The translations under genes and the position numbers were made by a program. From the NCBI GenBank assembly GCA_977020255.1, contig CDROCS010002890.1, forward strand, positions 1 to 64,000: DNA of 64,000 nucleotides, read 5' to 3'. Positions 1 to 64,000 of the stretch are shown one piece after another (within the stretch, counting starts at the first letter, position 1; every line of letters starts with the position of its first letter). This DNA is from Obrimoposthia wandeli. Its lineage: Eukaryota. The notes under the pieces were generated by a model that saw only the letters and a program-made list of their open reading frames with translations, did no database searches and was not told where the DNA came from.

Positions 1-3000
1 AAAAATTGTTCAGGCTCTATATTTAACAACAACGAGTGACCCACAAGACCACGAATACAGCAACACATAGCTATTGAGGCGGTGGCGCTCACTGCTTTAC
101 TTTCTGGTGACAATCACAAGTGTAGAGCTGGAATAGTAAAGGCGCAGCATTGCAGTACGTTTATACAAAACGAAGATCTATTGACTTGCAAGTATGGGAT
201 ATGGATGCAAGGTCTGGCTATGCTGCTTAATCAGAACGGGGGCACACAATACGCAAGCGGCGCGGAAGGGGAGTTAACTACCCTGCAGAGCGGTAACTTA
301 CCTGCAATGGTTAGTTTAACGGGTGTTAAACATCAAAGTTCAGCATCCTTGTTACCAATGGTTTAACTACTGTTTACGCCTACCTGCTAGATCTTCAAAG
401 TATATACTAACTTTAAAGATAATGATGTTTAGCGTTGCTGGTGCTCATTCGAGAACTGTTCAGATGGCGATGAATGATATCCAGTACTGCTAATAGCTCT
501 AAGCGCAAGTGCAGTGTTCTCAGTTGAAAGAACGGTGATAATATACAGGTTAAATATATATTTAGTGCTGGCGGGGTTGACATCAACTGCGTAATTGAAA
601 TTTCACGAAGCCTAGTATTCACACAGAAAGCTCGACACTAACCTTCCGAGCTTTCTTTTAGTTATTACCACCTCCCTTTAACCGCTCTACCATCAGCTGA
701 TTAAAGTTTATACAAACCCAAACCTAAAGTGTTTGGGTTTTTCGTCTAGGTAATGATGAATTAAATCGGGCGGTACTGGTGGTGCCCATCAATAAATATT
801 TGAAAGTCAATTGCGCATGCTCTCGGGTGCTGTCCGTTATCGTTGCTTCCTACTGGCTCAGAGCGATTATAAACATAACACCTCGCGCCGCTAGTGATTA
901 TTAGTGTGACTTTTTTAGCGTTATACTTTTCTTTGAAATGATCGCACACACGCCTTGCACACGACCTGAATAATCGGCTCATTTGCCAATATAGTCACCT
1001 GCAATCGGGATCTTTTACTTACAATCTAATTCATGCTGGCTAATGTTTGCTGTTATCTTTCGCATTATAATTCCTCTACTTTTGTTACATGCCAGCCATC
1101 GAAGTAAAAAAATTCAATAGTGTTATTTTTCGCCTCTCTCGCATTATGTGCATTTATCACCATAAAAAATCTGATTCTTCACCTTTTGCTACGAAAACGT
1201 TAAATAGTTCATTTTATTCTCCAGTTAAGTTTGATTAATGAATAAACATAATATAGTATAGCTACTGTATCAGAAATTAAACTATACAATGCAACCGAGG
1301 TTATTATGAATAAATTACAAGCGTTAAATTGGTTAGTTGAGAATGTGACAAGATGGCCAGCAAAAGGTAAAGGCGTTGTTTTACCCCTATCCAATTGGTT
1401 TTGGGGTGGCTTCACTGATGGTGAAGTTAAGCTAATTAAAGCTGAACCTACAGAAGCCATACGCTGATTGTCATATCACGCAGCAAAGTGGTTGGATGTT
1501 GATCTTAGAGAAAGCAGGAGTAAGGAATGCTAACTCAAAGCTACTAAAGGGAACACGTCAGCGCGCTACGATATATGTTGACTGGAATATTTACTTGAAA
1601 TATAGGGGCGCTGCTCACTTTAACACAAAGAGGAGTTGCGACTCATGGAACACTAGATTTTCCTAATAAGGTTGCAGGCTCTAAAAAGACAGTGACGGCA
1701 AGGCTGCAAATCGCATTTGCAACCATAAGCACTATAAATCTCACCGCTTGGCTTGGCTTTGTAGTACTGGTAAATTCCCAAAGAAATCATAGACCATAAA
1801 TGGTAATGGATTGGATAATAGGCCAAAACCTAGATCAACAACGTTAAAGGTTAACGCGCTAGAAACTCAAGAAAAGAATATTAATACGTCAGGAGTAACC
1901 GGAGTAAGTTGATTAACAAAAGCATAAGTGGATAGCAAAATAGGAAGCGTACAGGTGTGGCCCAGAAAGTTCCGATATAAATAAAACAATAGAAAGAAGA
2001 GGTTGTCCGAGCAGAAGCTGCAAGAAATTCTCGCAAGACCACGGATCTGAAAGACCTTATTATTTCAAGGAGAAATAATTATGCTAACGCTTTTCAAGGT
2101 AAACTAATAAGCATTGAAGTTTCCTGGTTGATTATAAAGAGTTATACGAGAGCAAAAAGAAAACACGCGCTGACTTATTGCAAGATGATTTAAATTCCGT
2201 CGATTTGTGCACTATGATGAATGCGAAAAATTACGCACTGAAGTGCAAAATTAAAAGCAGCAGTTACGAATGAAAGAGGTTAATTGATTATGGCGAATGA
2301 TTCATGGAGAACACCACCAGAAGTATTTGATACTTTAAACAAAGAGTTTGTATTTTTGCTGATACAGCTTGCACATATGAAAATAAACTTTGCCCTGTCG
2401 GATTTACCGAAGAAGCGATAGTCTATCAACGAATCCATGGTTAGCTAGGCTTAAAAATAGTTATCCTTATATTGGTGGTAATGCTTATGTTTTCTGTAAC
2501 CCACCATATTCAAATCCTATGCCATAGGTAAAGCATGTGCTGAAACTCCAGTCTGACAGTCTTGGTGTTATGGTTCTTAACATGAAGAGCACTAGCGTAA
2601 GGTTGGTTTGCTGAAGCGCTTAAAGGCGTTAGTGAAATAAGAAATATTAGCAGTGATAGAAAAAGAAACGGTACCTATTCAATCGGAAGATTAGCTTTTG
2701 TAAATGACGATGGTATGCCAATAAGCGGGAATAACAAACCTCAGTTCATACTTGTATTTAACCCGTTTAAAATCGGCGAGCAAGCAACAATTTATGTTCA
2801 AATAGTTTTATAAATAAAAGGTACTCACTATGATTTCAATCACGAAACCGCACCCATTAAGCAAATGAAAGACGATTGCCCATGAAATTGAAAGCATCAA
2901 GAAGACAGAAATTGCTGACTTTGGTGTTGAAATGGGTCATACGATTAGCATTCATTAAAAAGGACGGCGGCAAAGTTTACTTTTATTTCGTCAATGGTAT

Positions 3001-4600
3001 CGATAAAGCGATCGCTGACTTACTTTTAATTACTGAAAAGATGAGGCTTTGATTATGGATAATTTAACTCATGATGAATTAGCGAACAGCCTAGCTATCC
3101 ATTTAATTAATGATCAACGTATGGTTTGGGAGGACATCCCAGTAGGAAAGGTTCATTCTGTACGCCCTGACGTATTAACCATAGAAAAAAGCTATTCAAG
3201 CCCTAACCCTATATCTGAAATAAAGGTAAGTGTTTCGGATTTTAGATCGGATAACTAAAGAGCTAAATGGAAGGCTTATTTAGATTTTAGCTATGGCGTT
3301 ATATTTGCCGTGCCAAAAGGTTTAATTAAAAAGTCAGATGTACCTAATGGGTGCGGATTGATAACCTTTAACGGTCAATCATGGAATACAGTTAAAAAGA
3401 CCAACTTGCACCCGCAAAAATTAAATGACGAATTATTATTGAAACTATTTAGTAGCGAGCAAGAAAACGCAAAAACCAGTAATTAAAAATAGAGATTTTG
3501 ATCAACACGTTCACCATGAAACATTACGTCAAAAGTTTGGTAAAGAGTTTCGCAGTAAGATAGCTTTTCTTGATGATTATCGAAAAAGAATTAAAAGCAT
3601 TAAAAAGAGTTGGCTGCACTGTTTGATATAGATGTTGATGGATGGGCTTTTGAGAGAAATGTTGCCTACGCCATAAAGCAACTTAAAGTCATGGCTGACG
3701 AATCAGAACGTAAATTAAAGATAGCTAACGAGCTTGGGTCAATGAGAGATAGTATTAGCGCAGGCCTAGACAGGATAATCAATAAATATACTAACAATTA
3801 ATATTCATATAAACCCAAAAATTACACTTCACAAAATCCATGTTATAATTGCAGGCATCATTATCAATCGGTGCTTGCAATGCAATCAAAGAAACAACGA
3901 GCGCACAACAAGCTCAAACAAAAACAACAATTAACCGCTAACGCAAACACTCGCGGCGGTGGCAATAGATCCAGTAATTTCGGGTATAGGCTTACAGGCT
4001 CTTATCATAATGCAGATCAAAAAAGAGACGTATGGGAGGTGGCTGGGTACCCTTCTATTGTAAACTTCTCAGACCACTGGAACATGCAAGCCCGTTTTGG
4101 TATCGCTAAAGCAGGCATTCACCTATTACCTAATAAATGCTGGCAAACTCATCCAATTATTTCTGATGGCGAATACGATGCTGACCGCGATTTAACACCC
4201 TTTGAAAAAGACGTTGAAACACTCGTTAAAAAATTCGACCTATTTGCACGATTAAAAGGAATGGATTGGCGTAATCGCATTGGTCGTTATGCTGGCATTA
4301 TCCCGATCGTAAAAGAAACTGTTGCGGGCGGAAAACCAGATCCCACTAAACCATCCTCAACGATTGGCGGCATAGCTGCACTGATTAAAATTGTGCCTGT
4401 TCCTGAATCACAAATAGATGTGACTGATGTTAGCACCAATTCAGACATTCCGGGCTTGTTAGCGAAAATACGGCCAAAGATGCCTAGCTGTTACAACTTT
4501 AGAAATAACGTTGCAGGCGATCGAAACCCTATTGATAACAACGAAATTCGGGGTAATTAGACCCTAGCCAGTAACTATTTATATTTGCGGAAGGTGCTGA
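1..4600. repeat. Error-rich direct copy of 46792-~51400 (tailspike 3' end, endolysin, HNH, Dam, MmcB-like, portal 5' part)
   Basis: Base 1 AAAAATTGTTCAGGCTCTATATTTAACAACAACG matches 46792 onward; the same genes appear but are broken by small indels (e.g. tailspike, Dam and HNH are intact at 45-50 kb and fragmented here). Confidence 0.97.
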
Positions 4601-5348
4601 TGATGGGTCTATTTTTGGTATTCCTGCAAACGAGGCGGGTTATAATTCGTTAATGGATATGGAGAAAATTTGTGTCGCTGGCTCAGAAGGTTTATTTAAG
4701 AACTCTAAGCAAAGAACAGTGGTTAATGTTAAAGATAGTCAAGTGGCTAACGTATTAACTAATGACCCTAAGAAAAAAGAAATATTTGATCAATCAGCAG
4801 ATGATTTTGCCAGCGGCTTTGATTCGATGCTTACGACTTACGGTATGGACGTTAATTCGCTACAATCAACGCTATCAGACCCGACTGCACCCTTTACCAA
4901 CTCATTAAACTGTTACGCGGCATCGCTTCAAATTCCTGCGTCTGAATTGATTGGTGTACAAATGAATAAGCAGGCAAGTGTCGGCAATGAAACAGCATTA
5001 ATTAACACCGCAGAAAGTCGCCGAGAAAATACACTTTCACCGATGATCATTAGATTTCTAGAATACTTCGTTGGACGTGGAATAATTAAAGCGCCCACTA
5101 ATGAAATAGTAGTTACCTGGGCGAAATTATCTGAACCAACTACAGGTGAAAAATTAGATAACAGTAAAAAAATGGCTGATGTTAATAAATTGGCATTTGA
5201 TACTGGCATGGGCGAACCTACATTCACCGAAGAAGAAGTGCGCAAAGGCTTGGTATTCGAAGAAAAGCCCGAAGAAGAATTAGAGGGTTTCGGCGAAGAT
5301 GATGAAGATGACGAAGACCTAGTAAAAGATAATGAACAACCTAAGTAA
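3880..5348 (+). CDS. Phage portal protein (DUF1073-like), frameshifted near 4450-4570 in this copy
   Basis: ORFs 3871-4560 and 4653-5348 form one ~480-aa protein; the second copy (50898-51740) reads through the break (DISSENYGMPSYYNF...QLDPSRVFIFAEG); it precedes the head morphogenesis gene and has an acidic C-terminus. Confidence 0.85.
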
Positions 5349-5511
5349 GTGGCAACCGCAATCAGTATTAATCACTAGCCAAGAGGTTAGTGATGCGATT
5401 TCCTACGCGGATTATATGGGGTGGTATCTTGCGCCGTCACCATTAAATGCTGCTTTTATTACCATGCTAGCAATCAACAAGGTTCTTCATGAAAATCCTA
5501 TCGATAATTAA
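5332..5511 (+). CDS. Small hypothetical protein (59 aa, MNNLSKWQPQ...)
   Basis: Open frame fills the gap between the portal and head genes and overlaps both; below the ORF-track cutoff. Confidence 0.45.
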   Translation: MNNLSKWQPQSVLITSQEVSDAISYADYMGWYLAPSPLNAAFITMLAINKVLHENPIDN

Positions 5512-6550
5512 TGTTAAAGTTGGAAGCCCAGTAATTCCACGGAAAGCAGAAGATCCAGCTCATCAATTTCCGAACCTACGCAATGCTAACGCGCAATTAA
5601 CGAAACGCTATAAAAACATTAAGCGTGGTATTCGAACGTTGATCGCAAGCTTTGAACCTGTACTAATTACAAACAGCGATATTGGTAACTACAAAAATAG
5701 CAACGTAGGCGTTACCTGTATTGATTCTGACAAAGAAGTAACTACAAATGCAGCGGTGTATAAATACCAACTTGATTCACAGCGCTATCAAAGTATTAAC
5801 TTATTCCTGCAGCAATTGCTGTATGGTGAATTACTAGATAACCAGCAAGGAGCATTTACTAATCGTTGGTGGCTCAACGCTAATTTAACGAGTGCTTATA
5901 CTGATGGTACGGCAGATGCATTGCAATCATCTAAAAACATCGCTGTGCCTGCTGTGGTTGGCGTAGAAATATCGCAACAACTTCGAAGCACGCAGTTAGA
6001 ACAAATAGTATTTAGCCCAGGCTTTCAAAATCGTGTCGGGCTGGTCCATGCTCGCGTATTTGAAGGAATGAAAGGATTAAGTGATTCTAGCAAATCAGAC
6101 TTGTCTGCAACGTTAGCGCGATCAATGGCAAAAGGTGCAGGCATTCGTGAAGTTACCAAGGATGTGATGGCCCGTGTTGATGTGTCTCATAATAGAGCTA
6201 AACGAATTGCACGTACTGAGATATTAAATGCTTATCGTGGTGCCTCAGCGACCGAGACTGACGAGATAAATGAAAACGTATACGATGATAGTGAATGGCA
6301 TATGGTGTCGCTGTGGTGGTCAGCACTCAGCCCTACCACTAGGAAAACCCATTCCGCTAGGCACTCGAACACATACACCACCCAAGAAGTTAGGCAATTT
6401 TACAGCGTAAATGGAAACGCGATCTTTTGCTTATGCTCGCAGTCTCCCGTATTAGCAAATAAACGCACTGGTGAAATACTTCAGAAACCACTACAAGATA
6501 GGATGAAGAAACAACGAGAAGCTTGGGAGAAAGCTCACGGTGTAGTATAA
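5489..6550 (+). CDS. Head morphogenesis protein (Mu gpF / SPP1 gp7-like minor capsid)
   Basis: RAKRIARTEILNAY and W.SALSPTTRKTHSARH...N.I.CLCS motifs; position after the portal. Confidence 0.88.
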   Translation: MKILSIINVKVGSPVIPRKAEDPAHQFPNLRNANAQLTKRYKNIKRGIRTLIASFEPVLITNSDIGNYKNSNVGVTCIDSDKEVTTNAAVYKYQLDSQRYQSINLFLQQLLYGELLDNQQGAFTNRWWLNANLTSAYTDGTADALQSSKNIAVPAVVGVEISQQLRSTQLEQIVFSPGFQNRVGLVHARVFEGMKGLSDSSKSDLSATLARSMAKGAGIREVTKDVMARVDVSHNRAKRIARTEILNAYRGASATETDEINENVYDDSEWHMVSLWWSALSPTTRKTHSARHSNTYTTQEVRQFYSVNGNAIFCLCSQSPVLANKRTGEILQKPLQDRMKKQREAWEKAHGVV

Positions 6551-6551
6551 T
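6523..6551 (+). promoter_or_regulatory. Putative sigma70 promoter of RNA-HNH cassette 1
   Basis: TTGGGA (6523) -17 nt- TATAAT (6546), overlapping the 3' end of the head gene. Confidence 0.55.
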
Positions 6552-6556
6552 ATCAA

Positions 6557-6605
6557 TGCGCTGAGGGATTAATTACCCCGTTTCGACTCGTTACCGAACA
6601 GCGCA
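6557..6605 (+). ncRNA. Three-helix structured RNA element E1 upstream of HNH gene
   Basis: P1 TGCGCTG/CAGCGCA; P2 GGG-ATTAATTA-CCC; P3 TTCG-[ACTCGTTAC]-CGAA. The loop is complementary to GTAACGA (6617-6623) and partly to TAACGGAGT, which contains the SD (6629-6637). Confidence 0.75.
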
Positions 6606-6644
6606 AAACTTCCACAGTAACGACGCCTTAACGGAGTGAGTTCT

Positions 6645-7355
6645 ATGATCGTAAATACATGCAAGTCATGCTTATTAACAAAAGATATTTCTGAATTTTA
6701 CAAGTCAACAAGAACAACCTCTGGGTATAGAAATACCTGCAAGCAATGCGCTGCCGAAAACGCAGCAAAAAGATACAGCAAAACAAAGGTTTTCGTAGGT
6801 CACAATCAATCTAACTTGCCACTGCCAGATTTAAACTGGCTTCATGATAATTTTAATTACCACTCTGACGGCTATTTTGTAAGAAAGATCTCAAGAGGAA
6901 GATCTATTGCCGGAACAAAAACCCAAGGTAAGCTTGAAGATAATGGGTATTACAGAGTGAACATTAATTATAGCGCATTCCTTTTGCATATATTAATTTG
7001 GAAGTGGCATTATGGTACTGAGCCAAAATTCATTGATCACAAAGATAAAGACAGGCTGAATTGCAGGATTAACAACTTACGCGAAGCAAGTAAAAACGAA
7101 AATGCTAGAAATCAATTATTACCATCAAATAACACTAGCGGGTTTTACTGTGTAAGGTGGCATGAATATAATGGAAGAGTTGGCAAGTGGGTAGTGTCAA
7201 TTTCCCATGGTGGCAATATTACATCTTCATATTTTTCATGTATAACAACCGCGGTTAACTGGTATTGCATACAAGCGGAGTTGCTACACGGAAAATTCGC
7301 AAAAGATAAGATTGCACACAACAAAAAAGCTTTAGCTGAATATTTATCTAAGTAA
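6645..7355 (+). CDS. HNH homing endonuclease with N-terminal CxxC..CxxC finger
   Basis: CKSC...CKQC at the N-terminus; IDHKDKDRLNCRINNLREAS HNH_3 motif; C-terminal AP2-like region. ATG 6645 follows GGAG (the track starts at GTG 6636). Confidence 0.9.
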   Translation: MIVNTCKSCLLTKDISEFYKSTRTTSGYRNTCKQCAAENAAKRYSKTKVFVGHNQSNLPLPDLNWLHDNFNYHSDGYFVRKISRGRSIAGTKTQGKLEDNGYYRVNINYSAFLLHILIWKWHYGTEPKFIDHKDKDRLNCRINNLREASKNENARNQLLPSNNTSGFYCVRWHEYNGRVGKWVVSISHGGNITSSYFSCITTAVNWYCIQAELLHGKFAKDKIAHNKKALAEYLSK

Positions 7356-7358
7356 AAA

Positions 7359-7389
7359 TAAAGCAACCATTCACAGTGTGGTTGCTTTA
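7359..7389. terminator. Bidirectional intrinsic terminator
   Basis: 11-bp stem TAAAGCAACCA/TGGTTGCTTTA between convergent genes. Confidence 0.75.
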
Positions 7390-7400
7390 ATATATCACCC

Positions 7401-7724
7401 TTACTTGTTTGTTAGTTGTTTAAATAACTTAACTACGCGATCACCATAAACCCGTTGTCTTTCTTCGTCTTTTCTAGGTTGGAGCTTTTTAGTTAGTAAA
7501 TAACCATAATAAATAGAAAATGGCGCACCACCGTTACTACATGAACTCCACATTATTTTATCAACAGAAATCACATGGCAACCATCTTGCAATATATCGC
7601 CAATTTCGAACCTTCTATTTTTTACTGCGTAAGCGTGAAGTAGTTTATTTTTTTGTTTTTCAGCTTCGCTTTCTATGAGTTTAATTTTTGACTTTAACTT
7701 ATCAAGATCTTTATCAATACCCAT
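7401..7724 (-). CDS. Hypothetical phage protein
   Basis: 107-aa ORF with an AGGA-type SD in the leftward early operon. Confidence 0.7.
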   Translation of the reverse strand: MGIDKDLDKLKSKIKLIESEAEKQKNKLLHAYAVKNRRFEIGDILQDGCHVISVDKIMWSSCSNGGAPFSIYYGYLLTKKLQPRKDEERQRVYGDRVVKLFKQLTNK

Positions 7725-7744
7725 CTTATATATCCTTGGTTAAT

Positions 7745-7936
7745 TTAATCACTGATTATCACTACGTTTTCACATCTAACCCAATTCCACTCTCCAGGGT
7801 CATAAGCGTTTTTATCTGGCACAAGTCCAAATAGTGCCTCTTCAAAATCCACTGATATTACGTACTTATTTTCGCCTTGGTACATTACAAACATATTCGC
7901 ACCAAATCTGTGATTGTTAAATTCTTCTAAAGTCAT
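7745..7936 (-). CDS. Hypothetical phage protein
   Basis: 63-aa ORF with AAGGT SD. Confidence 0.65.
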   Translation of the reverse strand: MTLEEFNNHRFGANMFVMYQGENKYVISVDFEEALFGLVPDKNAYDPGEWNWVRCENVVIISD

Positions 7937-8147
7937 TATCTATACCTTACTTGTTGAGTTATTTAATTAATTCGTAAGCATCGTCAAGCGGTTCTTGTGG
8001 AAAGTTTTCCCAACTATCGCACTCTTGAGCCAAGTTAATTAACTTTTCAAGACCGCTCTTTAGCTCCTTTATTCTTAATTCTTAATTCGTGATGATTGAT
8101 AACTATCTGCATTTGTATTTTAGTCACTCCATTACCCTCTTATTTAG

Positions 8148-8432
8148 TTATTTAACCAGCTTATAAAACATTTCCAAGCCGACTTTTCTTTTTGATGCCA
8201 GATTATCATTAAGCAAAATTTTAACGACTCTTGATATTGTGGTGACATTTAAGCCAGTGCCACACACTAATAATTGACGGCTAACCTCGCCATTTTTCTT
8301 GAGGTAATTAGTCACCAAGTCAATTGTCTCTTGCGTTGGTGGCCCTTTACAAGTGCTTTGCGGCTTCTTAACTGGCTTTGCTTTGCCGAAATCGCCATTA
8401 GGATTGAGGCCTTTAAGTGAAGCTAAATTCAT
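8148..8432 (-). CDS. Putative winged-helix DNA-binding protein
   Basis: C-terminal ...NYLKKNGEVSRQLL..GTGLNVTTISRVVKIL... HTH-like pattern; start taken at ATG 8432. Confidence 0.55.
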   Translation of the reverse strand: MNLASLKGLNPNGDFGKAKPVKKPQSTCKGPPTQETIDLVTNYLKKNGEVSRQLLVCGTGLNVTTISRVVKILLNDNLASKRKVGLEMFYKLVK

Positions 8433-8526
8433 GACTATACCCCGAAATAAGTTAATACTGGATCGACTAATACAGCCACTAAGCACAGGGCAAGAATAAT
8501 TAACGCTCTTTGATTGTTGGTCATGG

Positions 8527-9717
8527 CTATTCTCCCTGGAACTTTATTGAATCAATAATCGCCTTTAATCGCTTAATGGCTATAGGTTCCATTTTGTTTC
8601 GATTACCTTTAATGAAATCTTCAAGGTTACTGCTGATCTTGCCTTTGATTTTTTCAACTTTTAGCTTGCCTTTGAATTCATCTTTTATGATATCAAACAA
8701 TACTTTTTTTACTCTTACAGGAACCATGCCCAACAAAACACACCTTTCCATAATTAGCTTGTTTTTGTTGAAATCGCCATTATCATCAACAGGGTAGGCA
8801 TTTTTGCCATTTTTATTTGTGAAAGACTCAAGAGCAATGGTTACGGTTTTTTCGTCATATCCTTTTGAATATGTGCCGCCACCACCGCCAACAACTTCTT
8901 TTACTGAATAGTAATCGCTAACATCTTCAGCACCATCGCTTGATAGTTGAATTAAAATTTCCATGTTCCCGGACTCAGCAAGCAACTTGGTCACTTCTCT
9001 TTGCAGGTAAAAGTCGCTAACTGTGCCTCTGTCGCGGTCAAGCTCTAAAACATTTGGCGCAAAATTATAACTGTAAGTGTACTTATCATTTAAGTCGCAA
9101 ACATATAAACCGCCAACAAATACCTTTTTAGTATCAGTTAACGCTTCTGCACTAAAGCAGTAACTACCATTATTTTGTGCGATTATTTCTATATCATCAT
9201 CCAGTGCATCCATACAAAGATAATTATTTTCTATGATGTCGAAATCTTCATAAGATAAACCAGTGATCATGAATGAAACTTCGTTGGCATCACCATCATC
9301 AATGTAAGTATCTTTAAATACATCAACGGTTAAGCAGTCAGCTCTTAGTTGTGGGTGCATTTCAATACTCACCCGCCAGCAATCAAAGCCATTTTTAACG
9401 AGTACTTTATAACCAAGGCGGCACAGTACTAGTAATGCCAGCTTATAACCTTCGCCATATTTGCCAATAGAGTCAGCATCATCACGCTTACTTGATTCGC
9501 CTAACATTAAGGTTGATAGGTCCATTGCGCCCGCTAAAGACTTTATTTTTAATACTCCGCTGCTTTCCATTTTACTTACGGTGAAGTTTTTTGTATCAAT
9601 AGCGTTTTGCAATATTTCGCGTGTTGCCTCCCAGAAACCCCAATGTTCAACATAGTTTGCGCCGATTGGTAAATATATCTTTTCTTGACTTGCTGCGCTT
9701 TTAATTTGTGTATTCAT
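8527..9717 (-). CDS. GHKL (HATPase_c-like) ATPase domain protein
   Basis: N-box REILQNAID and G2-box IGKYGEGYKLALL, typical of Hsp90/MutL/rIIA/MORC-type ATPases. Confidence 0.75.
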   Translation of the reverse strand: MNTQIKSAASQEKIYLPIGANYVEHWGFWEATREILQNAIDTKNFTVSKMESSGVLKIKSLAGAMDLSTLMLGESSKRDDADSIGKYGEGYKLALLVLCRLGYKVLVKNGFDCWRVSIEMHPQLRADCLTVDVFKDTYIDDGDANEVSFMITGLSYEDFDIIENNYLCMDALDDDIEIIAQNNGSYCFSAEALTDTKKVFVGGLYVCDLNDKYTYSYNFAPNVLELDRDRGTVSDFYLQREVTKLLAESGNMEILIQLSSDGAEDVSDYYSVKEVVGGGGGTYSKGYDEKTVTIALESFTNKNGKNAYPVDDNGDFNKNKLIMERCVLLGMVPVRVKKVLFDIIKDEFKGKLKVEKIKGKISSNLEDFIKGNRNKMEPIAIKRLKAIIDSIKFQGE

Positions 9718-9753
9718 AAAATCTCTCTAAATGTAATTAAGTAACTGGAACTA

Positions 9754-9782
9754 AATATAATCTATAATTAAACGTAATGCAA
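9754..9782 (-). promoter_or_regulatory. Leftward sigma70 promoter with TTACGTTTA box
   Basis: Minus strand TTGCAT-17-TATATT; TAAACGTAA at 9769-9777. Confidence 0.65.
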
Positions 9783-9805
9783 TACAATTTACATTAATAA
9801 ATAAA

Positions 9806-9829
9806 AAAGGCTGCAATTAAGCAACCTTT
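9806..9829 (-). terminator. Putative intrinsic terminator downstream of ssb
   Basis: AAAGGCTGC-AATTAA-GCAACCTTT imperfect stem with a T-run on the minus strand. Confidence 0.55.
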
Positions 9830-9998
9830 ATTATAATCGAAGCGGCTAGATGATTAGTCTATTATGAGGAATGAAAACCTTGCCTAACTCATTTACCGTG
9901 ATCAAGCGTCCATCGCACAAGAGGAGTAGTGCTGTGTATTATGTCGAGTAATACGCGGTACGATTGCGGCTGACGGCATGAGCTGCACCAGTTGTTAG

Positions 9999-10499
9999 TT
10001 AAAAGGGAATATCTAAATCTGGTGCGCTTTGTTGTCCTTGATTAGCAAAACCGCCTTGCTGCTGCCCTTGGTTGCTGGCGTTTATATTCTGCTGAATGGC
10101 TGACTGCTGTGCTGGGGCTTGCTGCTGCTGAAAGCCGCCTTGCTGTGCTGGGGCTTGCTGCCCTTGTGCAATATAACCACTACCTTCAAGTCGTGCGTTA
10201 TCCATGAATAGCTTAATATATGTCTGACCATCTTTTTCGCTTACTTGTGTTTCAATCTTTAGCTTCTCACAATTGACAACAACAAAATTACCGATAACCA
10301 ACGCAGTCGTATAATAATCAACATGGGCAGGACTTCCAGCAAATAATAGTGCTTTATAGTTGGTATACGTTTTCTCACCAGTTTGTCGATCCTTTGTCAT
10401 TTCTGACAACTCAAGAGCAAACATTGTTGAATTGCCATCTTTACCAACACCAGCTTTGATGAATGGTGCTTTTCTTAACTCGCCGTGTACTATATGCAT
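9999..10499 (-). CDS. ssb: Single-stranded DNA-binding protein
   Basis: OB-fold-length N-terminus, Q/G-rich linker, C-terminal DLDIPF tip; located next to the recombinase. Confidence 0.85.
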   Translation of the reverse strand: MHIVHGELRKAPFIKAGVGKDGNSTMFALELSEMTKDRQTGEKTYTNYKALLFAGSPAHVDYYTTALVIGNFVVVNCEKLKIETQVSEKDGQTYIKLFMDNARLEGSGYIAQGQQAPAQQGGFQQQQAPAQQSAIQQNINASNQGQQQGGFANQGQQSAPDLDIPF

Positions 10500-10545
10500 G
10501 ATTATTCCTTTTTGGTACCGTAATTGATTACGGTACCATTATTAG

Positions 10546-11535
10546 TTAAAAGTTATTTTTAATTTGATCATCAGTAACGATTGGTTTTTCAATTACTGGC
10601 TCTGGTGTTTGTTCAACGTGCTTTGCTGGGCTGAATGCTTTTTGCGGTACCACTTCTTCTATTGGATCTTCTTTGTTTAATTCATCAACTGCCTGCGCTG
10701 ATGACCATAAAGGAGATTTTAACGGTAACATTTTCTTTTGCATAGCTTCGGGCATTGATAGCCAAGCTGCTTTTAATGCTTCACAACCATCATTGGAGGC
10801 TAATTGCATTTGATTACGGTAACTGTCCATTTCGGGATCGCAATCGCCAGAATTAACCCAGTCAATAATGGCTTTACCAGTTTCAGCACCAAGATATGTG
10901 GTACCTTCACCAAAAACAGCCTTTAAGTCTTTAGGTATTTTAAGGTGCTGTTGATTCATGCCCTCATTGAACATCATCACACTTGCTGTCATTTCATACA
11001 TGAAGTTCTTTTCACATAAAGGCTGAACACCTAAGCTTACAGGTTTTGATGGCGAGGAAAAATCAGTTTTCTCTGCTGCACGAATACAACAAATTACATG
11101 CATATCGGATTGAAGTAAAACAGTCATCAATTTTTTGTGTTCGGCCTTGGCTTTTTTCCAGTCTGCCATTTTTTTACCGCGCAATAATGGTGCCTCTGCA
11201 ATTTCCATGCAGCCAGACTCCCATTCGTGGCTAATACTGTCAATGATCAACACTTTTACGCCTGCCGCCTGGAACTCTTTTATTGCTGTTGCATAGCGTT
11301 CTGGTGAGAACGGATAAAACAGATCACCAATCTGAAATGGACCGTCTAATTCATCAGCGTATAATGATCCGCGACGATTCTCAGTATCCAAGAAGCCAAT
11401 TTCGCTAGCATTATCAACCATGCCGCGCGCCATATACAAAGCGGTTAATGTTTTCCCGCTTCCAGATTGACCAGCAACCCCGATAACAATTTTTGAACCA
11501 GCTCGAGCTGCTGGGCGAATATTCAATATACTCAT
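10546..11535 (-). CDS. AAA ATPase, Sak4-like single-strand annealing recombinase
   Basis: Walker A GQSGSGKT, Walker B VLIIDSISHEW; exonuclease-ATPase-SSB synteny. Confidence 0.8.
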   Translation of the reverse strand: MSILNIRPAARAGSKIVIGVAGQSGSGKTLTALYMARGMVDNASEIGFLDTENRRGSLYADELDGPFQIGDLFYPFSPERYATAIKEFQAAGVKVLIIDSISHEWESGCMEIAEAPLLRGKKMADWKKAKAEHKKLMTVLLQSDMHVICCIRAAEKTDFSSPSKPVSLGVQPLCEKNFMYEMTASVMMFNEGMNQQHLKIPKDLKAVFGEGTTYLGAETGKAIIDWVNSGDCDPEMDSYRNQMQLASNDGCEALKAAWLSMPEAMQKKMLPLKSPLWSSAQAVDELNKEDPIEEVVPQKAFSPAKHVEQTPEPVIEKPIVTDDQIKNNF

Positions 11536-11611
11536 AAGTACCTCTAATTAAGTTTAGCTAGCATATTACGTTTAAGTTAATAATACTAGCTTTATGTTTG
11601 GTTTTATTTTT

Positions 11612-11824
11612 TTACAAGTCCCATACTGGTTGGTAGTCAGTATTACTAGCCAAATCAATTGGGGTTAAAATCAAACTGCTGCCGTCTTTAAAAATGTATT
11701 TAATATTTGAGCCGTTTAACTCACTGAGCGTATTAGCCTCCTTACCATCAGGCTTAACTCTTAAGCCCTCAATAATGTGGTGCTTTTTGTTTAACGCTAC
11801 AAACGCTCGCATATCTTCCGTCAT
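11612..11824 (-). CDS. Hypothetical protein
   Basis: 70-aa ORF translationally coupled within the operon. Confidence 0.6.
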   Translation of the reverse strand: MTEDMRAFVALNKKHHIIEGLRVKPDGKEANTLSELNGSNIKYIFKDGSSLILTPIDLASNTDYQPVWDL

Positions 11825-11826
11825 AA

Positions 11827-12786
11827 TTAAAACCCATATCGTTTAGCTAGCCATTCAGGCGTTGGCAACTCAACTGCCGAATCGTTATATGCCGGCCAGT
11901 TATCATTATCAACACAGTTTTTATGATATTTAAGCGCAAATTGATATTGTTCACGGCCAATTTGTAATTGCTGATCTGTCATCCAATATAATTGCGGTAT
12001 AAACGGGCTAGACTTGGCTTGTGCTAACAGTCCCATTTTAAATGATTGACTATATGCTGCGGTTAATACGTCACAAACGAACGATTGTTTCAACCAGTAC
12101 CCTGCCTCATGTGCTTGTCTCCCAAACGCATCACCTCGAATATCACGAGTCGTTTTATAATCTGGTACTTCACCATTTTTGGTTACAATATCAGGGCGAA
12201 TTTTTACCTTGTACCATTCGCCATCAATTTCAACTTCGCATACCACTGATAATTCAAACGTGGCACCGTGAAATAATTTAACATTAGCAGGATCGTTAAA
12301 CAATGTTTTGCGCATCAATAATATTTGGTCGTAATCCTCGCCTTTAACCATCGTTTTACCGATTGAATTATATTCCTGGAGTATCACTTCAAGTTGGAAT
12401 ATTTTAACGTTCTCGTCGCACTCAAGCGCTAACTGGACTAATTCATTAAATGGCTTGGTCGTGTAACCCGTTCGACCTGCTGCTTTTAAGTAAGCTTTTA
12501 TTGCCGCATCACTAGTCAAAAATTTGTCGTTATCTTCTTTAGTGATTTTTCGCACAAAAAGACTGTCGAATAATTCAGGTTCTAATACTGCGGCATGGCT
12601 TGCGATACCGAAATGCAACGCGGCACTTTCCTTATTTTCGCCATATTTCAAAACAGCAGGACAATCATTATGAATTACACAAAGCTGTGAGCCGCTAACG
12701 TGATCTTCGAACTTTTCGCCATGGTAATCGTCATTTGGTAGTTCGCCGTTAGGGAATATTTGAATGTTTCGGATTGATGTGATCAT
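11827..12786 (-). CDS. RecE/exonuclease VIII-like PD-(D/E)XK exonuclease (DUF3799-like)
   Basis: Y.G......SGSQL, AL.FG.A.H..VLEPE.F, KIRPD...DYKTT, YW.Q motifs; ATG 12786 overlaps the upstream stop. Confidence 0.85.
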   Translation of the reverse strand: MITSIRNIQIFPNGELPNDDYHGEKFEDHVSGSQLCVIHNDCPAVLKYGENKESAALHFGIASHAAVLEPELFDSLFVRKITKEDNDKFLTSDAAIKAYLKAAGRTGYTTKPFNELVQLALECDENVKIFQLEVILQEYNSIGKTMVKGEDYDQILLMRKTLFNDPANVKLFHGATFELSVVCEVEIDGEWYKVKIRPDIVTKNGEVPDYKTTRDIRGDAFGRQAHEAGYWLKQSFVCDVLTAAYSQSFKMGLLAQAKSSPFIPQLYWMTDQQLQIGREQYQFALKYHKNCVDNDNWPAYNDSAVELPTPEWLAKRYGF

Positions 12787-13298
12787 TATTTTTCCTCCAT
12801 GAATTTCATCATTTCCCACTCAGCGCACTTAATCATATCGGGATCAGTCGCTTCGTAGGGTTCGCTGTCAGTCACAGGTACTTTGATAAAGAAAACTCCC
12901 TTATCAAATTTTCCTACAATCTGAGGCTTACATATTGGCACACCTTGACGTGTCATTTTCCCCAGCACCATACGTCCAGATAAGTCGAAGATAGATAGTG
13001 CGCTGTTGTACATTTTTGGTGGTGCAACCTTGTCGATAAGGTCTTGTATTTTTCGGCCTTCTGTAGTTGAGCGCTTAGGCAGGTAGCCTACTTCGGCTTT
13101 TTTCCATACTTCTTTGGCGGGGCGCTTGTCAAACTTGAAGCCGGCAACGCTGCCACTCTGGTATACTTGACCTTCAGTTGATCCAATTATATCGGCCACT
13201 TCCATGACGTGTTTTTCGTGTGCCACTTTAGCATCGCGCAGCTCGTTCATTTTGGTAGCTAGCTTGCCGCCTGTTACTTTGTAAAATTTGTGGTCCAT
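12786..13298 (-). CDS. Hypothetical phage protein
   Basis: 170-aa ORF with AAGGT SD; first gene after the promoter at 13343-13371. Confidence 0.75.
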   Translation of the reverse strand: MDHKFYKVTGGKLATKMNELRDAKVAHEKHVMEVADIIGSTEGQVYQSGSVAGFKFDKRPAKEVWKKAEVGYLPKRSTTEGRKIQDLIDKVAPPKMYNSALSIFDLSGRMVLGKMTRQGVPICKPQIVGKFDKGVFFIKVPVTDSEPYEATDPDMIKCAEWEMMKFMEEK

Positions 13299-13342
13299 AA
13301 CCTTTACCTTTTATTAATTAACATTATTTAAAAACTAAACAC

Positions 13343-13371
13343 AAGATACATTAAGTAAACTTAATAGTCAA
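13343..13371 (-). promoter_or_regulatory. Leftward promoter with TTAAGTTTA box
   Basis: Minus strand TTGACT-17-TATCTT; TAAACTTAA at 13356-13364. Confidence 0.65.
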
Positions 13372-13810
13372 TAGTGTTATCGAAGTAATCTGAAATACTT
13401 TTTAGTGATGCTTTGAAACCGTAGGCAACAATGCACGTATAACCCAATGATTCAGCCTGCAATAAAAACGCCTTGCTTTCTTTGCTTATCGATGAATCCT
13501 GTTTGCGACTGCGCTTCAGCTCCACATAAAGCCCATGATTGCCATTTGCGGGAACCATGACCAGCCAGTCGGGTACGCCTTTTTTGCGTCCCATCATGTT
13601 TAACATTGCGCCATATTGAGCGCTACCACTGCCGCCGCTCTCATTAATTACGTGAAACATCATGTGCGATAAATCAGGGTATAAAATATTACAGTGCGAA
13701 TTAAGTTGTTTTTGCTCGGGTGCTTCTTTAGGTGACTTAACCTTGCTGGCGTTTAATTGCTCATCCCAATAACATAGGATTCCTGCGCGATTTCTTTTGG
13801 CGATTATCAT
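13361..13810 (-). CDS. VRR-NUC domain nuclease
   Basis: FHVINE...G.KKGVPD.L....G.HGLYVELK...S.EQ-like...L...GY...V.YG motifs. Confidence 0.88.
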   Translation of the reverse strand: MIIAKRNRAGILCYWDEQLNASKVKSPKEAPEQKQLNSHCNILYPDLSHMMFHVINESGGSGSAQYGAMLNMMGRKKGVPDWLVMVPANGNHGLYVELKRSRKQDSSISKESKAFLLQAESLGYTCIVAYGFKASLKSISDYFDNTIDY

Positions 13811-15675
13811 GTGATCACCTCGTCGGCTACCCTTTTATCACCTTTTAAGGTTTTACCATTATTGAATCGTAAGCCATGAACGATACTTCCTTTAGCTCCC
13901 ACTCTATGAGTTATATGGGTTGGAGTAGAAAACATAGCTTTCATTGTGACAACTTGAAATGGCTTCATTGATAGCATCTTCTGTTGGTATGGATACCCCG
14001 TAATATGTCGCCTAACAAAGCTAGATGTCCATGACCTAGCACCACCTTGATTGATTGACCAAAACATAAGCGTGGCGATCTCTTGTTTTCCTGTCTCGTC
14101 AAATACATCGAGAAAATACATAACTTTGATAGCATCTTGGCTTTTGCCTGCGACTTCAACAGTCATTTTTAGCACAGGCTTAAAGTCTTCTGCTGAATAA
14201 TGCTGGCGCTGTAGTGCTGCATTAGGATCAACTAACATATTCCCACACTTACATTCTTTGGCTGCAATATCGCATTTTTCGCCACAACCTTTTGATACCA
14301 ATAAACCGTTACGCAACAAATCTTCACACACTCTAAATTGAAACCAGTGATCACAAGCATCATTACAACAGCGTCTTGCATACTCGCCATTCAATTCATT
14401 ACAAACAGGGCAATCCTGAAAGTTTTTCTCGAATGCGGCCTTTTTCTTCATGGCCTCTTCAAGTACTGGATTTTCATATTGCTGATAAAGTGATGCTACC
14501 GTGCCAGAAAAATCTAATACTAATGAATCGTTTTTTACAATGCCTGCTTCTAACTGCTCTTTTTTTAGTAGTCTACGGCCGCGACCAAGGGTTTGCTCGA
14601 ACAAAACTATTGAACCTATTCGGCGTAGTATAACGATGGTGTCTAATATGGGCGCATTGAAGCCAACTAGGAATATACCTATGTTGATAAGGTATTTAAT
14701 TTTACCTGCTTTAAATGCTGCTACGGCATCTTTACGCTTACTAAATTCAGTGTTAGTAGTTACCCCATCTTTGCTGGTAACGATTGCCCATGTTGAATCT
14801 GATAGTGATTCAGCCACTTCCTTACAGTGCGATGAACCAACACAAACAAGTAAAACACCGTTTCTCTCGCTAGCAATTCTTACCACATCTTCCATGATGT
14901 GATCGGTATCGCTTCGGTTCATTTTATCGTGCATTTTTGATAACTGGTTATCACTGTAATCAGCCGTTGAAAACTCGTTAGTCTCAACTTTTAAATCATC
15001 ACCAAGATCGTAAACGTCACTATTTTCCGTATAACCAAAAGTGTCAGGGTGAGTAAATCCATTACCGACAAGAAATTGACGGTCTATTGCTGGCTCGATC
15101 TGCTTCTTCCAAAAGTCACCGGTTATTGATCGACCATCGCGCCAAGGTGTACCCGACCAACCGATAACAATTAACATAGGATTGATGGCACGAAAGTGAT
15201 TTATTACCTTCATAAAGTCGCTATCAGGATTATCAAACGGAGTATTGTGGCACTCATCAATCTGTAAAACGTGCAACTTATAATCTTTAAACTTATCATT
15301 AAGCGCGTTAGCAACTGAGCCAACTGTCGCAGCAATCACGGGAAAATGTGTTGATTTTCTGCCAACGTACGCGGAAAAATAAGAACATTTAACACCAGCT
15401 TCCCAACAAGTTTCACCGTCCTGCATAGCTAACTCACCAACGGCAGTTAATATCATTGAGTTAATGCCAACGCCCGTGCAATGTTCAGATATTGCCGCCA
15501 TCATTAAGCTTTTACCACTTGATACGCTGGCGTTTATGTAAGCGTGATCAATAGTTCTTTTTTCGCTAAATGATTTAAATTGCTCTCTAATGTGATCTAA
15601 CGTGTTACTAACTACATCGCCTTGAAAATCATACAGAGCGTATTCGCCGTATTTTTTGCCGTGGTATTTATTCAT
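13807..15675 (-). CDS. Superfamily 2 DNA helicase with C-terminal zinc ribbons (T1-like)
   Basis: LYDFQ Q-motif, SVSSGKS Walker A, IDECH Walker B, SGTP motif III, FEQTLGRGRR motif VI, CxxC clusters. Confidence 0.9.
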   Translation of the reverse strand: MNKYHGKKYGEYALYDFQGDVVSNTLDHIREQFKSFSEKRTIDHAYINASVSSGKSLMMAAISEHCTGVGINSMILTAVGELAMQDGETCWEAGVKCSYFSAYVGRKSTHFPVIAATVGSVANALNDKFKDYKLHVLQIDECHNTPFDNPDSDFMKVINHFRAINPMLIVIGWSGTPWRDGRSITGDFWKKQIEPAIDRQFLVGNGFTHPDTFGYTENSDVYDLGDDLKVETNEFSTADYSDNQLSKMHDKMNRSDTDHIMEDVVRIASERNGVLLVCVGSSHCKEVAESLSDSTWAIVTSKDGVTTNTEFSKRKDAVAAFKAGKIKYLINIGIFLVGFNAPILDTIVILRRIGSIVLFEQTLGRGRRLLKKEQLEAGIVKNDSLVLDFSGTVASLYQQYENPVLEEAMKKKAAFEKNFQDCPVCNELNGEYARRCCNDACDHWFQFRVCEDLLRNGLLVSKGCGEKCDIAAKECKCGNMLVDPNAALQRQHYSAEDFKPVLKMTVEVAGKSQDAIKVMYFLDVFDETGKQEIATLMFWSINQGGARSWTSSFVRRHITGYPYQQKMLSMKPFQVVTMKAMFSTPTHITHRVGAKGSIVHGLRFNNGKTLKGDKRVADEVIT

Positions 15676-16046
15676 GATAATTCACCCTTTAATATGTTTG
15701 GGTTTTCATAAATATTACCAACGACAACTAGCTCTTGATGCTTGATAACTCGGCTACTTAATGTGCCGCCACAAAGATAACAACCACTATCAGCGCAGTA
15801 TTCAACCGTGAACGGGTTCCATATAATTGGATCTAATTGATGTAAAACATCACCTTCATAGATATCCTTTCCGTTGATATCTTGCAGGCCGATGAATTGC
15901 ATTAGTACGTCGCCATAATCACCGCGAATTAATTTACAAAGCTCATTTCGCTGGTATTCATCTTTGCATAATTTATCGTTATAAAAGTTAACCATTGTTT
16001 TGTGTGCTTCATGCCATGCTCTAAATTTAATTTCTTTCACAATCAT
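15672..16046 (-). CDS. YopX family protein
   Basis: EIKFRAW...LMQFIGLQDINGKDIYEGD...VVGNIYENP. Confidence 0.9.
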   Translation of the reverse strand: MIVKEIKFRAWHEAHKTMVNFYNDKLCKDEYQRNELCKLIRGDYGDVLMQFIGLQDINGKDIYEGDVLHQLDPIIWNPFTVEYCADSGCYLCGGTLSSRVIKHQELVVVGNIYENPNILKGELS

Positions 16047-17749
16047 TCCCCTAAAATATCTTCAACGCTAACAGTCGCGCCAAATTTTTGATTAAATACT
16101 TCGTATATGTGCAATTTCTCGCACTGTATGAAGTCCTCTGTTTCATTGCAGATTACTTGAAAGCTAATGCCTAACCGTTTTAAATCACTCGTAATAAAGT
16201 TGAAATTATGAGGGTCAAACACGCATACAGTGCAAACACCATGCTCTTTATGTAATCGTAGTGCCTGCCAGTAATCAGTGGTTAACACCGCTTGCCCATT
16301 CAACGCACCAAAAATATAACAGGTGCCGTACATAAATTTCTTATTGAAAAAACGTATGTCGAACCCTTCGCCCTGCAATAATGCCAAGCTCAATAATTCA
16401 CCGTTTAAATTGATGAGCGGTAATACTTGAGAGCTGCCAGCAAAATAATGACCGTTAATTTCTGTGCAACCATTTAATACATCGTTAACCGTTTCTTCTT
16501 TCACCTGGTTAAGCGGTAATCTAATTTTGACCTGCTTGACATAGGTACTCGGCATCGAATCATCAAACGCATTGCTATCGATTATTTTTACTGCATCAAT
16601 GAAGTCGATATTCAAATATTCCTGAATGAATCCGACCACATCACCATGCGCGCCACAACCGAAACAATTCCCCGTTAAGATATGATCATCTAAAGTAAAT
16701 GATTCTGTACCTTTAACCTCACAACAGTAAACGTCATCTGTCACGCCATTATCTTCAACGGAAACAACTGACCATCTTCTTCGTGAAAATTTCTTACTTG
16801 ATTCCTGTATTCTTTTTAGCTGATAACTTCTTACAAATAAAAATTCAGGCATTGTTGAAGAGTCAAAATGAATTCTATGAATATCACTCATGATATTATT
16901 AATACCCATCCTGTTCTGAGTTGTTATTCCATAAGTAAAAATGCCTATCTTGTTACATATGTCTCTAACTTCATTCAACGTTTCTTTTGATGAACAATTT
17001 AAAATAACCGTACCATCTTTAGCCACACAACCATCAGTTGCTATATACCCAGCAATAAATCCTGCCAAGTAATTATTATCCATGCTTAACGCTGGCATAG
17101 TCTTTATATGTGCGCCAATCCCGTAAACTCGTTTAAATCCTTCCTTTTGCGTTATAGACTTGGCGCGAGGAAAGAATACAGACAACGCCTGTTTTTCTCC
17201 GTGTAAGTTTACATGGCTGTATTTTCCTTTGTATACAGTCCCGTCGCCAAAACCTATGCCGTGACAAATCCCACCCTTATCTGCGCTTGAGAATAACTTA
17301 GGCAAACTAGCTGATTCTAACCTACTGCCAATATATAAATTTTCAGTAGTTATTTTTGACTTTCTACCTCTGACAATCCAGTCGTGATCAGGTGTTGCTA
17401 GTATTGTTTTAGTGACTCTGTTCCTACTAAGATTCACGGTTAAAAGTTTTTGCTTGCCAAGAGAAAAGAAAGGAGCATCAACCCACTGCTTATTGTTTGT
17501 TAATATCTTATGACTACCTCCTGCCATATCTGATATTTTCATTACGCCATCGATGGTTATTACTTTAGTGTCGCCATGAAAGCAATGATAAAACTGTTTA
17601 GACTCCGACACAGTAAACGAGGGTGAGTTTTCAGCATGAAACGGGCAGCAAGCACTATATCCGCTACCCTGCTTTTTTAACTCGATATAGCCGCCAATTA
17701 CGTCAACTATATCAACTGAGTTTTTTATGCGATCTATGTCGATTGCCAT
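16043..17749 (-). CDS. CHC2 zinc-finger primase-like protein interrupted by an intein (predicted spliced product 262 aa)
   Basis: CPFHAENSPSF...KQFYH | intein | CFGCGAHGDVV reconstitutes the DnaG-type zinc-binding domain; the C-terminal part resembles a degenerate phage TOPRIM. Confidence 0.9.
   Translation of the reverse strand: MAIDIDRIKNSVDIVDVIGGYIELKKQGSGYSACCPFHAENSPSFTVSESKQFYHCFHGDTKVITIDGVMKISDMAGGSHKILTNNKQWVDAPFFSLGKQKLLTVNLSRNRVTKTILATPDHDWIVRGRKSKITTENLYIGSRLESASLPKLFSSADKGGICHGIGFGDGTVYKGKYSHVNLHGEKQALSVFFPRAKSITQKEGFKRVYGIGAHIKTMPALSMDNNYLAGFIAGYIATDGCVAKDGTVILNCSSKETLNEVRDICNKIGIFTYGITTQNRMGINNIMSDIHRIHFDSSTMPEFLFVRSYQLKRIQESSKKFSRRRWSVVSVEDNGVTDDVYCCEVKGTESFTLDDHILTGNCFGCGAHGDVVGFIQEYLNIDFIDAVKIIDSNAFDDSMPSTYVKQVKIRLPLNQVKEETVNDVLNGCTEINGHYFAGSSQVLPLINLNGELLSLALLQGEGFDIRFFNKKFMYGTCYIFGALNGQAVLTTDYWQALRLHKEHGVCTVCVFDPHNFNFITSDLKRLGISFQVICNETEDFIQCEKLHIYEVFNQKFGATVSVEDILGE
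16667..17584 (-). mobile_element. Intein (306 aa) with LAGLIDADG homing endonuclease
   Basis: Block A CFHGDTKV, block B TPDHDW, LAGLIDADG blocks HGIGFGDG and AGFIAGYIATDG, block F DVYCCEV, block G ILTGN followed by +1 Cys. Confidence 0.93.
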
Positions 17750-17751
17750 GG

Positions 17752-18060
17752 TTATACAATATCTATTTCGTACTTTTCAATAGGAATTATTGCACATTTG
17801 TCTTTGTTGTATTGAAATTGAAGGTTGTTTTTAGCATGATTAGGCCATGTTCCAGATATTTCAACAGAGTGAAAAGGAATGTAAACACCACATTCTGTAG
17901 TTAAATAGCAAATATTAACCCACCATTCTATTTTGTATTTTTTACCTGTTAGTTTAATGATGAATTCAAACTTTCTAATTTCATCAAAAGTAACACCAAC
18001 TAGCAACCCAGCATTAACCCCACTTTCCAATACTTTAATTAACTGCTCTTGTTCCATCAC
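17752..18060 (-). CDS. Hypothetical protein
   Basis: 102-aa ORF with AAGGA SD. Confidence 0.7.
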   Translation of the reverse strand: MMEQEQLIKVLESGVNAGLLVGVTFDEIRKFEFIIKLTGKKYKIEWWVNICYLTTECGVYIPFHSVEISGTWPNHAKNNLQFQYNKDKCAIIPIEKYEIDIV

Positions 18061-18130
18061 ATTTCCTTAATTATTATCAACACCCAAACTATAACACGTT
18101 AAGTTTAGTAATCAAGTGTTATGTTTGTTT

Positions 18131-18316
18131 TTAATTTAAATCCGATTCTTTTAAGTTGAAGTGTTTAGCTATAGCGATTGCATCTTCTTCATCTAAATAT
18201 ACAATCTTGTGATCTGCTAATAGATATATAGTCCTTAGCGTGGTGCGTGAAGGGCATGCAGTAACGTCTAAATCTCTGAAGTCGTATTCTTTTATATTCA
18301 TTGCTTTTATGCTCAT
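18131..18316 (-). CDS. Hypothetical protein
   Basis: 61-aa ORF with AAGGA SD. Confidence 0.6.
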   Translation of the reverse strand: MSIKAMNIKEYDFRDLDVTACPSRTTLRTIYLLADHKIVYLDEEDAIAIAKHFNLKESDLN

Positions 18317-18325
18317 TGCTTTTCC

Positions 18326-19765
18326 TTACTTTAACTTTGGGTTTATGTAAATTACATTGTCAACGATTGCACATAGGTGTAATTCTTCACATGATGGCAA
18401 TATTGACTCTTTCAGGTATGCGGATAACTTAGCTCTACCTTTAAATATTGATCTGTTTTTTATGTTATCGCGTAGGGCTGTTACTTTAACGTTACCTTTG
18501 CCTTTTGATAAAAACTTATTGAACTGTAATATTATTTCATTTAGTTCTGATTTCTGACCGATGTAGCCATGGCTATCTGCAGCAACAATATACATATCCA
18601 TTAAGTTCCTATGGATTTCAATTGCCTTTTTTACTGTGCATAACTGTATTTCAATCGGCTTGTTTTTATGCCAATTTTCAGCAACATGTAACACGCAAGA
18701 AAGTTTTAATACTTGCTTGTCCATCTTGCCAACAGCACCACGTAACATATCATGTGAATATTTACCGCCATCAATCATGTTAGGCTCAATCTCTTCCTTG
18801 CGATCGGTTATTGCTGAAATTGATTCAGGGGTAAATTTAAATTTAGTTTTATCAGAAAATACCAGCTTATTGATCAGGTGTGCATACTTAGCTTTCATTG
18901 CACCTTCAATGGGGTTGAATGTTTTAAATGTGCGTTTGCCTAGCATATTTCCTTCACGGTAAAGTAAAAATCGCTCGCTAGTGCCATTACCTCTTGAGCC
19001 TGCCTCTAATATTGATTTTATAGCCTCGTCTTGTGCTATTACCGCAACAGAACCAGACACAAAACCATCACCAGACTTTCGTGATATTCTGTTAGATGCT
19101 AACCAGTCTCCATCCCATGATTGCAAAATTATATCGTTATTTACCGCGCCGTCATTGTAAAGATTACCAAGGACAACATTGATTGCACCGGCTTCGTCAC
19201 TCACTATATTCCAAGTGTTTGCTTGGCTAAATGCGTAATCCTCAAGCGCTTCTGGCGTGGTATTCGTCACAGCATAGCGATAGACTGGTGTTGCTTCTAA
19301 CTCTTCATGCTTACGCGCTAATTCAGCTATAAGTGTATCTATTTCCATTTCATGCTTAGACGCACCTAACTCGACTTTAATTGCTTTTATTGATGCTTCA
19401 ATTTTAGCTATTTTACTTTGCTGCGTTTTGTTAAAGTCACCAAATGCGATCCGGACAGGGTTTGCCAGCGCTTTGTTTACGCCAGATTTACCCGTTGAAG
19501 GTGGCTGAGCTGTTACAACATATAAACTAACTGGGCATTCTTCATCATAGTAATCATAGCTAAATGACTTAGTCATTGCTGACGCTATAACACCTAATGA
19601 ATGCATATAAACTGTATTACAAGGGAATTGCATTTGTTTACCTATCTGCATGCAAAAATCAGTTAAAAAATCATCCTTTGAAAAATCGATAACATCAACG
19701 TGCTTTACTTGCCCGTCGCTATCCTCTGGCATAATTGGTTCTGGCCATTCGTTTTGTGAAATCAT
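18326..19765 (-). CDS. DUF3987/YfjI-family P-loop replication protein (helicase-like)
   Basis: AQPPSTGKS P-loop, TNTTPEAL, VSDEAG, RF.L, GKMDKQVLKLS.VLH motifs. Confidence 0.8.
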   Translation of the reverse strand: MISQNEWPEPIMPEDSDGQVKHVDVIDFSKDDFLTDFCMQIGKQMQFPCNTVYMHSLGVIASAMTKSFSYDYYDEECPVSLYVVTAQPPSTGKSGVNKALANPVRIAFGDFNKTQQSKIAKIEASIKAIKVELGASKHEMEIDTLIAELARKHEELEATPVYRYAVTNTTPEALEDYAFSQANTWNIVSDEAGAINVVLGNLYNDGAVNNDIILQSWDGDWLASNRISRKSGDGFVSGSVAVIAQDEAIKSILEAGSRGNGTSERFLLYREGNMLGKRTFKTFNPIEGAMKAKYAHLINKLVFSDKTKFKFTPESISAITDRKEEIEPNMIDGGKYSHDMLRGAVGKMDKQVLKLSCVLHVAENWHKNKPIEIQLCTVKKAIEIHRNLMDMYIVAADSHGYIGQKSELNEIILQFNKFLSKGKGNVKVTALRDNIKNRSIFKGRAKLSAYLKESILPSCEELHLCAIVDNVIYINPKLK

Positions 19766-19774
19766 GACAAGTCC

Positions 19775-19996
19775 TTATGCAGTACGGATAACTTGTATTT
19801 TATTTTCTTTCTTTGCTGTTGAGAATTTTTTACCTACCTGGTGAGCATAAGATCGCGCCGCGTTTCTTATTTCCTCGATAGTTTTTCCTTTGTAACCATC
19901 TTCAAATTCTAAGCCTTCACCAACCTTAAAGTCCTTAAACGGCCAGTTAATTCTGTCGTTACCAAACTCTTCTGCTGTTATTTTTTTCGTGGTCAT
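19775..19996 (-). CDS. Small DNA-binding protein (WPF..F.VGE...IRNAARSYA..GKKF family)
   Basis: 73-aa basic protein; first gene of the replication operon, so a candidate regulator. Confidence 0.65.
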   Translation of the reverse strand: MTTKKITAEEFGNDRINWPFKDFKVGEGLEFEDGYKGKTIEEIRNAARSYAHQVGKKFSTAKKENKIQVIRTA

Positions 19997-20038
19997 AGCT
20001 ATTCCATTAATTTAGTTAATAGTAGTAAGGTCGACAAT

Positions 20039-20067
20039 AGTACACAGTTAGTTAAATATAGTCAACT
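20039..20067 (-). promoter_or_regulatory. Leftward promoter of the replication operon
   Basis: Minus strand TTGACT-17-TACTAT. Confidence 0.7.
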
Positions 20068-20094
20068 AGGTTTATTTAATGCGTAATAACCGCT

Positions 20095-20390
20095 GAAAAT
20101 GGGCAAATATAGCGAAATAGGCAGATAATGGGCAAAAATCCGCCCATCGTGCAGGTCACGCCATCAAAGGGATTAAGGCTAAAAAAAGGCAAAGTGGGCA
20201 AATAGGCAAGGGGTCCCCTCCATCCGCATATAAAACAATAAAAAAACGAATGCAAACATAAAAGAAAAGAAATAAATAAAAAGAGGGGGGTATATATTAC
20301 CTATTTACCTATTTTTATATATTCTCTTATATTTAAAGGGCTGTAGCGTGGGAAAAAATCTGCCCATTTCTGCCCATTGTGGGCAAACTG
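20095..20390. repeat. Putative replication origin with iteron-like RGGCAAA/TTGCCY-type repeats flanking an A/T-rich core
   Basis: Direct copies ATGGGCAAA, ATAGGCAGA, ATGGGCAAA, AAAGGCAAA, GTGGGCAAA, ATAGGCAAG; then an A-tract core; then inverted TTACCTAT x2, TCTGCCCAT x2 and GTGGGCAAA. Largest non-coding gap between divergent operons. Confidence 0.6.
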
Positions 20391-20408
20391 CATCAACAAA
20401 CACACAAC

Positions 20409-20437
20409 TTGCACCAACCCACTAAACGTAATAAACT
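20409..20437 (+). promoter_or_regulatory. Terminase promoter with TAAACGTAA box
   Basis: TTGCAC-17-TAAACT; box at 20423-20431. Confidence 0.6.
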
Positions 20438-20465
20438 ATAGGTATAATTTAAGAGGATTTTACTA

Positions 20466-20873
20466 ATGGCAAGACCAAGCGAATATGGCAAAGAAGTCAT
20501 ACGCAAATCAAAAGAATACATAGACGAGTTTGACCTACCGCAAAGTGAACGTGAAGGCCGAATGAGTGAAGAGGTTATACCAACACTTGTTGGCTTATGT
20601 CGTTACATCGGCAGAGCAAGATCAACGGTTCATAAGTGGATTGGCGAAGAGGGGAAAGAAGCATTTTCGGACATTTGTAGTGAGATTGGCGAATTACAAG
20701 AGATAAAATTAGTCACTGGCGGCCTTGTTGGCGGCTGGAATCCACAAGTTACTAAGATGATATTAACCAAACACGGCTACTCTGATAAAGTTGAGCAAGA
20801 CCATACTTCGAGCGATGGCTCTATGGGTGCTAATGATTTAAAAATAACAGTGGTTGCACCTAAGTCAGAATGA
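20466..20873 (+). CDS. terS: Terminase small subunit (P22 gp3-like DNA-packaging protein)
   Basis: MARPSEY..., PTLVGLC..IG.ARST...W, GGWNPQVTK.IL; immediately upstream of terL. Confidence 0.85.
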   Translation: MARPSEYGKEVIRKSKEYIDEFDLPQSEREGRMSEEVIPTLVGLCRYIGRARSTVHKWIGEEGKEAFSDICSEIGELQEIKLVTGGLVGGWNPQVTKMILTKHGYSDKVEQDHTSSDGSMGANDLKITVVAPKSE

Positions 20874-22279
20874 ATTACGATGTAATAGAAAAATTATCTG
20901 CGCATGTTGATCTCGTTAATATCAATGAAAGAAAAACATTATTCACTGATGCTCGTTATCACATCATGCATGGTGGACGTGGTGGAGGTAAGTCTATGTT
21001 TGTTGAGAAGACCTTAGCTATTGAAGGCTATCTCTCCCCTAAGCGAATACTTTGCGCGCGTGAGATACAAAAATCTATAAGCGACTCCGTAATGGCTGGC
21101 CTTTGGGATTCTATTGTAGAGCTTGGTCTTGATGGCTTTTACACTAAAACTAAAACAGAGATCACCGGCGCTAACGGTACCAGGTTTATGTTTTACGGCT
21201 TAAGAACCAACATAACAAGTATAAAATCAATCAGTGGTATCGATTTTGTTTGGGCAGAAGAGGCCGAAGCAGTATCAAAGGATAGTTGGGAAACGTTAAT
21301 ACCATCAATTCGTGCCACTGGTAGTCGTATAATCGTCACATTCAACCCTAAAAACTTACTTGATGACACTTACCAGCGTTTCATAGTTAACCCGCCTGAA
21401 AGCTCTGTGATAACCAAAATCAATTGGATGGATAACCCATTCTTTCCTGAAGTACTGAACAAAGAGCGTTTAAATTTATTACGTGTTGATCCTGATCTTT
21501 ACTTGCATGTTTGGGAAGGCGAACCAGTAGCAGAAGGTCATTTATCTGTAATCAATCCTAAATGGATTCGAGCTGCTGTTGATTCTCATAAGAAATTAGA
21601 CTTTGAGGTTTGTGGCTTGAAGCGCATAGGCTTTGATATTGCTGATACTGGCGATAACTGCGTGACTATTGAATCACATGGCTCTGTATGTACTGGCTTG
21701 GCTGCATGGCGTGCTAGTGGTGATGAGCTACTGAAGAGTTGCGCCAAAGCATATAATTTGGCTTACACAACAAAAGCGGTGATTACTTATGATGTTTGTG
21801 GCATCGGTGCCAGTGCTGCGCCTAAGTTTAACGAATTGAATGAGCAGAATAATACCACCCAAGGTTATTCAAAGGTAGAATACAATAAGTTCAATGCAGG
21901 CAGTCGTGCGCTAACTAATGGTGAGGGCGAATATATGCCAGGCGTTACGCATAAAGACCATTTTGCCAATGCAAAAGCACAAGCATGGTGGTTGGTCGCT
22001 GATAGGTTTAGAAATACTTATGATGCGTTAATGAATGGAACTGAATACCCTGATAATGAGTTGATTAGTATATCAAGCGACTTGCCTGAACTTGATCAAC
22101 TGATAGCTGAATTAAGCCAGCCATGGAAAGATATTGATAACAATGGACGTGTTGCAGTTGAAAGTAAAAAGAAGCTAAGAGAGCGCGGTGTGCCTTCACC
22201 TGATAGGGCCGATGCATTTATCATGGCATTCTGTCCAGTCGAACAACCAGCCTCATCGATGTCGCTGATGTTTGGGTAA
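20870..22279 (+). CDS. terL: Terminase large subunit (PBSX/XtmB-type, headful-packaging group)
   Basis: HGGRGGGKS Walker A, CAREIQKSI, WAEEAE Walker B, FNP, GFDIAD nuclease, SPDRADA. Confidence 0.95.
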   Translation: MNYDVIEKLSAHVDLVNINERKTLFTDARYHIMHGGRGGGKSMFVEKTLAIEGYLSPKRILCAREIQKSISDSVMAGLWDSIVELGLDGFYTKTKTEITGANGTRFMFYGLRTNITSIKSISGIDFVWAEEAEAVSKDSWETLIPSIRATGSRIIVTFNPKNLLDDTYQRFIVNPPESSVITKINWMDNPFFPEVLNKERLNLLRVDPDLYLHVWEGEPVAEGHLSVINPKWIRAAVDSHKKLDFEVCGLKRIGFDIADTGDNCVTIESHGSVCTGLAAWRASGDELLKSCAKAYNLAYTTKAVITYDVCGIGASAAPKFNELNEQNNTTQGYSKVEYNKFNAGSRALTNGEGEYMPGVTHKDHFANAKAQAWWLVADRFRNTYDALMNGTEYPDNELISISSDLPELDQLIAELSQPWKDIDNNGRVAVESKKKLRERGVPSPDRADAFIMAFCPVEQPASSMSLMFG

Positions 22280-22342
22280 ATAAATATTGACTGTTGAGTT
22301 TGATTGATGTAGATTAGGTTTAAATTAATTAGGAGATATAAA

Positions 22343-22633
22343 ATGGTAAACGAAAAATTAAACAAATGGTTTGGACTGTCTTACGCTAGCTTTTTAACTT
22401 TGCCTCGGGTTCTTATGCAGGAAATGCCACAAGAGTAGCAAGAAGAAATGTCAAAATTGCTAAATGATTATGAGCAATCTTTCCCTAACCAGCCAGATAT
22501 GGAGTTAATAGTTACATTCAAGCAGAATAATAAATTCATCAAGGCACCTGAATATCTTGTTAATTATCGTAGACCTGACTTTGAAAAGATAAACGAATTA
22601 AAAGGGAAATATAATGGAAACAAAAGAGGGTAA
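22343..22633 (+). pseudogene. Small phage protein interrupted by an in-frame TAG (22436-22438)
   Basis: AGGAG SD, ATG 22343; MVNEKLNKWFGLSYASFLTLPRVLMQEMPQE*QEEMSKLLNDYEQ continues in frame. Confidence 0.55.
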
Positions 22634-22778
22634 GGCACTAAGAAAAATGATGGACGCAGCAAGGCTAATAGACGAAGCGCTTGAATTATTAGACAAGAAT
22701 AGCATCGCACAAAAGCCATTGACTGAAGCGTATGGTACTATATGTTTCGTTATAAATTTAGCTGCTGATAATGACTAA
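22614..22778 (+). CDS. Small hypothetical protein (54 aa)
   Basis: ATG with AAGGGA SD; overlaps the upstream gene end. Confidence 0.5.
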   Translation: METKEGKALRKMMDAARLIDEALELLDKNSIAQKPLTEAYGTICFVINLAADND

Positions 22779-22862
22779 ACAGCACTTGCATTGCGCTTAG
22801 TTGTGGGTTATATTTGTTTTGTTCTCACTAAAGTATGTATATCAGATAAGGAGTAAGTAGTT

Positions 22863-23042
22863 TTGATTAAAGTTATTTATTCCTTATTTGGGTTTGTTTG
22901 TTTTATATTTAAAATGTTTAAAGAAATCCTTGTTAGCGATTGCAACCGCGAAGAGGTACGTAAATCAGGAGCAGGACCACCAGCGAGTGGCACTCCATAC
23001 TGTCAACTTAAACCGAGATTCTTAAGGCTTCTTATGGATTAG
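22863..23042 (+). CDS. Putative small membrane-anchored protein (59 aa, TTG start)
   Basis: AAGGAG SD 9 nt upstream; hydrophobic N-terminus IKVIYSLFGFVCFIF; upstream promoter TTGCAT-17-TATATT (22786-22814) and downstream terminator. Confidence 0.4.
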   Translation: MIKVIYSLFGFVCFIFKMFKEILVSDCNREEVRKSGAGPPASGTPYCQLKPRFLRLLMD

Positions 23043-23056
23043 TTGCAAAAACCTTT

Positions 23057-23078
23057 AACCGCTTAATTGCGGTTTTCT
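23057..23078 (+). terminator. Intrinsic terminator
   Basis: AACCGC-TTAATT-GCGGTT followed by TTCT. Confidence 0.6.
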
Positions 23079-23170
23079 GGTGCATATATTTGTCATCTTT
23101 CGATTTACTTCGGTTAGTTGGCGTAGGATTAAATACTGAGAATATTTGATTGCTACAACAGGAAACTATT

Positions 23171-23220
23171 TATGGCTAGGCTTAGCGGCTGAAAGTGAGC
23201 ATCAGTAACTCATTGCCATG
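23171..23220 (+). ncRNA. Three-helix structured RNA element E2 upstream of HNH gene
   Basis: P1 ATGGC/GCCAT; P2 GGCT-TAGC-GGCT; P3 AGTGAG-[CATCAGTAA]-CTCATT. The loop is complementary to TTACTGA (23229-23235). Confidence 0.75.
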
Positions 23221-23259
23221 AATCTTATTTACTGACTATTCTTAACTGGAGAATAAATC

Positions 23260-23835
23260 ATGATCACACAAGATCAGCTGAAAACCCTACTAACATATAA
23301 CCCTAATACAGGGCTGTTCACTTGGAATTACCGAGGAAAAGATTGGTTTAAGCCATCAAGAACAGGTAATCAATATAAAACATGGAATAATAAATTTAAC
23401 GGTAAGATAGCAGGCGTAACCATAAGCTCGAAAGGGAAAAACTACTCAATAATTCAACTTAGGGTGTCCAGTAAAGGCGCGCCAATTAGGCTTAGAGCGC
23501 ACAGGCTAGCTTGGCTTTACGTGTATGGTGAATGGCCTAAAGAAGAGATAGATCACATCGATGGTAGCGGATTGAATAACGCAATATTAAATTTGCGCGA
23601 TGTAAGCAGAACTGAAAATATGAGAAACATGAGAAAGCCATCAAGCAACACATCAGGGCATACTGGTGTCCATAAAGAAAAATCGACAGGGAAGTTTGAG
23701 GCACACATAAGTAAAAATAATAAAAAGGTAAGTTTAGGTAGGTTTAGTGATATAGAGGACGCAATAAAAGCAAGATCACGCGCAGAGGTGACTATGGGAT
23801 ACCACAAGAACCACGGGACAGACAGGCCGTTATAA
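23260..23835 (+). CDS. HNH homing endonuclease (HNH_3 + AP2-like domain)
   Basis: L.Y.P.TG.F.W, AHRLAWLYVYGEWP..EIDHIDG..LNNAILNLR, NTSGHTGV. Confidence 0.93.
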   Translation: MITQDQLKTLLTYNPNTGLFTWNYRGKDWFKPSRTGNQYKTWNNKFNGKIAGVTISSKGKNYSIIQLRVSSKGAPIRLRAHRLAWLYVYGEWPKEEIDHIDGSGLNNAILNLRDVSRTENMRNMRKPSSNTSGHTGVHKEKSTGKFEAHISKNNKKVSLGRFSDIEDAIKARSRAEVTMGYHKNHGTDRPL

Positions 23836-23886
23836 TATAGATAAGACATATGATACAATAGCCCTATACATTATACGGGGCTATTT

Positions 23887-25572
23887 ATGCTTAAAAAATT
23901 AATCCGCTGTAACACGCAAGTTGCCACAGCGAACATGTCAAAAAAGAACATGTATGTCGGCAGGGTGAATAATAAAACCCTTCACGCTGAATACTATGTC
24001 ATAGAAGGTGTTACTCATATGATTCGCGGTGGCGTGATGAATGGATGGCAATATGGCAATAAGGTATTCGACAAGCTAGCTGACCACCTGATGACTTCTA
24101 ATATTCGCGTTCCAGCGCCAATGTCTCACCCTAGCGATGAAAACGGTAATTTTGTTGATGCAAATGACCCGATAACATTCCCAGCACATAACGTTGGCGC
24201 ATTCGATACAGATTGGCGAGTAAGTGGTGACAAGCTAGTTTCAAATACTTACGTTCCAGTGGATACAATTGACAACCCTAAGGCTGGAAATGAATGGTTC
24301 TCAGACAAAGTTAACAATTCATTACCAATAGACCGATCTACCGGGCTGTTTTTGAATATTGATGATTCAATTACAGGATTTGGTGCTGATGGTGAGCCAT
24401 TCAATGGTGACGTAACAGAGATATTTGAGCTTAATCACTCAGCCATTCTAAACCCTGATATTGAGCCAGGCGCTAAAAACAACACTGAAGGCTGTGGCAT
24501 GTTCTGCAATGTCAAAGGGGATCAAGCTGAAATCGAAGAGTTTGATTTACTCGTCAACGCATCAACGCCAGCCATGCAACTTCCATTGGCACCAGACAAT
24601 TACGCTTGGTCAATGAGCAAGGCAATCGTTAACATTCGTGAATTTACAGGCTCAAATGAAGCACCATCATCTAACTATCGCAAATTCTTCTTAGAGTTCG
24701 ATCAAGATGATGTGAATAACTTTGAAGCGTATAAGTATCCATTCGCTGACATTATCGACGGTAAACCCCATGCGGTTAGAATGCCAGTTACTTCGATGAA
24801 AGACACTAGCGAACATGCAATGACTTATTTTGATCGATTTGAAGCTGATGGCGATCAAACAGGATTGATGAATAAGATTTGGTCAGGTATTAAATCAATA
24901 TTCACCAACGAATTAAGCCACAGTGATATCCACGAGAAGCTATACAAAAAGCTAAATGAGCATAGACAACCAGACCAAGAAAGTTTCTACCCGTATGACG
25001 TTTATGACACCTATTTTGTATATCGCGGGGATAATGATAAACTATACAAGCAAGGTTATACTTTGACTGATGAAGTTATTTATTTTAATGATATGGCAAC
25101 AGAAGTTAAACGTACAACTGAATACACTCAAGTTTTTAACAACAAGTCGGAGTCCATAATGGATAAAGCAAAACTTATCGCCCTACTGGCTGCTAATGGA
25201 ATTACAGCTAACGCTGAAATGTCAGATGCAGACCTTGAAGCGGCACTGAATACGGCGCTTAGCGATAAGCCTGCCGAAACCGTGGTGGATACCGCGACTA
25301 ACGACCAAATTGTTGCATTAACTGCAACTGTTAATTCGTTGGCAGCTACAGTATTGGCTACATCAAACAAAGAACTCGACACCTCAGTCGCTGCAGTAGT
25401 AGCCCTGAATAAAGGTATCGACGAAGCCACAGCAAAAACAATGGGCTTAGCCTCTTGCAATGCTTTTTTAGCGGCTAACGGTCAATCAGCATTTAGTGTT
25501 AATAGTGGTCAGCATCAAGCGCCAGCTAAAAGTGATTGTGCATCCCTTGAAATGACTGAACAGGAGCTTTAA
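23887..25572 (+). CDS. Prohead protease/scaffold protein (T1-like), with an inserted domain
   Basis: MSHP...G.FVDA.DP, RSTGL, LNHSAIL..EPGA.....GCGMFCN motifs; C-terminal scaffold-like helical region; lies upstream of the decoration and capsid genes. Confidence 0.8.
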   Translation: MLKKLIRCNTQVATANMSKKNMYVGRVNNKTLHAEYYVIEGVTHMIRGGVMNGWQYGNKVFDKLADHLMTSNIRVPAPMSHPSDENGNFVDANDPITFPAHNVGAFDTDWRVSGDKLVSNTYVPVDTIDNPKAGNEWFSDKVNNSLPIDRSTGLFLNIDDSITGFGADGEPFNGDVTEIFELNHSAILNPDIEPGAKNNTEGCGMFCNVKGDQAEIEEFDLLVNASTPAMQLPLAPDNYAWSMSKAIVNIREFTGSNEAPSSNYRKFFLEFDQDDVNNFEAYKYPFADIIDGKPHAVRMPVTSMKDTSEHAMTYFDRFEADGDQTGLMNKIWSGIKSIFTNELSHSDIHEKLYKKLNEHRQPDQESFYPYDVYDTYFVYRGDNDKLYKQGYTLTDEVIYFNDMATEVKRTTEYTQVFNNKSESIMDKAKLIALLAANGITANAEMSDADLEAALNTALSDKPAETVVDTATNDQIVALTATVNSLAATVLATSNKELDTSVAAVVALNKGIDEATAKTMGLASCNAFLAANGQSAFSVNSGQHQAPAKSDCASLEMTEQEL

Positions 25573-25574
25573 TC

Positions 25575-26018
25575 ATGGCTATTAAAGGAAAGCGCTTAAT
25601 CTTTTGTGATGAATGCACCTTACCAACACAAGAAGGTGAAGCATTACAAAACGATATTTTACCTGGTATGGCTGTTAAATATACCGCACTTGGTTTACAA
25701 AAAGATGCTACAGCAGCAACTGTCTTTGGCGCTCAACCGCTGGTGGCTGATTATGCTATGCTATCTGCAGGCACTGTTGATGATGCATGGACTCTTAACG
25801 AGAACATGATTTCGCGTCAAGTTGAGTCGGGTAAACGAGCCAATGTGTTAGTCGTTGATGGTAATAACATTCTTTTCATTGGCACCCCGGTTACTCGTGA
25901 TGGCACTGGCAAGTTCCGTATTGCTTTAACTGATGGCACAGAAGACATCGTTGCTGTTGCTGACGAAATTATTAACGTATCTGGTGCTGATGCACTTGTA
26001 CGCGTACGAGGTATTTAA
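25575..26018 (+). CDS. Head decoration/cement protein
   Basis: 147 aa between the protease and the MCP; EG.A...ILPG motif. Confidence 0.7.
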   Translation: MAIKGKRLIFCDECTLPTQEGEALQNDILPGMAVKYTALGLQKDATAATVFGAQPLVADYAMLSAGTVDDAWTLNENMISRQVESGKRANVLVVDGNNILFIGTPVTRDGTGKFRIALTDGTEDIVAVADEIINVSGADALVRVRGI

Positions 26019-26020
26019 TT

Positions 26021-27076
26021 ATGATGATTTTTAATAAGTCATTAGCGAATGGCAACGCACAAATTTTACGTGTAATGAACGGCCAGTATTCTGCTGTTAA
26101 CTCATGGCGCGACGATCCTCGTCATGCTTTGAACCCAGCTATGTTTGCTAACGCCGGTCAATCACCATTAGATTTGTATCGCGAATGGGATAACCAAACC
26201 GTTACGGAATTCCGCCTTGATGAAGGTGATAATATTCTTAACCGTTTAATGCCTTTGGCTCGAAGCTTACCAATTGGCCGCACAGTACTTGAAAATGCAC
26301 GTGCATCTGATAACGGTAGTTTTCAACAGTCTATGACGGGCGAGCATGGTTCAGTTTTCGATAATACCGATTACGACACTGATGGAACAATTGTTCCAGT
26401 AAGCTCAAACGGCTTTAAACGTAACTGGCGTGAAGGCGAGCAATTATCATTAGAACAATTTGATGATGCATCTATCCAGCAAAGTGAAGCGGTCCGTACT
26501 CATCGTCAAGGTGTTATCGGTTCATTCATGGACGGCCATCGTGATAAGTCAGGCATTCTGATCAAAGAAAAAGGTTTAGTTTGGGCTGGTGTTCGTGCTG
26601 ATGCTCGTGTAGATCAAATTGATTTAGGCGGCGGTGGTTTAAATGTTGATTTCACATCAGCAGCAACTACCGGCGAAGATTTCCGTAACGCTTGGATCGC
26701 AATGAGCGAGCAACGTTACATTACTAACAAAGTTACAGCTCCGGCTACGTTCTTTGTCTCTAATGAAATCTATTTCAACATGGCGCGTAAGTACTCAACT
26801 AACTATAACTCAGGTTCAATCTTAGATAATCTAATGACTGTGCCAGGTGTTGCAGGTATTGAAACAAGCTCTGTATTGACTGGCAATCAGGTGTTATCAA
26901 TGCCTATGTCTAGTACTTACATTCAGCCGTTGGTTGGCATGGGTGTTTCTACTATTGCTTGTCCTCGCTTAGCTTGGAATGCTCCGTTTGCATTCGAAAC
27001 TGTCTCAGCTATTGGTTGGAATGTTAAAACTGACTTTGGTTCAACTAACCGCGCTGTGCAATACGCATCAAGCTAA
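26021..27076 (+). CDS. Major capsid protein (T1-like HK97 fold)
   Basis: 351 aa; C-terminal IQPLVGMGVSTIACPR...F.F..VSA.G resembles T1-like MCPs. Confidence 0.88.
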   Translation: MMIFNKSLANGNAQILRVMNGQYSAVNSWRDDPRHALNPAMFANAGQSPLDLYREWDNQTVTEFRLDEGDNILNRLMPLARSLPIGRTVLENARASDNGSFQQSMTGEHGSVFDNTDYDTDGTIVPVSSNGFKRNWREGEQLSLEQFDDASIQQSEAVRTHRQGVIGSFMDGHRDKSGILIKEKGLVWAGVRADARVDQIDLGGGGLNVDFTSAATTGEDFRNAWIAMSEQRYITNKVTAPATFFVSNEIYFNMARKYSTNYNSGSILDNLMTVPGVAGIETSSVLTGNQVLSMPMSSTYIQPLVGMGVSTIACPRLAWNAPFAFETVSAIGWNVKTDFGSTNRAVQYASS

Positions 27077-27085
27077 GGATAAATA

Positions 27086-27334
27086 ATGGCTAAGAAAAAT
27101 TACGTTATTTTACTTACTGGCTCGTATGGTAAACGCGGCGAACTCGTTGAATTAGACTTAGGCAAGGACGGTCTTTCAGATCGTCAAGCGCTTATGTTAA
27201 AAGAATACGAGAAGCCAGTTGCTAAAGCTGACGAATCAAAGCAGCTTAAAGATCTAACGGCGCAAGTTAAAGCTCTTGAGATAGCTAACAAAGAATTAAC
27301 GGAAGCTAATTCAGCGTTAACTAAAACAAAGTAA
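27086..27334 (+). CDS. Hypothetical protein (post-capsid coiled coil)
   Basis: 82 aa with AAGGA SD. Confidence 0.7.
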   Translation: MAKKNYVILLTGSYGKRGELVELDLGKDGLSDRQALMLKEYEKPVAKADESKQLKDLTAQVKALEIANKELTEANSALTKTK

Positions 27335-27347
27335 TAAAGTGCTAATT

Positions 27348-27372
27348 AATAGCCATTCATAGAGTGGCTATT
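27348..27372 (+). terminator. Hairpin/terminator after the capsid operon
   Basis: AATAGCCAT/GTGGCTATT stem. Confidence 0.55.
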
Positions 27373-27401
27373 GTAGAGTATTTTAAATCAAAGGAATCAA
27401 A

Positions 27402-27674
27402 ATGGCTGACACATTACCAAACGTACCGACACCACCAGGGGTTTGGGTTGATCTATATGCAGCTACAGGCATCATTGTTGGCACTCAAATATCAATACAA
27501 AACTTAGGCTCGAATGTATTATTCTTACATGCTGGACCTGATGTCCCAACCAATTCAGACGGATTTAAACGCCTACCTTCTTTTCGTGAAGCTATCAATA
27601 TGGATGGCGACACTGGCGCATGGGTACTATCTAAGGTTGTGGAAAACATTGTAAACGTTGCGGTAGTAGCTTAA
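27402..27674 (+). CDS. Putative virion structural protein (GVWVDLYA domain)
   Basis: Paralogous to the N-terminus of 28687-29712. Confidence 0.65.
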   Translation: MADTLPNVPTPPGVWVDLYAATGIIVGTQISIQNLGSNVLFLHAGPDVPTNSDGFKRLPSFREAINMDGDTGAWVLSKVVENIVNVAVVA

Positions 27675-28366
27675 TGACTTGGCGAGTTTTTATGGAAGAT
27701 AATGCCATCATTGGAGATTTTGGGGGTGGCGCAGAGACTCGGTATTTTATTGATTTAGACCCTATACTGAAAAGCTATTACCAACTAGCAACACCAGTGA
27801 CATACACGTCCGAATGCACTGACTCTTTTAAGTTTAGATCTTTAAGCACAAGTACAATGCTTGTGATTGGTACAGGGTCTAGTCCAGAAAGGTTTTACGT
27901 GGGATTTGAAAGCGGAAGGTTGTTAGTGGGCAATGGCGTTAATAGAGTCGTTGATAGTCTTCAGGTTAATGATGGTAAAATTCACGAACTTGTATGGACT
28001 ATCTCAGGTGGTGTATTTTCTGTTGATATAGATGGTAACACTCGATATTCAGAAGCACTCTCCGCTACGCTACCAAAAATTATAACTGATTTCGGTAGGG
28101 CAGATAGTAGCGATTCATTCTATTTTAACGGTATATTATCTTACCGAAAGGTGGTTGATAATACGGGGCCAGTAGTAACGACAACATTTAAACTTGATAA
28201 ACCTACGGGTAATAGTGAACCATCAACTGAGGGTAATAACACTTTAACTTACGTAAACATACCTGAGTCAAACAGAGAGCTATACCAACTTAGTGAAGAC
28301 AAAACACAGTGGGATAACATAAGCCCTCCTGTACAAGTATTACCGGCAATTATAGAGGTAGCTTAA
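27674..28366 (+). CDS. Putative concanavalin A/LamG-like beta-sandwich virion protein
   Basis: VNDGKIHELVWTI.GG.F.VDIDG...FGR...FYFNGIL pattern. Confidence 0.55.
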   Translation: MTWRVFMEDNAIIGDFGGGAETRYFIDLDPILKSYYQLATPVTYTSECTDSFKFRSLSTSTMLVIGTGSSPERFYVGFESGRLLVGNGVNRVVDSLQVNDGKIHELVWTISGGVFSVDIDGNTRYSEALSATLPKIITDFGRADSSDSFYFNGILSYRKVVDNTGPVVTTTFKLDKPTGNSEPSTEGNNTLTYVNIPESNRELYQLSEDKTQWDNISPPVQVLPAIIEVA

Positions 28367-28672
28367 ATGAATTATTATTACTCAATGCACAAAGACTTTG
28401 CTGAGCCATTAACAGACATGTATGAACACGCAGCATTGCATGGTGATTTCTATGTAATAGGTGAAATGCCAAAGGATTTTGACGGCGAAACACTGCCACT
28501 ATATGAAGCTGGATTAGATGAATCTGGTGAAACTGGCGTGACACCTGAACAGCTAAAAGCGCTTGTTGATTCAAAGCTAGCTGAAGTTCATATTGGAAAA
28601 TTAATCATAATGACAAAACCACAGGGTAGATGGTTACAGGCCAATCACCCAGCATTTACTAGTCCAGCATAA
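28367..28672 (+). CDS. Hypothetical protein
   Basis: 101-aa ORF coupled within the block. Confidence 0.65.
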   Translation: MNYYYSMHKDFAEPLTDMYEHAALHGDFYVIGEMPKDFDGETLPLYEAGLDESGETGVTPEQLKALVDSKLAEVHIGKLIIMTKPQGRWLQANHPAFTSPA

Positions 28673-28686
28673 GACAGGCCCAACAA

Positions 28687-29712
28687 ATGCCAGAAACATT
28701 AAAAAACATAAAACTAATAAAAGGCGTATGGGTCGATCTATACGCTGAAGCAGGCATTGCGGTTGGCACTCAATTAACTGTTGAGAATCTTACGCAATAC
28801 CCGATAAAATTATACAGTGGTGCGACTGTTCCGTTTGGTGCTGAAAAGGATAGTGACTCAGGTTATTTTATTCGTGCGATAGGTTATGCTGTGGTATTGG
28901 ATGGTGCGGGTGATGAAGGCTTATGGGCTTACTCTGACATACTTGACGGACTAGTTAATGTTAGCGATGCATCATTAGAAGGCAGCATTAAAAACGGCGG
29001 TGTACCTCTTGATGTAACCCGTAAGCTAAGAATTGAAGGGCATCGTGTTAATGTGGGCGGCGGCAGTATTTGGAATGACATTTGGGAAGGTGGCGCAGTA
29101 AGAATACCTGAACCAAATCAAATAACAGGTGAGCAATTGCAGGTGGTAAGTAGTAGCGGGAACGATGCTATTGCTGGTACTGGCGCGCAACGCGTAAGAA
29201 TTGATTATATTGCAGGCGGAATACTAACCTTTGAAGAGTTAGATTTAAACGGCACAACGCCAGTATTAACCGTTGCTACAGGCATTACTGATATTATTGA
29301 TTTTCATAGCGTTCAAGTTGGCACGCTAGAAGTTGCTGCTGGTGATGTCGATATTACTGAAAAAGATAACGATTCACTTATTTTTAATAGGATTGCTGTT
29401 GGCGGTAATAAGTCGATGAGTACCTTGCGACATTTATTGCCTGAAAGTACATTTTACATTACTGATTTAGTGTTAAGTGGCGACACAAAAGGCACTGAAA
29501 TTATTTTACGCAGTGACTCGACCGATAATGGTATAGTTTACCCAGGTGTTTATTTATTTAACGTACCTGTTACGATGACCGACGCACCTGCAGTTATACG
29601 ATTTGATCCAGCGCTAGAAATACCCGGCTCGGCACGTGTGAAAGTATCAGCTCGTGCAAGCGCGCAAGGCAATACAGTTTCAGTATTTATTAACGGTTGG
29701 GTTAAGGTTTAA
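28687..29712 (+). CDS. Putative virion structural/appendage protein
   Basis: N-terminal GVWVDLYA domain plus a beta-rich C-terminal region (IWEGG...VVSSSGNDAIAGTGA). Confidence 0.65.
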   Translation: MPETLKNIKLIKGVWVDLYAEAGIAVGTQLTVENLTQYPIKLYSGATVPFGAEKDSDSGYFIRAIGYAVVLDGAGDEGLWAYSDILDGLVNVSDASLEGSIKNGGVPLDVTRKLRIEGHRVNVGGGSIWNDIWEGGAVRIPEPNQITGEQLQVVSSSGNDAIAGTGAQRVRIDYIAGGILTFEELDLNGTTPVLTVATGITDIIDFHSVQVGTLEVAAGDVDITEKDNDSLIFNRIAVGGNKSMSTLRHLLPESTFYITDLVLSGDTKGTEIILRSDSTDNGIVYPGVYLFNVPVTMTDAPAVIRFDPALEIPGSARVKVSARASAQGNTVSVFINGWVKV

Positions 29713-29739
29713 ATCACAACAACAAATTAGGATAACAAC

Positions 29740-30105
29740 ATGACAGCAATTCCAGTAAATAAGCCGTTAAGCTCGGCAGAAACCACGATCACAAAGCTAG
29801 ATTTAGCTGCGGGACCACATTCATTTACATTCGTTAATCACAAGCAAGTGTTAACCATTGAGAATGGTGAAGCAGGACCAGTTACCGCTAATCTTTTAGG
29901 TGATGGTGTTACGGTTTCCAATTGCCCAGGATTAGATCCTATTAGTTTGGCGGCGGGTTATGACTTTGTTATACCTGCAGGCGATACGATGACATTGCAC
30001 ACAACTACGCGCAGTGAATATCTGACGCCTGATGGCAATAATGTTGTTGTTACTGTGACGGGTGCTATTAGTGCTGCGTTTGGTTGGATTAGTGAGACGA
30101 ACTAG
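29740..30105 (+). CDS. Putative virion structural protein
   Basis: 121-aa beta-rich ORF; ends at a terminator. Confidence 0.6.
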   Translation: MTAIPVNKPLSSAETTITKLDLAAGPHSFTFVNHKQVLTIENGEAGPVTANLLGDGVTVSNCPGLDPISLAAGYDFVIPAGDTMTLHTTTRSEYLTPDGNNVVVTVTGAISAAFGWISETN

Positions 30106-30122
30106 ATTTAGTTTTGATGAAG

Positions 30123-30148
30123 AAAAGGCCACTTGATTGTGGCCTTTT
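30123..30148. terminator. Bidirectional intrinsic terminator
   Basis: AAAAGGCCAC-TTGATT-GTGGCCTTTT. Confidence 0.8.
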
Positions 30149-30197
30149 TGTTATCTGTTTATGAAGTTATATATTGCTTCAGTAATACAATCAATCA

Positions 30198-31214
30198 TTA
30201 TTTACCTACCCATTTAACGCCGTGAATCTCGCCAGCCTTAATGGCATCAATTAACTTTTCTGGCTTAACAATGCAATAAGGGCCAATAGCAGCAATAGCC
30301 TTTTCTTTATCGGCGCGAGTGTCAAGTGGCTTAAATACATCAAAAAGCTCAACTCTATTTGCCTCACTGCAACTCTCTGCTATTAATTTACCCTTGTAGT
30401 GACCTAACACTGAAACTTTAAACCAATCCTTGGTGTCACTTCTGTAAGCGTAACCTTGAACCATGCACTCCATACCAGCACTAGGTAACTCTCCATTATC
30501 TGACATCTCTTGCGTGAATACTGGCTTCATGTTGCTCTCTTTTGGTTGTGGTTTAGGGCGGTGAATTCCTACTGATATTAATTCATCTATCAATGACTGC
30601 GGAGCCTCTTGATAAACCCATTTTTTACAAGTATCTTCCATGTCCATCACGTAATACCCCGATACTGATACTCGCTTAATAAATGACTCAGTGTAATCGT
30701 CACCGTCTTCTATATAGATATCTGCACCATCTGGCGCTTTACTCCAATCAATCACTTTACTCTCCTTTTCTAATAGCTTCTTATCTGCTTTAACGTATTC
30801 ATTGAATAGCTCAATGCCTGCATGGTGTGAACACTCTTGTACTAGTGTGTTGAATTGATCTTCGTTAGAGATAACCTCCCACTCCCTAGCCAGTAATCTA
30901 ATATCTTCATCGTCACGCCAGTTACTAATGCGACATTTACTAGCAACAATGTAACGAGAATCGCTTGGCCACTCACCCTTAAACTCATTCACTGCATCCA
31001 TAACTGTTTTCATACTCTCACCTTTGTAATTGTTGAATTCTTCTACTGTGCAAACATATTGGCAACCACTAAAGTTTCCCGTGTCAATTGAGTTGTAGCA
31101 AATGAAAAAGCCCTTGCTTTCAGAGTAGAATAAAAACTCATCACTAATAGAGGGCAGTACCGCATTGCCTAATTCACCATTTAACTCTTTATGTGCTCCT
31201 GCTATTGTTTTCAT
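30198..31214 (-). CDS. Multi-module hypothetical phage protein
   Basis: 338 aa with repeated MKT..A..E..GE modules and an IDWSKAPDGA segment. Confidence 0.75.
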   Translation of the reverse strand: MKTIAGAHKELNGELGNAVLPSISDEFLFYSESKGFFICYNSIDTGNFSGCQYVCTVEEFNNYKGESMKTVMDAVNEFKGEWPSDSRYIVASKCRISNWRDDEDIRLLAREWEVISNEDQFNTLVQECSHHAGIELFNEYVKADKKLLEKESKVIDWSKAPDGADIYIEDGDDYTESFIKRVSVSGYYVMDMEDTCKKWVYQEAPQSLIDELISVGIHRPKPQPKESNMKPVFTQEMSDNGELPSAGMECMVQGYAYRSDTKDWFKVSVLGHYKGKLIAESCSEANRVELFDVFKPLDTRADKEKAIAAIGPYCIVKPEKLIDAIKAGEIHGVKWVGK

Positions 31215-31436
31215 TATTCACCCTCCAATTTATGTTTATCACAAAAGCCTTGTTCGACTTCACTTTCATTTAATATTACGTGGCACACTTCACACTCTTT
31301 TTCTTCAACGCAATCCCACGGGCATTTTTTATGCTGACAATCATCAGGGTAATTACTCATAGTAACCACGCGAAGATTAAGCAGCACCCGAAGATGTATA
31401 GCACACCCTCGAATAGTGTTATGTCTTGGTTATTTT

Positions 31437-31718
31437 TCATTTTATCAATCCAAAAACAGGCACGAATCCGACTGTGCGGTTGTTAACCTTTTCTGGCTTA
31501 TACCCATTAAATATAAGATCTCCTGATTCGCATAGCTCCATCATGCACTTAAAAGTGTTGCCGCAATAACTAAAGCCATATTTATATAACTTATAGTTAG
31601 CGTGATCAACAGTAAAATCAACTGATGATATCTTCATTAGCTCAGTTATCAACCATTTAGTATTAACTTTATTCGCCTTTAGTTTTTTAGCCGTTACCCT
31701 TAAGGTAGCCATCATCAT
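31437..31718 (-). CDS. Hypothetical protein (possible wHTH)
   Basis: 93 aa; first gene of the leftward unit from the promoter at 31743-31771. Confidence 0.6.
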   Translation of the reverse strand: MMMATLRVTAKKLKANKVNTKWLITELMKISSVDFTVDHANYKLYKYGFSYCGNTFKCMMELCESGDLIFNGYKPEKVNNRTVGFVPVFGLIK

Positions 31719-31742
31719 TCCTCAATTATTTAAACTAAACAC

Positions 31743-31794
31743 AATATACTCCACATAAACGCAACTTGCAACATTAAATGTAAAGTAGTACTAT
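31743..31794. promoter_or_regulatory. Divergent promoters sharing a palindromic -35 TTGCAA
   Basis: TTGCAA (31766-31771) lies 17 nt from TATATT on the minus strand and 17 nt from TACTAT on the plus strand; each spacer carries a TAAAYGYAA box. Confidence 0.6.
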
Positions 31795-31823
31795 ACAAAC
31801 ATAATCAACAAGAGAATTACATA

Positions 31824-32258
31824 ATGAAGAAAGAAATATTTGATCTAGTGCTAGATTTTCATAAAGAATTAATCCGCGCTACTTTGTCAGAAGATACTGT
31901 TGCCAATGCTGAAGCTATATTAGTTAATGGTGATAAAAAATTGGCGGGTATTGGTGCGCAGAAACGGTCGCGTGCTAATTCGTTTGTCAAAACACTTGAG
32001 AGTAGATTGGTTACGCTTGTTAGTTGGAATGAAGCGCTTACATGTTTTGATACTAAAGTAAAACTGTATTGCTCCGACGCTAAGCGAACGCCTCACAAAG
32101 ATGTATTCGAAGCACTTAACCTGGTATTAAACCACGACCTAAAAATAGGCACCGCAGCAACTCAATGCAACGTAAACTTTCAATCAGTCAAAGCACTAAA
32201 ACCACGTTTTGAGCGCTATGAAACTTACGCTAAGAAATTAAAACATTTGGTGGTATAA
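31824..32258 (+). CDS. Putative transcriptional regulator with C-terminal HTH
   Basis: VFEALNLVLNHDLKIGTAATQCNVNFQSVKA HTH-like pattern. Confidence 0.55.
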   Translation: MKKEIFDLVLDFHKELIRATLSEDTVANAEAILVNGDKKLAGIGAQKRSRANSFVKTLESRLVTLVSWNEALTCFDTKVKLYCSDAKRTPHKDVFEALNLVLNHDLKIGTAATQCNVNFQSVKALKPRFERYETYAKKLKHLVV

Positions 32259-32300
32259 TTGCTGCGTCAAATGACAAGCAATTAATATAAGGAATTTACC

Positions 32301-32333
32301 ATGACTGGTAACAAGCCACCTCGCGAAGATTAG
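32301..32333 (+). CDS. Micro-peptide MTGNKPPRED
   Basis: AAGGA SD with canonical spacing, downstream of the TGgTATAAT promoter; followed by a hairpin and a membrane-protein gene. Confidence 0.45.
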   Translation: MTGNKPPRED

Positions 32334-32375
32334 TTTTGTAATGCCGTGTAATGGCATTAACTTGAAAGGTATTAT

Positions 32376-32867
32376 ATGCTGAGTATTGTGATTATAGCGG
32401 CCTATATGGTCGCTTTTTTATGTGATAAGAAAGCTTTTACACTATTGTTTGCTTCTGTATGTTGTGAATTTATCGGATGGTCGCCACTATTCATATGGTC
32501 CCACGGGTATTATTACGGAATGCTTAATTTTACTGTATGGGGAATTATATATGCAATGTACGTACTACTTGAAAGCGTAAAAGGTAGAGCATTATATGCA
32601 TGTGTATTAATGGTTGTTTTTCAACTATCAATGAGCGTCGATTGTAGGATATCCGATGGTGCTAAAACAAATATGTATATTTCTTATGAGTATATCCTTA
32701 TGCTTATTCACTGTTATATCCTTTCTTCATTTATTTCGAGGGGAAATATTATCAGGCTTATGGGCGATATCTCTTCAGTTTTTCGGGCTATCTGCGCTCA
32801 GTATGTTCTTAATATGGTTTGCTGGTATACTATACACATCAGCCAAAAAACTAAAAGCTCGGAATAA
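32376..32867 (+). CDS. Polytopic membrane protein
   Basis: About five hydrophobic segments in 163 aa. Confidence 0.75.
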   Translation: MLSIVIIAAYMVAFLCDKKAFTLLFASVCCEFIGWSPLFIWSHGYYYGMLNFTVWGIIYAMYVLLESVKGRALYACVLMVVFQLSMSVDCRISDGAKTNMYISYEYILMLIHCYILSSFISRGNIIRLMGDISSVFRAICAQYVLNMVCWYTIHISQKTKSSE

Positions 32868-33241
32868 TGCCAGATAAGAACCTGACAGAAATAAAAGTCG
32901 CATTAGCACTGCTTGAAAAAGCAAGTACAGATAACACTAATGCTCAGACGAAAATGACGGGTGAGTTAACAGAATTAGTGTCTACAATGCGCGAAAGTAA
33001 TGTTAGGTCTGATCTAATGCTTGATGCACTAGTCGAGCAAGGCAATAAAAACGAAGCGTCAATAAACAAACACCTAGATTTTGCTGGCCCTATCTTAATG
33101 AGGGCGAAAAGACACCAAGATAATATGGACAAGATGATCACCAGTGTTTTCAGTAAAGGCGGCTTACTTGTTTTTGGTATAGTTCTTTTAGCTATCGGCG
33201 CATTGTTTGGCATAGACCCATCATCAATAAAGGTTAAATAA
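32867..33241 (+). CDS. Coiled-coil protein with C-terminal TM helix (possible holin/antiholin)
   Basis: Heptad N-terminus and a GGLLVFGIVLLAIGALFGI anchor. Confidence 0.55.
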   Translation: MPDKNLTEIKVALALLEKASTDNTNAQTKMTGELTELVSTMRESNVRSDLMLDALVEQGNKNEASINKHLDFAGPILMRAKRHQDNMDKMITSVFSKGGLLVFGIVLLAIGALFGIDPSSIKVK

Positions 33242-33621
33242 TGGCTATAGTAATCACACCTGACGACATTAAAGAGTTTTGCAGTACATCATTATCTGAT
33301 GCAGCTATTAACGCTTTGATTTGCGTTGTACAGGATAAAATGGGCGAGTGCGTTGAATCTTCATATTCTGAATGCGTAGGGAAACAAGTATTAATTTATG
33401 CTACTTGCCATTTGACAGAATCCGACAAAGGCTCAGCAACACAAAAACGTGCGGCAAATGGTGCAAGTATCAGCACTGAATATTACGGCACTGGCGAGGG
33501 CTTAAAATCAACGCCTAGTGGTAGATTACTTATAATGATTGATAGCGCTGGCTGTTATAACGGCTTATTTGTATCGCCATTAATGTTTGGTACTGTTGGC
33601 AATCCTGCGAGGCCTTGCTAA
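33241..33621 (+). CDS. Head-tail connector/adaptor protein
   Basis: ITPDDIKEF...LSDAAI..., YATCHL, GASIS...GL.ST..G..L; located at the start of the neck module. Confidence 0.7.
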   Translation: MAIVITPDDIKEFCSTSLSDAAINALICVVQDKMGECVESSYSECVGKQVLIYATCHLTESDKGSATQKRAANGASISTEYYGTGEGLKSTPSGRLLIMIDSAGCYNGLFVSPLMFGTVGNPARPC

Positions 33622-33980
33622 TGTCTGAACCGATACGATGCACAGCAAATACTGCCGCTACCATTTGGCCTATATTGACTAAAGATCAATACGGCAAAAC
33701 TACTTATGGTCCTGCGTATTTAATTACCTGCACATTTGAGCAAGGTTCTAGTCGTCAATATCGTGATGCACAAGGAACGCTTTATATTCCTGCCTCAATA
33801 TTCTGGTACGAATTTAACTCAACAAATGGAATGCCAGGGTTAAACGATAAAATTGCCCTTGGTGATTTCTCGTTGACTGCTGACCCAATGACCGTTGATG
33901 GAATAGAATTAATTAAAAACCGTATTAAACAAGATAATTCAGTACTTGAAGATACTGACGATATGATGGTGTTGACGTAA
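33621..33980 (+). CDS. Head closure/head-tail joining protein
   Basis: TA.ATIW...DQYG..T.G motif; synteny. Confidence 0.7.
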   Translation: MSEPIRCTANTAATIWPILTKDQYGKTTYGPAYLITCTFEQGSSRQYRDAQGTLYIPASIFWYEFNSTNGMPGLNDKIALGDFSLTADPMTVDGIELIKNRIKQDNSVLEDTDDMMVLT

Positions 33981-34369
33981 TGCCAGTAACCGGCGTTGAT
34001 AAAGTTAAGTCAAATTATAGGCGAGTGTTTAAAGATATTCGGGAAAAGAAAGCGGTGCAGTTTACGCAAACAGTTTTATCAATTGGCTGGGCTGCTTCAA
34101 GAGAATTAACGCCTATTGAATACGGTGTGTTAATAAATAGCGTAACAATGTTTATTGATGGCAAGGCAACTTCGGTAACTGGCGAATTAATGTATAATGC
34201 AAATTATGCTGCTGCATTAGAATTTAGCGTATGGCGGCCAAGACCGATTAATTTAAAAGATGGCCCCGCTACTAATATGTCAGCCGAACCACATTTTTTA
34301 CGCAAAGGTTTTGAATCACCAGAAAGCCAAGCAGCAATCAAGCAAGCAATTAATATATTTAAGGTGTGA
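33980..34369 (+). CDS. HK97 gp10-like neck/tail completion protein
   Basis: TPIEYGVLINS...YNANYAA.LE...AEPHFL.KGFE. Confidence 0.75.
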   Translation: MPVTGVDKVKSNYRRVFKDIREKKAVQFTQTVLSIGWAASRELTPIEYGVLINSVTMFIDGKATSVTGELMYNANYAAALEFSVWRPRPINLKDGPATNMSAEPHFLRKGFESPESQAAIKQAINIFKV

Positions 34370-34433
34370 TTATGAATTATTTAAACGGCGATAGCGATTC
34401 AGTTTTTGATAACGGATTTTCAGGCGGATAATT

Positions 34434-34874
34434 ATGGCAACAACAATAGCAGACCTTGAAGAGAAGCAACTTGAAGACCACCTAATTACAGGCGGGTTTT
34501 TAGGTGCGTTTACTGATATTTTAGGCGATGCACAACCTGCGCCGACTGTTCAAATATTTGAGTTGAATACTGTTGATCTAAAGCCTGATGAACGAGCGGT
34601 AATGATCCGTGATGTTGGCGGTGTAACTAATCAAGCTACCAGAACGTTTCATAAAATAAGAAACATGATCGTCGTTGTTTGTGGGCAGACTAATGAAGCG
34701 GATAGAATTGTTGTACGTGGTTTAGCTGAAGATATGGAAAAATGGTTATCAGCCAACCCTAATGATGGTGGCTGCATCTTTGATATATCATCAAGCGGAG
34801 TTAATGGGCCTTTTACATTAGCCGATTCACGCCGCATTTATGAGGTTAATATCTCGGTTAAGTTTAATATATAG
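34434..34874 (+). CDS. Tail terminator protein
   Basis: 146 aa preceding the tail tube gene; SSG.NGP....D.R.IYE.N motif. Confidence 0.65.
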   Translation: MATTIADLEEKQLEDHLITGGFLGAFTDILGDAQPAPTVQIFELNTVDLKPDERAVMIRDVGGVTNQATRTFHKIRNMIVVVCGQTNEADRIVVRGLAEDMEKWLSANPNDGGCIFDISSSGVNGPFTLADSRRIYEVNISVKFNI

Positions 34875-35480
34875 TTATTCTATTCTGTATGCCAGCAAAG
34901 CTGATTTTAACGGATCACTCTGCTTTAACGCTATTTCCTTTATTATTGCATACTTAGCTTTTTTATATGCGTTAGACGCTGCAGATGAAGAGTTAAAATA
35001 TCCAATATGCCTCCTATTTCCGTTAATATTGATGCTCGACATAAATCTATTATGAAATTTACTCCATGAAACCCCTTGTGGGTATGCGCCTCGCTTAGCT
35101 TTGTGATCAGTTAATAGTTTATTGATTTGATGGCTGACAAAGATACAAGTTTCAGGTGAGTAAATTTTGTTACCTTGAACAAGTATGTCCTTGTCTATTT
35201 CTTTTTCTTTCCAATCTTGCGCGATCATCCAAGTTTTAAAATTACTAAATGTTAACCAATCAGTGCAAACTGTACAGTCTTTATATGTAGGGAATTTTGA
35301 TTTAAATGCAGGAGAGTAGCATCTAGATAGAACATGGTGCCACCGACTATAGTAAGGGCATTTAAATTCTTTATTGTTCACTGTTATTTTGATCGTATAG
35401 TCAGCATCATTAATGCCTATGCCAAAAATGGACTTTCTTTGACCTAGAGACTTGTTGCTTGCGGGGATTTCTTGAAACAT
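34875..35480 (-). CDS. HNH-type homing endonuclease (antisense insertion); paralog of 42193-42801
   Basis: GIGIND, RW..VLSRCY, CTVC.DWLTFSNFK.W, DKD.L.QGNK.YSPETC.FVS, P.GV.W. Confidence 0.88.
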   Translation of the reverse strand: MFQEIPASNKSLGQRKSIFGIGINDADYTIKITVNNKEFKCPYYSRWHHVLSRCYSPAFKSKFPTYKDCTVCTDWLTFSNFKTWMIAQDWKEKEIDKDILVQGNKIYSPETCIFVSHQINKLLTDHKAKRGAYPQGVSWSKFHNRFMSSININGNRRHIGYFNSSSAASNAYKKAKYAIIKEIALKQSDPLKSALLAYRIE

Positions 35481-35522
35481 AATAATTACCTTAGTCTTGG
35501 CATGTCACTTTGGGAGTTGTTC

Positions 35523-35570
35523 GCGATGTCTGGTGACAAAATCAGAGCGGGGTAATTAGTCCCTCATCGC
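35523..35570 (-). ncRNA. Three-helix structured RNA element E3 upstream of HNH gene
   Basis: Minus strand: P1 GCGATG/CATCGC; P2 GGG-ACTAATTA-CCC; P3 TCTG-[ATTTTGTCAC]-CAGA. The loop is complementary to GTGACA (35503-35508). Promoter TTGCAT-17-TATAAT lies just upstream. Confidence 0.75.
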
Positions 35571-35687
35571 TTAATTATTATAACTAACAGTCAAACATAA
35601 TGCAAAGCATAGCGCATACTTTCAACATTAATTAACTATATGGTACAATCAACATGTTAATTAATAAAATAATCAAGGAGCCACACA

Positions 35688-36182
35688 ATGGCTGAATGTA
35701 CTACACCACAAAACATTATAGGCGATGATCTTGTCGTTGGTTTCGCCATTGGTTGCGGGGATGATGACTATGCAGGCTTAACGTATAAGCCGTTTGGCTC
35801 TATAAGCTCAAAACAATTAAACTCTGCTGCTACCACAACCGCAAATGATAGCGATCTTTCTGGGCCTACATCATCTGAACTTGTAACAGGAATGGGCTTT
35901 GAGCTTTCTGTTAGTGGGTTTATAGATTCTATAGATTCAGCCTTAACGGCTCAAAATGAACTGATAATGTATCGATATGACGAGATACTAGGCGGTAGAC
36001 AGCCAACAGTTTGGATAAAAATCATGGGGGCTAATTACCCAAGAATTTGGCATAACTTCATGAACGTCAAGGACATTAATGAAGGTGGACAAGCTAAAGA
36101 GGCCGCTACTGTTGAATTTTCTTTAGGGATAGCCAATACAGGCACAACTCAAAAGTCAATAAACTTGTCAGCAGCGGTGTAA
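35688..36182 (+). CDS. Tail tube (major tail) protein
   Basis: G..LVVGFAIGCGD, .ND.D.....ELVTG..FE.SVSG, R.P.VW.K; position before the chaperone and tape measure genes. Confidence 0.82.
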   Translation: MAECTTPQNIIGDDLVVGFAIGCGDDDYAGLTYKPFGSISSKQLNSAATTTANDSDLSGPTSSELVTGMGFELSVSGFIDSIDSALTAQNELIMYRYDEILGGRQPTVWIKIMGANYPRIWHNFMNVKDINEGGQAKEAATVEFSLGIANTGTTQKSINLSAAV

Positions 36183-36757
36183 TGCTAACAGCATATGGTC
36201 ATAGCAAAATAGAATGGGACGACAAGACTTTTAACTTATCGCCCACTTTCGCTAATATTGCTAAAATTGGATCACCTACTGAGATAATCGACACGTTCAA
36301 GTCGTTTATCTCAGAATCTAATGTCGTATTCAAGTTTGCCATTGCACTCGATGTACTAAGGTGTTGCAGTAAACCAGAATTACCCGAGTCATTTACAGGC
36401 ACACTTAAATTTAGTGAAAGACAGCAACGATTCATGATCACTCAACCTAGTCACGGCATCAATATGATTAATGATGTTATCGTGCTTGCTGAGCATTGTT
36501 TGATCCACGGCATTTGCGGGAAAGTAGAAAGTGAATCATCTGGCGAACCTGTTACTGAATTCGACGCCTATGGTTATATGGAGTTGGCACGCATGAAATT
36601 AAACGTTCCTATGTCCGAAGCTTCTAATATGACTATGACAGAGTTTTGTCGTTTGATGGCTAAAGAATTCCCACCTGAGAAAAATGAAAATATCGGTAGC
36701 CGCAAAGAGCAAGAAGAAATGGTTGCATGGTTTAACGCGAATAATAAGGTTCACTGA
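36182..36757 (+). CDS. Tail assembly chaperone-like protein
   Basis: PTF.NIA.IG.P.EI...F, LA.HCL.HG.CG, FDA..YMELAR, MTMTEF motifs; between the tube and tape measure genes. Confidence 0.72.
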   Translation: MLTAYGHSKIEWDDKTFNLSPTFANIAKIGSPTEIIDTFKSFISESNVVFKFAIALDVLRCCSKPELPESFTGTLKFSERQQRFMITQPSHGINMINDVIVLAEHCLIHGICGKVESESSGEPVTEFDAYGYMELARMKLNVPMSEASNMTMTEFCRLMAKEFPPEKNENIGSRKEQEEMVAWFNANNKVH

Positions 36758-38859
36758 TGGCTGAGAATGTTGGTTCAATACGCTACACCACGGAAGTTGA
36801 CACTTCAGACACATTGACGGCTGAAAAACAGATCGATAAAGCCACCAATGATATGGCTAACGACTTTAAAAAAGTTGATACTGCAGTTAAGAAAACCAGC
36901 AACGAAATCAAAAAGACAACAAAAGCAGTTGATGCCGCATTGACTGCTCAAAATAAAGCGACAGAACGCGCTGCCAAGACCGCAGAGCGAACTGCCGAAA
37001 GGAAAGCAAAAGCCGCTGAAAGAGAAGCTGAACGCGCAAAAGTTGCCGCTAACAAAGCAGCAGACGCAGAGGTTGCAGCCGCAAAAAGAGCCGCCTCAGC
37101 AGTAGCGAGAGAGGCTAAAAAAGCAGAGCAAGCAAAACAAGCCGCTGCAGAAAGGTCAACGAGAGCGGTAGTCGCAACCAATAGGCGCGCTGCTGCTTCA
37201 GAGCAAAAGAGAATAGCGGGATTTGGTCGATCATCTGGTCAAGCTGGTATACAGGTTCAGCAATTCGTTGGTCAAATACAAGGCGGTCAAAACGCCATGC
37301 TTGCATTGTCAGCACAGGCTGCCGATCTAGGTTTTGTATTAGGCGCTCCATTGCTGGGTGCTGTTGTTGGTATATCAGCATCTATTGCTGGCTTTTTACT
37401 GCCAAACTTATTCAAAGCTACCGAGGGATTACTTACCACATCAGAAGCGGCTGACAAATTAAAAGGATCTTTTGATAAGTTAAACGATCAACAAAAAGCA
37501 GCAGCCACACTTGTATTTCAGCAAAAATTAAAGAAAGACGAGAAAGCATTAGAAGATTTACGTGTTGAGCTTGGTTTAGCGCAAAATGATTTACTTGCAG
37601 TTCAGCAAGTAGGTGAAACGTTTATATCTGGATTGTTTGGCGTTAACACTAAAAAAGCAACGCAGAGAATATCTGATCTATCAGGTAGTATTGTCGCCTT
37701 AGAAATTGACATAGGCGAAACTAAACAGGCGCTTGGTGATTTGGGCGCGATAGGCACAGAAGGAACATCTAAATTCAAAGAGGTGCTAGATACTGTCATC
37801 TTATCGCTTGAAGCTCAAACGATTGCGTTACGCGATGGAGAGCAAGCATCATTTAGATTCAACATCGCTCAGCAATTAGGACTTAAAACAGGCGAGCAAA
37901 TACCTGATGTTATCGATGCACAAATTGATGCATTATTTAAGTTAAAGGCTGCACAAGATGCTACAAAAGAAAGTGACACTAAAAAGAAAAGTGTAGCAAG
38001 TGCTGTCGGTGGTATAGGTATATCTCAAGAAGATTCTTTGACACAGCGATTAGAGCAAGATCAAGCGAAACTAGATGAAGCTGTTAACCTAAAATTAATA
38101 TCAGAAGAAAACTATTTATCAAGAGTTGAAGAGTTAAATAAACAGCACGAAGAGAAAATGAAAACATTGCGCGAAAAGTCTGCTGAAGATTCTATTATTA
38201 ATTTCGAAGCACTAGAAAACCAAATTGTCGGTACTTTTGCTGCAATCGCTACAGGCGCGCAAGATGGCAAGGCAGCAATATCTAGCTTGGCAAGTGCAGT
38301 GTTAACGCAAATGGTAGGCGCATTAATTAAAATGGGCATACAGGCTGTTATCGGACAAACCACAGCAGCAGCGGCAACATCTGCGGCAATGGGCACGATT
38401 GCAGTGGCAGCAGCTCCCGCAGCGGCATTAGTATCATTAGCAACTGCAGGCGCAAACGCTGCACCCGCTGGTGTTGGTATTGCAACCGTAACAGGACTTG
38501 CTGAAAGTGTTGCAATTGCTGGTGGTCGTCAATTTGGCGGACCAGTTAACGGCGGAGATGCTTATCGTGTTGGCGAGGCTGGGCCTGAAATCTTTTCATC
38601 TGGTGGTAAGAATTTCATGATACCTGGGGAAAATGGTAAAGTGATTGCTAATGATGATATTGGAGGCGGCAGTGGATTTACGCAGAATGTTGAAATCGTT
38701 AATAACACGCCTGCAAATGTAAGCACCTCGACTAGTAATGACGGCAAGCAAATGCGAATAATTATAAACGAGATCGCAAACCAGATTAATACGAATCAGG
38801 GTATTATACCAAGATCCCTTAAATCAAATACTAACACAAAATTCAAAGCGAACTCATAA
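36757..38859 (+). CDS. Tape measure protein (700 aa)
   Basis: ENVGSI.Y..EVDT, Ala-rich helical body, QAG.Q.QQFVGQIQGGQ, C-terminal GGRQFGGPV..G..Y.VGEAGPE. Confidence 0.92.
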   Translation: MAENVGSIRYTTEVDTSDTLTAEKQIDKATNDMANDFKKVDTAVKKTSNEIKKTTKAVDAALTAQNKATERAAKTAERTAERKAKAAEREAERAKVAANKAADAEVAAAKRAASAVAREAKKAEQAKQAAAERSTRAVVATNRRAAASEQKRIAGFGRSSGQAGIQVQQFVGQIQGGQNAMLALSAQAADLGFVLGAPLLGAVVGISASIAGFLLPNLFKATEGLLTTSEAADKLKGSFDKLNDQQKAAATLVFQQKLKKDEKALEDLRVELGLAQNDLLAVQQVGETFISGLFGVNTKKATQRISDLSGSIVALEIDIGETKQALGDLGAIGTEGTSKFKEVLDTVILSLEAQTIALRDGEQASFRFNIAQQLGLKTGEQIPDVIDAQIDALFKLKAAQDATKESDTKKKSVASAVGGIGISQEDSLTQRLEQDQAKLDEAVNLKLISEENYLSRVEELNKQHEEKMKTLREKSAEDSIINFEALENQIVGTFAAIATGAQDGKAAISSLASAVLTQMVGALIKMGIQAVIGQTTAAAATSAAMGTIAVAAAPAAALVSLATAGANAAPAGVGIATVTGLAESVAIAGGRQFGGPVNGGDAYRVGEAGPEIFSSGGKNFMIPGENGKVIANDDIGGGSGFTQNVEIVNNTPANVSTSTSNDGKQMRIIINEIANQINTNQGIIPRSLKSNTNTKFKANS

Positions 38860-39314
38860 TGGCTGATATTCAATACCCAAGGACTTTACCTGATTTTAGA
38901 ATGGGCAAACAGCGAACGAAGCAGCAAACTTATAGAACATCACAACCCTTTGCTGGCCCATTGTTTATTGAAAAAATAACGGATGAATCGCCTGTATCAT
39001 GGGGCGTTACGATCACATGCACTAACCGCATTCAGTCGAGACAATTTCAGGCGTTTTTACGTGCAGTTGCTAACGGACAGCCTTTCGATAAGAATATTTT
39101 GACGGAAGAAGGCCCGATATTACACGAAGTTCGTTTTGTAGAGATGCCCTTGCAGCCTACACAGATAAATGATTTTGTGTGGCAATATACCGGTGTTATT
39201 TATGCGGTTAAGCTTATTCAGCCTGATGATATTGTTGATGACGAATTAATTTACACATGGCTTCAAGATGCAAGCATTATTGATAACGCCTTAAATAATT
39301 TGTGGGGAGTATAA
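38859..39314 (+). CDS. Distal tail protein
   Basis: IQYP..LP, follows the tape measure gene. Confidence 0.7.
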   Translation: MADIQYPRTLPDFRMGKQRTKQQTYRTSQPFAGPLFIEKITDESPVSWGVTITCTNRIQSRQFQAFLRAVANGQPFDKNILTEEGPILHEVRFVEMPLQPTQINDFVWQYTGVIYAVKLIQPDDIVDDELIYTWLQDASIIDNALNNLWGV

Positions 39315-39829
39315 TGACAACTCCAACTTACAGCCAATCACAACGAGAATATTGGGTAACTAGACCTGCGAATGTATTGCAGTTTAATACCGTTGAATTT
39401 TATCATCCTGATTTTGGTTATATTAGATTAGTTGAGGGGCAATTTAGCAGTAAGATATTTGACGTTGACGGCTCGCCTGAATCATTTCAAGCGGTAGCAA
39501 TGCAAGTGCCACAGGTGACTAATCAAAGTACTGACTCAACACGCGCGGGAACTATTCAATTTGGCAGGATTGGTACACAGGTAAGATTAGCATTGATGCA
39601 AATCACGCCATTAGGTGCAATCAATTATTCTATTCAAGTTAAATTAAGACAATATGAGGATGGAGTAACTGCGCCAATATATGAACGCACACTTTATGTT
39701 AATAAAAATGGTGTAAATATAGGTGCTGATACAGTTAGTGTGCAGTTGTCAGTTAACAACCCCGCAAAAGCAACCAATGAGGCTGCTTTTTATGATCCAT
39801 CGATTTGGACTGGGTTGAGGACTATTTAA
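39314..39829 (+). CDS. Tail hub / minor tail protein (DUF1833-like)
   Basis: T.EFYHPDFGYIRLV...F.A..M motif; synteny. Confidence 0.7.
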   Translation: MTTPTYSQSQREYWVTRPANVLQFNTVEFYHPDFGYIRLVEGQFSSKIFDVDGSPESFQAVAMQVPQVTNQSTDSTRAGTIQFGRIGTQVRLALMQITPLGAINYSIQVKLRQYEDGVTAPIYERTLYVNKNGVNIGADTVSVQLSVNNPAKATNEAAFYDPSIWTGLRTI

Positions 39830-40080
39830 CGTCTCGCGTATTTAATCTTGCCACCTTTACCGCGACTACCACCACGAAAGCTATTGTCTTTTGTTGGTAT
39901 ACTTATAAACTCAGGAGATACACCGACATTATGCAATGGACTGCCGCAAAATACAGTTATAGATTGCTTTATATCATCCTCGCAAATAACAACAACTTCA
40001 TGTTTCATTTTTTCCATTGCTATGCGTATCGCTCCAAGCTCTGCACCACTAGCTCCAATAACACCTATTATCACAATCAT
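39826..40080 (-). CDS. Hypothetical protein (moron)
   Basis: AGGAG SD; C-terminal RGGSRGKGGKIKYARR. Confidence 0.6.
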   Translation of the reverse strand: MIVIIGVIGASGAELGAIRIAMEKMKHEVVVICEDDIKQSITVFCGSPLHNVGVSPEFISIPTKDNSFRGGSRGKGGKIKYARR

Positions 40081-40095
40081 TCTCCTATTAATTTA

Positions 40096-40383
40096 TTAAA
40101 CCACTGGCAAAACTAAACCAGCTTTACCGATAACGCGATGTACCCACGACGAATCAACATTAGCTAACTCACAATGCGGCATACTGCCCTGCAAATATCG
40201 CTGTGCATTTTGTTGTTCATTGACTGCAATAGTATCTTCTTTATCGACTATTCTCGCAGCATCTAATAGCGCACATTGAACGATATGGAACATTAACAGG
40301 CCATAAGGCGAGTTAGTGAATTGCGGCTTAATTTTGCGCGCTATGACCTTTGCGACTGTTGTTTGGTTTAGTGTGTTCATCAT
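40096..40383 (-). CDS. Hypothetical protein (moron)
   Basis: 95-aa ORF. Confidence 0.65.
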   Translation of the reverse strand: MMNTLNQTTVAKVIARKIKPQFTNSPYGLLMFHIVQCALLDAARIVDKEDTIAVNEQQNAQRYLQGSMPHCELANVDSSWVHRVIGKAGLVLPVV

Positions 40384-40408
40384 TCATTACCCCTGTTAAC
40401 TGACCTGT

Positions 40409-40442
40409 TAACCAAGCTGCGATCTATGTTGCAGCTTGGTTA
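40409..40442. terminator. Strong hairpin, putative terminator
   Basis: 12-bp stem TAACCAAGCTGC/GCAGCTTGGTTA. Confidence 0.65.
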
Positions 40443-40450
40443 TTTAATAA

Positions 40451-40849
40451 TTAATCTTCATCTTCGTCATTAGTAAAATCTTCTGATGTTGGGTTTTTTA
40501 ACCAGTTAGTAATAACACCTTCACCGTTAATTTTTAAATCTAGGTAATCGCCCCATTCACCCGGTAACAAATTATTAGGTACATAATTATTTCTTATTGA
40601 AAGAGCAGCTTCGCCGTTTTTATCTAGTAAGTGGTAACTGCCCGCATCGCAAATTTTCCAATAATATTCTCTTTCTTCACCTTGAGGCCAATCGCGTATT
40701 TTACCTGTTTCAAGGTCAACTATAACTTCCCACGTATCACCACGAAGCAGAGGAACTGGTTTGATTTCTTCATCTAAATGACGAGGGTTGATATCTATTA
40801 ATACGAATTTAACTTCAACTTGTTCTTTTTTAATTACTGTGACTTTCAT
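40451..40849 (-). CDS. Conserved-looking hypothetical protein (moron)
   Basis: W...VDLETGKI.DWPQG...WKICD.G.Y...YVP...PGE.GDY..L.I..G.I.NW. Confidence 0.72.
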   Translation of the reverse strand: MKVTVIKKEQVEVKFVLIDINPRHLDEEIKPVPLLRGDTWEVIVDLETGKIRDWPQGEEREYYWKICDAGSYHLLDKNGEAALSIRNNYVPNNLLPGEWGDYLDLKINGEGVITNWLKNPTSEDFTNDEDED

Positions 40850-40889
40850 ACTCTTCTCTCTTGTTTGTGTTCGTTACTGCCATTATTGG

Positions 40890-41186
40890 CTATTTATTAC
40901 AGGTAGGGCAATCACCGCCAGATTGGTCGCAACCGCTAAAATTACCATCACCTAATTCAATTCCCTTGCATTCTGTTTCGGTAGCTGAAAAGAATCTATT
41001 GCCTTTACCATTTGGTCTAACTGTCATGTGATCAAACCCCATTTTATTACCTAGCGCTTGCCATGCTCGATTTGCATTTTCTTGCGGTGAAGATGGTTGG
41101 CCGCACTGCAATGCAATCATTGCTACAGGTTTGCCAGCATTTATAAGTACATCTAATTGCTCTTGTGTCATTTCAAAATCTTTCAT
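40890..41186 (-). CDS. Hypothetical protein with Cys-rich C-terminus (moron)
   Basis: 98 aa; SSPQENANRAW..LG..MGFD.MTV.P. Confidence 0.7.
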   Translation of the reverse strand: MKDFEMTQEQLDVLINAGKPVAMIALQCGQPSSPQENANRAWQALGNKMGFDHMTVRPNGKGNRFFSATETECKGIELGDGNFSGCDQSGGDCPTCNK

Positions 41187-41222
41187 ATTATCTCTCGTTA
41201 GTTGCTTGCGTTTGATGCACCA

Positions 41223-41250
41223 ACTATAGCACCTTACGTTTACTAATCAA
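41223..41250 (-). promoter_or_regulatory. Moron promoter with TTACGTTTA box
   Basis: Minus strand TTGATT-16-TATAGT; box at 41234-41242. Confidence 0.6.
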
Positions 41251-41302
41251 CAGTTATTATATTTAATTTGTAATTATGTTAATATGGTAAAAAATTTAAT
41301 GG

Positions 41303-41677
41303 GTGATTGTGATGGGTATTTGGGGCGGAATAAAATCAGTATTCGGGTTTGATGGCGTAGGCGAAACAGCGCTAAGGATAGTTGATAAGATAGCTGGGAC
41401 TGACTGGACGCCAGAACAGCGAGCGGAGTACCATTTGAAATATATGGAAACAACCAAGTACCAATCACCAACAAGACGAGTTTTAGCTATTCTATTTATG
41501 TCTGAGCAATTAATGCTTGTTACGGTATGGATATTTTCTAAAGCTGCTCACAGATTGATTGATCATGCTGGCGCTGGATTGCTTGCTAATGATGTTAATT
41601 TGTTTTTACAGTCAAATGTTAACGTTAGCCTTGGAGCTATTATTGGGTTTTACTTTCTTCTCGGCATGAAAAAATAA
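41303..41677 (+). CDS. Putative holin-like membrane protein
   Basis: Amphipathic N-terminus, RR.LA..F TM segment and IIGFYFLLG C-terminal TM. Confidence 0.55.
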   Translation: MIVMGIWGGIKSVFGFDGVGETALRIVDKIAGTDWTPEQRAEYHLKYMETTKYQSPTRRVLAILFMSEQLMLVTVWIFSKAAHRLIDHAGAGLLANDVNLFLQSNVNVSLGAIIGFYFLLGMKK

Positions 41678-42090
41678 TGAATCAACATGACTTCATCAAA
41701 AAAACATTGGGTATTCCGTGGGTTAATAGAGCCAGCTCTTTCGATGCTGCTGATTGCTTTGGTATCATCATGCTTTATTATAAGCACGTCCTTAGCATTG
41801 ACTTGCCAATTGTTGAAGGATTTGCGGAGAAAGTTAACTTCCTTGAGTGCTACAACAAAGGCAAAGCGCTTTGGCAAGAAGTAGAATCACCCGTTGAAAA
41901 TGGGATCGTGTTCACTTGTTACCGTGGCGATGAGCCAATGCACGTTGGCTTATGTGTTGGGCAAGGTTACGCTTTACATTCTCGCGGCACTGAAAAGCAA
42001 CATGGTAAAGTTGAAATACACTCCCTTAGGGCAATTGAGCGCCTGTATGGAAAGATGACGTTCCATGAGTTTGTAGGGCAAAACTGTTAA
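41677..42090 (+). CDS. NlpC/P60 tail assembly protein
   Basis: G.PW..R......DC.G.....Y, HVGLC....ALHS. Confidence 0.88.
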   Translation: MNQHDFIKKTLGIPWVNRASSFDAADCFGIIMLYYKHVLSIDLPIVEGFAEKVNFLECYNKGKALWQEVESPVENGIVFTCYRGDEPMHVGLCVGQGYALHSRGTEKQHGKVEIHSLRAIERLYGKMTFHEFVGQNC

Positions 42091-42099
42091 TGATATAAT
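42071..42099 (+). promoter_or_regulatory. Promoter of RNA-HNH cassette 4
   Basis: TTGTAG-17-TATAAT with an extended TG motif. Confidence 0.65.
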
Positions 42100-42102
42100 T
42101 TG

Positions 42103-42156
42103 TTTGCATCTAGGCTTAGCGGCTGAATATCTGAACTTAGAACAGACCGATGCAAA
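42103..42156 (+). ncRNA. Three-helix structured RNA element E4 upstream of HNH gene
   Basis: P1 TTTGCATC/GATGCAAA; P2 GGCT-TAGC-GGCT; P3 TCTG-[AACTTAGAA]-CAGA. The loop is complementary to TTCTAAG (42164-42170). Confidence 0.78.
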
Positions 42157-42192
42157 ACTTCAATTCTAAGCAATTACACTAAGGTAATTAAT

Positions 42193-42801
42193 ATGCAATT
42201 CATAGAAAAGCCAGTTAACAAAAGCGCACTATCAAGCAGAAGATTAATATTAGGTGTAGGAACAAATGATGCTGCCTACCAAGTAAATCCAAAAATAGAC
42301 GGTGAAAACTCTCTATGTAGATATTATAGCCGATGGCATGGCATGCTAAAAAGGTGCTACCATAAGGGCTACCAAGAAAAACACCCATCATATATTGGCT
42401 GCGCTGTCTGTACTGATTGGTTAACTTTCAGCAACTTCAAGACTTGGATGATCAATCAGGATTGGAAGGATAAGCACCTAGATAAAGATTTATTAATTCA
42501 AGGGAATAAAGTCTATTCTCCTGAAACGTGTTTGTTTGTAAGTCAGCAAATAAACACCCTGTTAAACAACTGCAGAGCAAAAAGAGGTGATTACCCGCAG
42601 GGTGTTTGCTGGAATAAAGCCGCTAAAAAGTTCACGGCAGAAATAAGTTTCGCAGGAAAAAGAAGGAGCGTATCTTACTTTGAAACCGTTAAGTTGGCGT
42701 ACGCTCACTACAAGAAAGAAAAATACATACTCATAAGGCAAGTAGCGTTAGAGCAGTGCGAGCCACTTAGGGCTGCACTATTATCGTATAAAATACAATA
42801 A
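42193..42801 (+). CDS. HNH-type homing endonuclease; paralog of 34875-35480
   Basis: GVGTND, RWHGMLKRCY, CAVCTDWLTFSNFKTW, LDKDLL.QGNKVYSPETC. Confidence 0.88.
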   Translation: MQFIEKPVNKSALSSRRLILGVGTNDAAYQVNPKIDGENSLCRYYSRWHGMLKRCYHKGYQEKHPSYIGCAVCTDWLTFSNFKTWMINQDWKDKHLDKDLLIQGNKVYSPETCLFVSQQINTLLNNCRAKRGDYPQGVCWNKAAKKFTAEISFAGKRRSVSYFETVKLAYAHYKKEKYILIRQVALEQCEPLRAALLSYKIQ

Positions 42802-42838
42802 TGGTATAATGCACTATCACAAATTTATAGGCTAAACG

Positions 42839-45361
42839 ATGCCACAATTAATAACAATCCGCGATCAAGTTGCTGCAACCGGCGACGATATTAATATTAT
42901 TGAATGCGGCACCACACCAACTGATGCAATAATTCAATGCTTTCCTGATGGAATAGATCCTAACGCTGCAAAAATTTACGTTAACAATAAATTAATGGTG
43001 CTACCGGGTAATGATGTCGATTCAAGCATTGAGCTTTTACAGCCACTAACTGAAGATTGCACCATAATTGTTGCGTTAGAAGTTAAAGGCATCGAGGTGC
43101 TTGGTAACTTTTTTGCTGGCGCTTTGGTAAATGCTGCTATTCAATCGTTAGTGCCAAGTATTCCTGGTGGAGCTGGTCAACGCAAAGATAGCCCAAATAA
43201 TAACCTGCAAGGGCAGACTAACATAGCAAGGCCTTATCAAGCCTACCCGCTTATTCTCGGTGCTCCTGTTTCGTTTCCTGATCTAACTGGCGAGCCTGTC
43301 ATTGAATACGAGAACAACGTTAAAATTGTTACTCAATTAATGAATATAGGCGTAGGGTTATTTGACGACAAAGTAGTGAGAGCCGGTGAAACTCCACTTA
43401 CTAACTTTAGCGGCGCATCATCTGAATTTTTCGAGCCAGTTAATAAAATGGTAACAATACCAACATTAACCGAAGCATTCGCAACCAATGAAGTAGACGG
43501 CCAGCAATTATTAGGTGTTGGCGATCCAATAGCGAGCTATTTACTTGTTGAAAATGGGGTAGGTCTAACCACTTATGACGGCACGACATTTGTATTTAGA
43601 GTAAATAAAACTGTTGCATCTGATCAATTAAAGTCTGATTTTGACGCTGCTGTCGTCCCATTCTTTCTTAATGTTAACTATGAAGCTGATGTTAGTGGAT
43701 CGGGTATAACTAGCGAGGATGGTACTGGCACGACTGCAACTATTGTTTTGGATGGTGGCCTACTATTTTACACTATAACGCTTACCTCGTTTAATGGGCC
43801 TAAAGCATTCAATGATGTTTACTCATTTATCGCAACATTCACCACTGAAAATGTATTATCAATACCGCTTGGGCCAATAAACCTTGCTGTTGAAATGGAA
43901 GAGATATGGTTTAACTTCCTATTCAGTCGTGGGCTAAAGAAAACCGTTACCTTCCGCGTGACTATGCAGCAGCTTGACGGCCCAAACGGATCGCCAATAA
44001 TAGGTCCGCAACAGTCGTTTATATTCGGCTTTGTCGCTGACAGCTTAGAGCAACAAAATAGAACATTTAAAGGCGTACTATTAACCTCTGGCTTCTATCA
44101 GTTTTCGATAGCGCGTGAAGATGCCGACAGTAATAATAGCAATGTACCTGATGACACCAAGTTAGAAGCGGCCTATGCGATAAATAAAAAGACTAATGTA
44201 GAGTACGGCAATGTCACATTAATAAGAACTATTGTTCCTGCGACAATCAATGCCACTTCGTTACGTGAGAATAAAATAAATGTAAGTCTAGCAAGTAAGT
44301 TAATCAGCTATGACGTAAACACTCAAAGCATAATAACAACGCCTGCAGCATCAAGAAAGGCTGCGGATGCTTTATTGCATATGTACGTCGAGTTTTTCGG
44401 ACTAGATGCTAATACGTTGGCACTTGATGAACTATACGAAATACAAAATAGACTTGATGCGATCAATCCGTCACTGGCAACTTTCGATTTTACCTTTGAT
44501 GACATCGACGTTTCATTAGATGAACGTATGGATGCAATATTAAATGTCATGCGTTGCTACAAATGGCTTGACGGTGACGTTTACCGATTTACACGTAACG
44601 AGGCCAAAGCATTCGAATCAACCACGATCACGCGCAGAGATATAGCGCAAGATTCAGATCGCGAATACTCGTTAACATATAACCCACAGCTAACAGAAAA
44701 CTTTGACTCTGTTAAAGTTGAGTACGTTGAAACCACCTTTAATAAAAAGGCTTATATATTTCGCAAGCTTGACGGCGCGGGCAATATTGTCGATGGAGTT
44801 GGTGCTAATCCGAAATCAATTGAACTTGCTGGTTGCTCAGAAGCTTTTAACGCGATCAATCGTGCTGAACTTGAAATGCGTACTTTGATTTACCAGCGAT
44901 ATACATTATCAGACACGATACTATCAAGCGGCATGTTTCTCGATAAGGGTGATATGGTTTTATATGCTGAGCAATACAATAGCAACGGTGATGTGTTCGA
45001 CGGTGAAATACTAGAAGTTACCGGCAACATAGCTCGCACAAGTGAATCGATACTATTTGATCCTGCGCTTACTTACCAAATACATTACACGATCGAAGAT
45101 GGATCAAGTATTGGACCATTCGCCGTCACTGAAGTTGCTGATCAGCCATTTCAATTTGAATGCTCAAGCCTTACACAAGCTTACGTGCGAGATTCAATAC
45201 TCGGCTTTTTGATACAAACAGGCTCGCGTTATATAATAAGCACAGTTGAAGAATTAGAGGCTGCACGATGGTCTGTAATAGATAAAGAAGCAACCGGTAG
45301 AAATGTACAACTTACAATGGCTAATTACGATGATAAAATTTACGAATTTGATGGAGTATAA
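42839..45361 (+). CDS. Central tail/tip (host specificity J-like) protein
   Basis: SPNNNLQGQTN.ARPYQA.P.I.G...SFPDL; C-terminal D.V.VEY...FE.....; follows NlpC/P60. Confidence 0.85.
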   Translation: MPQLITIRDQVAATGDDINIIECGTTPTDAIIQCFPDGIDPNAAKIYVNNKLMVLPGNDVDSSIELLQPLTEDCTIIVALEVKGIEVLGNFFAGALVNAAIQSLVPSIPGGAGQRKDSPNNNLQGQTNIARPYQAYPLILGAPVSFPDLTGEPVIEYENNVKIVTQLMNIGVGLFDDKVVRAGETPLTNFSGASSEFFEPVNKMVTIPTLTEAFATNEVDGQQLLGVGDPIASYLLVENGVGLTTYDGTTFVFRVNKTVASDQLKSDFDAAVVPFFLNVNYEADVSGSGITSEDGTGTTATIVLDGGLLFYTITLTSFNGPKAFNDVYSFIATFTTENVLSIPLGPINLAVEMEEIWFNFLFSRGLKKTVTFRVTMQQLDGPNGSPIIGPQQSFIFGFVADSLEQQNRTFKGVLLTSGFYQFSIAREDADSNNSNVPDDTKLEAAYAINKKTNVEYGNVTLIRTIVPATINATSLRENKINVSLASKLISYDVNTQSIITTPAASRKAADALLHMYVEFFGLDANTLALDELYEIQNRLDAINPSLATFDFTFDDIDVSLDERMDAILNVMRCYKWLDGDVYRFTRNEAKAFESTTITRRDIAQDSDREYSLTYNPQLTENFDSVKVEYVETTFNKKAYIFRKLDGAGNIVDGVGANPKSIELAGCSEAFNAINRAELEMRTLIYQRYTLSDTILSSGMFLDKGDMVLYAEQYNSNGDVFDGEILEVTGNIARTSESILFDPALTYQIHYTIEDGSSIGPFAVTEVADQPFQFECSSLTQAYVRDSILGFLIQTGSRYIISTVEELEAARWSVIDKEATGRNVQLTMANYDDKIYEFDGV

Positions 45362-45366
45362 ATAGA

Positions 45367-47409
45367 ATGGCTTGTACTAGATTTAATACAGGAAACCCAG
45401 TACTGCCCTGCGGCAGTCCCAGCGCTAAAGACTTAAGCGATAATGCGCCAAATCTAGATCTGATGGCTAATGACTTAGTCAACGACACCTTTACCGACAG
45501 GCTTGGCAACGTCCGAGATACCGCCAACGGTAGAATTAAAAAGATGGGTTATACGGTGCCGATTGTATACGCTGGCGGTGAACTTTTTGCCATTAATGAT
45601 AATGTAAAAACAATCGAAGAGGGTGATATTGTCTATGCACCTTTGCCTTCTGCGTTGCCTTTTACTACATCAGGCACTTGGGGCGTAATTGGGGTAAGCG
45701 GTGATAATTTAAAGTTCTTTGTTGTTCAGGGGCTTACAGCAGATAATGCTTCATCTTTTCTAGTTAATAAATCCAACACTGTTGCAGAATTATTGCTAAA
45801 TAATAATGTAAAAGACGGCGGGGCTACAAATGTAAAAAACAGAACGACAGGGAATAAAGGTAGTGCGATGTGGGACGCATCGACAGGGTTAGTCGATAAT
45901 GGTTTAGATATATTACAAAGCTCGGTCGACCCGTTACTTTTTCATGAGTTGCGAAAAAACCCAATATTAGACGCTATGCAATTCGGCAACATAGCCACCA
46001 ACGCTAAAAACATGATAGAAAGAATGGTGCAAACTGGCAATAACTTATACTTGCCTTCTGGTGAGTATGACGCGGCGGCTCTTAATGTTATTTCACTAAA
46101 CAAAAAAATAGTTATTCACGGTGATACACCAGTTTATGACCCTTTAACAGATACTAAAACGGGAACATGGATAAACGGTGTTTTATCAAGTGCTGGTGCT
46201 AAATCAATCGCTATGTTTGATATAGGTGTCGACACTCGACTAGTGGCAGAAAATGAAGGTGTTATATTTTCAGACCCTCAATACATGGACACTGTATTTA
46301 TTGACCGCGTGATAGTTATAGCAAAACCTAACTCTAATCATTGTTTGCTTATAGAAAATACTAAGCGTGTTGATGTTGGTACTGTGATTTTATACGGCGG
46401 CATTCAAGGTTTCGCCATTAAAGCAGAAGTATTTAAGGTGGGTGCAATATTTGCATTCGACCAGGCCACTTGGGGCTGTACTGTGCGTTATTCACCAAGC
46501 GCTCCATGTAATAACGGCTATATTGGGTATGTTTATTGTGGCACTGTAAATAACGCTAAGGGTGGTGGTGTTATTTGTATGAATGACCAAGAAGGCGCTG
46601 CACTTAAAAATGTAAATTTTGGTAAAATAATTATTGATCAAGGTAGTGCTGGTTTCTTCATTACTAACGGTGGGAACACTGTCGATGCTGAGAATATAAC
46701 TGTTGACGATCTATATATTGAAGGTGTAAGCGCCTTTGCTATTCAAACGTTTGGCAAGCCTAACGGGTTTAAGATAGGTAGAGCGCATTTAAAAAATTGT
46801 TCAGGCTCTATATTTAACAACAACGGTGACCCACAAGACCACGAATACAGCAACATAACTATTGAGGGCGGTGGCGCTCCTGCTTTACTTTCTGGTGACA
46901 ATCACAAGTGTAGAGGCTGGAATAGTAAAGGCGCAGCATTGCAAGGTACGTTTATACAAAACGAATCTATTGACTTGCAAGTATGGGATATGGATGCAAG
47001 GTCTAGCGCTGTACTTAATCAGAACGGGGGCACACAATACGCAAGCGGCGCGGAAGGGGGAGTTAACTACCCTGCAAACGGTAACTTACCTGCAATGGTT
47101 AGTTTAACGGGTGTTAAACATCAAAGTTCAGCATCCCTTGTTACCAATGATTTAACTACTGTTTACGCCCTACCTGCTGGATCTTCAAAGTATATACTAA
47201 CTTTAAAGATAATGATGTTTAGCGTTGCTGGTGCTCATTCGAGAACTGTTCAGATAGCGATGAATGATATCCAGTACATTGCTAATAGCTCTAGCGCAAG
47301 TGCAGTGTTCTCAGTTGAAAAGAACGGTGATAATATACAGGTTAAATATATATTTAGTGCTGGCGGGGTTGACATCAACTGCGTAATTGAAGCTTTTCAC
47401 GAAGCCTAG
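45367..47409 (+). CDS. Tailspike/tail fiber with predicted parallel beta-helix (possible depolymerase)
   Basis: N-terminal FNTGNP....SAKDL.DNA.NLD...TDRLG attachment domain; LYLPSG.Y and repeating beta-strand/Asn-Gly pattern. Confidence 0.85.
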   Translation: MACTRFNTGNPVLPCGSPSAKDLSDNAPNLDLMANDLVNDTFTDRLGNVRDTANGRIKKMGYTVPIVYAGGELFAINDNVKTIEEGDIVYAPLPSALPFTTSGTWGVIGVSGDNLKFFVVQGLTADNASSFLVNKSNTVAELLLNNNVKDGGATNVKNRTTGNKGSAMWDASTGLVDNGLDILQSSVDPLLFHELRKNPILDAMQFGNIATNAKNMIERMVQTGNNLYLPSGEYDAAALNVISLNKKIVIHGDTPVYDPLTDTKTGTWINGVLSSAGAKSIAMFDIGVDTRLVAENEGVIFSDPQYMDTVFIDRVIVIAKPNSNHCLLIENTKRVDVGTVILYGGIQGFAIKAEVFKVGAIFAFDQATWGCTVRYSPSAPCNNGYIGYVYCGTVNNAKGGGVICMNDQEGAALKNVNFGKIIIDQGSAGFFITNGGNTVDAENITVDDLYIEGVSAFAIQTFGKPNGFKIGRAHLKNCSGSIFNNNGDPQDHEYSNITIEGGGAPALLSGDNHKCRGWNSKGAALQGTFIQNESIDLQVWDMDARSSAVLNQNGGTQYASGAEGGVNYPANGNLPAMVSLTGVKHQSSASLVTNDLTTVYALPAGSSKYILTLKIMMFSVAGAHSRTVQIAMNDIQYIANSSSASAVFSVEKNGDNIQVKYIFSAGGVDINCVIEAFHEA

Positions 47410-47418
47410 TATTCACAC

Positions 47419-47454
47419 AGAAAGCTCGACACTAACCTTCCGAGCTTTCTTTTA
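47419..47454. terminator. Terminator between tailspike and endolysin
   Basis: AGAAAGCTCG/CGAGCTTTCT stem followed by a T-run. Confidence 0.75.
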
Positions 47455-47461
47455 GTTATAA

Positions 47462-47866
47462 CTACCACCTCCCTTTAACCGCTCTACCATCAGCGTGATT
47501 AAAGGATTTATACAAACCCAAACCTAAAGTGTTTGGGTTTTTTTCGTCTAGGTAATGATGAATTAAATCGGGCGGTACTTGGTGGTGCCCATCAATAAAT
47601 ATTTGAAAGTCAATTGCGCATGCTCTCGGGTGCTGTCCGTTATCGTTGCTTCCTACTGGCTCAGAGCGATTATAAACATAACACCTCGCGCCGCTAGTGA
47701 TTATTAGTGTGACTTTTTTAGCGTTATACTTTTCTTTGAAATGATCGCACACGCCTTGCACGACCTGAATAATCGGCTCATTTGCCAATATAGTCACACT
47801 GCAATCGGGATCTTTGCACTTACAATCTAATTCATGCTGGCTAATGTTTGCTGTTATCTTTCGCAT
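47462..47866 (-). CDS. Endolysin, peptidase M15 family
   Basis: ELDCKC..., ITSGARC...N, QHP.A.AID, GLGLY..FNH.D.R. Confidence 0.88.
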   Translation of the reverse strand: MRKITANISQHELDCKCKDPDCSVTILANEPIIQVVQGVCDHFKEKYNAKKVTLIITSGARCYVYNRSEPVGSNDNGQHPRACAIDFQIFIDGHHQVPPDLIHHYLDEKNPNTLGLGLYKSFNHADGRAVKGRW

Positions 47867-48029
47867 TATAATTCCTCTACTTTTGTTACATGCCAGCCAT
47901 CGAAGTAAAAAAATTCAATAGTGTTATTTTTCGCCTCTCTCGCATTATGTGCATTTATCACCATAAAATCTGATTCTTCACCTTTTGCTACGAAAACGTT
48001 AAATAGTTTCATTTTATTCTCAGTTAAGT

Positions 48030-48058
48030 TTGATTAATGAATAAACATAATATAGTAT
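48030..48058 (+). promoter_or_regulatory. Rightward early promoter with TAAACATAA box
   Basis: TTGATT-17-TAGTAT; box at 48042-48050. Confidence 0.6.
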
Positions 48059-48101
48059 AGCTACTGTATCAGAAATTAAACTAAATGCAACCGAGGTTAT
48101 T

Positions 48102-48320
48102 ATGAATAAATTACAAGCGTTAAATTGGTTAGTTGAGAATGTGACAAGATGGCCAGCAAAAGGTAAAGGCGTTGTTTCTACCCCTATCAATTGGTTTTGG
48201 GGTGGCTTCACTGATGGTGAAGTTAAGCTAATTAAAGCTGAACCTACAGAAATGTACGCTGATTGTCATATCACGCAGCAAGAGTGGTTGGATGTTGATC
48301 TTAGAGAAAGCAAGGAGTAA
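48102..48320 (+). CDS. Hypothetical protein
   Basis: 72 aa with GAGG SD. Confidence 0.7.
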   Translation: MNKLQALNWLVENVTRWPAKGKGVVSTPINWFWGGFTDGEVKLIKAEPTEMYADCHITQQEWLDVDLRESKE

Positions 48321-48323
48321 GGA

Positions 48324-48875
48324 ATGCTAACTCAAAAGCTACTAAAGGAACTTGTCAACTACGATATGTTGACTGGAATATTTACTTGGAAATATAGGGG
48401 CGCTGCTCACTTTAACACAAAGAGGAGTTGCGACTCATGGAACACTAGATTTTCTAATAAGGTTGCAGGCTCTAAAAAAGACAGTGACGGCAAAACTTAC
48501 CGTCGCATTTGCATAAACCATAAGCACTATAAATCTCACCGCTTAGCTTGGCTTTATGTTACTGGTAAATTCCCAAAAGAAATCATAGACCACATAAATG
48601 GTAATGGATTGGATAATAGGCTTAAAAACCTAAGATCAACAACGTTAAAGGTTAACGCTAGAAACTCAAGAAAAAGAAGAGATAATACGTCAGGAGTAAC
48701 CGGAGTAAGTTGGTCTAAACAAAAGCATAAGTGGATAGCAAAAATAGGAAGCGTACAGGTGTGTGAAAGTTCCGATATAAATAAAGCAATAGAAAAGAGG
48801 TTGTCCGAGCAGAAGCTACAGAAATTCTCGCAAGACCACGGATCTGAAAGACCTTATTATTTCAAAGGAGAATAA
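48324..48875 (+). CDS. HNH homing endonuclease (HNH_3), no upstream RNA cassette
   Basis: L..YD..TG.FTW, SHRLAWLYVTGKFP..IIDHINGNGLDNRLKNLR, NTSGVTGV. Confidence 0.92.
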   Translation: MLTQKLLKELVNYDMLTGIFTWKYRGAAHFNTKRSCDSWNTRFSNKVAGSKKDSDGKTYRRICINHKHYKSHRLAWLYVTGKFPKEIIDHINGNGLDNRLKNLRSTTLKVNARNSRKRRDNTSGVTGVSWSKQKHKWIAKIGSVQVCESSDINKAIEKRLSEQKLQKFSQDHGSERPYYFKGE

Positions 48876-48877
48876 TT

Positions 48878-49078
48878 ATGCCATCTTTTCAAGGTAAACT
48901 AATAAGCATTGAAGTTTCGGTTGATTATAAAGAGTTATACGAGCAAGAAAAAACACGCGCTGACTTATTGCAAGATGATTTAAATTCCGTCGATTTATTG
49001 CACTATGATGAATGCGAAAAATTACGCACTGAAATTGCAGAATTAAAGCAGCAGTTACGAATGAAAGAGGTTAATTGA
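48878..49078 (+). CDS. Hypothetical coiled-coil protein
   Basis: 66 aa with AGGAG SD. Confidence 0.65.
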   Translation: MPSFQGKLISIEVSVDYKELYEQEKTRADLLQDDLNSVDLLHYDECEKLRTEIAELKQQLRMKEVN

Positions 49079-49080
49079 TT

Positions 49081-49611
49081 ATGGCGAATGATTCATGGAG
49101 AACACCACCAGAAGTATTTGATACTTTAAACAAAGAGTTTGTATTTTTTGCTGATACAGCTTGCACATATGAAAATAAACTTTGCCCTGTCGGATTTACC
49201 GAAGAAAGCGATAGTCTATCAGATCCATGGTTAGCTAGGCTTAAAAATAGTTATCCTTATATTGGTGGTAATGCTTATGTTTTCTGTAACCCACCATATT
49301 CAAATCCTATGCCATGGGTAAAGCATGTGCTGAAAGCTCAGTCTGACGGTCTTGGTGTTGTTATGGTTCTTAACGCTGACACTAGTGTAGGTTGGTTTGC
49401 TGAAGCGCTTAAAGGCGTTAGTGAAATAAGAAATATTATTGGTGATGAAAAAGAAAACGGTACCTATTCAAGCGGAAGATTAGCTTTTGTAAATGACGAT
49501 GGTATGCCAATAAGCGGGAATAACAAACCTCAGTTCATACTTGTATTTAACCCGTTTAAAATCGGCGAGCAAGCAACAATTTATGTTCACAGAAATAGTT
49601 TTTATAAATAA
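49081..49611 (+). CDS. dam: Phage DNA N6-adenine methyltransferase (T1 Dam-like)
   Basis: DSWRTPPEVF..L..EF...D.AC, FCNPPYS catalytic motif, GRLAF. Target site not determinable from sequence. Confidence 0.88.
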   Translation: MANDSWRTPPEVFDTLNKEFVFFADTACTYENKLCPVGFTEESDSLSDPWLARLKNSYPYIGGNAYVFCNPPYSNPMPWVKHVLKAQSDGLGVVMVLNADTSVGWFAEALKGVSEIRNIIGDEKENGTYSSGRLAFVNDDGMPISGNNKPQFILVFNPFKIGEQATIYVHRNSFYK

Positions 49612-49621
49612 GGTACTCACT

Positions 49622-49846
49622 ATGATTTCAATCACAGAAAACCGCACCCACATTAAGCAAATGAAAGACGATTATGAAATTGAAAGCATCAAGAAGACAG
49701 AAATTGCTGACTTTGGTGTTGAAATGGGTCGCTTACGATTAGCATTCATTAAAAAGGACGGCGGCAAAGTTTACTTTTATTTCGTCAATGGTATCGATAA
49801 AGCGATCGCTGACTTACTTTTAATTACTGAAAAGATGAGGCTTTGA
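49622..49846 (+). CDS. Hypothetical protein
   Basis: 74 aa from ATG 49622 with AAGGT SD. Confidence 0.65.
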   Translation: MISITENRTHIKQMKDDYEIESIKKTEIADFGVEMGRLRLAFIKKDGGKVYFYFVNGIDKAIADLLLITEKMRL

Positions 49847-49848
49847 TT

Positions 49849-50586
49849 ATGGATAATTTAACTCATGATGAATTAGCGAACAGCCTAGCTATCCATTTAA
49901 TTAATGATCAACGTATGGTTTGGGAGGACATCCCAGTAGGAAAGGTTCATTCTGTACGCCCTGACGTATTAACCATAGAAAAAAGCTATTCAAGCCCTAA
50001 CCCTATATCGTATGAAATAAAGGTAAGTGTTTCGGATTTTAGATCGGATGTAACTAAGGCTAAATGGAAGGCTTATTTAGATTTTAGCTATGGCGTTATA
50101 TTTGCCGTGCCAAAAGGTTTAATTAAAAAGTCAGATGTACCTAATGGGTGCGGATTGATAACCTTTAACGGTCAATCATGGAATACAGTTAAAAGACCAA
50201 CTTTGCACCCCGCAAAATTAAATGACGAATTATTATTGAAACTGTTAATCAGTGGCGAGCAAAGAGAAACGCAAAAACCAGTAATTAAAAATAGAGATTT
50301 TGATCAACACGTTCACCATGAAACATTACGTCAAAAGTTTGGTAAAGAGTTTCGCAGTAAGATAGCTTTTCTTGATGATTATCCAGAAAAGAAAAAGGAA
50401 TTAAAAGCATTAAAAAAAGAGTTGGCTGCACTGTTTGATATAGATGTTGATGGATGGGCTTTTGAGAGAAATGTTGCCTACGCCATAAAGCAACTTAAAG
50501 TCATGGCTGACGAATCAGAACGTAAATTAAAGATAGCTAACGAGCTTGGGTCAATGAGAGATAGTATTAGCGCAGGCCTGGGATAA
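49849..50586 (+). CDS. MmcB-like PD-(D/E)XK nuclease-domain protein
   Basis: H.ELA..LA.HL, RPDV..I.KS....P..YEIKVSVSDFRSD...KW..YL......FAVP.GL. The C-terminus is likely clipped by a sequencing error (the first copy ends AGLDRIINKYTNN). Confidence 0.75.
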   Translation: MDNLTHDELANSLAIHLINDQRMVWEDIPVGKVHSVRPDVLTIEKSYSSPNPISYEIKVSVSDFRSDVTKAKWKAYLDFSYGVIFAVPKGLIKKSDVPNGCGLITFNGQSWNTVKRPTLHPAKLNDELLLKLLISGEQRETQKPVIKNRDFDQHVHHETLRQKFGKEFRSKIAFLDDYPEKKKELKALKKELAALFDIDVDGWAFERNVAYAIKQLKVMADESERKLKIANELGSMRDSISAGLG

Positions 50587-53500
50587 TCAATAAATATACT
50601 AACAATTAATATTCATATAAACCCAAAAATTACACTTCACAAAATCCATGTTATAATTGCAGGCATCATTATCAATCGGTGCTTGCAATGCAATCAAAGA
50701 AACAACGAGCGCACAACAAGCTCAAACAAAAACAACAATTAACCGCTAACGCAAACACTCGCGGCGGTGGCAATAGATCCAGTAATTTCGGGTATAGGCT
50801 TACAGGCTCTTATCATAATGCAGATCAAAAAAGAGACGTATGAAGGTGGCTATACCCTTCTATTGTAAACTTCTGTGCCACTGGAACATAGCCCGTTTTG
50901 GTCGTCGCTAAAGCAGGTATTCACTATTACCTAATAAATGCTGGCAAACTCCATCCAATTATTTCTGATGGCGAATACGATGCTGCTGACCGCGATTTAA
51001 CACCCTTTGAAAAAGACGTTGAAACGTTAAAAATTCGACCTATTTTTGCACGATTAAAAGGAACGGATTGGCGTAACGGCATTGGTCGTTATGCTGGCAT
51101 TATCCCGATAAAAGAAAGGCGCGGAAAACCAGATCCCACTAAACCATCCTCAACGATTGGCGGCATAGCTGCACTGATTAAAATTGTGCCTGTTCCTGAA
51201 TCACAAATAGATGTGACTGATGTTAGCACCAATTCAGACATTAGCAGCGAAAATTACGGGATGCCTAGCTATTACAACTTTAGAAATAACGTTGCAGGCG
51301 ATCGAAACCCTATTGATAACAACGAAATTCAATTAGACCCTAGCCGTGTATTTATATTTGCGGAAGGTGCTGATGATGGGTCTATTTTTGGTATTCCTGC
51401 AAACGAGGCGGGTTATAATTCGTTAATGGATATGGAGAAAATTTGTGTCGCTGGCTCAGAAGGTTTATTTAAGAACTCTAAGCAAAGAACAGTGGTTAAT
51501 GTTAAAGATAGTCAAGTGGCTAACGTATTAACTAATGACCCAAGAAATACTTTTGGATCAATCAGCAGATTTGCCAGCGGCTTCGATGCTTACGCCACGA
51601 CTTACGGTATGGACGCCACTGCTACAATCAACGCTATCAGACCCGACTGCACCCTTTTTCAACTCATTAAACTGTTACGCGGCACGCTTCAAATTCCTGC
51701 GTCTGAATTGATTGGTGTACAAATGAAGCTATGTCAATGAAACAGCATTAATCACTAACACCGCAGAAAGTCGCCGAGAAAATACACTTTCACCGATGAT
51801 CATTAGATTTAGAATACTTCGTTGGACGGGAATACCAGCGCCCACTAAAATGAAAGTAGTTACCTGGGGCGAAATTATCGAACCAACTACAGGTGAAAAA
51901 TTAGATAACAGTGGCTGATGTTAATAAATTGGTGACATTTGATACTGGCATGGGCGAACCTACATTCACCGAAGAAGAAGTGCGCAAAGGCTTGGTATTC
52001 GAAGAAAAGCCCGAAGCACTAGGTGGTTAAATTGGCGAAGCGAAGATGACGAAGACCTAGTAAAAGATAATGAACAACCCAAGTGGCCTGCAATCAGTAT
52101 TAATCACTAGCCAAGAGGTTAGTGACGATTTCCGCGGATTATATGGGGTGGTATCTTGCGCCGTCACCATTTGCTGCTTTTATTACCATGCTAGCAATCA
52201 ACAAGGTTCTTCGCGAAAACCATCGATAATTAATGTTAAAGTTGGAAGCCCAGTAATTCCACGGAAAGCAGAAGATCCAGCTCATCAATTTCTGAACCTA
52301 CGCAACAATGCTAACGCGCAATTAACGAAACGCTATAAAAAACATTAAGCGTGGTATTCGAAACGTTGATCGCAAGCTTTGAACCTGTACTAATTACAAA
52401 CAGCGATATTGGTAACTACAAAATAGCAACGTAGGCGTTCATTGATTCTGACAAGAAAACAATGCATTATAAAACTATTCACAGCGCTATCAAAGTATTA
52501 ATTCCCAGCATTGCTGTGCGGTGAATTACTAGATAACCAGCAAGGAGCATTTACTAATCGCGGCCTTTAACGCTAATTTAACGAGTGCTTATACTGATGG
52601 TACGGCAGATGCATTGCAATCATCTAAAAACATCGCTGTGCCTGCTGTGGTTGGCGTAGAAATATCGCAACAACTTCGCTACGCAGTTAAGAACAAAACA
52701 GTATTAGCCCAGGTCAAAATCGTGCGTCGGCTGGTCCATGCTCTCGCTGTATTTTAGCCGGAATGGATTGAACGAAGTGATTTAGCAAATTTTGTCTGCA
52801 ACGTTGGCGCGATCACCCAGGTGCAGGCATTCGTGAAGTTACCGCGATGATGGCCCGTGTTGATGTGTCTCATAATAGAGCTAAACGAATTGCACGTACT
52901 GAGATACAATGCTTATCGTGGTGCCTCAGCGACCGAGACGACGAGATAAAAAAAAACGTATACGATGATAGTGAATGGCATATGGTGTCGCTGTGGTGGT
53001 CAGCACTGCGTCTCTACCACTTGGAAAACCCATTCCGCTAGGCACTCGAACACACCACCCAAGAAGTTAGGCATCTTTAGCGTAAATGGAAACGCGATCT
53101 TTTGCTTATGCTCGCAGTCTCCCGTATTAGCAAATAAACGCACTGGTGAAATACTCTCAGAAACCACTACAAGAGGATGAAGAAACAACGAAGCTTGGGA
53201 GAAAGCTCACGGTATATCAATGCGCTGGGAGGGATTAATTACCCTGACTGTCATCGAACAGCGCACCTCACAGTAACGACGTCAATTTTGAGCAGTTCTA
53301 TGATCGTATATGTCATGCTTATTTAACAAAAGATATTTGAATTTAAGTCAAGAACAACCTCTGGGTATATAGAAACAGCCCAGAAGTTAATGCTGCCGAA
53401 AACGCAAAAGATACAGCAAAACAAAGGTTTTCGTAGGTCGCTAACACTAACTTGCCACTGCCAGATTGCAACCGGCTCTATGATACTTTTAATGCTTCAC

Positions 53501-56500
53501 TTGACGCGAAAGAAAGATTCACATCTATTGCCGGAACAAAAACTCCGCTGTAAGTTGAAGATAATGGGCGAGTGAACATTAATAGCGCATCTTTCGCTAA
53601 TTTTGAAGTGGCATTATGGTATCGTGGAGCCAAAATTGATCACAAAGATAAAGACAGGCTGAATTGTGGACAACACCCCGGCGCGAAGCAAGTAAAAACG
53701 AAAATGCTTAGAAATCACCTATTACCACCAAATAATATCATGGTTTTACTGCGTGCGTGGCATGAATATGGAAGAGTCGGCAAGGTAGGTCAATTTCATG
53801 GTGCTGTTTATTTTGTATAACAACTGCGGTTAACTGTATTGCATACAAGGAGTTGCTACACAGTACCAAAGATGTTGCACACAACAAAAAGCTTTATCGT
53901 GAAAATTAAAGCAACCATTCACAGTGTGGCGTTTTAATATATCACCCCATTTGTTTGTTAGTTGTTTAAATCAATCATGATCACCATAAACCCGTTGTCT
54001 TTTCTTCGTCTTTCTAGGCTGGAGCTTTTAGTTAGTAAATAACCATAATAAATAAAAATGGCGCACCACCGTTACTACATGAACTCCACATTATTTTATC
54101 AACAGAAATCATGGCAACCATCTGCAAATATATTCAATTTCACCTTTCTATTTTTTATGTGTTTAAGAAGTTTATTTTTGGTTTTCAGCTTGGGCTTTCT
54201 ATGAGTTTTAACTTATCGATTCATCAACAACCATCTTTATATATCCTTGGGTTAATTTAATCACTATTTGGTCACTACGTTTTCACATCTAAACCCCATC
54301 CTACCTCCAGGTCATGGCTGCTTTAATTCAGTCCTCAAATAGTGCCTCTTCAACCACTGATATTACGTACTTATTTCGCCTTGGTACATTACAAACATAT
54401 TCGCACCAAATCTGCATTGTTAATGGAAGTCATTAATTATACCTACTTGTTGAGTTATTTCAATTAATCTGTAAGCACGTCAAGCGGTTCTTGTGCCAAC
54501 TATCGCACCTCTTGAGCCAAGTTAATTAACTTTTCAAGACCGCTAGCCTTTTACCTTAATCTGCATTTACTGATAACTATCTGCATTTGTATTTTAGTCA
54601 CCCATCTCTTTATTTAGTTATTTAACCAGCTTATAAAACATTTCCAAGCCGACTTTTCTTTGATGCCACTATCATTAAGCAAAATTTTAACGACTCTTGA
54701 TAAGGTGATTTAAGCCACACTAACACGCTAACCCTGCCATTGAGGCATCAGTCAAGCCAATTGTTCCCCGGTGCTGCGTTCCCATAAGTGCTTTGCGGGC
54801 TTGGGGTTTTGCTTTGCCGAAATCTCCATTAGGATTGAGGCCTTTGCTGTGCCGAATTCATGACTATAATTCCCGAAATAAGTTAATACTCGCTAATACA
54901 GCCACTAAGCACAGGCGTTAGTCAATAACGCTCTTTATCAGTGGTCATATTATCTGAACTTTATTGAATCAATAATCGCCTTTTGGCTTAATGCAGGTTC
55001 CATTGATTATGAATGGAAATCTTCATGTTGATCTCGCCTCTTTGCTGAACTTTAGCCTGCCTTTGAATTCATCTTTTATGATATCAAACAATACTTTTTT
55101 ACTCTACAGGAACCATGCCCAACAAACACACCTTCCGGCATGAAATTAAGCCGAAACGCTATTATCAACAGGGTAGGTTTTTGCCATTTTTTTATTTGCA
55201 AAGACCTGCTATTGGTTACGTTTTCGTCATATTTTGAATATGCGCCACCAACTTCTTTTTACTGGAATAGTAATCGCTAACATCTTCAGCAATCATCGCT
55301 TGATAGTTGAATTAAATGGACTCAGCAAGCAAACTTTGGTCACTTCTGCAGGTAAAAGTCGAACCGCTTCGGTCGCGGTCAAGTCAAAACATTGCGCAAA
55401 TTATAACCGCTACTTTATCATTTATAAACCGCCAACAAATACCTTTAGTATCACAGCTTCTGCACTAAAGCAGTAACTATTTTGTGCATTATTTACATCA
55501 TCTGGTCCAGTGCAATCTACAAAGATATGACATTTGAATCTATAAGGATAAACCAGTGATCGCAATGAAACTTCGCTGGCATCACCATCATCAATGTAAG
55601 CATCTTTTAAAATACATCAACGGTTACAGCGCTCTTAGTTGTGCGCATTTATCACCACCGCCAGCAATCAGCTTCATTTTTAATTTATAAACCAAGGCGG
55701 CACAGTAATTAGTAATGCCAGCTTATAACCTCGCCATATTTGCTAATAGAGTCTGCACCACCACGCTTACTTGATTCGCCTTTAAATATTAAAGCGATAG
55801 GTCCATTGCGCCCGCTAAAGACTTCATTTTTAATACTCCGCTGCTTTCCATTTTACTTACGGTGAAGCTTTGTAATTAACAGCGTTTTGCAATATTTCGC
55901 GTGTTGCCTGAAACCCCAATTACAGTTTGCGCCGATTGGTAAATATATCTGCGCTTTTTATTTGTGTATTCATAAAATCTCTAAATGTAATTAAGTAACT
56001 GAACTAAATATAATCATAATTAAACGTAATGCAATACACATTAACAAAAGGCTGCAATTAAGCAACCTCGTTATAATTTAAAGCGGCTGGGGATTGGCCC
56101 ATTATGATGCTTGCCTTCACTGTGATCAAGCGCCATCGCACAAGAGGAGAAAAGCAGAGTACGCGGTACGATTGCGGGCTTTGACGCATGAGCGTTAAAG
56201 CAGCAAGGCGCGAACATTCAAATCGGTGCCTGTTGTCTCCCGACGGCAAAACCGCCTTGCTGCTGCCCCTTGCTGGCGTTTACATTCTGCCGAATGGCTG
56301 AAGCTGTGTTGCTGCTGGCCTTGCTGTGCTGGCTGCCAGCAATATAACCATCACTTCAAGTCGTAAGTGTTATCCATGAATAGCTTAATATATGTCTGAC
56401 CATCTTTTTCGCTTACTTGTGAAATAAATCTTTAGTCACTGACAAATTTCATCAAAAATGTCGATAACCAACGCGTCATAATCAGAGTAAATAGCCAGTT

Positions 56501-59500
56501 GTATACGTTTTCACCGCTTGTCTGATCCTAACCCAAGAAACATTGTTGAATTGCTTAATCTTTACCACAACACCAGCTTTGATGAATGGTGCTTTTCTTA
56601 ACTCGCCGTACTATATGTATGGCACTGTAATTGAGGTGGCACTATTAAAAGTTATTTTAATTTGGATCATCAGTAACATCGTCAACATTGCTCTGTGTTC
56701 AACGTGCTGCTGGGCTGGCAGGTACCACTTCTTCTATTGGATCTTTCTTGTTTAATTCTCAACTGCCTGCGCTGATGACCATAAAGAGATTTTAACGGTA
56801 ACATTTTGCATACTGATAGCCAAGCTGCTTTTTACTCACAAATTGAGGCTAATTGCATTTGATTTCTAACTGATCGCAATCGCCGACCAACCCAGTCAAT
56901 AATGGCTTTACCAGTTTCAGCACCAAGATATGTGGTACCTTCACCACCAAAAACAAGCTTCCTTGTGCAGTTGTTGATTCATGCCCTCATTGAACATCAT
57001 CACACTTGCTGTCATTTCATACATGAAGTTCTTTTTCACATGTGCTGCTGAACACCTAAGCAGGTTTTGATGGCGAGGAAAAATCAGTTTTCTCTGCTGC
57101 ACGAATACAACAAATTACATGCATATCGGAGTTAAACAGTCATCAAATTTTTTGTGTTCGGCCTTGGCTTTTTTCCAGTCTGCCATTTTTACCGCGCAAT
57201 AATGGTGCCTCTGCAATTTCCATGCAGCCAGACCCCATTCGTGGCTAATCGTCAATGATCACTATACGCCTGCCGCCTGAACTTTGTTGCTGCGCGCGTT
57301 CTGTAACGGATAAAACAGATCACTGACCCGAAATGACCGTCTAATTCATCAGCGTATAATGATCCGCGACGATTCAGCATTCAAGAAGTTTACCCCTGCA
57401 TTATCAACCATGCGCCATATACAAAGCGGTTATCAAGCTTCGCTTCCAGATTGACCAGCAAACTTCGATTTTTTGAACCAGTCGAGCTGCTGGGCGAATT
57501 CAATATACCATGGGTTAGCTAGCACATGCTTGCTAATAATAGCTTTTATGTTTTATTTTGTCCTGGTAGTCAGTATTAGCCAAATCAATTGGGGTTAAAA
57601 CAAACTGCTGCCGTCTTTAAAAATGTATTTAATATTTGAGCTGTTTGGAATCTCTGAGCGGCCACTTTCCTTACCATCAGGCTTAACTTAAGCCCCCGCA
57701 TGGCTGGAGCTTAACGCCACAAAACGCTCGCATATCTTCCGTCATAATTAAAACCCATATCGCCATTCAGGCGTTGGCAACTCCAACTGCCGAATCGTTA
57801 TAGCCGGCCACGTCATCATTATCAAACACAGTTTTTATGATATCAAGCGCAAATTATTGTTCACGGCCAATTTGTGGCCATATCCGTCATCCAATATAAT
57901 AGGTATAAACGGGCTAGATTCTGCTTGTGCTAACAGTCCCATTTTAAATGATTGACTATATGGGTGTTAATACGTCACAAACGAACGATTGTTTCAACCA
58001 GTACCCTTCCTCATGTGCTTGTCTCCCAAACGCATCACCTCGAATATCACGAGTTTGTTTTATAATCTGGTACTACCATTTTTGGTTACAATATCAGGGC
58101 GAATTTTTACCTTGTTCATTTCGTCATCACCAAATCCCCTGCATACTTACTCATACCAAACGTGGCACCGTGAAATAATTTAACATTAGCAGGATCGTTA
58201 AAAACAATGTTTTGCGCCAATAATATTTGGTCAATTGCCTTTAACCATCGTTTTACCGATTGAATTATATTCCTGGAGTATCACTTCAAGTTGGAATATT
58301 TAACGTTCTCGTCGCACTCAAGCGCCAACTGACTAATCTATTAAATGGCCAACGTGTAACCCGTTCGACCTGCTGCTTTTAAGTAAGCTTTTATTGCCGC
58401 ATCACTAGTCAAAATGTTATCTTTAGTGATTTTTCGCAAAAGACTGTCGAATAATTCAGGTTCTAATACTGCGGCATGGCTTGCGATAATGCAACGCGGC
58501 AATTTCCTTTACTTTCAAAAACAAAGGTATTTAACGTCATGAATTACACAAAGTTGTGAGAGCCGCTAACGCCGAACTTTTCGCCATGGTAATCGTCATT
58601 TGCGGTTCGCCGTTAGGGGGAATACTTGAATGTTTCGGATTGATGTGATCATTATTTTCCTCCATGAATTTCACTGTTTCACTCAGCGCACTTAATCATA
58701 TCGGGTCGCTTCGTAGGGGTTCGGGTTGTCAGTCACAGGTACTTTGATAAAGAAAACCTCCTTTGGTCAAATTTTCCTACAATCTGAGGTTTACATATTG
58801 GCACAATCTTTGACGTGTCATTTTCTGGCACCGTCCAGATGTCGAAGAGGTGCTGTTGTACATTTTTGGTGGCAACCTTTGTCGATAAGGTCTTAGCTTC
58901 GCCTTCTGTATGAGCTTAGGCAGCCTACTAAGTTTCCATACTTTTTCAACTTGAAGCCGGCAACGCTGCCACTCTGGACCTTCAGTTGACCAATTATGGT
59001 CGGCCACTTCCAAGACGTGTTACTTCATCGCAGCTCGTTCATTTTGGTAGCTAGTTTGCCGCCTTTCTTTGTAAAATTTGTGGTCCATAACCTTACCTTT
59101 TATTAAATAACATTATTTAAAAACTAAACAAGATATTAAGTAAACTTAATAGTCAATAGTGTTATCGAAGTCTGAATACTTTTAGTGAGTCCGTAGGCAC
59201 AATGCACGTATAACCCAATGATTCAGCCTGCAATAAAACGCCTTGCTTATCGATGAATCCTGTTTGCGACCGTCAGCTCCACATAAAGCCCATATCGCTC
59301 ATTTGCGGAACCATGACCAGCCAGTCGGGTACGCCTTTTTTTGGTGTCCACCATAAGCGAAGACAGCCATATTGAGCGCTACCACTGCCGCCGCTCTTCA
59401 TTAATTACGTGAAACATCATGTGCGATAAACTGTGGGCAAAATATTACAGTGCGAATTGCTGTTTTTGCTCGGCGTTTTTAGGTGACTTAACTCGGCGTT

Positions 59501-62500
59501 TAATTGCTCATCCCAATAACATAGACCCCTGCGCGATTTCTTTGGCGATTATCATGATCACCTCGTCGGCTACCCTTTATCACCTTTATGTTTTACCATT
59601 ATTGAATCGTAAGCCATGAACGATACTTTTAGCTCCCACTCTATGAGTTAGCGGTTGAGAAACATAAGCCAGACAACTTGAAATACCATTGATAGCATCT
59701 TCTGTTGGTATGGATACCCCGTAATATGTCGCCTAACAAAGCTAGATGTCCACATTCCAGCACCAATCTTGATTGATTGACCAACACATAAGCGTGGGCT
59801 TTTTCTCTGTCTCGTCAACATGAGAAAATACATAACTTTGATAGTATCTTGGCTTTTACCATGACTTCAACAGTCATTTTAGCACAGGCTTAAAGTTCTG
59901 CTGAATAATGCTGGCGCTGCTGCATTAGATATTCTACTTACATTCTTTGGCTGCAATATCGCATTTTTCGCCACAACCTTTTGATACCAATAAATAAGTT
60001 ACGCAACAAATCTTCACACACTTGAAACCAGTGATCACAAGCATCATTACAACAGCGTCTTCGTACGCCATTCAATTTCATTACAACAATCCTGAAAGCC
60101 GAATGCGGCCATGGCCTCTACCGGATTTTCATATTGCTGATAAAGTGATGCTACCGTGCCAGAAATTCATCACTAATGAACTTTACAATGCCTTCTAACT
60201 GCTTCTTTTTTTAGTTTACGGCGACCAAGGGTTTACAAACTATTGAACCTATTCGGCGTAGTATAACGATGGTGTCTATCATGGGCCAACTAGGAAGACC
60301 TGCGTTGGCGGCGGTATTTACCTGCTTACGCTTACTAAATTAGCAAGTAGTTACCCCATCTGGTAACGATTGCCCATGCTGAATCTGCTATGATCTGTTA
60401 CTCTCCATATGATGAACCAACACAAACAAGTAAAACACCGTTTCTCTCGCTAGCAATTCTTACCACATCTTCCATGTGACGGTATTTCGGTCTTATCGTG
60501 CATTTTATGCAATCGGTTGTCACGTAATCGGGCCGTTGAAAACTCGTTAGCTTTTTTTAAACATCACCAAGATCAAACTATTTTCCGTACAACCAAAAGT
60601 GTCAGTAACCATTACCGACAAGAAATTGACGGTCTATTACATTCGCCTAAAAATCGGTTATTCGACCATCGAGCTGGGCACCCGACCGATAAAATAACAA
60701 TTAACATGAACATGGCACGAAAGTGATTTAAGCCACCTTCATAAAGTCGCTATCAGGATTATTCAAACGGAGTATTGTAACTCCATCAATCTGTAAAACG
60801 TGCAACTTAATCTTTAAACTTTACCACAAGCAGCAGTAAACTGAGCCAACTGTCAGCAATCACGGGAAAATGTGCTGATTTTCTGCCAACGTACGCGAAA
60901 TAAGAATTCAGCTTCCCAACGTTTCACCCGTCCTGCATAGTTAACTCACCAACGGCAGTTAATATCATTGAGCGACGCCAACCGTGCAATGCCCGACATT
61001 ACGCCATCATTAAGCTTTTTACCACTGATGCTGGCGCTTTATGCAAGCCGCACCAATAGTTCTTTTTCGCTAATGATTTAAATTTAATGTGATCTAACGT
61101 TACTAACTAAGGACGCCTCGAAAATCATTATCGTTGTATTTTTTGCCTGCAAGTATTTATTCATGATGGACCACCTTTAATATGTTTGGGTTTTCAGCTA
61201 AAGATTACCAACTATCAACTAGTCACGCTTGATAATCCCAATATGCCACAAAGATAACAACCACTATCAGCGCAGTATTCAAACGTGAACGGTTCATATA
61301 ATATCCACTGATGTAAACATCACCTTCATAGATATCCTCTGTTGATATCTTGCATGATGAATTGCATTAGCATAATCATCACAATTAATTTACAAAGCTT
61401 CGCTGGTATTCATCTTGCATAATTTGTCGCTAAGTAAAAGTTAACCATTTGTGTGCTTCATGCCATGCCTTAATCTGGCCTCTGCGGCCTTTAACGCTAA
61501 CAGTCGCGCTGGGGATTAAATACTTCGTATATGTGTGCAATTTCATAGTCCTCTGTTTAGCCGCAGATTACTTAAAAGCTAATGCCAACTGCTTAAAAGT
61601 TTGAAATCATGAGGGTCAAACATGCATACAGTGCAAAAATGTTTCTGGAATCAGAAAATGGTTAACACTGCTGCCCATTCACCAAAATGAAATGCACAAA
61701 CTTCTTATTGAAAACTTATGTCGAACCCTTCGTCCGCACGCTAAAGCCTCAATAATCGCTTAACTTGATGAAGTTATAATACTTGGAGAGCGCTAAACAA
61801 TGACCGTTAATTTCTGTGCAACCATTTAATACATCGTTAACCGTTTCTTCTTTCACCTGGTTAAGGAAATTTTGACCTGCTTGGACATAGTACTGGCACG
61901 AACTAACGTTCCATTGCTATCGATTATTTACTGCATCACGAAGCCTGATATTCAAATATTCTGAATGACTGACATCAAATGCGCCATAACCGAAATGCTA
62001 AGCGATGGCATCTATCTAAAGAAATTATTCTGCACCAACCACAACAGTAAACGTCATCTGTCACCATTATCTTCAATGGAAACAACTTCCACCTTCGCAA
62101 AATTTGATTCCTGTGGCCTTTTAGTTGATAACTTTACAAATAAGGCATTGTTGAAGAGTCAGATCATGAATACCTCATGATATTAATTACCCATCCTGTT
62201 CTGTTGTTGTCTACAAGCAAAATTATCTGGTTATTAGTTCTAACTGACCTTTTTCGACGGTCACCAACAACGTACTTATCTTTAACAAATCATCAAGCGT
62301 TATATATACCCAACAACTGCCAAGTAATTAATCCATGCTTAACGCTGGCATAGTTTATATGTGCGCCAATCCCGTAACCTCAACCTTCCTTTCGGTGCTA
62401 TAGATTGGGTTATGTTGTAAATACAGACAACGCCTTTTCCCGTGTAAGCTTACATGGCTGTATATACAGTCCCGTCGCCAAATCCCAGCGTGACAACCCC

Positions 62501-64000
62501 ATTCTGCGCCGGAGAACAACTCAGGCAACTGAAGGATTCAACTTACCGCCAATATATACCCTTTCAGTAGTTATTTTGACTTTCACCCTGGACAATCCAG
62601 TCGTGATCAGTTAGTATTGCCTTGTAGCGGACTTCTACTAAGATCCAACGGTTAAAAGTTTTTGCTTTTCAAGAGAAAAGAAACAACCCACTGCTTATTG
62701 TTTGTTAATATCTTATGACTACCTGCCACATTCTGATATTTTCATTATTTTCATCGATGGTTATTACTTTAGTGTCGCCAAGAAAGCAATGATAAACTGT
62801 TTACACAGTAAACGAGTGAGTTTCAGCGCCTAAAAACGGGCAGCAAGCATCCTGCCAATCGTTTTAACTCGAAGCCGCCAATTACGTCAAAACTATGGTC
62901 AACTGAGTTTTATGCGATCTATGTCGATTGCCAGCTGGCAGGCCAATATCTATTTCTGTACTTTTCAATAGAAGTCTCTTGTTGTATTGAAATTGAAGGT
63001 TGTTTTTAGCATGATTAGGCCATGTTCCAGATATCGCAACAGATAGCAAGACAACACCATTCTGTAGTTAAATAGCAAATATTAACCCAATTCATTCTAT
63101 TTGTATACCTGTTAGTTTGATGAATTCAAACTTTCTAATTTCACCGGCACACCAACTAAACCCAGCATTAACCCCACTTTCACTTTAATTAACTGCTTTT
63201 GTTCCATCGCTACTTCCTTATTATCATCACAAACTATAACACGTTAAGCCGAATCAAGTTATGTTTGTTTTTAATTTAAACTGATTCTTTTAAGCTAGCG
63301 ATTGCATCTTCATCTAAATATACAATCTTGTGATCTGCTAATAGATGGTAGTCCTGAAGTGGTGCGTGTGAAGGGCATGCAAGTAGTAACGTCTAAATCT
63401 CTGCCATTTCTTTTATATTCATTGCTTTTATGCTCATTGCTTTTCCTTGTACTTTAACTTTGGTTTATGTAAATTACATTGTCAACGATTGCAGTAACAT
63501 AGGTGTAATTTCTTCACATGATGGCAATATTGACTCTTTCAGGTATGCGGATAACTTAGCTCACCTTTAAATATTTATCTGTTTTTATGTTATCGCGTAG
63601 GGCCGTTACTTTAACGTTACCTTTGCCTTTTGATACAAAAACTTATTGAACTGTAATATTATTTGGCCGGTTCGATTTCTGACCGATGTAGCCATGGCTA
63701 TCTGCAGCAACAATATATGTATCCATTAAGTTCCTATGATTTCAATTGCCTTTTTTACTGTGCATAACTGTATTTCAATCGGCTTGTTTTTTATGCCACT
63801 TTCAGCAACATAACACGCAAGAAAGTTTTAATACTTGCTTGTCCATCTTGCCAACAGCACCACGTAACATATCATGTGAATATTTACTGCCATCAATCAT
63901 GTTAGGCTCAATCTCTTCCTTGCGATCGGTTATTGCTGAAATTGATTCAGGGTAAATTTAAATTTAGTTTTATCAGAAAATACCAGCTTATTGATCAGGT
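50580..64000. repeat. Highly error-rich direct copy of ~3775-18879
   Basis: Collinear with the first copy through portal, head, HNH, ATPase, ssb, helicase, intein and DUF3987; ~15.1 kb is represented by ~13.4 kb, and all ORFs are shattered by short deletions. Confidence 0.97.

Follow-up and report, generated by a model that had tools for sequence, protein, structure and literature searches.

The window (the whole 64,000-nt stretch of DNA that was analysed) contains a phage genome of ~47 kb with five homing-endonuclease genes, four of which are preceded by one kind of folded leader RNA (Table 1). Specifically, a three-helix element of 48–56 nt lies upstream of the HNH genes starting at 6645, 23260, 35480 (minus strand) and 42193, and linkers of 36–42 nt separate these leaders from the ATG. 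All four gene–element pairs described in an earlier note on this DNA were confirmed, with Pfam HNH_3 in genes 1 and 2 and PHROG HNH families (phrog_99 or phrog_953) in all four, and the stems quoted in that note are present as written. Pfam gives no match for gene 3, and the product of gene 1 has a zinc-finger-like region at its N terminus besides HNH_3.

Table 1 Features of the four endonuclease cassettes and related elements in the window
Feature	Position	Strand	Details
Promoter-like site, cassette 1	6523..6551	+	-35 TTGGGA, 17 nt, -10 TATAAT (promoter scan)
Leader RNA 1	6557..6605	+	R2 73.0 bits; P2 type common to copy 3
Leader 1, P1	6557-6563 with 6599-6605	+	7 bp
Leader 1, P2	6565-6567 with 6576-6578	+	
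Leader 1, P3	6582-6585 with 6595-6598	+	4 bp; loop 6586-6594, 9 nt
Loop 1 targets	6617..6637	+	Site 1 and site 2
Loop 1, site 1	6617-6623	+	Perfect complement, 7 nt
Loop 1, site 2	6629-6637	+	5+3 nt, one bulge; spans Shine-Dalgarno GGAG
HNH endonuclease gene 1	6645..7355	+	236 aa from ATG at 6645; Pfam HNH_3, PHROG phrog_99
9-bp inverted repeat between convergent genes	7361..7387	.	Direct reading; candidate terminator, right end of cassette 1
Leader RNA 2	23168..23223	+	R1 66.5 bits; P2 type common to copy 4
Leader 2 core	23171-23220	+	P1 up to 9 bp, P3 6 bp
Leader 2, P3 loop	23200-23208	+	9 nt
Loop 2 targets	23229..23254	+	Site 1 23229-23235; hairpin P4 23238-23254; site 2 (23242-23248) in P4 loop; Shine-Dalgarno spans P4 loop and 3' arm
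HNH endonuclease gene 2	23260..23835	+	191 aa, HNH_3, phrog_99
Promoter-like site, cassette 3	35577..35606	-	TTTGCA, 18 nt, TATAAT (promoter scan)
Leader RNA 3	35523..35570	-	R2 57.3 bits; P1 6 bp; P2 type common to copy 1
Leader 3, P3 loop	35542-35533	-	10 nt
Loop 3 targets	35487..35508	-	Site 1 35508-35503; weak P4 35502-35487; site 2 (35496-35491) in P4 loop, with Shine-Dalgarno AAGG
HNH endonuclease gene 3	34875..35480	-	201 aa, phrog_953
Extended -10, cassette 4	42091..42099	+	TGATATAAT (promoter scan)
Leader RNA 4	42103..42156	+	R1 52.2 bits; P1 8 bp; P2 type common to copy 2
Leader 4, P3 loop	42134-42142	+	9 nt
Loop 4 targets	42164..42189	+	Site 1 42164-42170; hairpin P4 42172-42189, 6 bp; site 2 (42179-42183) in P4 loop; Shine-Dalgarno spans P4 loop and 3' arm
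HNH endonuclease gene 4	42193..42801	+	202 aa, phrog_953
Relic of ancestral 3' end of gene 41677-42090	42795..42838	+	Alignment with relatives without the cassette
Degraded repeat of leader 1	53221..53265	+	27.5 bits; in error-rich second genome copy

Cassette boundaries and mobility

The promoter-like site of cassette 1 overlaps the 3' codons and stop of a head-morphogenesis gene (5489–6550). At the other end, the inverted repeat past gene 1 was not called by the terminator scan. Three copies had been credited with a -35/-10 promoter; this stands for cassettes 1 and 3, but the promoter scan called no -35 for cassette 4 (which has an extended -10 only) and found no convincing promoter just upstream of cassette 2. 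Of 83 distinct elements, 68 have a match to at least five of the six TATAAT positions that ends 3–7 nt upstream of P1, the closing stem of the leader; shuffling the upstream sequence predicts ~12.

The closest related phage contig has none of the four HNH cassettes: its slots 1, 2 and 4 hold neither an HNH gene nor the element, and its slot 3 is occupied by small, unrelated ORFs. Slot 4 is empty in two more relatives. This pattern shows that the cassettes were gained independently and supports the idea of self-contained mobile units. The relic at the 3' end of gene 4 and a recoded functional copy of the same gene end (~42040–42090) form an imperfect direct repeat that flanks cassette 4. Leaders at different loci resemble each other over a defined stretch, which begins near the -10 box and ends at or shortly past the start codon (e.g., window 6552–6639 with outside locus L023, or 42091–42190 with L105). 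A megablast search of cassette 1 against the phage collection returned no match.

Positions 46792–64000 of the window are a repeat of 1–18879 (83% identity), and the degraded leader in this part thus belongs to the error-ridden second copy of cassette 1. A fifth HNH_3 gene (48324–48875) has no leader element; it was overlooked in the earlier note, as were the existence of two P2 modules and of two targets for each P3 loop, both described below.

Structure, relatives and distribution of the leader RNA

We searched the window with two covariance models, R1 and R2, built solely from sequences outside it. The search recovered the four leaders (52–73 bits) and the degraded copy of leader 1 (27.5 bits), and all other matches scored 12.7 bits or less. 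A P2-like hairpin at 4549–4566 (minus strand; 12.7 bits) has neither P1 nor P3 and was set aside as chance or a fragment. The window leaders share a three-way junction of P1, a short P2 and P3 with a loop of ~9 nt, in which P2 comes as one of two interchangeable modules: one is found in copies 1 and 3, the other in copies 2 and 4. All four combinations of P2 type and nuclease family occur within this one genome.

That RNA structure is under selection, as the earlier note proposed, is borne out by compensatory changes in P1 and P3 among 24 and 13 relatives of the two types, respectively, all drawn from sequences that had passed a parse demanding P1 and P3. For the P2 type of copies 2/4, 24 distinct sequences from outside the window, aligned without gaps, were 93.3% paired (68.7% when shuffled), with a covariation score of 0.674 vs. 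0.184 and compensatory changes in 11 of 15 pairs, which include P1 and P3 in full. For that of copies 1/3, 13 sequences were 99.5% paired and 9 of 14 pairs showed compensatory changes. The proposed structure of leader 1 is its minimum free energy fold, but single-sequence folding energies are unremarkable (z-scores of -0.9 to -2.6); it is covariation rather than stability that makes the case for structure. A permissive descriptor requiring P1, P2, P3 and a single loop complement gave 12–15 matches per strand vs. 10–14 in shuffled sequence, meaning that it cannot by itself find further copies.

The outside sequences were collected via exact matches to the P2 modules (the pattern for copies 1/3 having one degenerate letter). 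The P2 block of 17 nt does not vary from phylum to phylum. In the fetched loci, a search for near-variants of the copy 2/4 type yielded only two, with one mismatch each. In 596 Gb of bacterial genomes the exact 17-mer occurs at about the frequency expected by chance, and the model score alone distinguishes 41 true elements from bare 17-mer matches.

Invariance of this kind is also typical of protein-binding DNA sites, and the homing endonuclease I-TevI binds an operator through which it shuts down its own promoter (PMC2988022); the element might accordingly be read as a signal in DNA, i.e., a repressor operator just past the promoter, an attC-like recombination site or a recognition site of the nuclease. 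We consider this very unlikely. The helices are kept by compensatory changes while their sequence varies, and the two G-U wobbles in the P2 of copies 2/4, like the G-U pairs in P3, become mismatches on the opposite strand. Moreover, the element invariably points the same way as the gene that follows it and starts where the transcript is predicted to start, and its complementarity to the Shine-Dalgarno region makes sense in RNA only. Among other RNA classes, a riboswitch was rejected in view of the two different P2 modules and the lack of a large conserved pocket, a tRNA-like gene is not supported, as ARAGORN found no tRNA, and the self-cleaving ribozyme families of Rfam gave no match.

At the gathering threshold, Rfam gave no matches in the whole window, HEARO included. 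The C4, c4-2 and c4-a1b1 models, against which the earlier note had suggested running Infernal, found nothing at E≤10, either in the window or among 14 related loci, and the nearest described family is one that the note did not name, int-alpA (RF02996). Leader 2 reaches 29.6 bits with the int-alpA model, below its gathering score of 35.8 bits, and the other three leaders are not matched at E≤10. Outside loci whose P2 is identical to that of leaders 2/4 score 36.5–40.7 bits, above gathering. The junctions of the Rfam model (2 nt before P2, A-rich after it) recur in leaders 2/4, leaders 1/3 differ in both junctions and P2, and site 1, the loop complement in the 3' tail, is present in all four. 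The P2 type of copies 2/4 belongs with int-alpA; the type of copies 1/3 is absent from the Rfam model and is missed by Rfam searches. We propose, with somewhat more confidence than doubt, that all the leaders belong to the broad family listed in Rfam under this name. The int-alpA motif goes back to a comparative survey by Weinberg et al. 2017 (PMC5737381), whose main text does not mention it; elsewhere it is named in passing, and in these sources we found no published function.

In viral contigs, 59 of 88 downstream ORFs fell into a single HNH/GIY-YIG cluster (about 70%, a share that may not hold family-wide since collection by exact P2 matches samples two sub-lineages only). Other genes found after the leader encode antirepressor-like proteins (Rha, Bro-N, KilAC), DUF1376 proteins and Dam (Pfam/PHROG), and in Planctomycetota genomes tyrosine integrases lie downstream of the element. 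Cultured phages with the element include Vibrio phage K443 (OZ196328, near 6176), Alteromonas phage PB15 (KX982260, near 6879) and Thalassomonas phage BA3 (EU124666, near 22860). The proposed tabulation of downstream genes thus yields mainly homing endonucleases in viral contigs, but other families follow the leader as well. As one HNH gene of the window is also leaderless, the suggestion of a dedicated partner of homing endonucleases does not hold. Instead, we propose that the leader is a general front of mobile-element genes (endonucleases, integrases and antirepressor-like genes), a view we hold as part of the overall explanation that we think probable.

Loop–target pairing and probable translational control

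Each P3 loop is complementary to two sites downstream: site 1 in the linker and site 2 within a fourth hairpin, P4, where it occupies the loop while the Shine-Dalgarno sequence falls in the 3' arm. Among 63 distinct loops, a perfect complement of at least 6 nt was found within the locus's own next 70 nt in 73% of cases vs. 6.5% in cross-locus comparisons, and 44 of the 63 had at least two complementary sites (5.4% cross-locus). Site 1 starts at a median of 9 nt past P1, and site 2 ends at a median of 9 nt ahead of the start codon. The hairpin around site 2 has a mean of 5.3 bp, compared with 3.1 bp in a shifted control, and P4 can form whichever site pairs with the P3 loop; that of leader 1 is weak (3 bp), and the linkers of leaders 1 and 3 do not fold more stably than shuffled sequence. 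Within the window, loops match their cognate linkers over 6–7 nt and non-cognate linkers over 3–5 nt. The pairing of the loop with downstream targets that the earlier note had noticed is therefore real and specific to cognate pairs. Median duplex energies are -6.15 kcal/mol at the proximal and -6.05 kcal/mol at the distal site (cross-locus controls, -1.1 and -3.0 kcal/mol), and because both pairings are about equally stable the message can be seen as a two-state device.

We think it probable that these are freestanding homing-endonuclease cassettes, each of which carries promoter and leader as one portable module for cis control of translation. A sigma-70-type -10 box would set the transcription start at P1 or a few bases off, and the ~50-nt leader would fold into a three-way junction which P1 closes, in which P2 is near-invariant and of either of two swappable types, and whose P3 presents a loop of 9–10 nt. 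The linker would then offer this loop two complements, the first single-stranded and 5–13 nt past P1, the second in the loop of P4, with the Shine-Dalgarno sequence, about 9 nt ahead of the start codon, as the 3' arm. P4 would hold the Shine-Dalgarno sequence, and the P3 loop would pair either with site 1, as a decoy, or with site 2 beside the Shine-Dalgarno sequence. Such a two-state message could keep the output of a potentially harmful DNA-cutting or recombining enzyme low, regardless of where the cassette lands. Given that the loop matches two sites, one of them at the ribosome-binding site, the leader most likely throttles translation of the endonuclease. The analysis shows the structure, the target pairs with their positions, the distribution and the insertion polymorphism; an effect on translation, and net repression as its outcome, we infer.

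The same parts could be wired in the opposite sense, with pairing between the loop and site 2 opening P4 and freeing the Shine-Dalgarno sequence, and site 1 as the negative element. Long-range pseudoknots activate rep translation in a similar manner in IncI-alpha and IncB plasmids. The P4 loop consists mostly of site 2, a loop–loop helix of 6–9 bp could strain a stem of 4–6 bp, and iso-energetic pairings are what one would expect of a switch working either way. However, at many loci the complementarity of site 2 extends into the Shine-Dalgarno purines, which would mask rather than free them, and there is no visible leader peptide or other trigger. We regard this activating arrangement as improbable.

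Another possibility, to which we give limited weight, is that the leader works in trans in the manner of C4: a stable RNA of ~50 nt, cut or terminated from the leader, would build up and bind site 2 of new messages from the same cassette, leading to copy-specific shut-off after an early pulse or to exclusion between co-infecting phages that share a cassette. Loops and targets of the four cassettes are mutually specific, as immunity specificities would require, and antirepressor-like genes occur downstream, as in the C4 system. Rfam types int-alpA as an sRNA, in a model with a U-rich stretch after P1, and a released RNA would be protected by the closed P1. But the four window leaders have neither a terminator nor a U-run past P1, no processing site is in evidence, and C4-family models match neither the window nor the 14 loci. 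Furthermore, site 1 is on the same molecule, only 5–13 nt away, and should catch the loop before any target in trans.

The position of the targets also bears on the earlier suggestion that the nuclease binds the RNA as a scaffold or guide, with the variable loop choosing the DNA to be cut, as omega-RNA/IscB (HEARO) systems do. Its only support is that the element is physically linked to HNH genes and that its loop varies. The loop complements sit in the element's own linker (i.e., in its own mRNA), at fixed distances from the start codon, and when compared with the empty insertion sites of relatives, cognate loops fit no better than non-cognate ones. P2 type is independent of nuclease family in the window, and the leader also fronts GIY-YIG, integrase, antirepressor-like and DUF1376 genes. 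The window enzymes are themselves small homing enzymes of the HNH_3/AP2 type, which recognise DNA via protein domains. Taken together, these observations leave a guide role barely credible.

Control in cis, which we favour, does not by itself explain why P2 is near-invariant across phyla, which hints at a further partner. One speculative extension, which we advance only tentatively, is a programmable device used by mobile elements across phyla, in which the near-invariant P2 would dock a conserved factor or machine of the cell (e.g., a ribosome, an RNase or a chaperone) and the recodable loop and target would serve as an address unique to the copy. Many orthogonal copies might thereby share one genome and, if the element is released, confer copy-specific immunity in trans between competing elements.

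Under the cis model, a catalogued bacterial RNA motif, int-alpA, behaves here as a 5' leader with a testable mechanism, in which a matched loop can choose between a decoy and a target at the Shine-Dalgarno sequence. The family would have at least two swappable P2 modules, one of which current Rfam searches miss, and would form a common front end of selfish DNA-acting genes from Proteobacteria to Planctomycetota, which in lytic phages encode homing endonucleases and in integrated elements encode integrases. If true, this would account for how freestanding endonuclease genes that insert between essential structural genes can keep a safe level of expression. The leaders also offer natural orthogonal RNA control parts and, for annotation, a precise mark of the 5' boundary of a cassette.

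Comparison with known systems

In phages P1 and P7, C4 is a small structured RNA on the same transcript as its target, and controls a gene that is harmful when overproduced. Its loops can base-pair with sites of two sets, of which one lies at the ribosome-binding site, and loops and targets co-vary, giving rise to specificities. The window leaders likewise combine a structured RNA and its target on one transcript, with two sites, one at the ribosome-binding site, and with specificities. By contrast, they have one recognition loop instead of two, both targets lie downstream, and there is no sign of processing. The likeness to C4 drawn in the earlier note is thus a fair analogy in control logic, but without an Rfam match at E≤10 these are not RNAs of the C4 family.

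The likeness to int-alpA is closer. The three-way junction is shared: in the Rfam alignment, the closing stem is followed by 2 junction nucleotides, P2 (4 bp), a junction rich in A and P3 (5 bp, loop of 9 nt), and the 3' tail can pair with the P3 loop. In bacterial genomes the element precedes integrase genes, consistent with the family name. It differs in that Rfam types it as an sRNA gene, whereas the window element is a 5' leader, to which a second target and a hairpin bearing the Shine-Dalgarno sequence are added.

Homing-endonuclease genes of the T4 type (I-TevI, I-TevII, I-TevIII, segB and mobE) are regulated by hairpins that occlude their ribosome-binding sites, and their expression is thereby held low in the phage operon (PMC2988022), which sets a precedent for the proposed control. 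Here, too, P4 would bury the Shine-Dalgarno sequence of a homing-endonuclease gene. However, the T4 hairpins are simple and are bypassed by a late promoter within the hairpin, whereas in the window the leader in its entirety is downstream of the promoter, and the leaders add a conserved three-way junction with a loop complementary to the hairpin loop. Finally, in the acr-aca operons of phages, protein-bound 5'-UTR motifs at the transcript start control translation (Aca1, Aca2; PMC13551039). The window leaders resemble them as structured RNAs that begin with the transcript of a phage accessory operon and probably act on translation, but the acr-aca motifs are bound by a regulator of the same operon, whereas the window cassettes have no co-encoded regulator and the P2 type of their leaders is independent of the downstream protein.

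Two classes of leader RNA in one phage genome

The four HNH genes claimed in the earlier note were confirmed by Pfam and PHROG matches (see Table), and each follows a leader RNA of about 50 nt, comprising a closing stem P1, a short hairpin P2 and a hairpin P3. The stems quoted earlier were found in the sequence exactly so, and the P3 loops of leaders 1–4 measured 9, 9, 10 and 9 nt (9–10 nt claimed). The P2 and junction sequence sorts the copies into two classes: copies 1 and 3 have in common an 18-nt block with one base different, and copies 2 and 4 an identical 17-nt block. These classes cut across nuclease families, so that this one genome has each P2 type with each nuclease family, four combinations in all. 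An isolated hairpin at 4549–4566 (minus strand) resembles P2 of copies 1/3 with 2 mismatches (12.7 bits); it sits where ORFs 3871–4560 and 4653–5348 meet and has neither P1 nor P3.

Selection on RNA structure, as proposed earlier, was borne out by compensatory changes in outside alignments of both P2 types. Specifically, 24 distinct outside sequences of the copy 2/4 type, aligned without gaps, were 93.3% paired (68.7% when shuffled), with two-sided changes in 6/6 P1 pairs and 5/5 P3 pairs and a signal that was lost when partners were shifted by 1–3 columns; P2 is invariant here by construction, as sequences were selected on it. The copy 1/3 type (13 sequences) was 99.5% paired, with 9 of 14 pairs compensatory. 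Covariance models built from these alignments, with no window sequence included, scored leaders 1–4 at 73.0, 66.5, 57.3 and 52.2 bits. The degraded leader 1 repeat reached 27.5 bits; no further element was found on either strand of the 64 kb, all other matches scoring at most 12.7 bits. Since single-element folding energies were not unusual, the evidence for the leader is evolutionary rather than thermodynamic.

The earlier note had likened the leader to C4, the antisense RNA of phages P1/P7, and a rival explanation is a trans-acting RNA released from the leader, as with C4. The Rfam search that the note named as a check gave no C4, c4-2 or c4-a1b1 match anywhere. Loci with the copy 2/4 block matched int-alpA (RF02996) at 25.8–40.7 bits, four of them above the gathering score of 35.8, and window leader 2 did so at 29.6 bits; leaders 1, 3 and 4 had no match even at E ≤ 10. 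The int-alpA consensus has the same junction as the leader and a 3' tail matching the loop. The RNA kind is already catalogued, and the feature is real, recurrent and well supported. The literature that could be searched assigns int-alpA no function, and it appears to contain no description of the second P2 module, of the architecture of two sites plus a hairpin or of the association with homing endonucleases.

A phage genome of about 46.8 kb is present about 1.37 times in the window, with 46792–64000 repeating 1–18879 at 83% identity (2316 gap columns). In repeated stretches one copy is intact and its counterpart is dense with frame-breaking differences, which accounts for the ORF-poor window ends (1–3800 and about 51800–64000 are nearly ORF-free, with intact counterparts in the other copy); the wrap-around second pass, rich in insertions and deletions, looks like unpolished concatemeric assembly, not biology. 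Tailed-phage genes include those for head morphogenesis, large terminase, a portal-like protein, major tail and tail proteins; no tRNA genes were found in the window, and, among cultured phages, those of Aeromonas and Vibrio come closest (33–55% protein identity). Cassette 2 is separated from the large terminase gene by about 0.9 kb without ORFs (22280–23170), in which Rfam gave no match and repeats were only weak; a similar gap of about 1.1 kb, poor in ORFs and with two short conserved patches, is present in the closest relative (L167, 3400–4500). The stretch may serve as a signal for packaging or replication.

Features of the cassettes in the window
Feature	Position	Strand	Basis
Cassette 1 promoter-like site	6523-6551	+	TTGGGA-17-TATAAT, promoter scan
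Cassette 3 promoter-like site		minus	TTTGCA-18-TATAAT, promoter scan
Leader 1 loop sites 1, 2	6617-6623, 6629-6637	+	
Leader 2 loop sites 1, 2	23229-23235, 23242-23248	+	
Leader 3 loop sites 1, 2	35508-35503, 35496-35491	minus	
Leader 4 loop sites 1, 2	42164-42170, 42179-42183	+	
HNH gene 1	6645-7355	+	Pfam HNH_3, phrog_99
HNH gene 2	23260-23835	+	Pfam HNH_3, phrog_99
HNH gene 3	34875-35480	minus	phrog_953
HNH gene 4	42193-42801	+	phrog_953
Fifth HNH_3 gene	48324-48875		Starts 4 nt after ORF 48102-48320; related to HNH gene 2

Transcript start and targets of the P3 loop

A -35/-10 promoter had been claimed for three copies; the promoter scan accepted one in cassettes 1 and 3, an extended -10 alone in cassette 4 and none in cassette 2. 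In cassette 1 the upstream gene has its stop codon within the -10 box. Among 83 distinct elements, 68 have a -10 box (at least 5/6 matches) ending 3–7 nt before P1, versus about 12 expected from shuffled upstream sequence, which puts the predicted transcript start at the foot of P1.

We found that the linker is also structured, a feature absent from the earlier note. A perfect complement of each P3 loop (site 1) lies a few bases past P1, and usually a second (site 2) lies about 9 nt ahead of the start codon. Complements of at least 6 nt occurred in the loop's own downstream 70 nt for 73% of 63 distinct loops (6.5% across loci), and two sites for 44 of the 63 (5.4% across loci). The four window loops are each specific for their own linker, which agrees with the loop–target pairing proposed earlier. 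A fourth hairpin, P4, encloses site 2 in its loop and has the Shine-Dalgarno as its 3' arm; its arms co-vary between loci and its stem averages 5.3 bp, versus 3.1 bp in a control shifted by 9 nt. In the window, P4 is clear in leaders 2 and 4, weak in 3 and marginal in 1. Median loop pairing was -6.15 kcal/mol at site 1 and -6.05 kcal/mol at site 2 (cross-locus -1.1 and -3.0), i.e., the two pairings are about equal in strength.

Within leader 3, an 8-base segment spanning P2 loop and 3' arm (35551–35558, minus) is complementary to 35483–35490, where HNH gene 3 has its Shine-Dalgarno and start; this may be coincidence, as the Shine-Dalgarno region is the same in HNH gene 4, which has the other P2 type.

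Relatives, downstream genes and mobility

Outside relatives were gathered by scanning for exact matches to either P2 block. The copy 2/4 block gave 116 stretches in viral contigs, 102 of which were parsed into P1, P2 and P3, and the copy 1/3 block 39 viral and 24 metagenome stretches, about twenty with the three-helix form. The 83 block stretches in bacterial genomes are near chance expectation for that amount of DNA, and model score divides them cleanly into 41 with full structure (at least 41 bits) and the rest at about 25 bits, the score of the bare block alone; the true elements come from Alpha-, Beta- and Gammaproteobacteria and Planctomycetota. The cultured phages examined that have the element carry it unannotated (e.g., directly behind the head-morphogenesis gene, like cassette 1, in Vibrio phage K443, and in front of an AP2-type gene in Alteromonas phage PB15). 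One planctomycete contig (L199, Fuerstiella MAG) has two full elements 1.9 kb apart (3957–4006 and 5859–5908), with nearly identical loops and sites and different downstream ORFs. Viral contigs L004, L007–L010, L029, L037 and L039 carry a two-helix relative with the P2 hairpin of copies 1/3 and no P3, in which the P1 5' arm has two complements, the 3' arm and a second copy overlapping the Shine-Dalgarno, a predicted case of the same decoy and Shine-Dalgarno site logic in another construction.

In phages, the leader is strongly enriched ahead of homing endonucleases. A single HNH/GIY-YIG cluster took in 59 of the 88 ORFs downstream of the leader in viral contigs, and a few more were lone endonuclease-like proteins; copy 1/3 type loci followed the same pattern (10/12 endonuclease-like). 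Pfam matches among 78 non-redundant downstream proteins were HNH_3 (22), HNH (7), HNH_5 (3), GIY-YIG (7), AP2 (9), NUMOD3 (4), DUF1376 (4), Phage_pRha (3), Bro-N (2), ANT (1) and Dam (1), and HNH and homing-endonuclease families dominated the PHROG matches. Bacterial genomes differ: among the downstream ORFs listed there, only 4 matched the downstream proteins of the viral set, 3 of them endonuclease-cluster members, and 5 of 10 tested were tyrosine integrases, all in Planctomycetota. The dedicated nuclease partnership suggested earlier does not hold: the leader also precedes DUF1376, Phage_pRha, Dam and integrase genes and the fifth HNH_3 gene has no leader, so the leader is neither restricted to nor required by homing endonucleases. 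Three lines of evidence speak against the earlier note's idea of a guide RNA used by the nuclease: the non-nuclease downstream genes, the bacterial integrases and the loop specificity tests.

That the cassettes are mobile units at gene boundaries was supported by the closest relative, a 47.9-kb viral contig without cassettes at slots 1, 2 and 4 (the positions matching cassettes 1, 2 and 4). There, convergent genes directly follow the head-morphogenesis gene (slot 1), the terminase–portal gap has no HNH gene or element (slot 2), and the two tail genes abut, as in two further relatives (slot 4); at slot 3, unrelated small ORFs take the cassette's place. Cassette 4 is flanked by the two copies of a direct repeat, imperfect and about 45 bp long: the left copy (42040–42090) is the recoded yet functional 3' end of tail gene 41677–42090, and the right copy (42795–42838) is a relic of the ancestral 3' end directly before the next gene. 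A TGnTATAAT-like box in this relic, just ahead of that gene, may supply its promoter. Similarity between window cassettes and other loci is often limited to the stretch from -10 box through start codon, and the leader therefore recombines as its own module.

Predicted control of translation initiation

The analysis shows how the leader folds, that its loop and sites match, and that their geometry relative to start codon and transcript start is fixed; from these three results we infer that the leader controls translation initiation in cis. P4 would hold the Shine-Dalgarno, and the P3 loop would toggle between a decoy (site 1) and the site at the Shine-Dalgarno (site 2), keeping output low irrespective of where the cassette lands. 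A rival explanation is an activating pseudoknot; another is a site acting at the DNA level. The same 17-nt P2 occurs across phyla beside freely varying P1 and P3, with one single-base variant seen, and this near-invariance, which cis-acting control does not explain, suggests a further partner. Hidden ribosome-binding sites are a known theme in T4-type endonuclease genes (PMC2988022), and the leader mechanism proposed here would extend that theme.

What the first reader, a model, noticed from the sequence alone, without database searches (positions are those of the whole stretch)
16043..17749. Intein inserted at a zinc-ligand cysteine of the primase CHC2 finger, with Cys1 plus the class-3 W-C-T triplet
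The 306-aa intein (17584-16667) sits in KQFYH|CFGC, so its +1 nucleophile is the third Zn ligand and the finger cannot form until splicing occurs. This makes metal- or redox-conditional splicing conceivable (inference). Phage inteins are best known in terminases, helicases, polymerases and RNRs; a zinc-finger site is unusual to my knowledge. The intein has Trp at B12 (TPDHDW), Cys at F4 (DVYC) and Thr at G5 with penultimate Gly (TGN|C). This is the signature of class 3 inteins, which normally lack an N-terminal nucleophile, yet Cys1 is retained, so it could be a class 1/class 3 intermediate able to use either pathway.
Basis: partly seen in the sequence, partly recalled or inferred. Interest (0 to 1): 0.75.

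Follow-up and report, generated by a model that had tools for sequence, protein, structure and literature searches.

The report
Common primase zinc-finger intein in phage
A marine-type phage's small primase gene is interrupted, just before a zinc-binding cysteine, by a self-splicing mobile intein; the anatomy is real, but this intein family, its residue signature and this insertion site are all widespread, so the case is ordinary.

Summary
ORF 16043-17749 (-) encodes a 568-aa precursor: a 55-aa N-extein, a 306-aa intein (17584-16667) and a 207-aa C-extein. Intein-free alleles (262 aa, 92% identical) show a clean gap at FYH|CFGCG. The +1 Cys is therefore the third ligand of the DnaG-type CHC2 zinc finger. 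Cys1, Trp-B12, Cys-F4, Thr-G5, Gly-Asn and Cys+1 are all present in the correct register.

The claim that this is unusual does not hold.
- The intein belongs to a large family (1,712 representative clusters; relatives in 312 bacterial species genomes).
- In that family Cys1, Trp-B12, Cys-F4 and Asn are invariant (132/132).
- The best 80 genome loci all carry the intein at this same site in dnaG (sphingomonads, Azospirillum, Nocardioides, Geodermatophilus).
- About 64% of representative clusters sit directly before a CxxC zinc knuckle.
- DnaG inteins are already catalogued, and WCT inteins with Cys1, and class 1 inteins with Cys at F4, are already in the literature.

Invariant Cys1 and Cys+1, together with weak profile similarity to class 1 inteins only, favour ordinary class 1 splicing. 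A dual class 1/class 3 pathway, or zinc or redox gating, remains untested. Verdict: a new member of a known kind, of low interest.

The parts
16043..17749 (-). Precursor gene: intein-containing DnaG-type primase (568 aa plus stop). Its stop overlaps the start of the downstream yopX gene (the ATG at 16044-16046 overlaps the stop at 16043-16045).
17585..17749 (-). N-extein, residues 1-55. It carries the first two zinc ligands (CPFH at 17636-17647: Cys35, His38) and ends ...KQFYH.
16667..17584 (-). Intein, 306 aa (precursor residues 56-361): a HINT splicing domain with an inserted LAGLIDADG homing-endonuclease domain.
17582..17584 (-). Cys1 (block A1), the N-terminal nucleophile. It is invariant in 132/132 family representatives and in all 80 genome loci.
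17378..17395 (-). Block B, TPDHDW: Thr-B7, His-B10, Trp-B12. Asp at B11 is rare in the family (2/132; Arg in 118).
17240..17260 (-). First LAGLIDADG motif (GIGFGDG), with the conserved acidic residue.
17030..17068 (-). Second LAGLIDADG motif (LAGFIAGYIATDG), with the conserved acidic residue.
16721..16735 (-). Start of block F, DVYCC. Cys-F4 lies at 16724-16726 and aligns with Asp-F4 of the Ssp DnaB mini-intein.
16664..16675 (-). End of block G: Thr-G5, Gly-G6, Asn-G7 (16667-16669), then Cys+1 (16664-16666). Cys+1 is the third zinc ligand of the mature protein.
16046..16666 (-). C-extein, 207 aa: CFGCG (zinc ligands 3 and 4), the rest of the zinc-binding domain, then a domain of about 150 aa with no sequence-family match but a predicted DnaG/T7 gp4-like primase fold.

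Best explanation
This is an ordinary, probably still mobile, LAGLIDADG-containing intein of a very large family. The family's preferred home is the codon of the first Cys of a CxxC zinc knuckle, above all the third zinc ligand of DnaG-type primase zinc-binding domains.

Here it interrupts the compact primase (262 aa when mature) of a phage of about 46.8 kb related to Pseudoalteromonas-type phages. The gene lies in a replication module with a DUF3987 helicase, YopX and an SF2 helicase.

The precursor cannot form the CHC2 zinc site until the intein is removed. This follows from the geometry: ligands 1-2 and 3-4 are 306 residues apart in the chain.

Splicing most likely follows the standard class 1 route (inferred):
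1. Cys1 makes the N-S acyl shift.
2. Cys+1 takes over the N-extein.
3. Asn306 cyclises.
4. An S-N shift restores the FYH-CFGCG peptide bond.

Cys at F4 occupies the place of the usual Asp. Together with Trp-B12, Thr-G5 and Gly-G6 it is a fixed trait of the family, and its precise role is unknown. Among sampled members of this primase clade the intein is found only in this phage, and both endonuclease motifs are intact. This fits gain by homing.
For: Anatomy and empty alleles.

Family size and signature:
- 1,712 representative clusters at E<=1e-3 and 449 at E<=1e-30.
- C1, T-B7, H-B10, W-B12, C-F4 and N-G7 are invariant in 132/132. T-G5 is present in 120, G-G6 in 116 and C+1 in 128.

Same site elsewhere:
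- 79 of 80 GTDB loci show the full CHC2 context, and the 80th is truncated upstream.
- P0025 and P0035 pass the TIGR01391 dnaG equivalog cut-off with the model split at position 56/57.
- The profile flanks match solved DnaG primases on both sides of the intein.
- 84 of 131 clusters lie before a CxxC.

Class 1 leaning:
- Cys1 and Cys+1 are invariant or nearly so.
- The only sub-significant PDB profile matches of the splicing blocks are class 1 inteins: DnaE N-intein, PhoVMA, and Ssp DnaB with VEEVF-D aligned to VEEVF-C.
- No solved class 3 intein appears at E<=10.
- The literature recognises class 1 inteins with Cys at F4 outside the class 3 clade.

Fold: pLDDT 96.8, with best matches TliVMA, PI-PfuI and PI-SceI.

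Endonuclease: both motifs and both acidic residues are conserved.

Sporadic distribution: 18 or more clade members at 43-90% identity are intein-free, and no other intein-bearing allele of this clade is in 5.8 billion proteins.

Host protein is a primase: PHROG 'DNA primase' hits, 1d0q at E=5.5e-36, and fold matches to Aquifex DnaG, T7 gp4, T4 gp61 and Twinkle.
Against: - No splicing or cleavage data exist for this protein.
- Cys-F4, Trp-B12 and Thr-G5 are as invariant as Cys1. Cys-F4 therefore clearly matters, and a catalytic role as nucleophile or relay is not excluded.
- The profile matches to class 1 inteins are not statistically significant (E 0.01-0.7).
- I could not obtain class 3 sequences to build a joint tree.
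- I could not read Tori & Perler 2011, which as I recall tested WCT inteins that have an N-terminal nucleophile.
- The window's intein deviates from its family at B11 (Asp; 2/132). It lacks both the block-F His (Glu here; 17/132) and the penultimate His, so its rate of C-terminal cleavage is uncertain.
Confidence: 0.72

Rival explanations
1. Hybrid or dual-pathway intein. [quoted passage not shown] On this view the family represents the state from which class 3 inteins arose when position 1 was lost.
For: - The W-C-T residues are in the correct register and are invariant or nearly so across the family.
- Tori et al. 2010 found the triplet to covary strongly with class 3, and left open how WCT inteins with Ser1 or Cys1 splice.
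Against: - Cys1 is invariant in 132/132 clusters and 80/80 genome loci. That is not expected if it were dispensable.
- No family member without a position-1 nucleophile was seen.
- Class 1 inteins with Cys-F4 were reported outside the class 3 clade.
- No solved class 3 intein is detected by the family profiles.
Confidence: 0.15
2. Conditional switch. Splicing is gated by zinc or redox state, and so couples primase maturation to the state of the cell. The active centre holds three thiols (Cys1, Cys-F4, Cys+1), and the exteins contribute four zinc ligands.
For: - The +1 Cys is a zinc ligand, and ligands 1-2 lie 18-21 residues upstream of the N-terminal junction.
- In the class 3 Msm DnaBi1 intein, the F4 Cys binds zinc and forms a reversible disulfide, and both block splicing (PMC7360933).
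- 64% of family clusters sit at CxxC knuckles.
Against: - Zinc inhibition in vitro is common among Cys-dependent inteins, so it would not show an adaptive role.
- The same family also sits in ribonucleotide reductases and other non-zinc sites (47/131 clusters).
- The preference for CxxC is explained more simply by the need for a +1 Cys and by the conserved DNA of such motifs serving as a homing target.
- The closest relatives of the phage do without the intein.
Confidence: 0.1
3. Decaying or inactive intein. The element no longer splices, and the interrupted gene is non-functional or tolerated.
For: - There are rare substitutions at B11 (Asp), and no His at either the block-F His position or G6.
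- The nearest sampled intein is only 54% identical.
Against: - The 568-codon frame is open.
- Every family-invariant residue (22 columns) is retained, including both endonuclease aspartates.
- Glu at the block-F His position occurs in 17/132 members, and Gly at G6 is the family norm.
- The exteins are 92% identical to an intact empty allele.
Confidence: 0.03

Closest known systems
Bacterial DnaG inteins of Actinobacteria and Proteobacteria, listed by Novikova et al. 2016 (PMC4760082). Examples seen here: Geodermatophilus obscurus DSM 43161 (L070), Novosphingobium indicum (L005), Azospirillum and Nocardioides species.
   Same: - The same insertion point (…[FY][HY] | CFGCG) in the CHC2 zinc finger.
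- The same family, at 38-49% identity over all 306 residues.
- The same signature: C1, T/H/W in block B, C-F4, T-G-N, C+1.
- The same LAGLIDADG endonuclease domain.
   Different: - The host here is a 262-aa phage primase, not a cellular DnaG of about 630 aa.
- The window's intein has Asp at B11, Cys at F5, Glu at the block-F His position and His at G2.
Class 3 inteins (mycobacteriophage Bethlehem DnaB, Msm/Mch DnaB-1, Dra Snf2)
   Same: Trp-B12, Cys-F4 and Thr-G5 are present, and the setting is phage-associated.
   Different: - Cys1 is retained and invariant.
- Cys+1 replaces Ser/Thr+1, and the penultimate residue is Gly.
- The site is a zinc knuckle, not a P-loop.
- There is no detectable profile similarity to solved class 3 inteins.
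- Class 1 inteins with Cys-F4 are reported outside the class 3 clade.
Vibrio phage ICP1 NrdA intein (annotated in HQ641347.1) and the Thermobifida phage P318 ribonucleotide reductase intein
   Same: They are the only relatives in cultured-phage records, at 25-30% identity over the full length. They share Cys1, Cys-F4, L-T-G before the last residue, Cys+1 and a LAGLIDADG domain.
   Different: - The host protein is a ribonucleotide reductase.
- The C-terminal residue is Gln, not Asn.
- ICP1 has Phe at B12.
Ssp DnaB mini-intein and DnaE inteins (class 1, solved)
   Same: These are the best, though weak, profile matches of blocks A/B and F/G. Block F is nearly superimposable except for Asp to Cys at F4.
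   Different: E-values are 0.05-0.7, which is not significant. They have no endonuclease domain, and they have Asp-F4 and His-G6.
PI-SceI, PI-PfuI, TliVMA and PhoVMA inteins (solved bifunctional inteins)
   Same: The overall two-domain fold, HINT plus LAGLIDADG (Foldseek E down to 3e-14, TM 0.6-0.7).
   Different: They are 9-16% identical, larger, and have an extra DNA-recognition region.

Membership tests
Intein (HINT splicing domain) | An in-frame insertion that is absent from orthologues, with exact extein continuity | tested here: met
   A clean 306-aa gap against nine intein-free homologues. P0001 is 92% identical and 262 = 55 + 207 aa.
Intein (HINT splicing domain) | Blocks A, B, F and G with a position-1 nucleophile, TxxH, a C-terminal Asn and a +1 Cys/Ser/Thr | tested here: met
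   Cys1, Thr64/His67, Asn306 and Cys+1 are present. The register was confirmed against DnaE and DnaB inteins.
Intein (HINT splicing domain) | HINT fold | tested here: met
   The AlphaFold2 model has pLDDT 96.8, and Foldseek gives TliVMA, PI-PfuI and PI-SceI at E 3e-14 to 1e-9.
Intein (HINT splicing domain) | Protein splicing activity | not testable with these tools
   Inferred only, from the intact catalytic residues and the conserved exteins.
Class 3 inteins | No N-terminal Cys/Ser/Thr nucleophile, or one that is dispensable | tested here: not met
   Cys1 is present and invariant in 132/132 clusters and 80/80 genome loci. Whether it is dispensable cannot be tested here.
Class 3 inteins | The W-C-T triplet (B12, F4, G5) | tested here: met
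   Trp69, Cys287 and Thr304 are in the verified register.
Class 3 inteins | Membership of the monophyletic class 3 clade | tested here: inconclusive
   No solved class 3 intein is matched by the family profiles at E<=10, and the weak matches are class 1 inteins. No joint tree could be built.
Class 3 inteins | A block-F branched thioester intermediate | not testable with these tools
   This is a biochemical property.
Class 1 inteins | Cys1/Ser1/Thr1, a +1 nucleophile, a C-terminal Asn, and Thr-B7 and His-B10 | tested here: met
   All are present and family-invariant. The common but non-defining Asp-F4 and His-G6 are replaced by Cys and Gly.
DnaG-type CHC2 zinc-binding domain (PF01807) | C-x2-H-x17-C-x2-C and the domain profile | tested here: met
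   PF01807 at E=2.5e-33 in two stretches. TIGR01391 matches positions 7-74. The empty-allele profile matches 1d0q at E=5.5e-36.
DnaG/T7 gp4-type primase (TOPRIM RNA-polymerase domain) | A catalytic TOPRIM domain with acidic metal-binding residues | tested here: inconclusive
   There is no Pfam, NCBIfam or PDB sequence hit beyond residue 119 or so. The predicted fold of the empty allele matches Aquifex DnaG, T7 gp4, T4 gp61 and Twinkle, but at pLDDT 78 and low TM scores. Catalytic residues were not assigned.
LAGLIDADG homing endonuclease (two-motif) | Two LAGLIDADG helices, each with an acidic residue | tested here: met
   GIGFGDG (109-115) and LAGFIAGYIATDG (173-185). Asp114 is invariant and Asp184 nearly invariant in the family. 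PF14528 at E=3.8e-8, and I-DmoI fold matches.
LAGLIDADG homing endonuclease (two-motif) | Site-specific DNA cleavage | not testable with these tools
   None.

The most novel reading that the evidence does not exclude
The family to which this intein belongs has Cys1, W-C-T, Gly-Asn and Cys+1, at least 1,700 clusters, and sits mostly at zinc knuckles. It could be the living form of the class 1 progenitor from which class 3 inteins arose. It might splice through a three-thiol relay in which Cys-F4 is catalytic, with maturation of zinc-finger hosts gated by zinc or redox state.
Probability: 0.1. Interest if true: 0.65.

Novelty: new member of a known kind. Interest (0 to 1): 0.25.

Why it matters
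The single locus matters little. It adds one phage primase to a long list of DnaG-type primases that carry the same intein at the same zinc-ligand codon.

The family-level picture may interest intein specialists.
- A very large natural group combines an invariant Cys1 with the full class 3 W-C-T triplet. Recent structural papers call that triplet class-3-specific (PMC7664689).
- Most of the group's members sit directly before a CxxC zinc knuckle.

[quoted passage not shown] They also offer many natural sequences for testing what Cys-F4 does in a class 1 setting.

Tried and rejected
Searches that found nothing or little:
- Megablast of the locus against 50,697 phage records: no match.
- Exact look-up of the 568-aa protein: not on record.
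- Single-sequence phmmer of the intein against the PDB: no hit at E<=1.
- Intein-bearing alleles of the same primase clade in the 312-994 aa range: none.
- IMG/VR scan with the intein: one remote relative only (L083, 27% identity).

Literature I could not reach:
- Tori & Perler 2011 is not held, by DOI or by PMC id.
- The supplement of Tori et al. 2010 naming the three WCT inteins with Ser1/Cys1 is not held.
- Text searches for 'TOPRIM intein', 'JS614' and 'Tfu2914' found nothing.

I recall that Tori & Perler 2011 tested a Nocardioides JS614 'TOPRIM' intein, which may belong to this family. I could not check this, so it remains unverified.

Ideas considered and dropped:
- That the second copy of the region (46.8-64 kb) might be an intein-free allele. 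It contains the intein and is simply indel-rich.
- That the host protein is only a zinc-finger protein and not a primase. The fold search points to a DnaG/T7 gp4-like domain, but the question stays open.
- That the deviations at B11 and at the block-F His position mark decay. They fall within family variation.
The pieces were searched apart, and natural empty alleles were used instead.
Full report
**What is there.** The minus-strand ORF 16043-17749 encodes 568 residues. This is a 306-aa segment beginning CFHGDT and ending HILTGN, flanked by ...KQFYH and CFGCG.... Pfam reports the DnaG CHC2 zinc ribbon (PF01807, E=2.5e-33) in two separated stretches, a LAGLIDADG_3 domain (E=3.8e-8) and a weak intein-splicing match. 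NCBIfam gives dnaG positions 7-74 and a weak intein N-terminal match.

**Empty alleles.** I searched with the C-extein alone, so that shorter proteins could be seen. This found 22 homologues of 114-273 aa, all carrying PF01807.
- Nine of them, aligned with the precursor, show one clean 306-residue gap between the invariant FYH and CFGCG.
- The closest, P0001, is 262 aa (55 + 207) and 92% identical.
- Its DNA (L001) is 162/165 identical over the N-extein and 552/624 over the C-extein.
- A search for longer, intein-bearing alleles of the same clade found none.
- The intein is therefore sporadic within this phage group, as expected for a homing element.

**The site.** The profile of the empty alleles matches the solved zinc-binding domain of Bacillus stearothermophilus DnaG (1d0q) at E=5.5e-36, with CPFH and hCFGCG aligned. 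The +1 Cys is thus the first Cys of the CxxC knuckle, the third ligand of C-x2-H-x17-C-x2-C. The identity of the ligands in 1d0q is from my own knowledge of that structure. It follows directly that the finger cannot form before splicing.

**The signature residues.** I checked the register with tools rather than from memory.
- A profile of the first 100 intein residues (window plus 25 relatives) aligns block A and block B with DnaE N-inteins. This places Thr64 at B7, His67 at B10 and Trp69 at B12.
- A profile of the last 50 residues aligns with the Ssp DnaB mini-intein, VEEVF-D against VEEVF-C. This places Cys287 at F4.
- Thr304, Gly305, Asn306 and Cys+1 follow.

**How common it is.** An exhaustive HMMER search of 1.84 billion representative proteins with the intein gave 1,712 hits at E<=1e-3 and 449 at E<=1e-30. 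I analysed the 131 best hits that cover the whole intein.
- With the query included (132 sequences), Cys1, Thr-B7, His-B10, Trp-B12, Cys-F4 and Asn-G7 are invariant. Thr-G5 is present in 120, Gly-G6 in 116 and Cys+1 in 128.
- By flanking sequence, 40 are plainly CHC2 primase fingers, 8 are C4-type, and 36 more lie directly before a CxxC. That makes 84 of 131 at a zinc knuckle.
- The rest include ribonucleotide reductases and other proteins.

A scan of one genome per bacterial species found relatives in 312 genomes. The best 80 all have the intein at this same point of dnaG, in 79 cases with the full CPFH...PSF...[FY][HY] | C[FH]xC context. They come from cultured Novosphingobium, Sphingopyxis, Sphingomonas, Sphingobium, Azospirillum, Nocardioides, Nocardiopsis, Geodermatophilus, Blastococcus, Modestobacter and others.

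Two representatives pass the TIGR01391 dnaG equivalog cut-off, with the model split at position 56/57. A profile of 51 family proteins matches solved DnaG, T7 gp4 and T4 gp61 primases on both sides of the intein.

Novikova et al. 2016 list DnaG, with 14 inteins in Actinobacteria and Proteobacteria, among the top intein hosts. Surveys of actinobacteriophages also list primase inteins.

**Class 1 or class 3.** The literature bears on this as follows.
- Tori et al. 2010 defined class 3 by the W-C-T triplet plus the lack of an N-terminal nucleophile. They noted that 3 of 37 WCT inteins begin with Ser or Cys, and that all but one class 3 intein have Ser/Thr at +1.
- A later paper from the same laboratory states that class 3 inteins are monophyletic. 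[quoted passage not shown] In the present family Cys1 never varies across sequences that are otherwise only 26-54% identical. This argues that Cys1 is required. Cys+1 is nearly fixed.

The only PDB matches of the splicing blocks are class 1 inteins, and they are weak (E 0.01-0.7). No solved class 3 intein appears at E<=10.

I therefore favour the standard four-step class 1 route, at about 0.7. Cys-F4 is equally invariant, so a catalytic or relay role for it is not excluded. I could not read Tori & Perler 2011, which as I recall examined such inteins.

**Zinc and redox.** In the class 3 Msm DnaB-1 intein, the F4 Cys binds zinc and forms a disulfide, and both block splicing. A centre with three thiols next to a half zinc finger could plausibly be sensitive too. 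That would be a general property of Cys inteins, and the nearest phages manage without the intein. I rate an adaptive switch at about 0.1.

**Integrity and mobility.**
- The AlphaFold2 model of the intein, built on a 51-sequence alignment, has pLDDT 96.8. It matches bifunctional inteins (TliVMA, PI-PfuI, PI-SceI) and I-DmoI.
- Both LAGLIDADG motifs, and the two conserved acidic residues (Asp114 invariant, Asp184 nearly invariant in the family), are present.
- The intein has lower GC3 (0.30) than the exteins (0.42), but that is within the range of neighbouring genes.
- Its nearest sampled relative, P0023 at 54%, sits at the same site of another small CHC2 protein, next to DUF3987 and SNF2 helicase genes.
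- The window's intein is a divergent member. Asp at B11 occurs in 2/132, Glu at the block-F His position in 17/132, and His at G2 in 9/132.

**Host protein and context.**
- Neighbouring genes are a DUF3987 helicase (PHROG 'DNA helicase', E=1.6e-135), YopX, an SF2 helicase, a PDDEXK nuclease and an AAA_24 protein.
- The closest cultured phages with a similar primase are Pseudoalteromonas phages XCL1123 and TW1, at 34-35% identity.
- The C-terminal 150 residues or so have no sequence-family match. The predicted structure of the natural empty allele (pLDDT 78) matches Aquifex DnaG, T7 gp4, T4 gp61 and Twinkle.
- 'Primase' is therefore reasonable, but its catalytic residues were not verified.

**The window itself.** Positions 46792-64000 repeat positions 1-18879 at 81-87% identity, with about one gap per ten bases and almost no long ORFs. 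This includes a noisy copy of the intein gene: 77% identity, 140 gap openings, longest stop-free stretch 61 aa. It looks like the unpolished overlap of a long-read concatemer of a genome of about 46.8 kb.

**Note on method.** None was used as tool input or as evidence, and the registers cited rest.

**Verdict.** This is a new member of a known kind, of low interest as a single locus. The family-level signature carries modest residual interest.

Noticed in passing
window 46792-64000 versus 1-18879: The end of the window is a second copy of its beginning (unit about 46.8 kb). It is only 81-87% identical, with roughly one indel per ten bases and almost no ORFs over 70 aa. It includes a noisy copy of the intein-primase gene (outer bounds about 61695-62933; 140 gap openings). 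It is most likely an unpolished long-read concatemer or circular overlap, not a biological duplication.
   Followed up: partly
window 16046-16500 (-), C-terminal domain of the primase: The last 150 residues or so have no Pfam, NCBIfam, PHROG or PDB sequence match. The predicted fold of the empty allele P0001 nevertheless resembles DnaG/T7 gp4/Twinkle primase domains. This may be a very divergent, minimal TOPRIM domain. Its catalytic acidic residues were not identified.
   Followed up: partly
family level (P0023-P0172; L002-L081): 64% of representative clusters of this intein family sit immediately before a CxxC zinc knuckle, with +1 as the first Cys. The hosts are CHC2 primases, C4 ribbons, and a recurrent 'AHDSGDG...H | CPFCGSG' protein of unknown identity. 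The family seems to specialise in zinc-ligand cysteines.
   Followed up: partly
L084 (Vibrio phage ICP1 nrdA) and L085 (Thermobifida phage P318 RNR): The only relatives in cultured-phage records are ribonucleotide-reductase inteins ending in L-T-G-Gln rather than Asn. They still have Cys1 and Cys-F4, and ICP1 has Phe at B12.
   Followed up: partly
window 16664-16669 versus L001 junction: Around the insertion point the occupied and empty alleles differ by a synonymous change 13 bases upstream of the junction (AAA/AAG) and in the first two C-extein codons (TGT TTC versus TGC TTT). Changes like these could affect recognition by the homing endonuclease.
   Followed up: no
window 17378-17395 and L083:3001-3300: The rare Asp at block B position 11 (ATPDHDWI) is shared with a remote intein (27% identical) on an IMG/VR viral contig. 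Nearly all other family members have Arg there.
   Followed up: no
window 35058-35298 and 42378-42618: An inverted repeat with 241-nt arms, 71% complementary, lies 7 kb apart within the structural-gene region.
   Followed up: no

Follow-up and report, generated by a model that had tools for sequence, protein, structure and literature searches.

We found that each of the four HNH endonuclease genes of a siphophage is preceded by a predicted RNA leader with a variable loop, and that two downstream sites, T1 and T2, covary with this loop independently of each other. In its core the leader is a divergent version of int-alpA, an orphan Rfam motif; the leader of the second cassette (E2) is not a formal member. 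Judged from its sequence, the leader likely keeps down translation of the nuclease gene that follows it.

A siphophage with four HNH cassettes

The DNA analyzed here (the window, 64,000 nt) is a contig within a 1.35-Gb assembly, and its gene content is that of a bacteriophage (terminase, portal, head, tail, primase and exonuclease genes). Motifs recur with a period of ~46.8 kb, so that the phage genome is read about 1.4 times in window positions 1-64000, with an indel-rich second pass; the window therefore represents a siphophage of ~46.8 kb, distantly resembling Vibrio siphophages (~67% DNA identity in the major capsid gene). The contig is probably a contaminant long read from a phage of an associated bacterium. 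All four HNH endonuclease genes are free-standing, with starts at 6645 (+), 23260 (+), 35480 (-) and 42193 (+):

6645..7355, + strand: HNH endonuclease behind leader E1 (Pfam and PHROG scans)
23260..23835, + strand: HNH endonuclease behind leader E2, 191 aa (Pfam HNH_3, E 7e-14; PHROG 99, E 1e-57)
34875..35480, - strand: HNH endonuclease behind leader E3 (PHROG 953), antisense to tail genes
42193..42801, + strand: HNH endonuclease behind leader E4 (PHROG 953)

The E2 nuclease gene has the terminase large subunit region on one side and a head gene of unknown family on the other. Further upstream of this cassette we noted an A/U-rich hairpin of 20 pairs with a T-rich tail after it (22843-22890, +) and a small ORF (22343-22633, +) that a stop at 22436 breaks in two; its second part matches PHROG 3527. 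A primase-like gene (16043-17749, -) carries a LAGLIDADG domain in mid-gene, probably an intein.

Each leader spans ~85 nt and consists of a three-way junction (P1, P2, P3), a site complementary to the P3 loop (T1) and a weak hairpin (P4), which in the predicted fold carries a second complement of the loop (T2) together with the Shine-Dalgarno (SD) sequence. The elements of E2 are:

23169..23176, + strand: P1, 5' strand (two-sided changes in 7 of 7 P1 pairs among 43 relatives)
23179..23190, + strand: hairpin P2, with loop UAGC/UUAGCG, a non-palindromic variant of a loop that is mostly palindromic in the family
23194..23214, + strand: hairpin P3, with the variable 9-nt loop L3 at 23200-23208 (4 of 4 P3 pairs covary)
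23215..23222, + strand: P1, 3' strand (from the fold)
23229..23235, + strand: T1, 7-nt complement of L3 (-6.7 kcal/mol), a putative decoy
23237..23255, + strand: hairpin P4, arms 23237-23242 and 23250-23255; its loop, 23243-23249, is T2 (-4.8 kcal/mol)
23248-23251, + strand: SD sequence GGAG, with the ATG at 23260

The other three leaders are laid out as follows:

6546..6644, + strand: leader E1, with -10 box 6546-6551, junction 6558-6604 and loop 6586-6594
6617-6623 and 6629-6637, + strand: T1 and T2/SD of E1, respectively, by sequence complementarity
35481..35582, - strand: leader E3, with -10 box 35582-35577, loop 35542-35533, T1 from 35508 and a weak T2
42094..42192, + strand: leader E4, with -10 box 42094-42099, loop 42134-42142, T1 42164-42170 and a P4 with T2

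P2 is identical in E4 and E2, and the P2 loops of E1 and E3 each hold a 6-nt palindrome. A TATAAT box lies 17 nt before the junction in E1, E3 and E4; in E2 no such -10 box was found at the family position. T2 is short in E2, P4 is marginal in E1 (-1.1 kcal/mol), and the second site of E3 is weak with its own loop (-3.9 kcal/mol, against -5.0 kcal/mol with the E4 loop). This E3 site (35501-35490, -) may be decayed or miscalled; the close relative L147 matches the E3-type loop cleanly.

Support for the leader structure is comparative covariation and not folding energy. The folding energy of E2 was unremarkable (z -0.67), and unconstrained minimum-energy folding of E1, E3 and E4 did not give the full junction. 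Across 43 aligned elements, two-sided changes affected every pair of P1 (7/7) and P3 (4/4), with a score reached by 0 of 500 shuffles; P2 had been fixed by the search pattern in this set, which is therefore uninformative on P2 covariation, and P2 keeps G-U pairs. A P2-like motif of the E1/E3 type at 4550-4575 (-) had neither P1 nor P3 and was rejected as a fifth copy. This motif, found at 4566, falls where one portal-gene ORF (3871-4560) gives way to the next (4653-5348), and it is partly absent from the second pass.

Two downstream sites covary with the P3 loop

All four P3 loops and their downstream targets were present in the sequence as the original prediction had described them. The longest Watson-Crick match of each loop was to its own leader (7, 7, 6 and 7 nt for E1-E4), compared with 3-5 nt for the other three, and chance coincidence is indeed unlikely: in random 45-nt stretches of the same phage genome such matches occurred at frequencies of 0.011, 0.011, 0.057 and 0.005, respectively (product 3e-8). 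The target had been placed 14-21 nt downstream of P1, a distance that applies from the start of the P1 3' strand (14-20 nt) and not from its end (6-14 nt). A second copy overlapping the SD in E1, E2 and E4 was likewise present, but SD overlap is not all that it does: in E2 and E4 it forms the loop of P4, with the SD on the 3' side of that hairpin.

Searches with conserved-arm patterns returned at least 121 and 26 viral loci and at least 121 genome loci. Among the matches listed were 244 distinct candidates, of which 145, with 99 distinct loops, passed a filter on P1 and P3 that was blind to the targets; the 99 candidates dropped included chance matches in coding DNA along with some real elements with bulged stems. 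Related elements keep the complementarity, and the covariation of loop and target is real and family-wide: 94 of the 99 distinct loops matched their own downstream 45 nt over at least 5 nt and 67 over at least 6 nt, versus 17% and 4.9% of swapped pairs, and the observed mean match was reached in 0 of 100000 permutations.

Both sites are maintained. For the 88 of 99 loops with a callable start codon, matches of at least 5 nt fell in the T1 zone in 58 cases (swapped 4.4%; 0/20000 permutations) and in the T2 zone in 71 (swapped 9.8%; 0/20000 permutations), with both zones matched in 57 elements. In these 57 elements T1 started 22.4 +/- 2.2 nt past the loop, the fixed spacing that a cis pseudoknot would need, and T2 lay within a predicted hairpin loop in 43 and overlapped the SD in 43. 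T2 repeats T1 in direct orientation at a distance of about 14 nt. The two overlap in specificity, and one loop is unable to pair with both simultaneously, yet neither site prevails in strength: of the 57 elements, 32 had the stronger match at T1 and 22 at T2, with 3 ties. The predicted P4 averaged -4.9 kcal/mol; with its own arm the value was -4.7 kcal/mol, versus -2.5 kcal/mol with swapped arms (0/20000), and only 1 of 57 elements had its own arm as the top-ranked partner. G is nearly missing from the linker between P1 and T1.

The leader holds a fixed position relative to promoter and SD across the family. A -10-like box preceded 54 of 88 elements, and in 49 of 88 it lay 16-20 nt before the junction, a position from which the RNA would start at P1.

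A second subfamily, found by a motif search, yielded 103 cores, 95 of them parsed, with 55 loops; 54 of these had a match, 46 in the T1 zone and 36 in the T2 zone. With all sets pooled (447 cores, 323 passing, 192 distinct loops), 174 loops had a site, 160 had two (5+4 nt) and 115 had two of at least 5 nt, compared with means of 34.6, 18.7 and 5.2 over 60 swaps.

Four U's followed P1 in 21 of the 192 elements, and we therefore rejected a terminator-made short RNA as a general feature. Since such U-tracts are rare and no terminator was found after P1 of E2, a short form of the RNA would need processing. Among public sequencing runs for the relative L391 (4 of 24 covered), three gave contigs only and the one raw-read run gave no read. 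In one locus (L141, 901-917, -) T1 is followed by a strong terminator-like hairpin and a U-run in place of P4 and the gene start, possibly a stand-alone small RNA.

We also rejected the idea that the four distinct loops reflect selection for orthogonality, or cassette specificity. Swapped pairs rarely reach 6 nt anyway (4.9%, as above), and the P1 and P3 stems turn over fast too, so that loop diversity alone is no proof of such selection. It is further undercut by L244 and L245, two elements with an identical loop 1.9 kb apart on one Planctomycetes contig.

The leader core is a divergent int-alpA

In a 701-nt scan, E2 scored 29.6 bits (E 4.7e-4) against the int-alpA model RF02996, below the gathering cut-off of 35.8. 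The alignment spans the full 71-position model (P1-UA-P2-GAAA-P3-P1) with no non-standard pair marked. No Rfam family matched the whole window at gathering level, none matched positions 1-46800 at E<=2 in E-value mode, and the int-alpA model misses E1, E3 and E4. The cut-off was passed by 7 of the 14 closest loci that share the E2 P2, versus 0 of 6 with the E1/E3 P2, and by all 20 tested members of the second subfamily, which shares the layout of loop, T1 and T2. As E2 itself falls below the cut-off, yet half of its 14 closest relatives and the tested members of the second subfamily pass, we call the core a divergent int-alpA and not a formal member. A close homologue is annotated as int-alpA in a GenBank phage record. 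Within the window's own assembly, RF02996 found no match among the 69 of 19006 candidates scored.

The likeness lies in the shared three-way junction, the UAG and GAAA joints and the arm lengths. The Rfam model differs in that it stops inside T1, and its printed structure line is without T2, P4 or the loop pairing. Rfam types int-alpA as 'Gene; sRNA', and the motif reportedly stems from the survey of Weinberg et al. 2017. The word 'alpA' has 0 occurrences in the main text of that survey (PMC5737381), and in the accessible portions of PMC12370729 and PMC13612085 int-alpA is named only as a table entry or in a gene order. We found no description of the loop/T1/P4/T2 layout or of a palindromic loop in the mainly non-subscription literature; the original account of int-alpA may include the loop-T1 pairing. 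An orphan, widespread motif thus gains an anatomy beyond its Rfam model, with a putative decoy, an SD hairpin bearing a target in its loop and a palindromic loop that may serve in docking, as well as a candidate mechanism open to a simple reporter assay. The original prediction had not included P4, the palindrome in the P2 loop or the assignment to int-alpA.

The P2 loop is commonly palindromic

P2 loops were compared using search patterns that left P2 unconstrained, which gave 240 matches, 48 of them kept. The first such pattern yielded 27 distinct P2 sequences, or 26 after one stemless sequence was dropped; the second (E1/E3-type) was mostly noise, with 1 real element in 11 kept rows. Taking as the loop P2 minus its three outer pairs, a definition that may include the closing pair, we found a palindrome of at least 4 nt in 19 of the 26 distinct sequences, in the form of 11 different words (7.5 expected from shuffles of their own letters; 0/20000). 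With each word counted once, 11 of 17 loops were palindromic versus 5.4 expected (63/20000). P3 loops, on the other hand, shun palindromes (5/88, expected 18.6). The palindrome of E1 and E3 is an A/U-only 6-mer and weak (about -0.7 kcal/mol), and the loop of E2 and E4 is non-palindromic, keeping only a 2-bp GC core. Taken across the family's sequences, a palindromic P2 loop points to RNA-RNA dimerization.

The leader is a portable module

We scanned the products of 66 of 109 called downstream ORFs, those omitted being truncated, redundant or evidently false. Nuclease-type domains were found in 28 of the 66 proteins (HNH 20, GIY-YIG 5, NUMOD3 only 2, endonuclease VII 1) and antirepressor- or replication-type domains in 9; the remaining assignments were counted as Bro-N 2, Rha 3, DUF1376 4, Dam 1, DUF723/DUF4379 2 and none 26.

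A single loop type preceded 7 unrelated N-termini across 10 loci, and in public contigs a near-identical promoter-plus-leader block stood before a different gene. Model R1, built from the 43 elements with the E2 P2, finds E2 and E4 in the window and misses E1 and E3; among 80 close relatives of the E2 HNH protein it detected a leader on 1, which is a lower bound. Since the leader heads unrelated genes and was detected on so few relatives of the E2 nuclease, we regard it as a portable module and not as part of the nuclease family. Cultured phages that carry the element include Thalassomonas phage BA3, Shewanella phage ZP9 and Pseudomonas phage PS-1. A BLASTN search with the L163 leader against E. 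coli genomes gave no match.

In one lineage P1 starts 2-3 nt after a tRNA: at L361 (506-661), and also at L352, L367 and L419, the int-alpA element lies 2-3 nt past a tRNA-Ser that ends a tRNA array. This suggests that tRNA processing sets the 5' end of the L361-type element. The int-alpA core itself resembles a tRNA without its T-arm (a stem, UA, a G-initiated 4-bp arm and a 5-bp arm with a loop of 7-9 nt).

A model of translational control and its alternatives

The original prediction held that alternative pairing opens or occludes the ribosome-binding site. Its sequence premises stand: two sites are kept and the second covers the ribosome site, which makes translational control by alternative pairing the natural reading. 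We infer the direction of control, off as opposed to on, only from T2 covering the SD.

The best model, to which we give an even chance, is that T1 acts as a decoy for the leader's own loop until a second leader docks, fills T2 and closes the ribosome site, following a rule of 'two loops fill two sites'. A newly made transcript on its own would pair its loop in cis with T1, the earlier of the two sites to be transcribed; T2 would then remain unpaired, P4 (about -5 kcal/mol) would breathe and translation of the gene would proceed. Once leader RNA builds up, another leader, either a further message or a stable 5' fragment surviving decay, would dock, probably through a P2-P2 kiss, and would occupy with its loop the site still free, so that P4 would be held shut over the SD. 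The outcome would be a short burst of nuclease followed by self-silencing, and incoming cassettes with an identical loop would also be silenced. Against this model we counted the non-palindromic P2 of E2 and E4, the weak palindrome of E1 and E3, the missing -10 box and short T2 of E2, the rare U-tracts, the fast turnover of the stems, the twin identical loops and the low rank of the own P4 arm, which was the best partner in 1 of 57 elements.

An alternative is a purely cis two-state switch, in which a single molecule would have its loop on T1 (on) at one time and kissing T2 (off) at another, the choice being governed by folding kinetics, temperature, magnesium or a host protein reading the conserved junction. 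Both sites are reachable with balanced energies, most members have no terminator, and E2 and E4 have no clean palindrome; nevertheless, P2 self-complementarity maintained through 11 different words is left unexplained, and the unrelated downstream genes make no common gene product or metabolite evident as a trigger, and we consider such a switch somewhat improbable. Unlikely, in our estimate, is activation of the kind known for IsrK, with the message held shut in cis, either by a loop that sits on T1 and stacks on P4 or by one that sits on T2, until a copy in trans unlocks it. IsrK does activate its own read-through message in trans (PMC4825925, as far as its available text goes), and T1 abuts P4, where pairing could block a ribosome standby site. 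At either site, however, a trans loop would find only 5-8 nt to pair with; the SD is covered by T2 in 43 of 57 elements, neither site invades the P4 stem as the ~30-nt pairing of IsrK does, and IsrK has a terminator whereas terminators are rare here.

Least probable is that the leader is no switch at all, being instead a constitutive dampener or 5' stabilizer with T2 arising from local duplication, or a DNA-level signal in cassette movement. Its modularity and its exchange between genes would suit this reading, as would T1 and T2 being nearby direct repeats; yet in 160 of 192 cases both copies change along with a loop that is hypervariable, P2 keeps its G-U pairs, and the position relative to promoter and SD is fixed.

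Returning to the model of decoy and docking, we tentatively extend it, as a possibility on the doubtful side, to int-alpA-type leaders in general, which would be self-counting switches in which P2 dimerization moves the programmable P3 loop from its own decoy to the partner's ribosome site. Were this true, mobile elements in several bacterial phyla would have nuclease, antirepressor and replication genes able to gauge the concentration of their own transcripts with no protein involved, and the leaders would silence incoming cassettes of the same loop. Should the trans or dimer model hold, selfish nucleases and dose-sensitive phage genes would bring their own shut-off into new genomes, and the family would offer a natural library of compact, programmable translational switches.

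Comparison with known leader RNAs

The original prediction drew a parallel to the two target sites of C4 RNA, which we did not find borne out. C4-family models (C4, c4-2, c4-a1b1) were absent from the 7 Rfam matches at E<=10 around E2 and from 40 related loci. C4 RNA has two loops with separate targets, whereas here one variable loop faces two copies of one target and the other loop is palindromic. The leaders do resemble C4 of phages P1 and P7 (RF01695) in that a loop pairs with the ribosome site of the downstream gene (T2-SD overlap in 43/57). Leader-encoded RNAs that act in trans on their own message include C4, CI and IsrK (available text of PMC12197685 and PMC4825925); C4 and CI likewise use antisense pairing by a loop near the ribosome-binding site of a mobile-element gene, with specificity drawn from loop and target sequences (PMC12197685, same portion), and the CI RNA of satellite P4 is cut from the leader that it controls (PMC4825925, same portion). 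CI has targets both upstream (seqA) and downstream (seqC) of the RNA; both sites found here lie downstream, and the position of the predicted -10 box would leave no room upstream. In contrast to C4 and CI, no small icd/kil-type ORF lies between RNA and gene. IsrK of prophage Gifsy-1 has a terminator, pairs over ~30 nt and activates, whereas these leaders pair over 5-8 nt at two sites, rarely have a terminator and would repress.

The homing endonucleases of T-even phages (I-TevI, segB, mobE) also place a hairpin over the ribosome-binding site of a phage endonuclease gene (accessible text of PMC2988022). Their hairpins are highly stable, and a late promoter within the hairpin serves to bypass them, whereas P4 is weak (mean -4.9 kcal/mol), the promoter lies upstream of the junction and the hairpin is targeted by a variable loop. 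The palindromic P2 loop recalls the self-complementary loops in the 5' leaders of HIV-1 (DIS) and MoMuLV (GACG), an unrelated system and sequence for a dimerization that is here predicted only; two base pairs suffice to hold a retroviral kissing-loop dimer (PMC7357161, in its available part), and one family member has a GACG loop.

Other HNH genes carry leaders of a different design. Those at L151, L154, L158, L159, L169, L216 and L218 combine a promoter, a GC-rich hairpin and the motif CTCT(G/A)ACCA before the SD, and at L194, also upstream of an HNH gene, the junction is of another kind, with a loop that seems to match the SD region of that leader.
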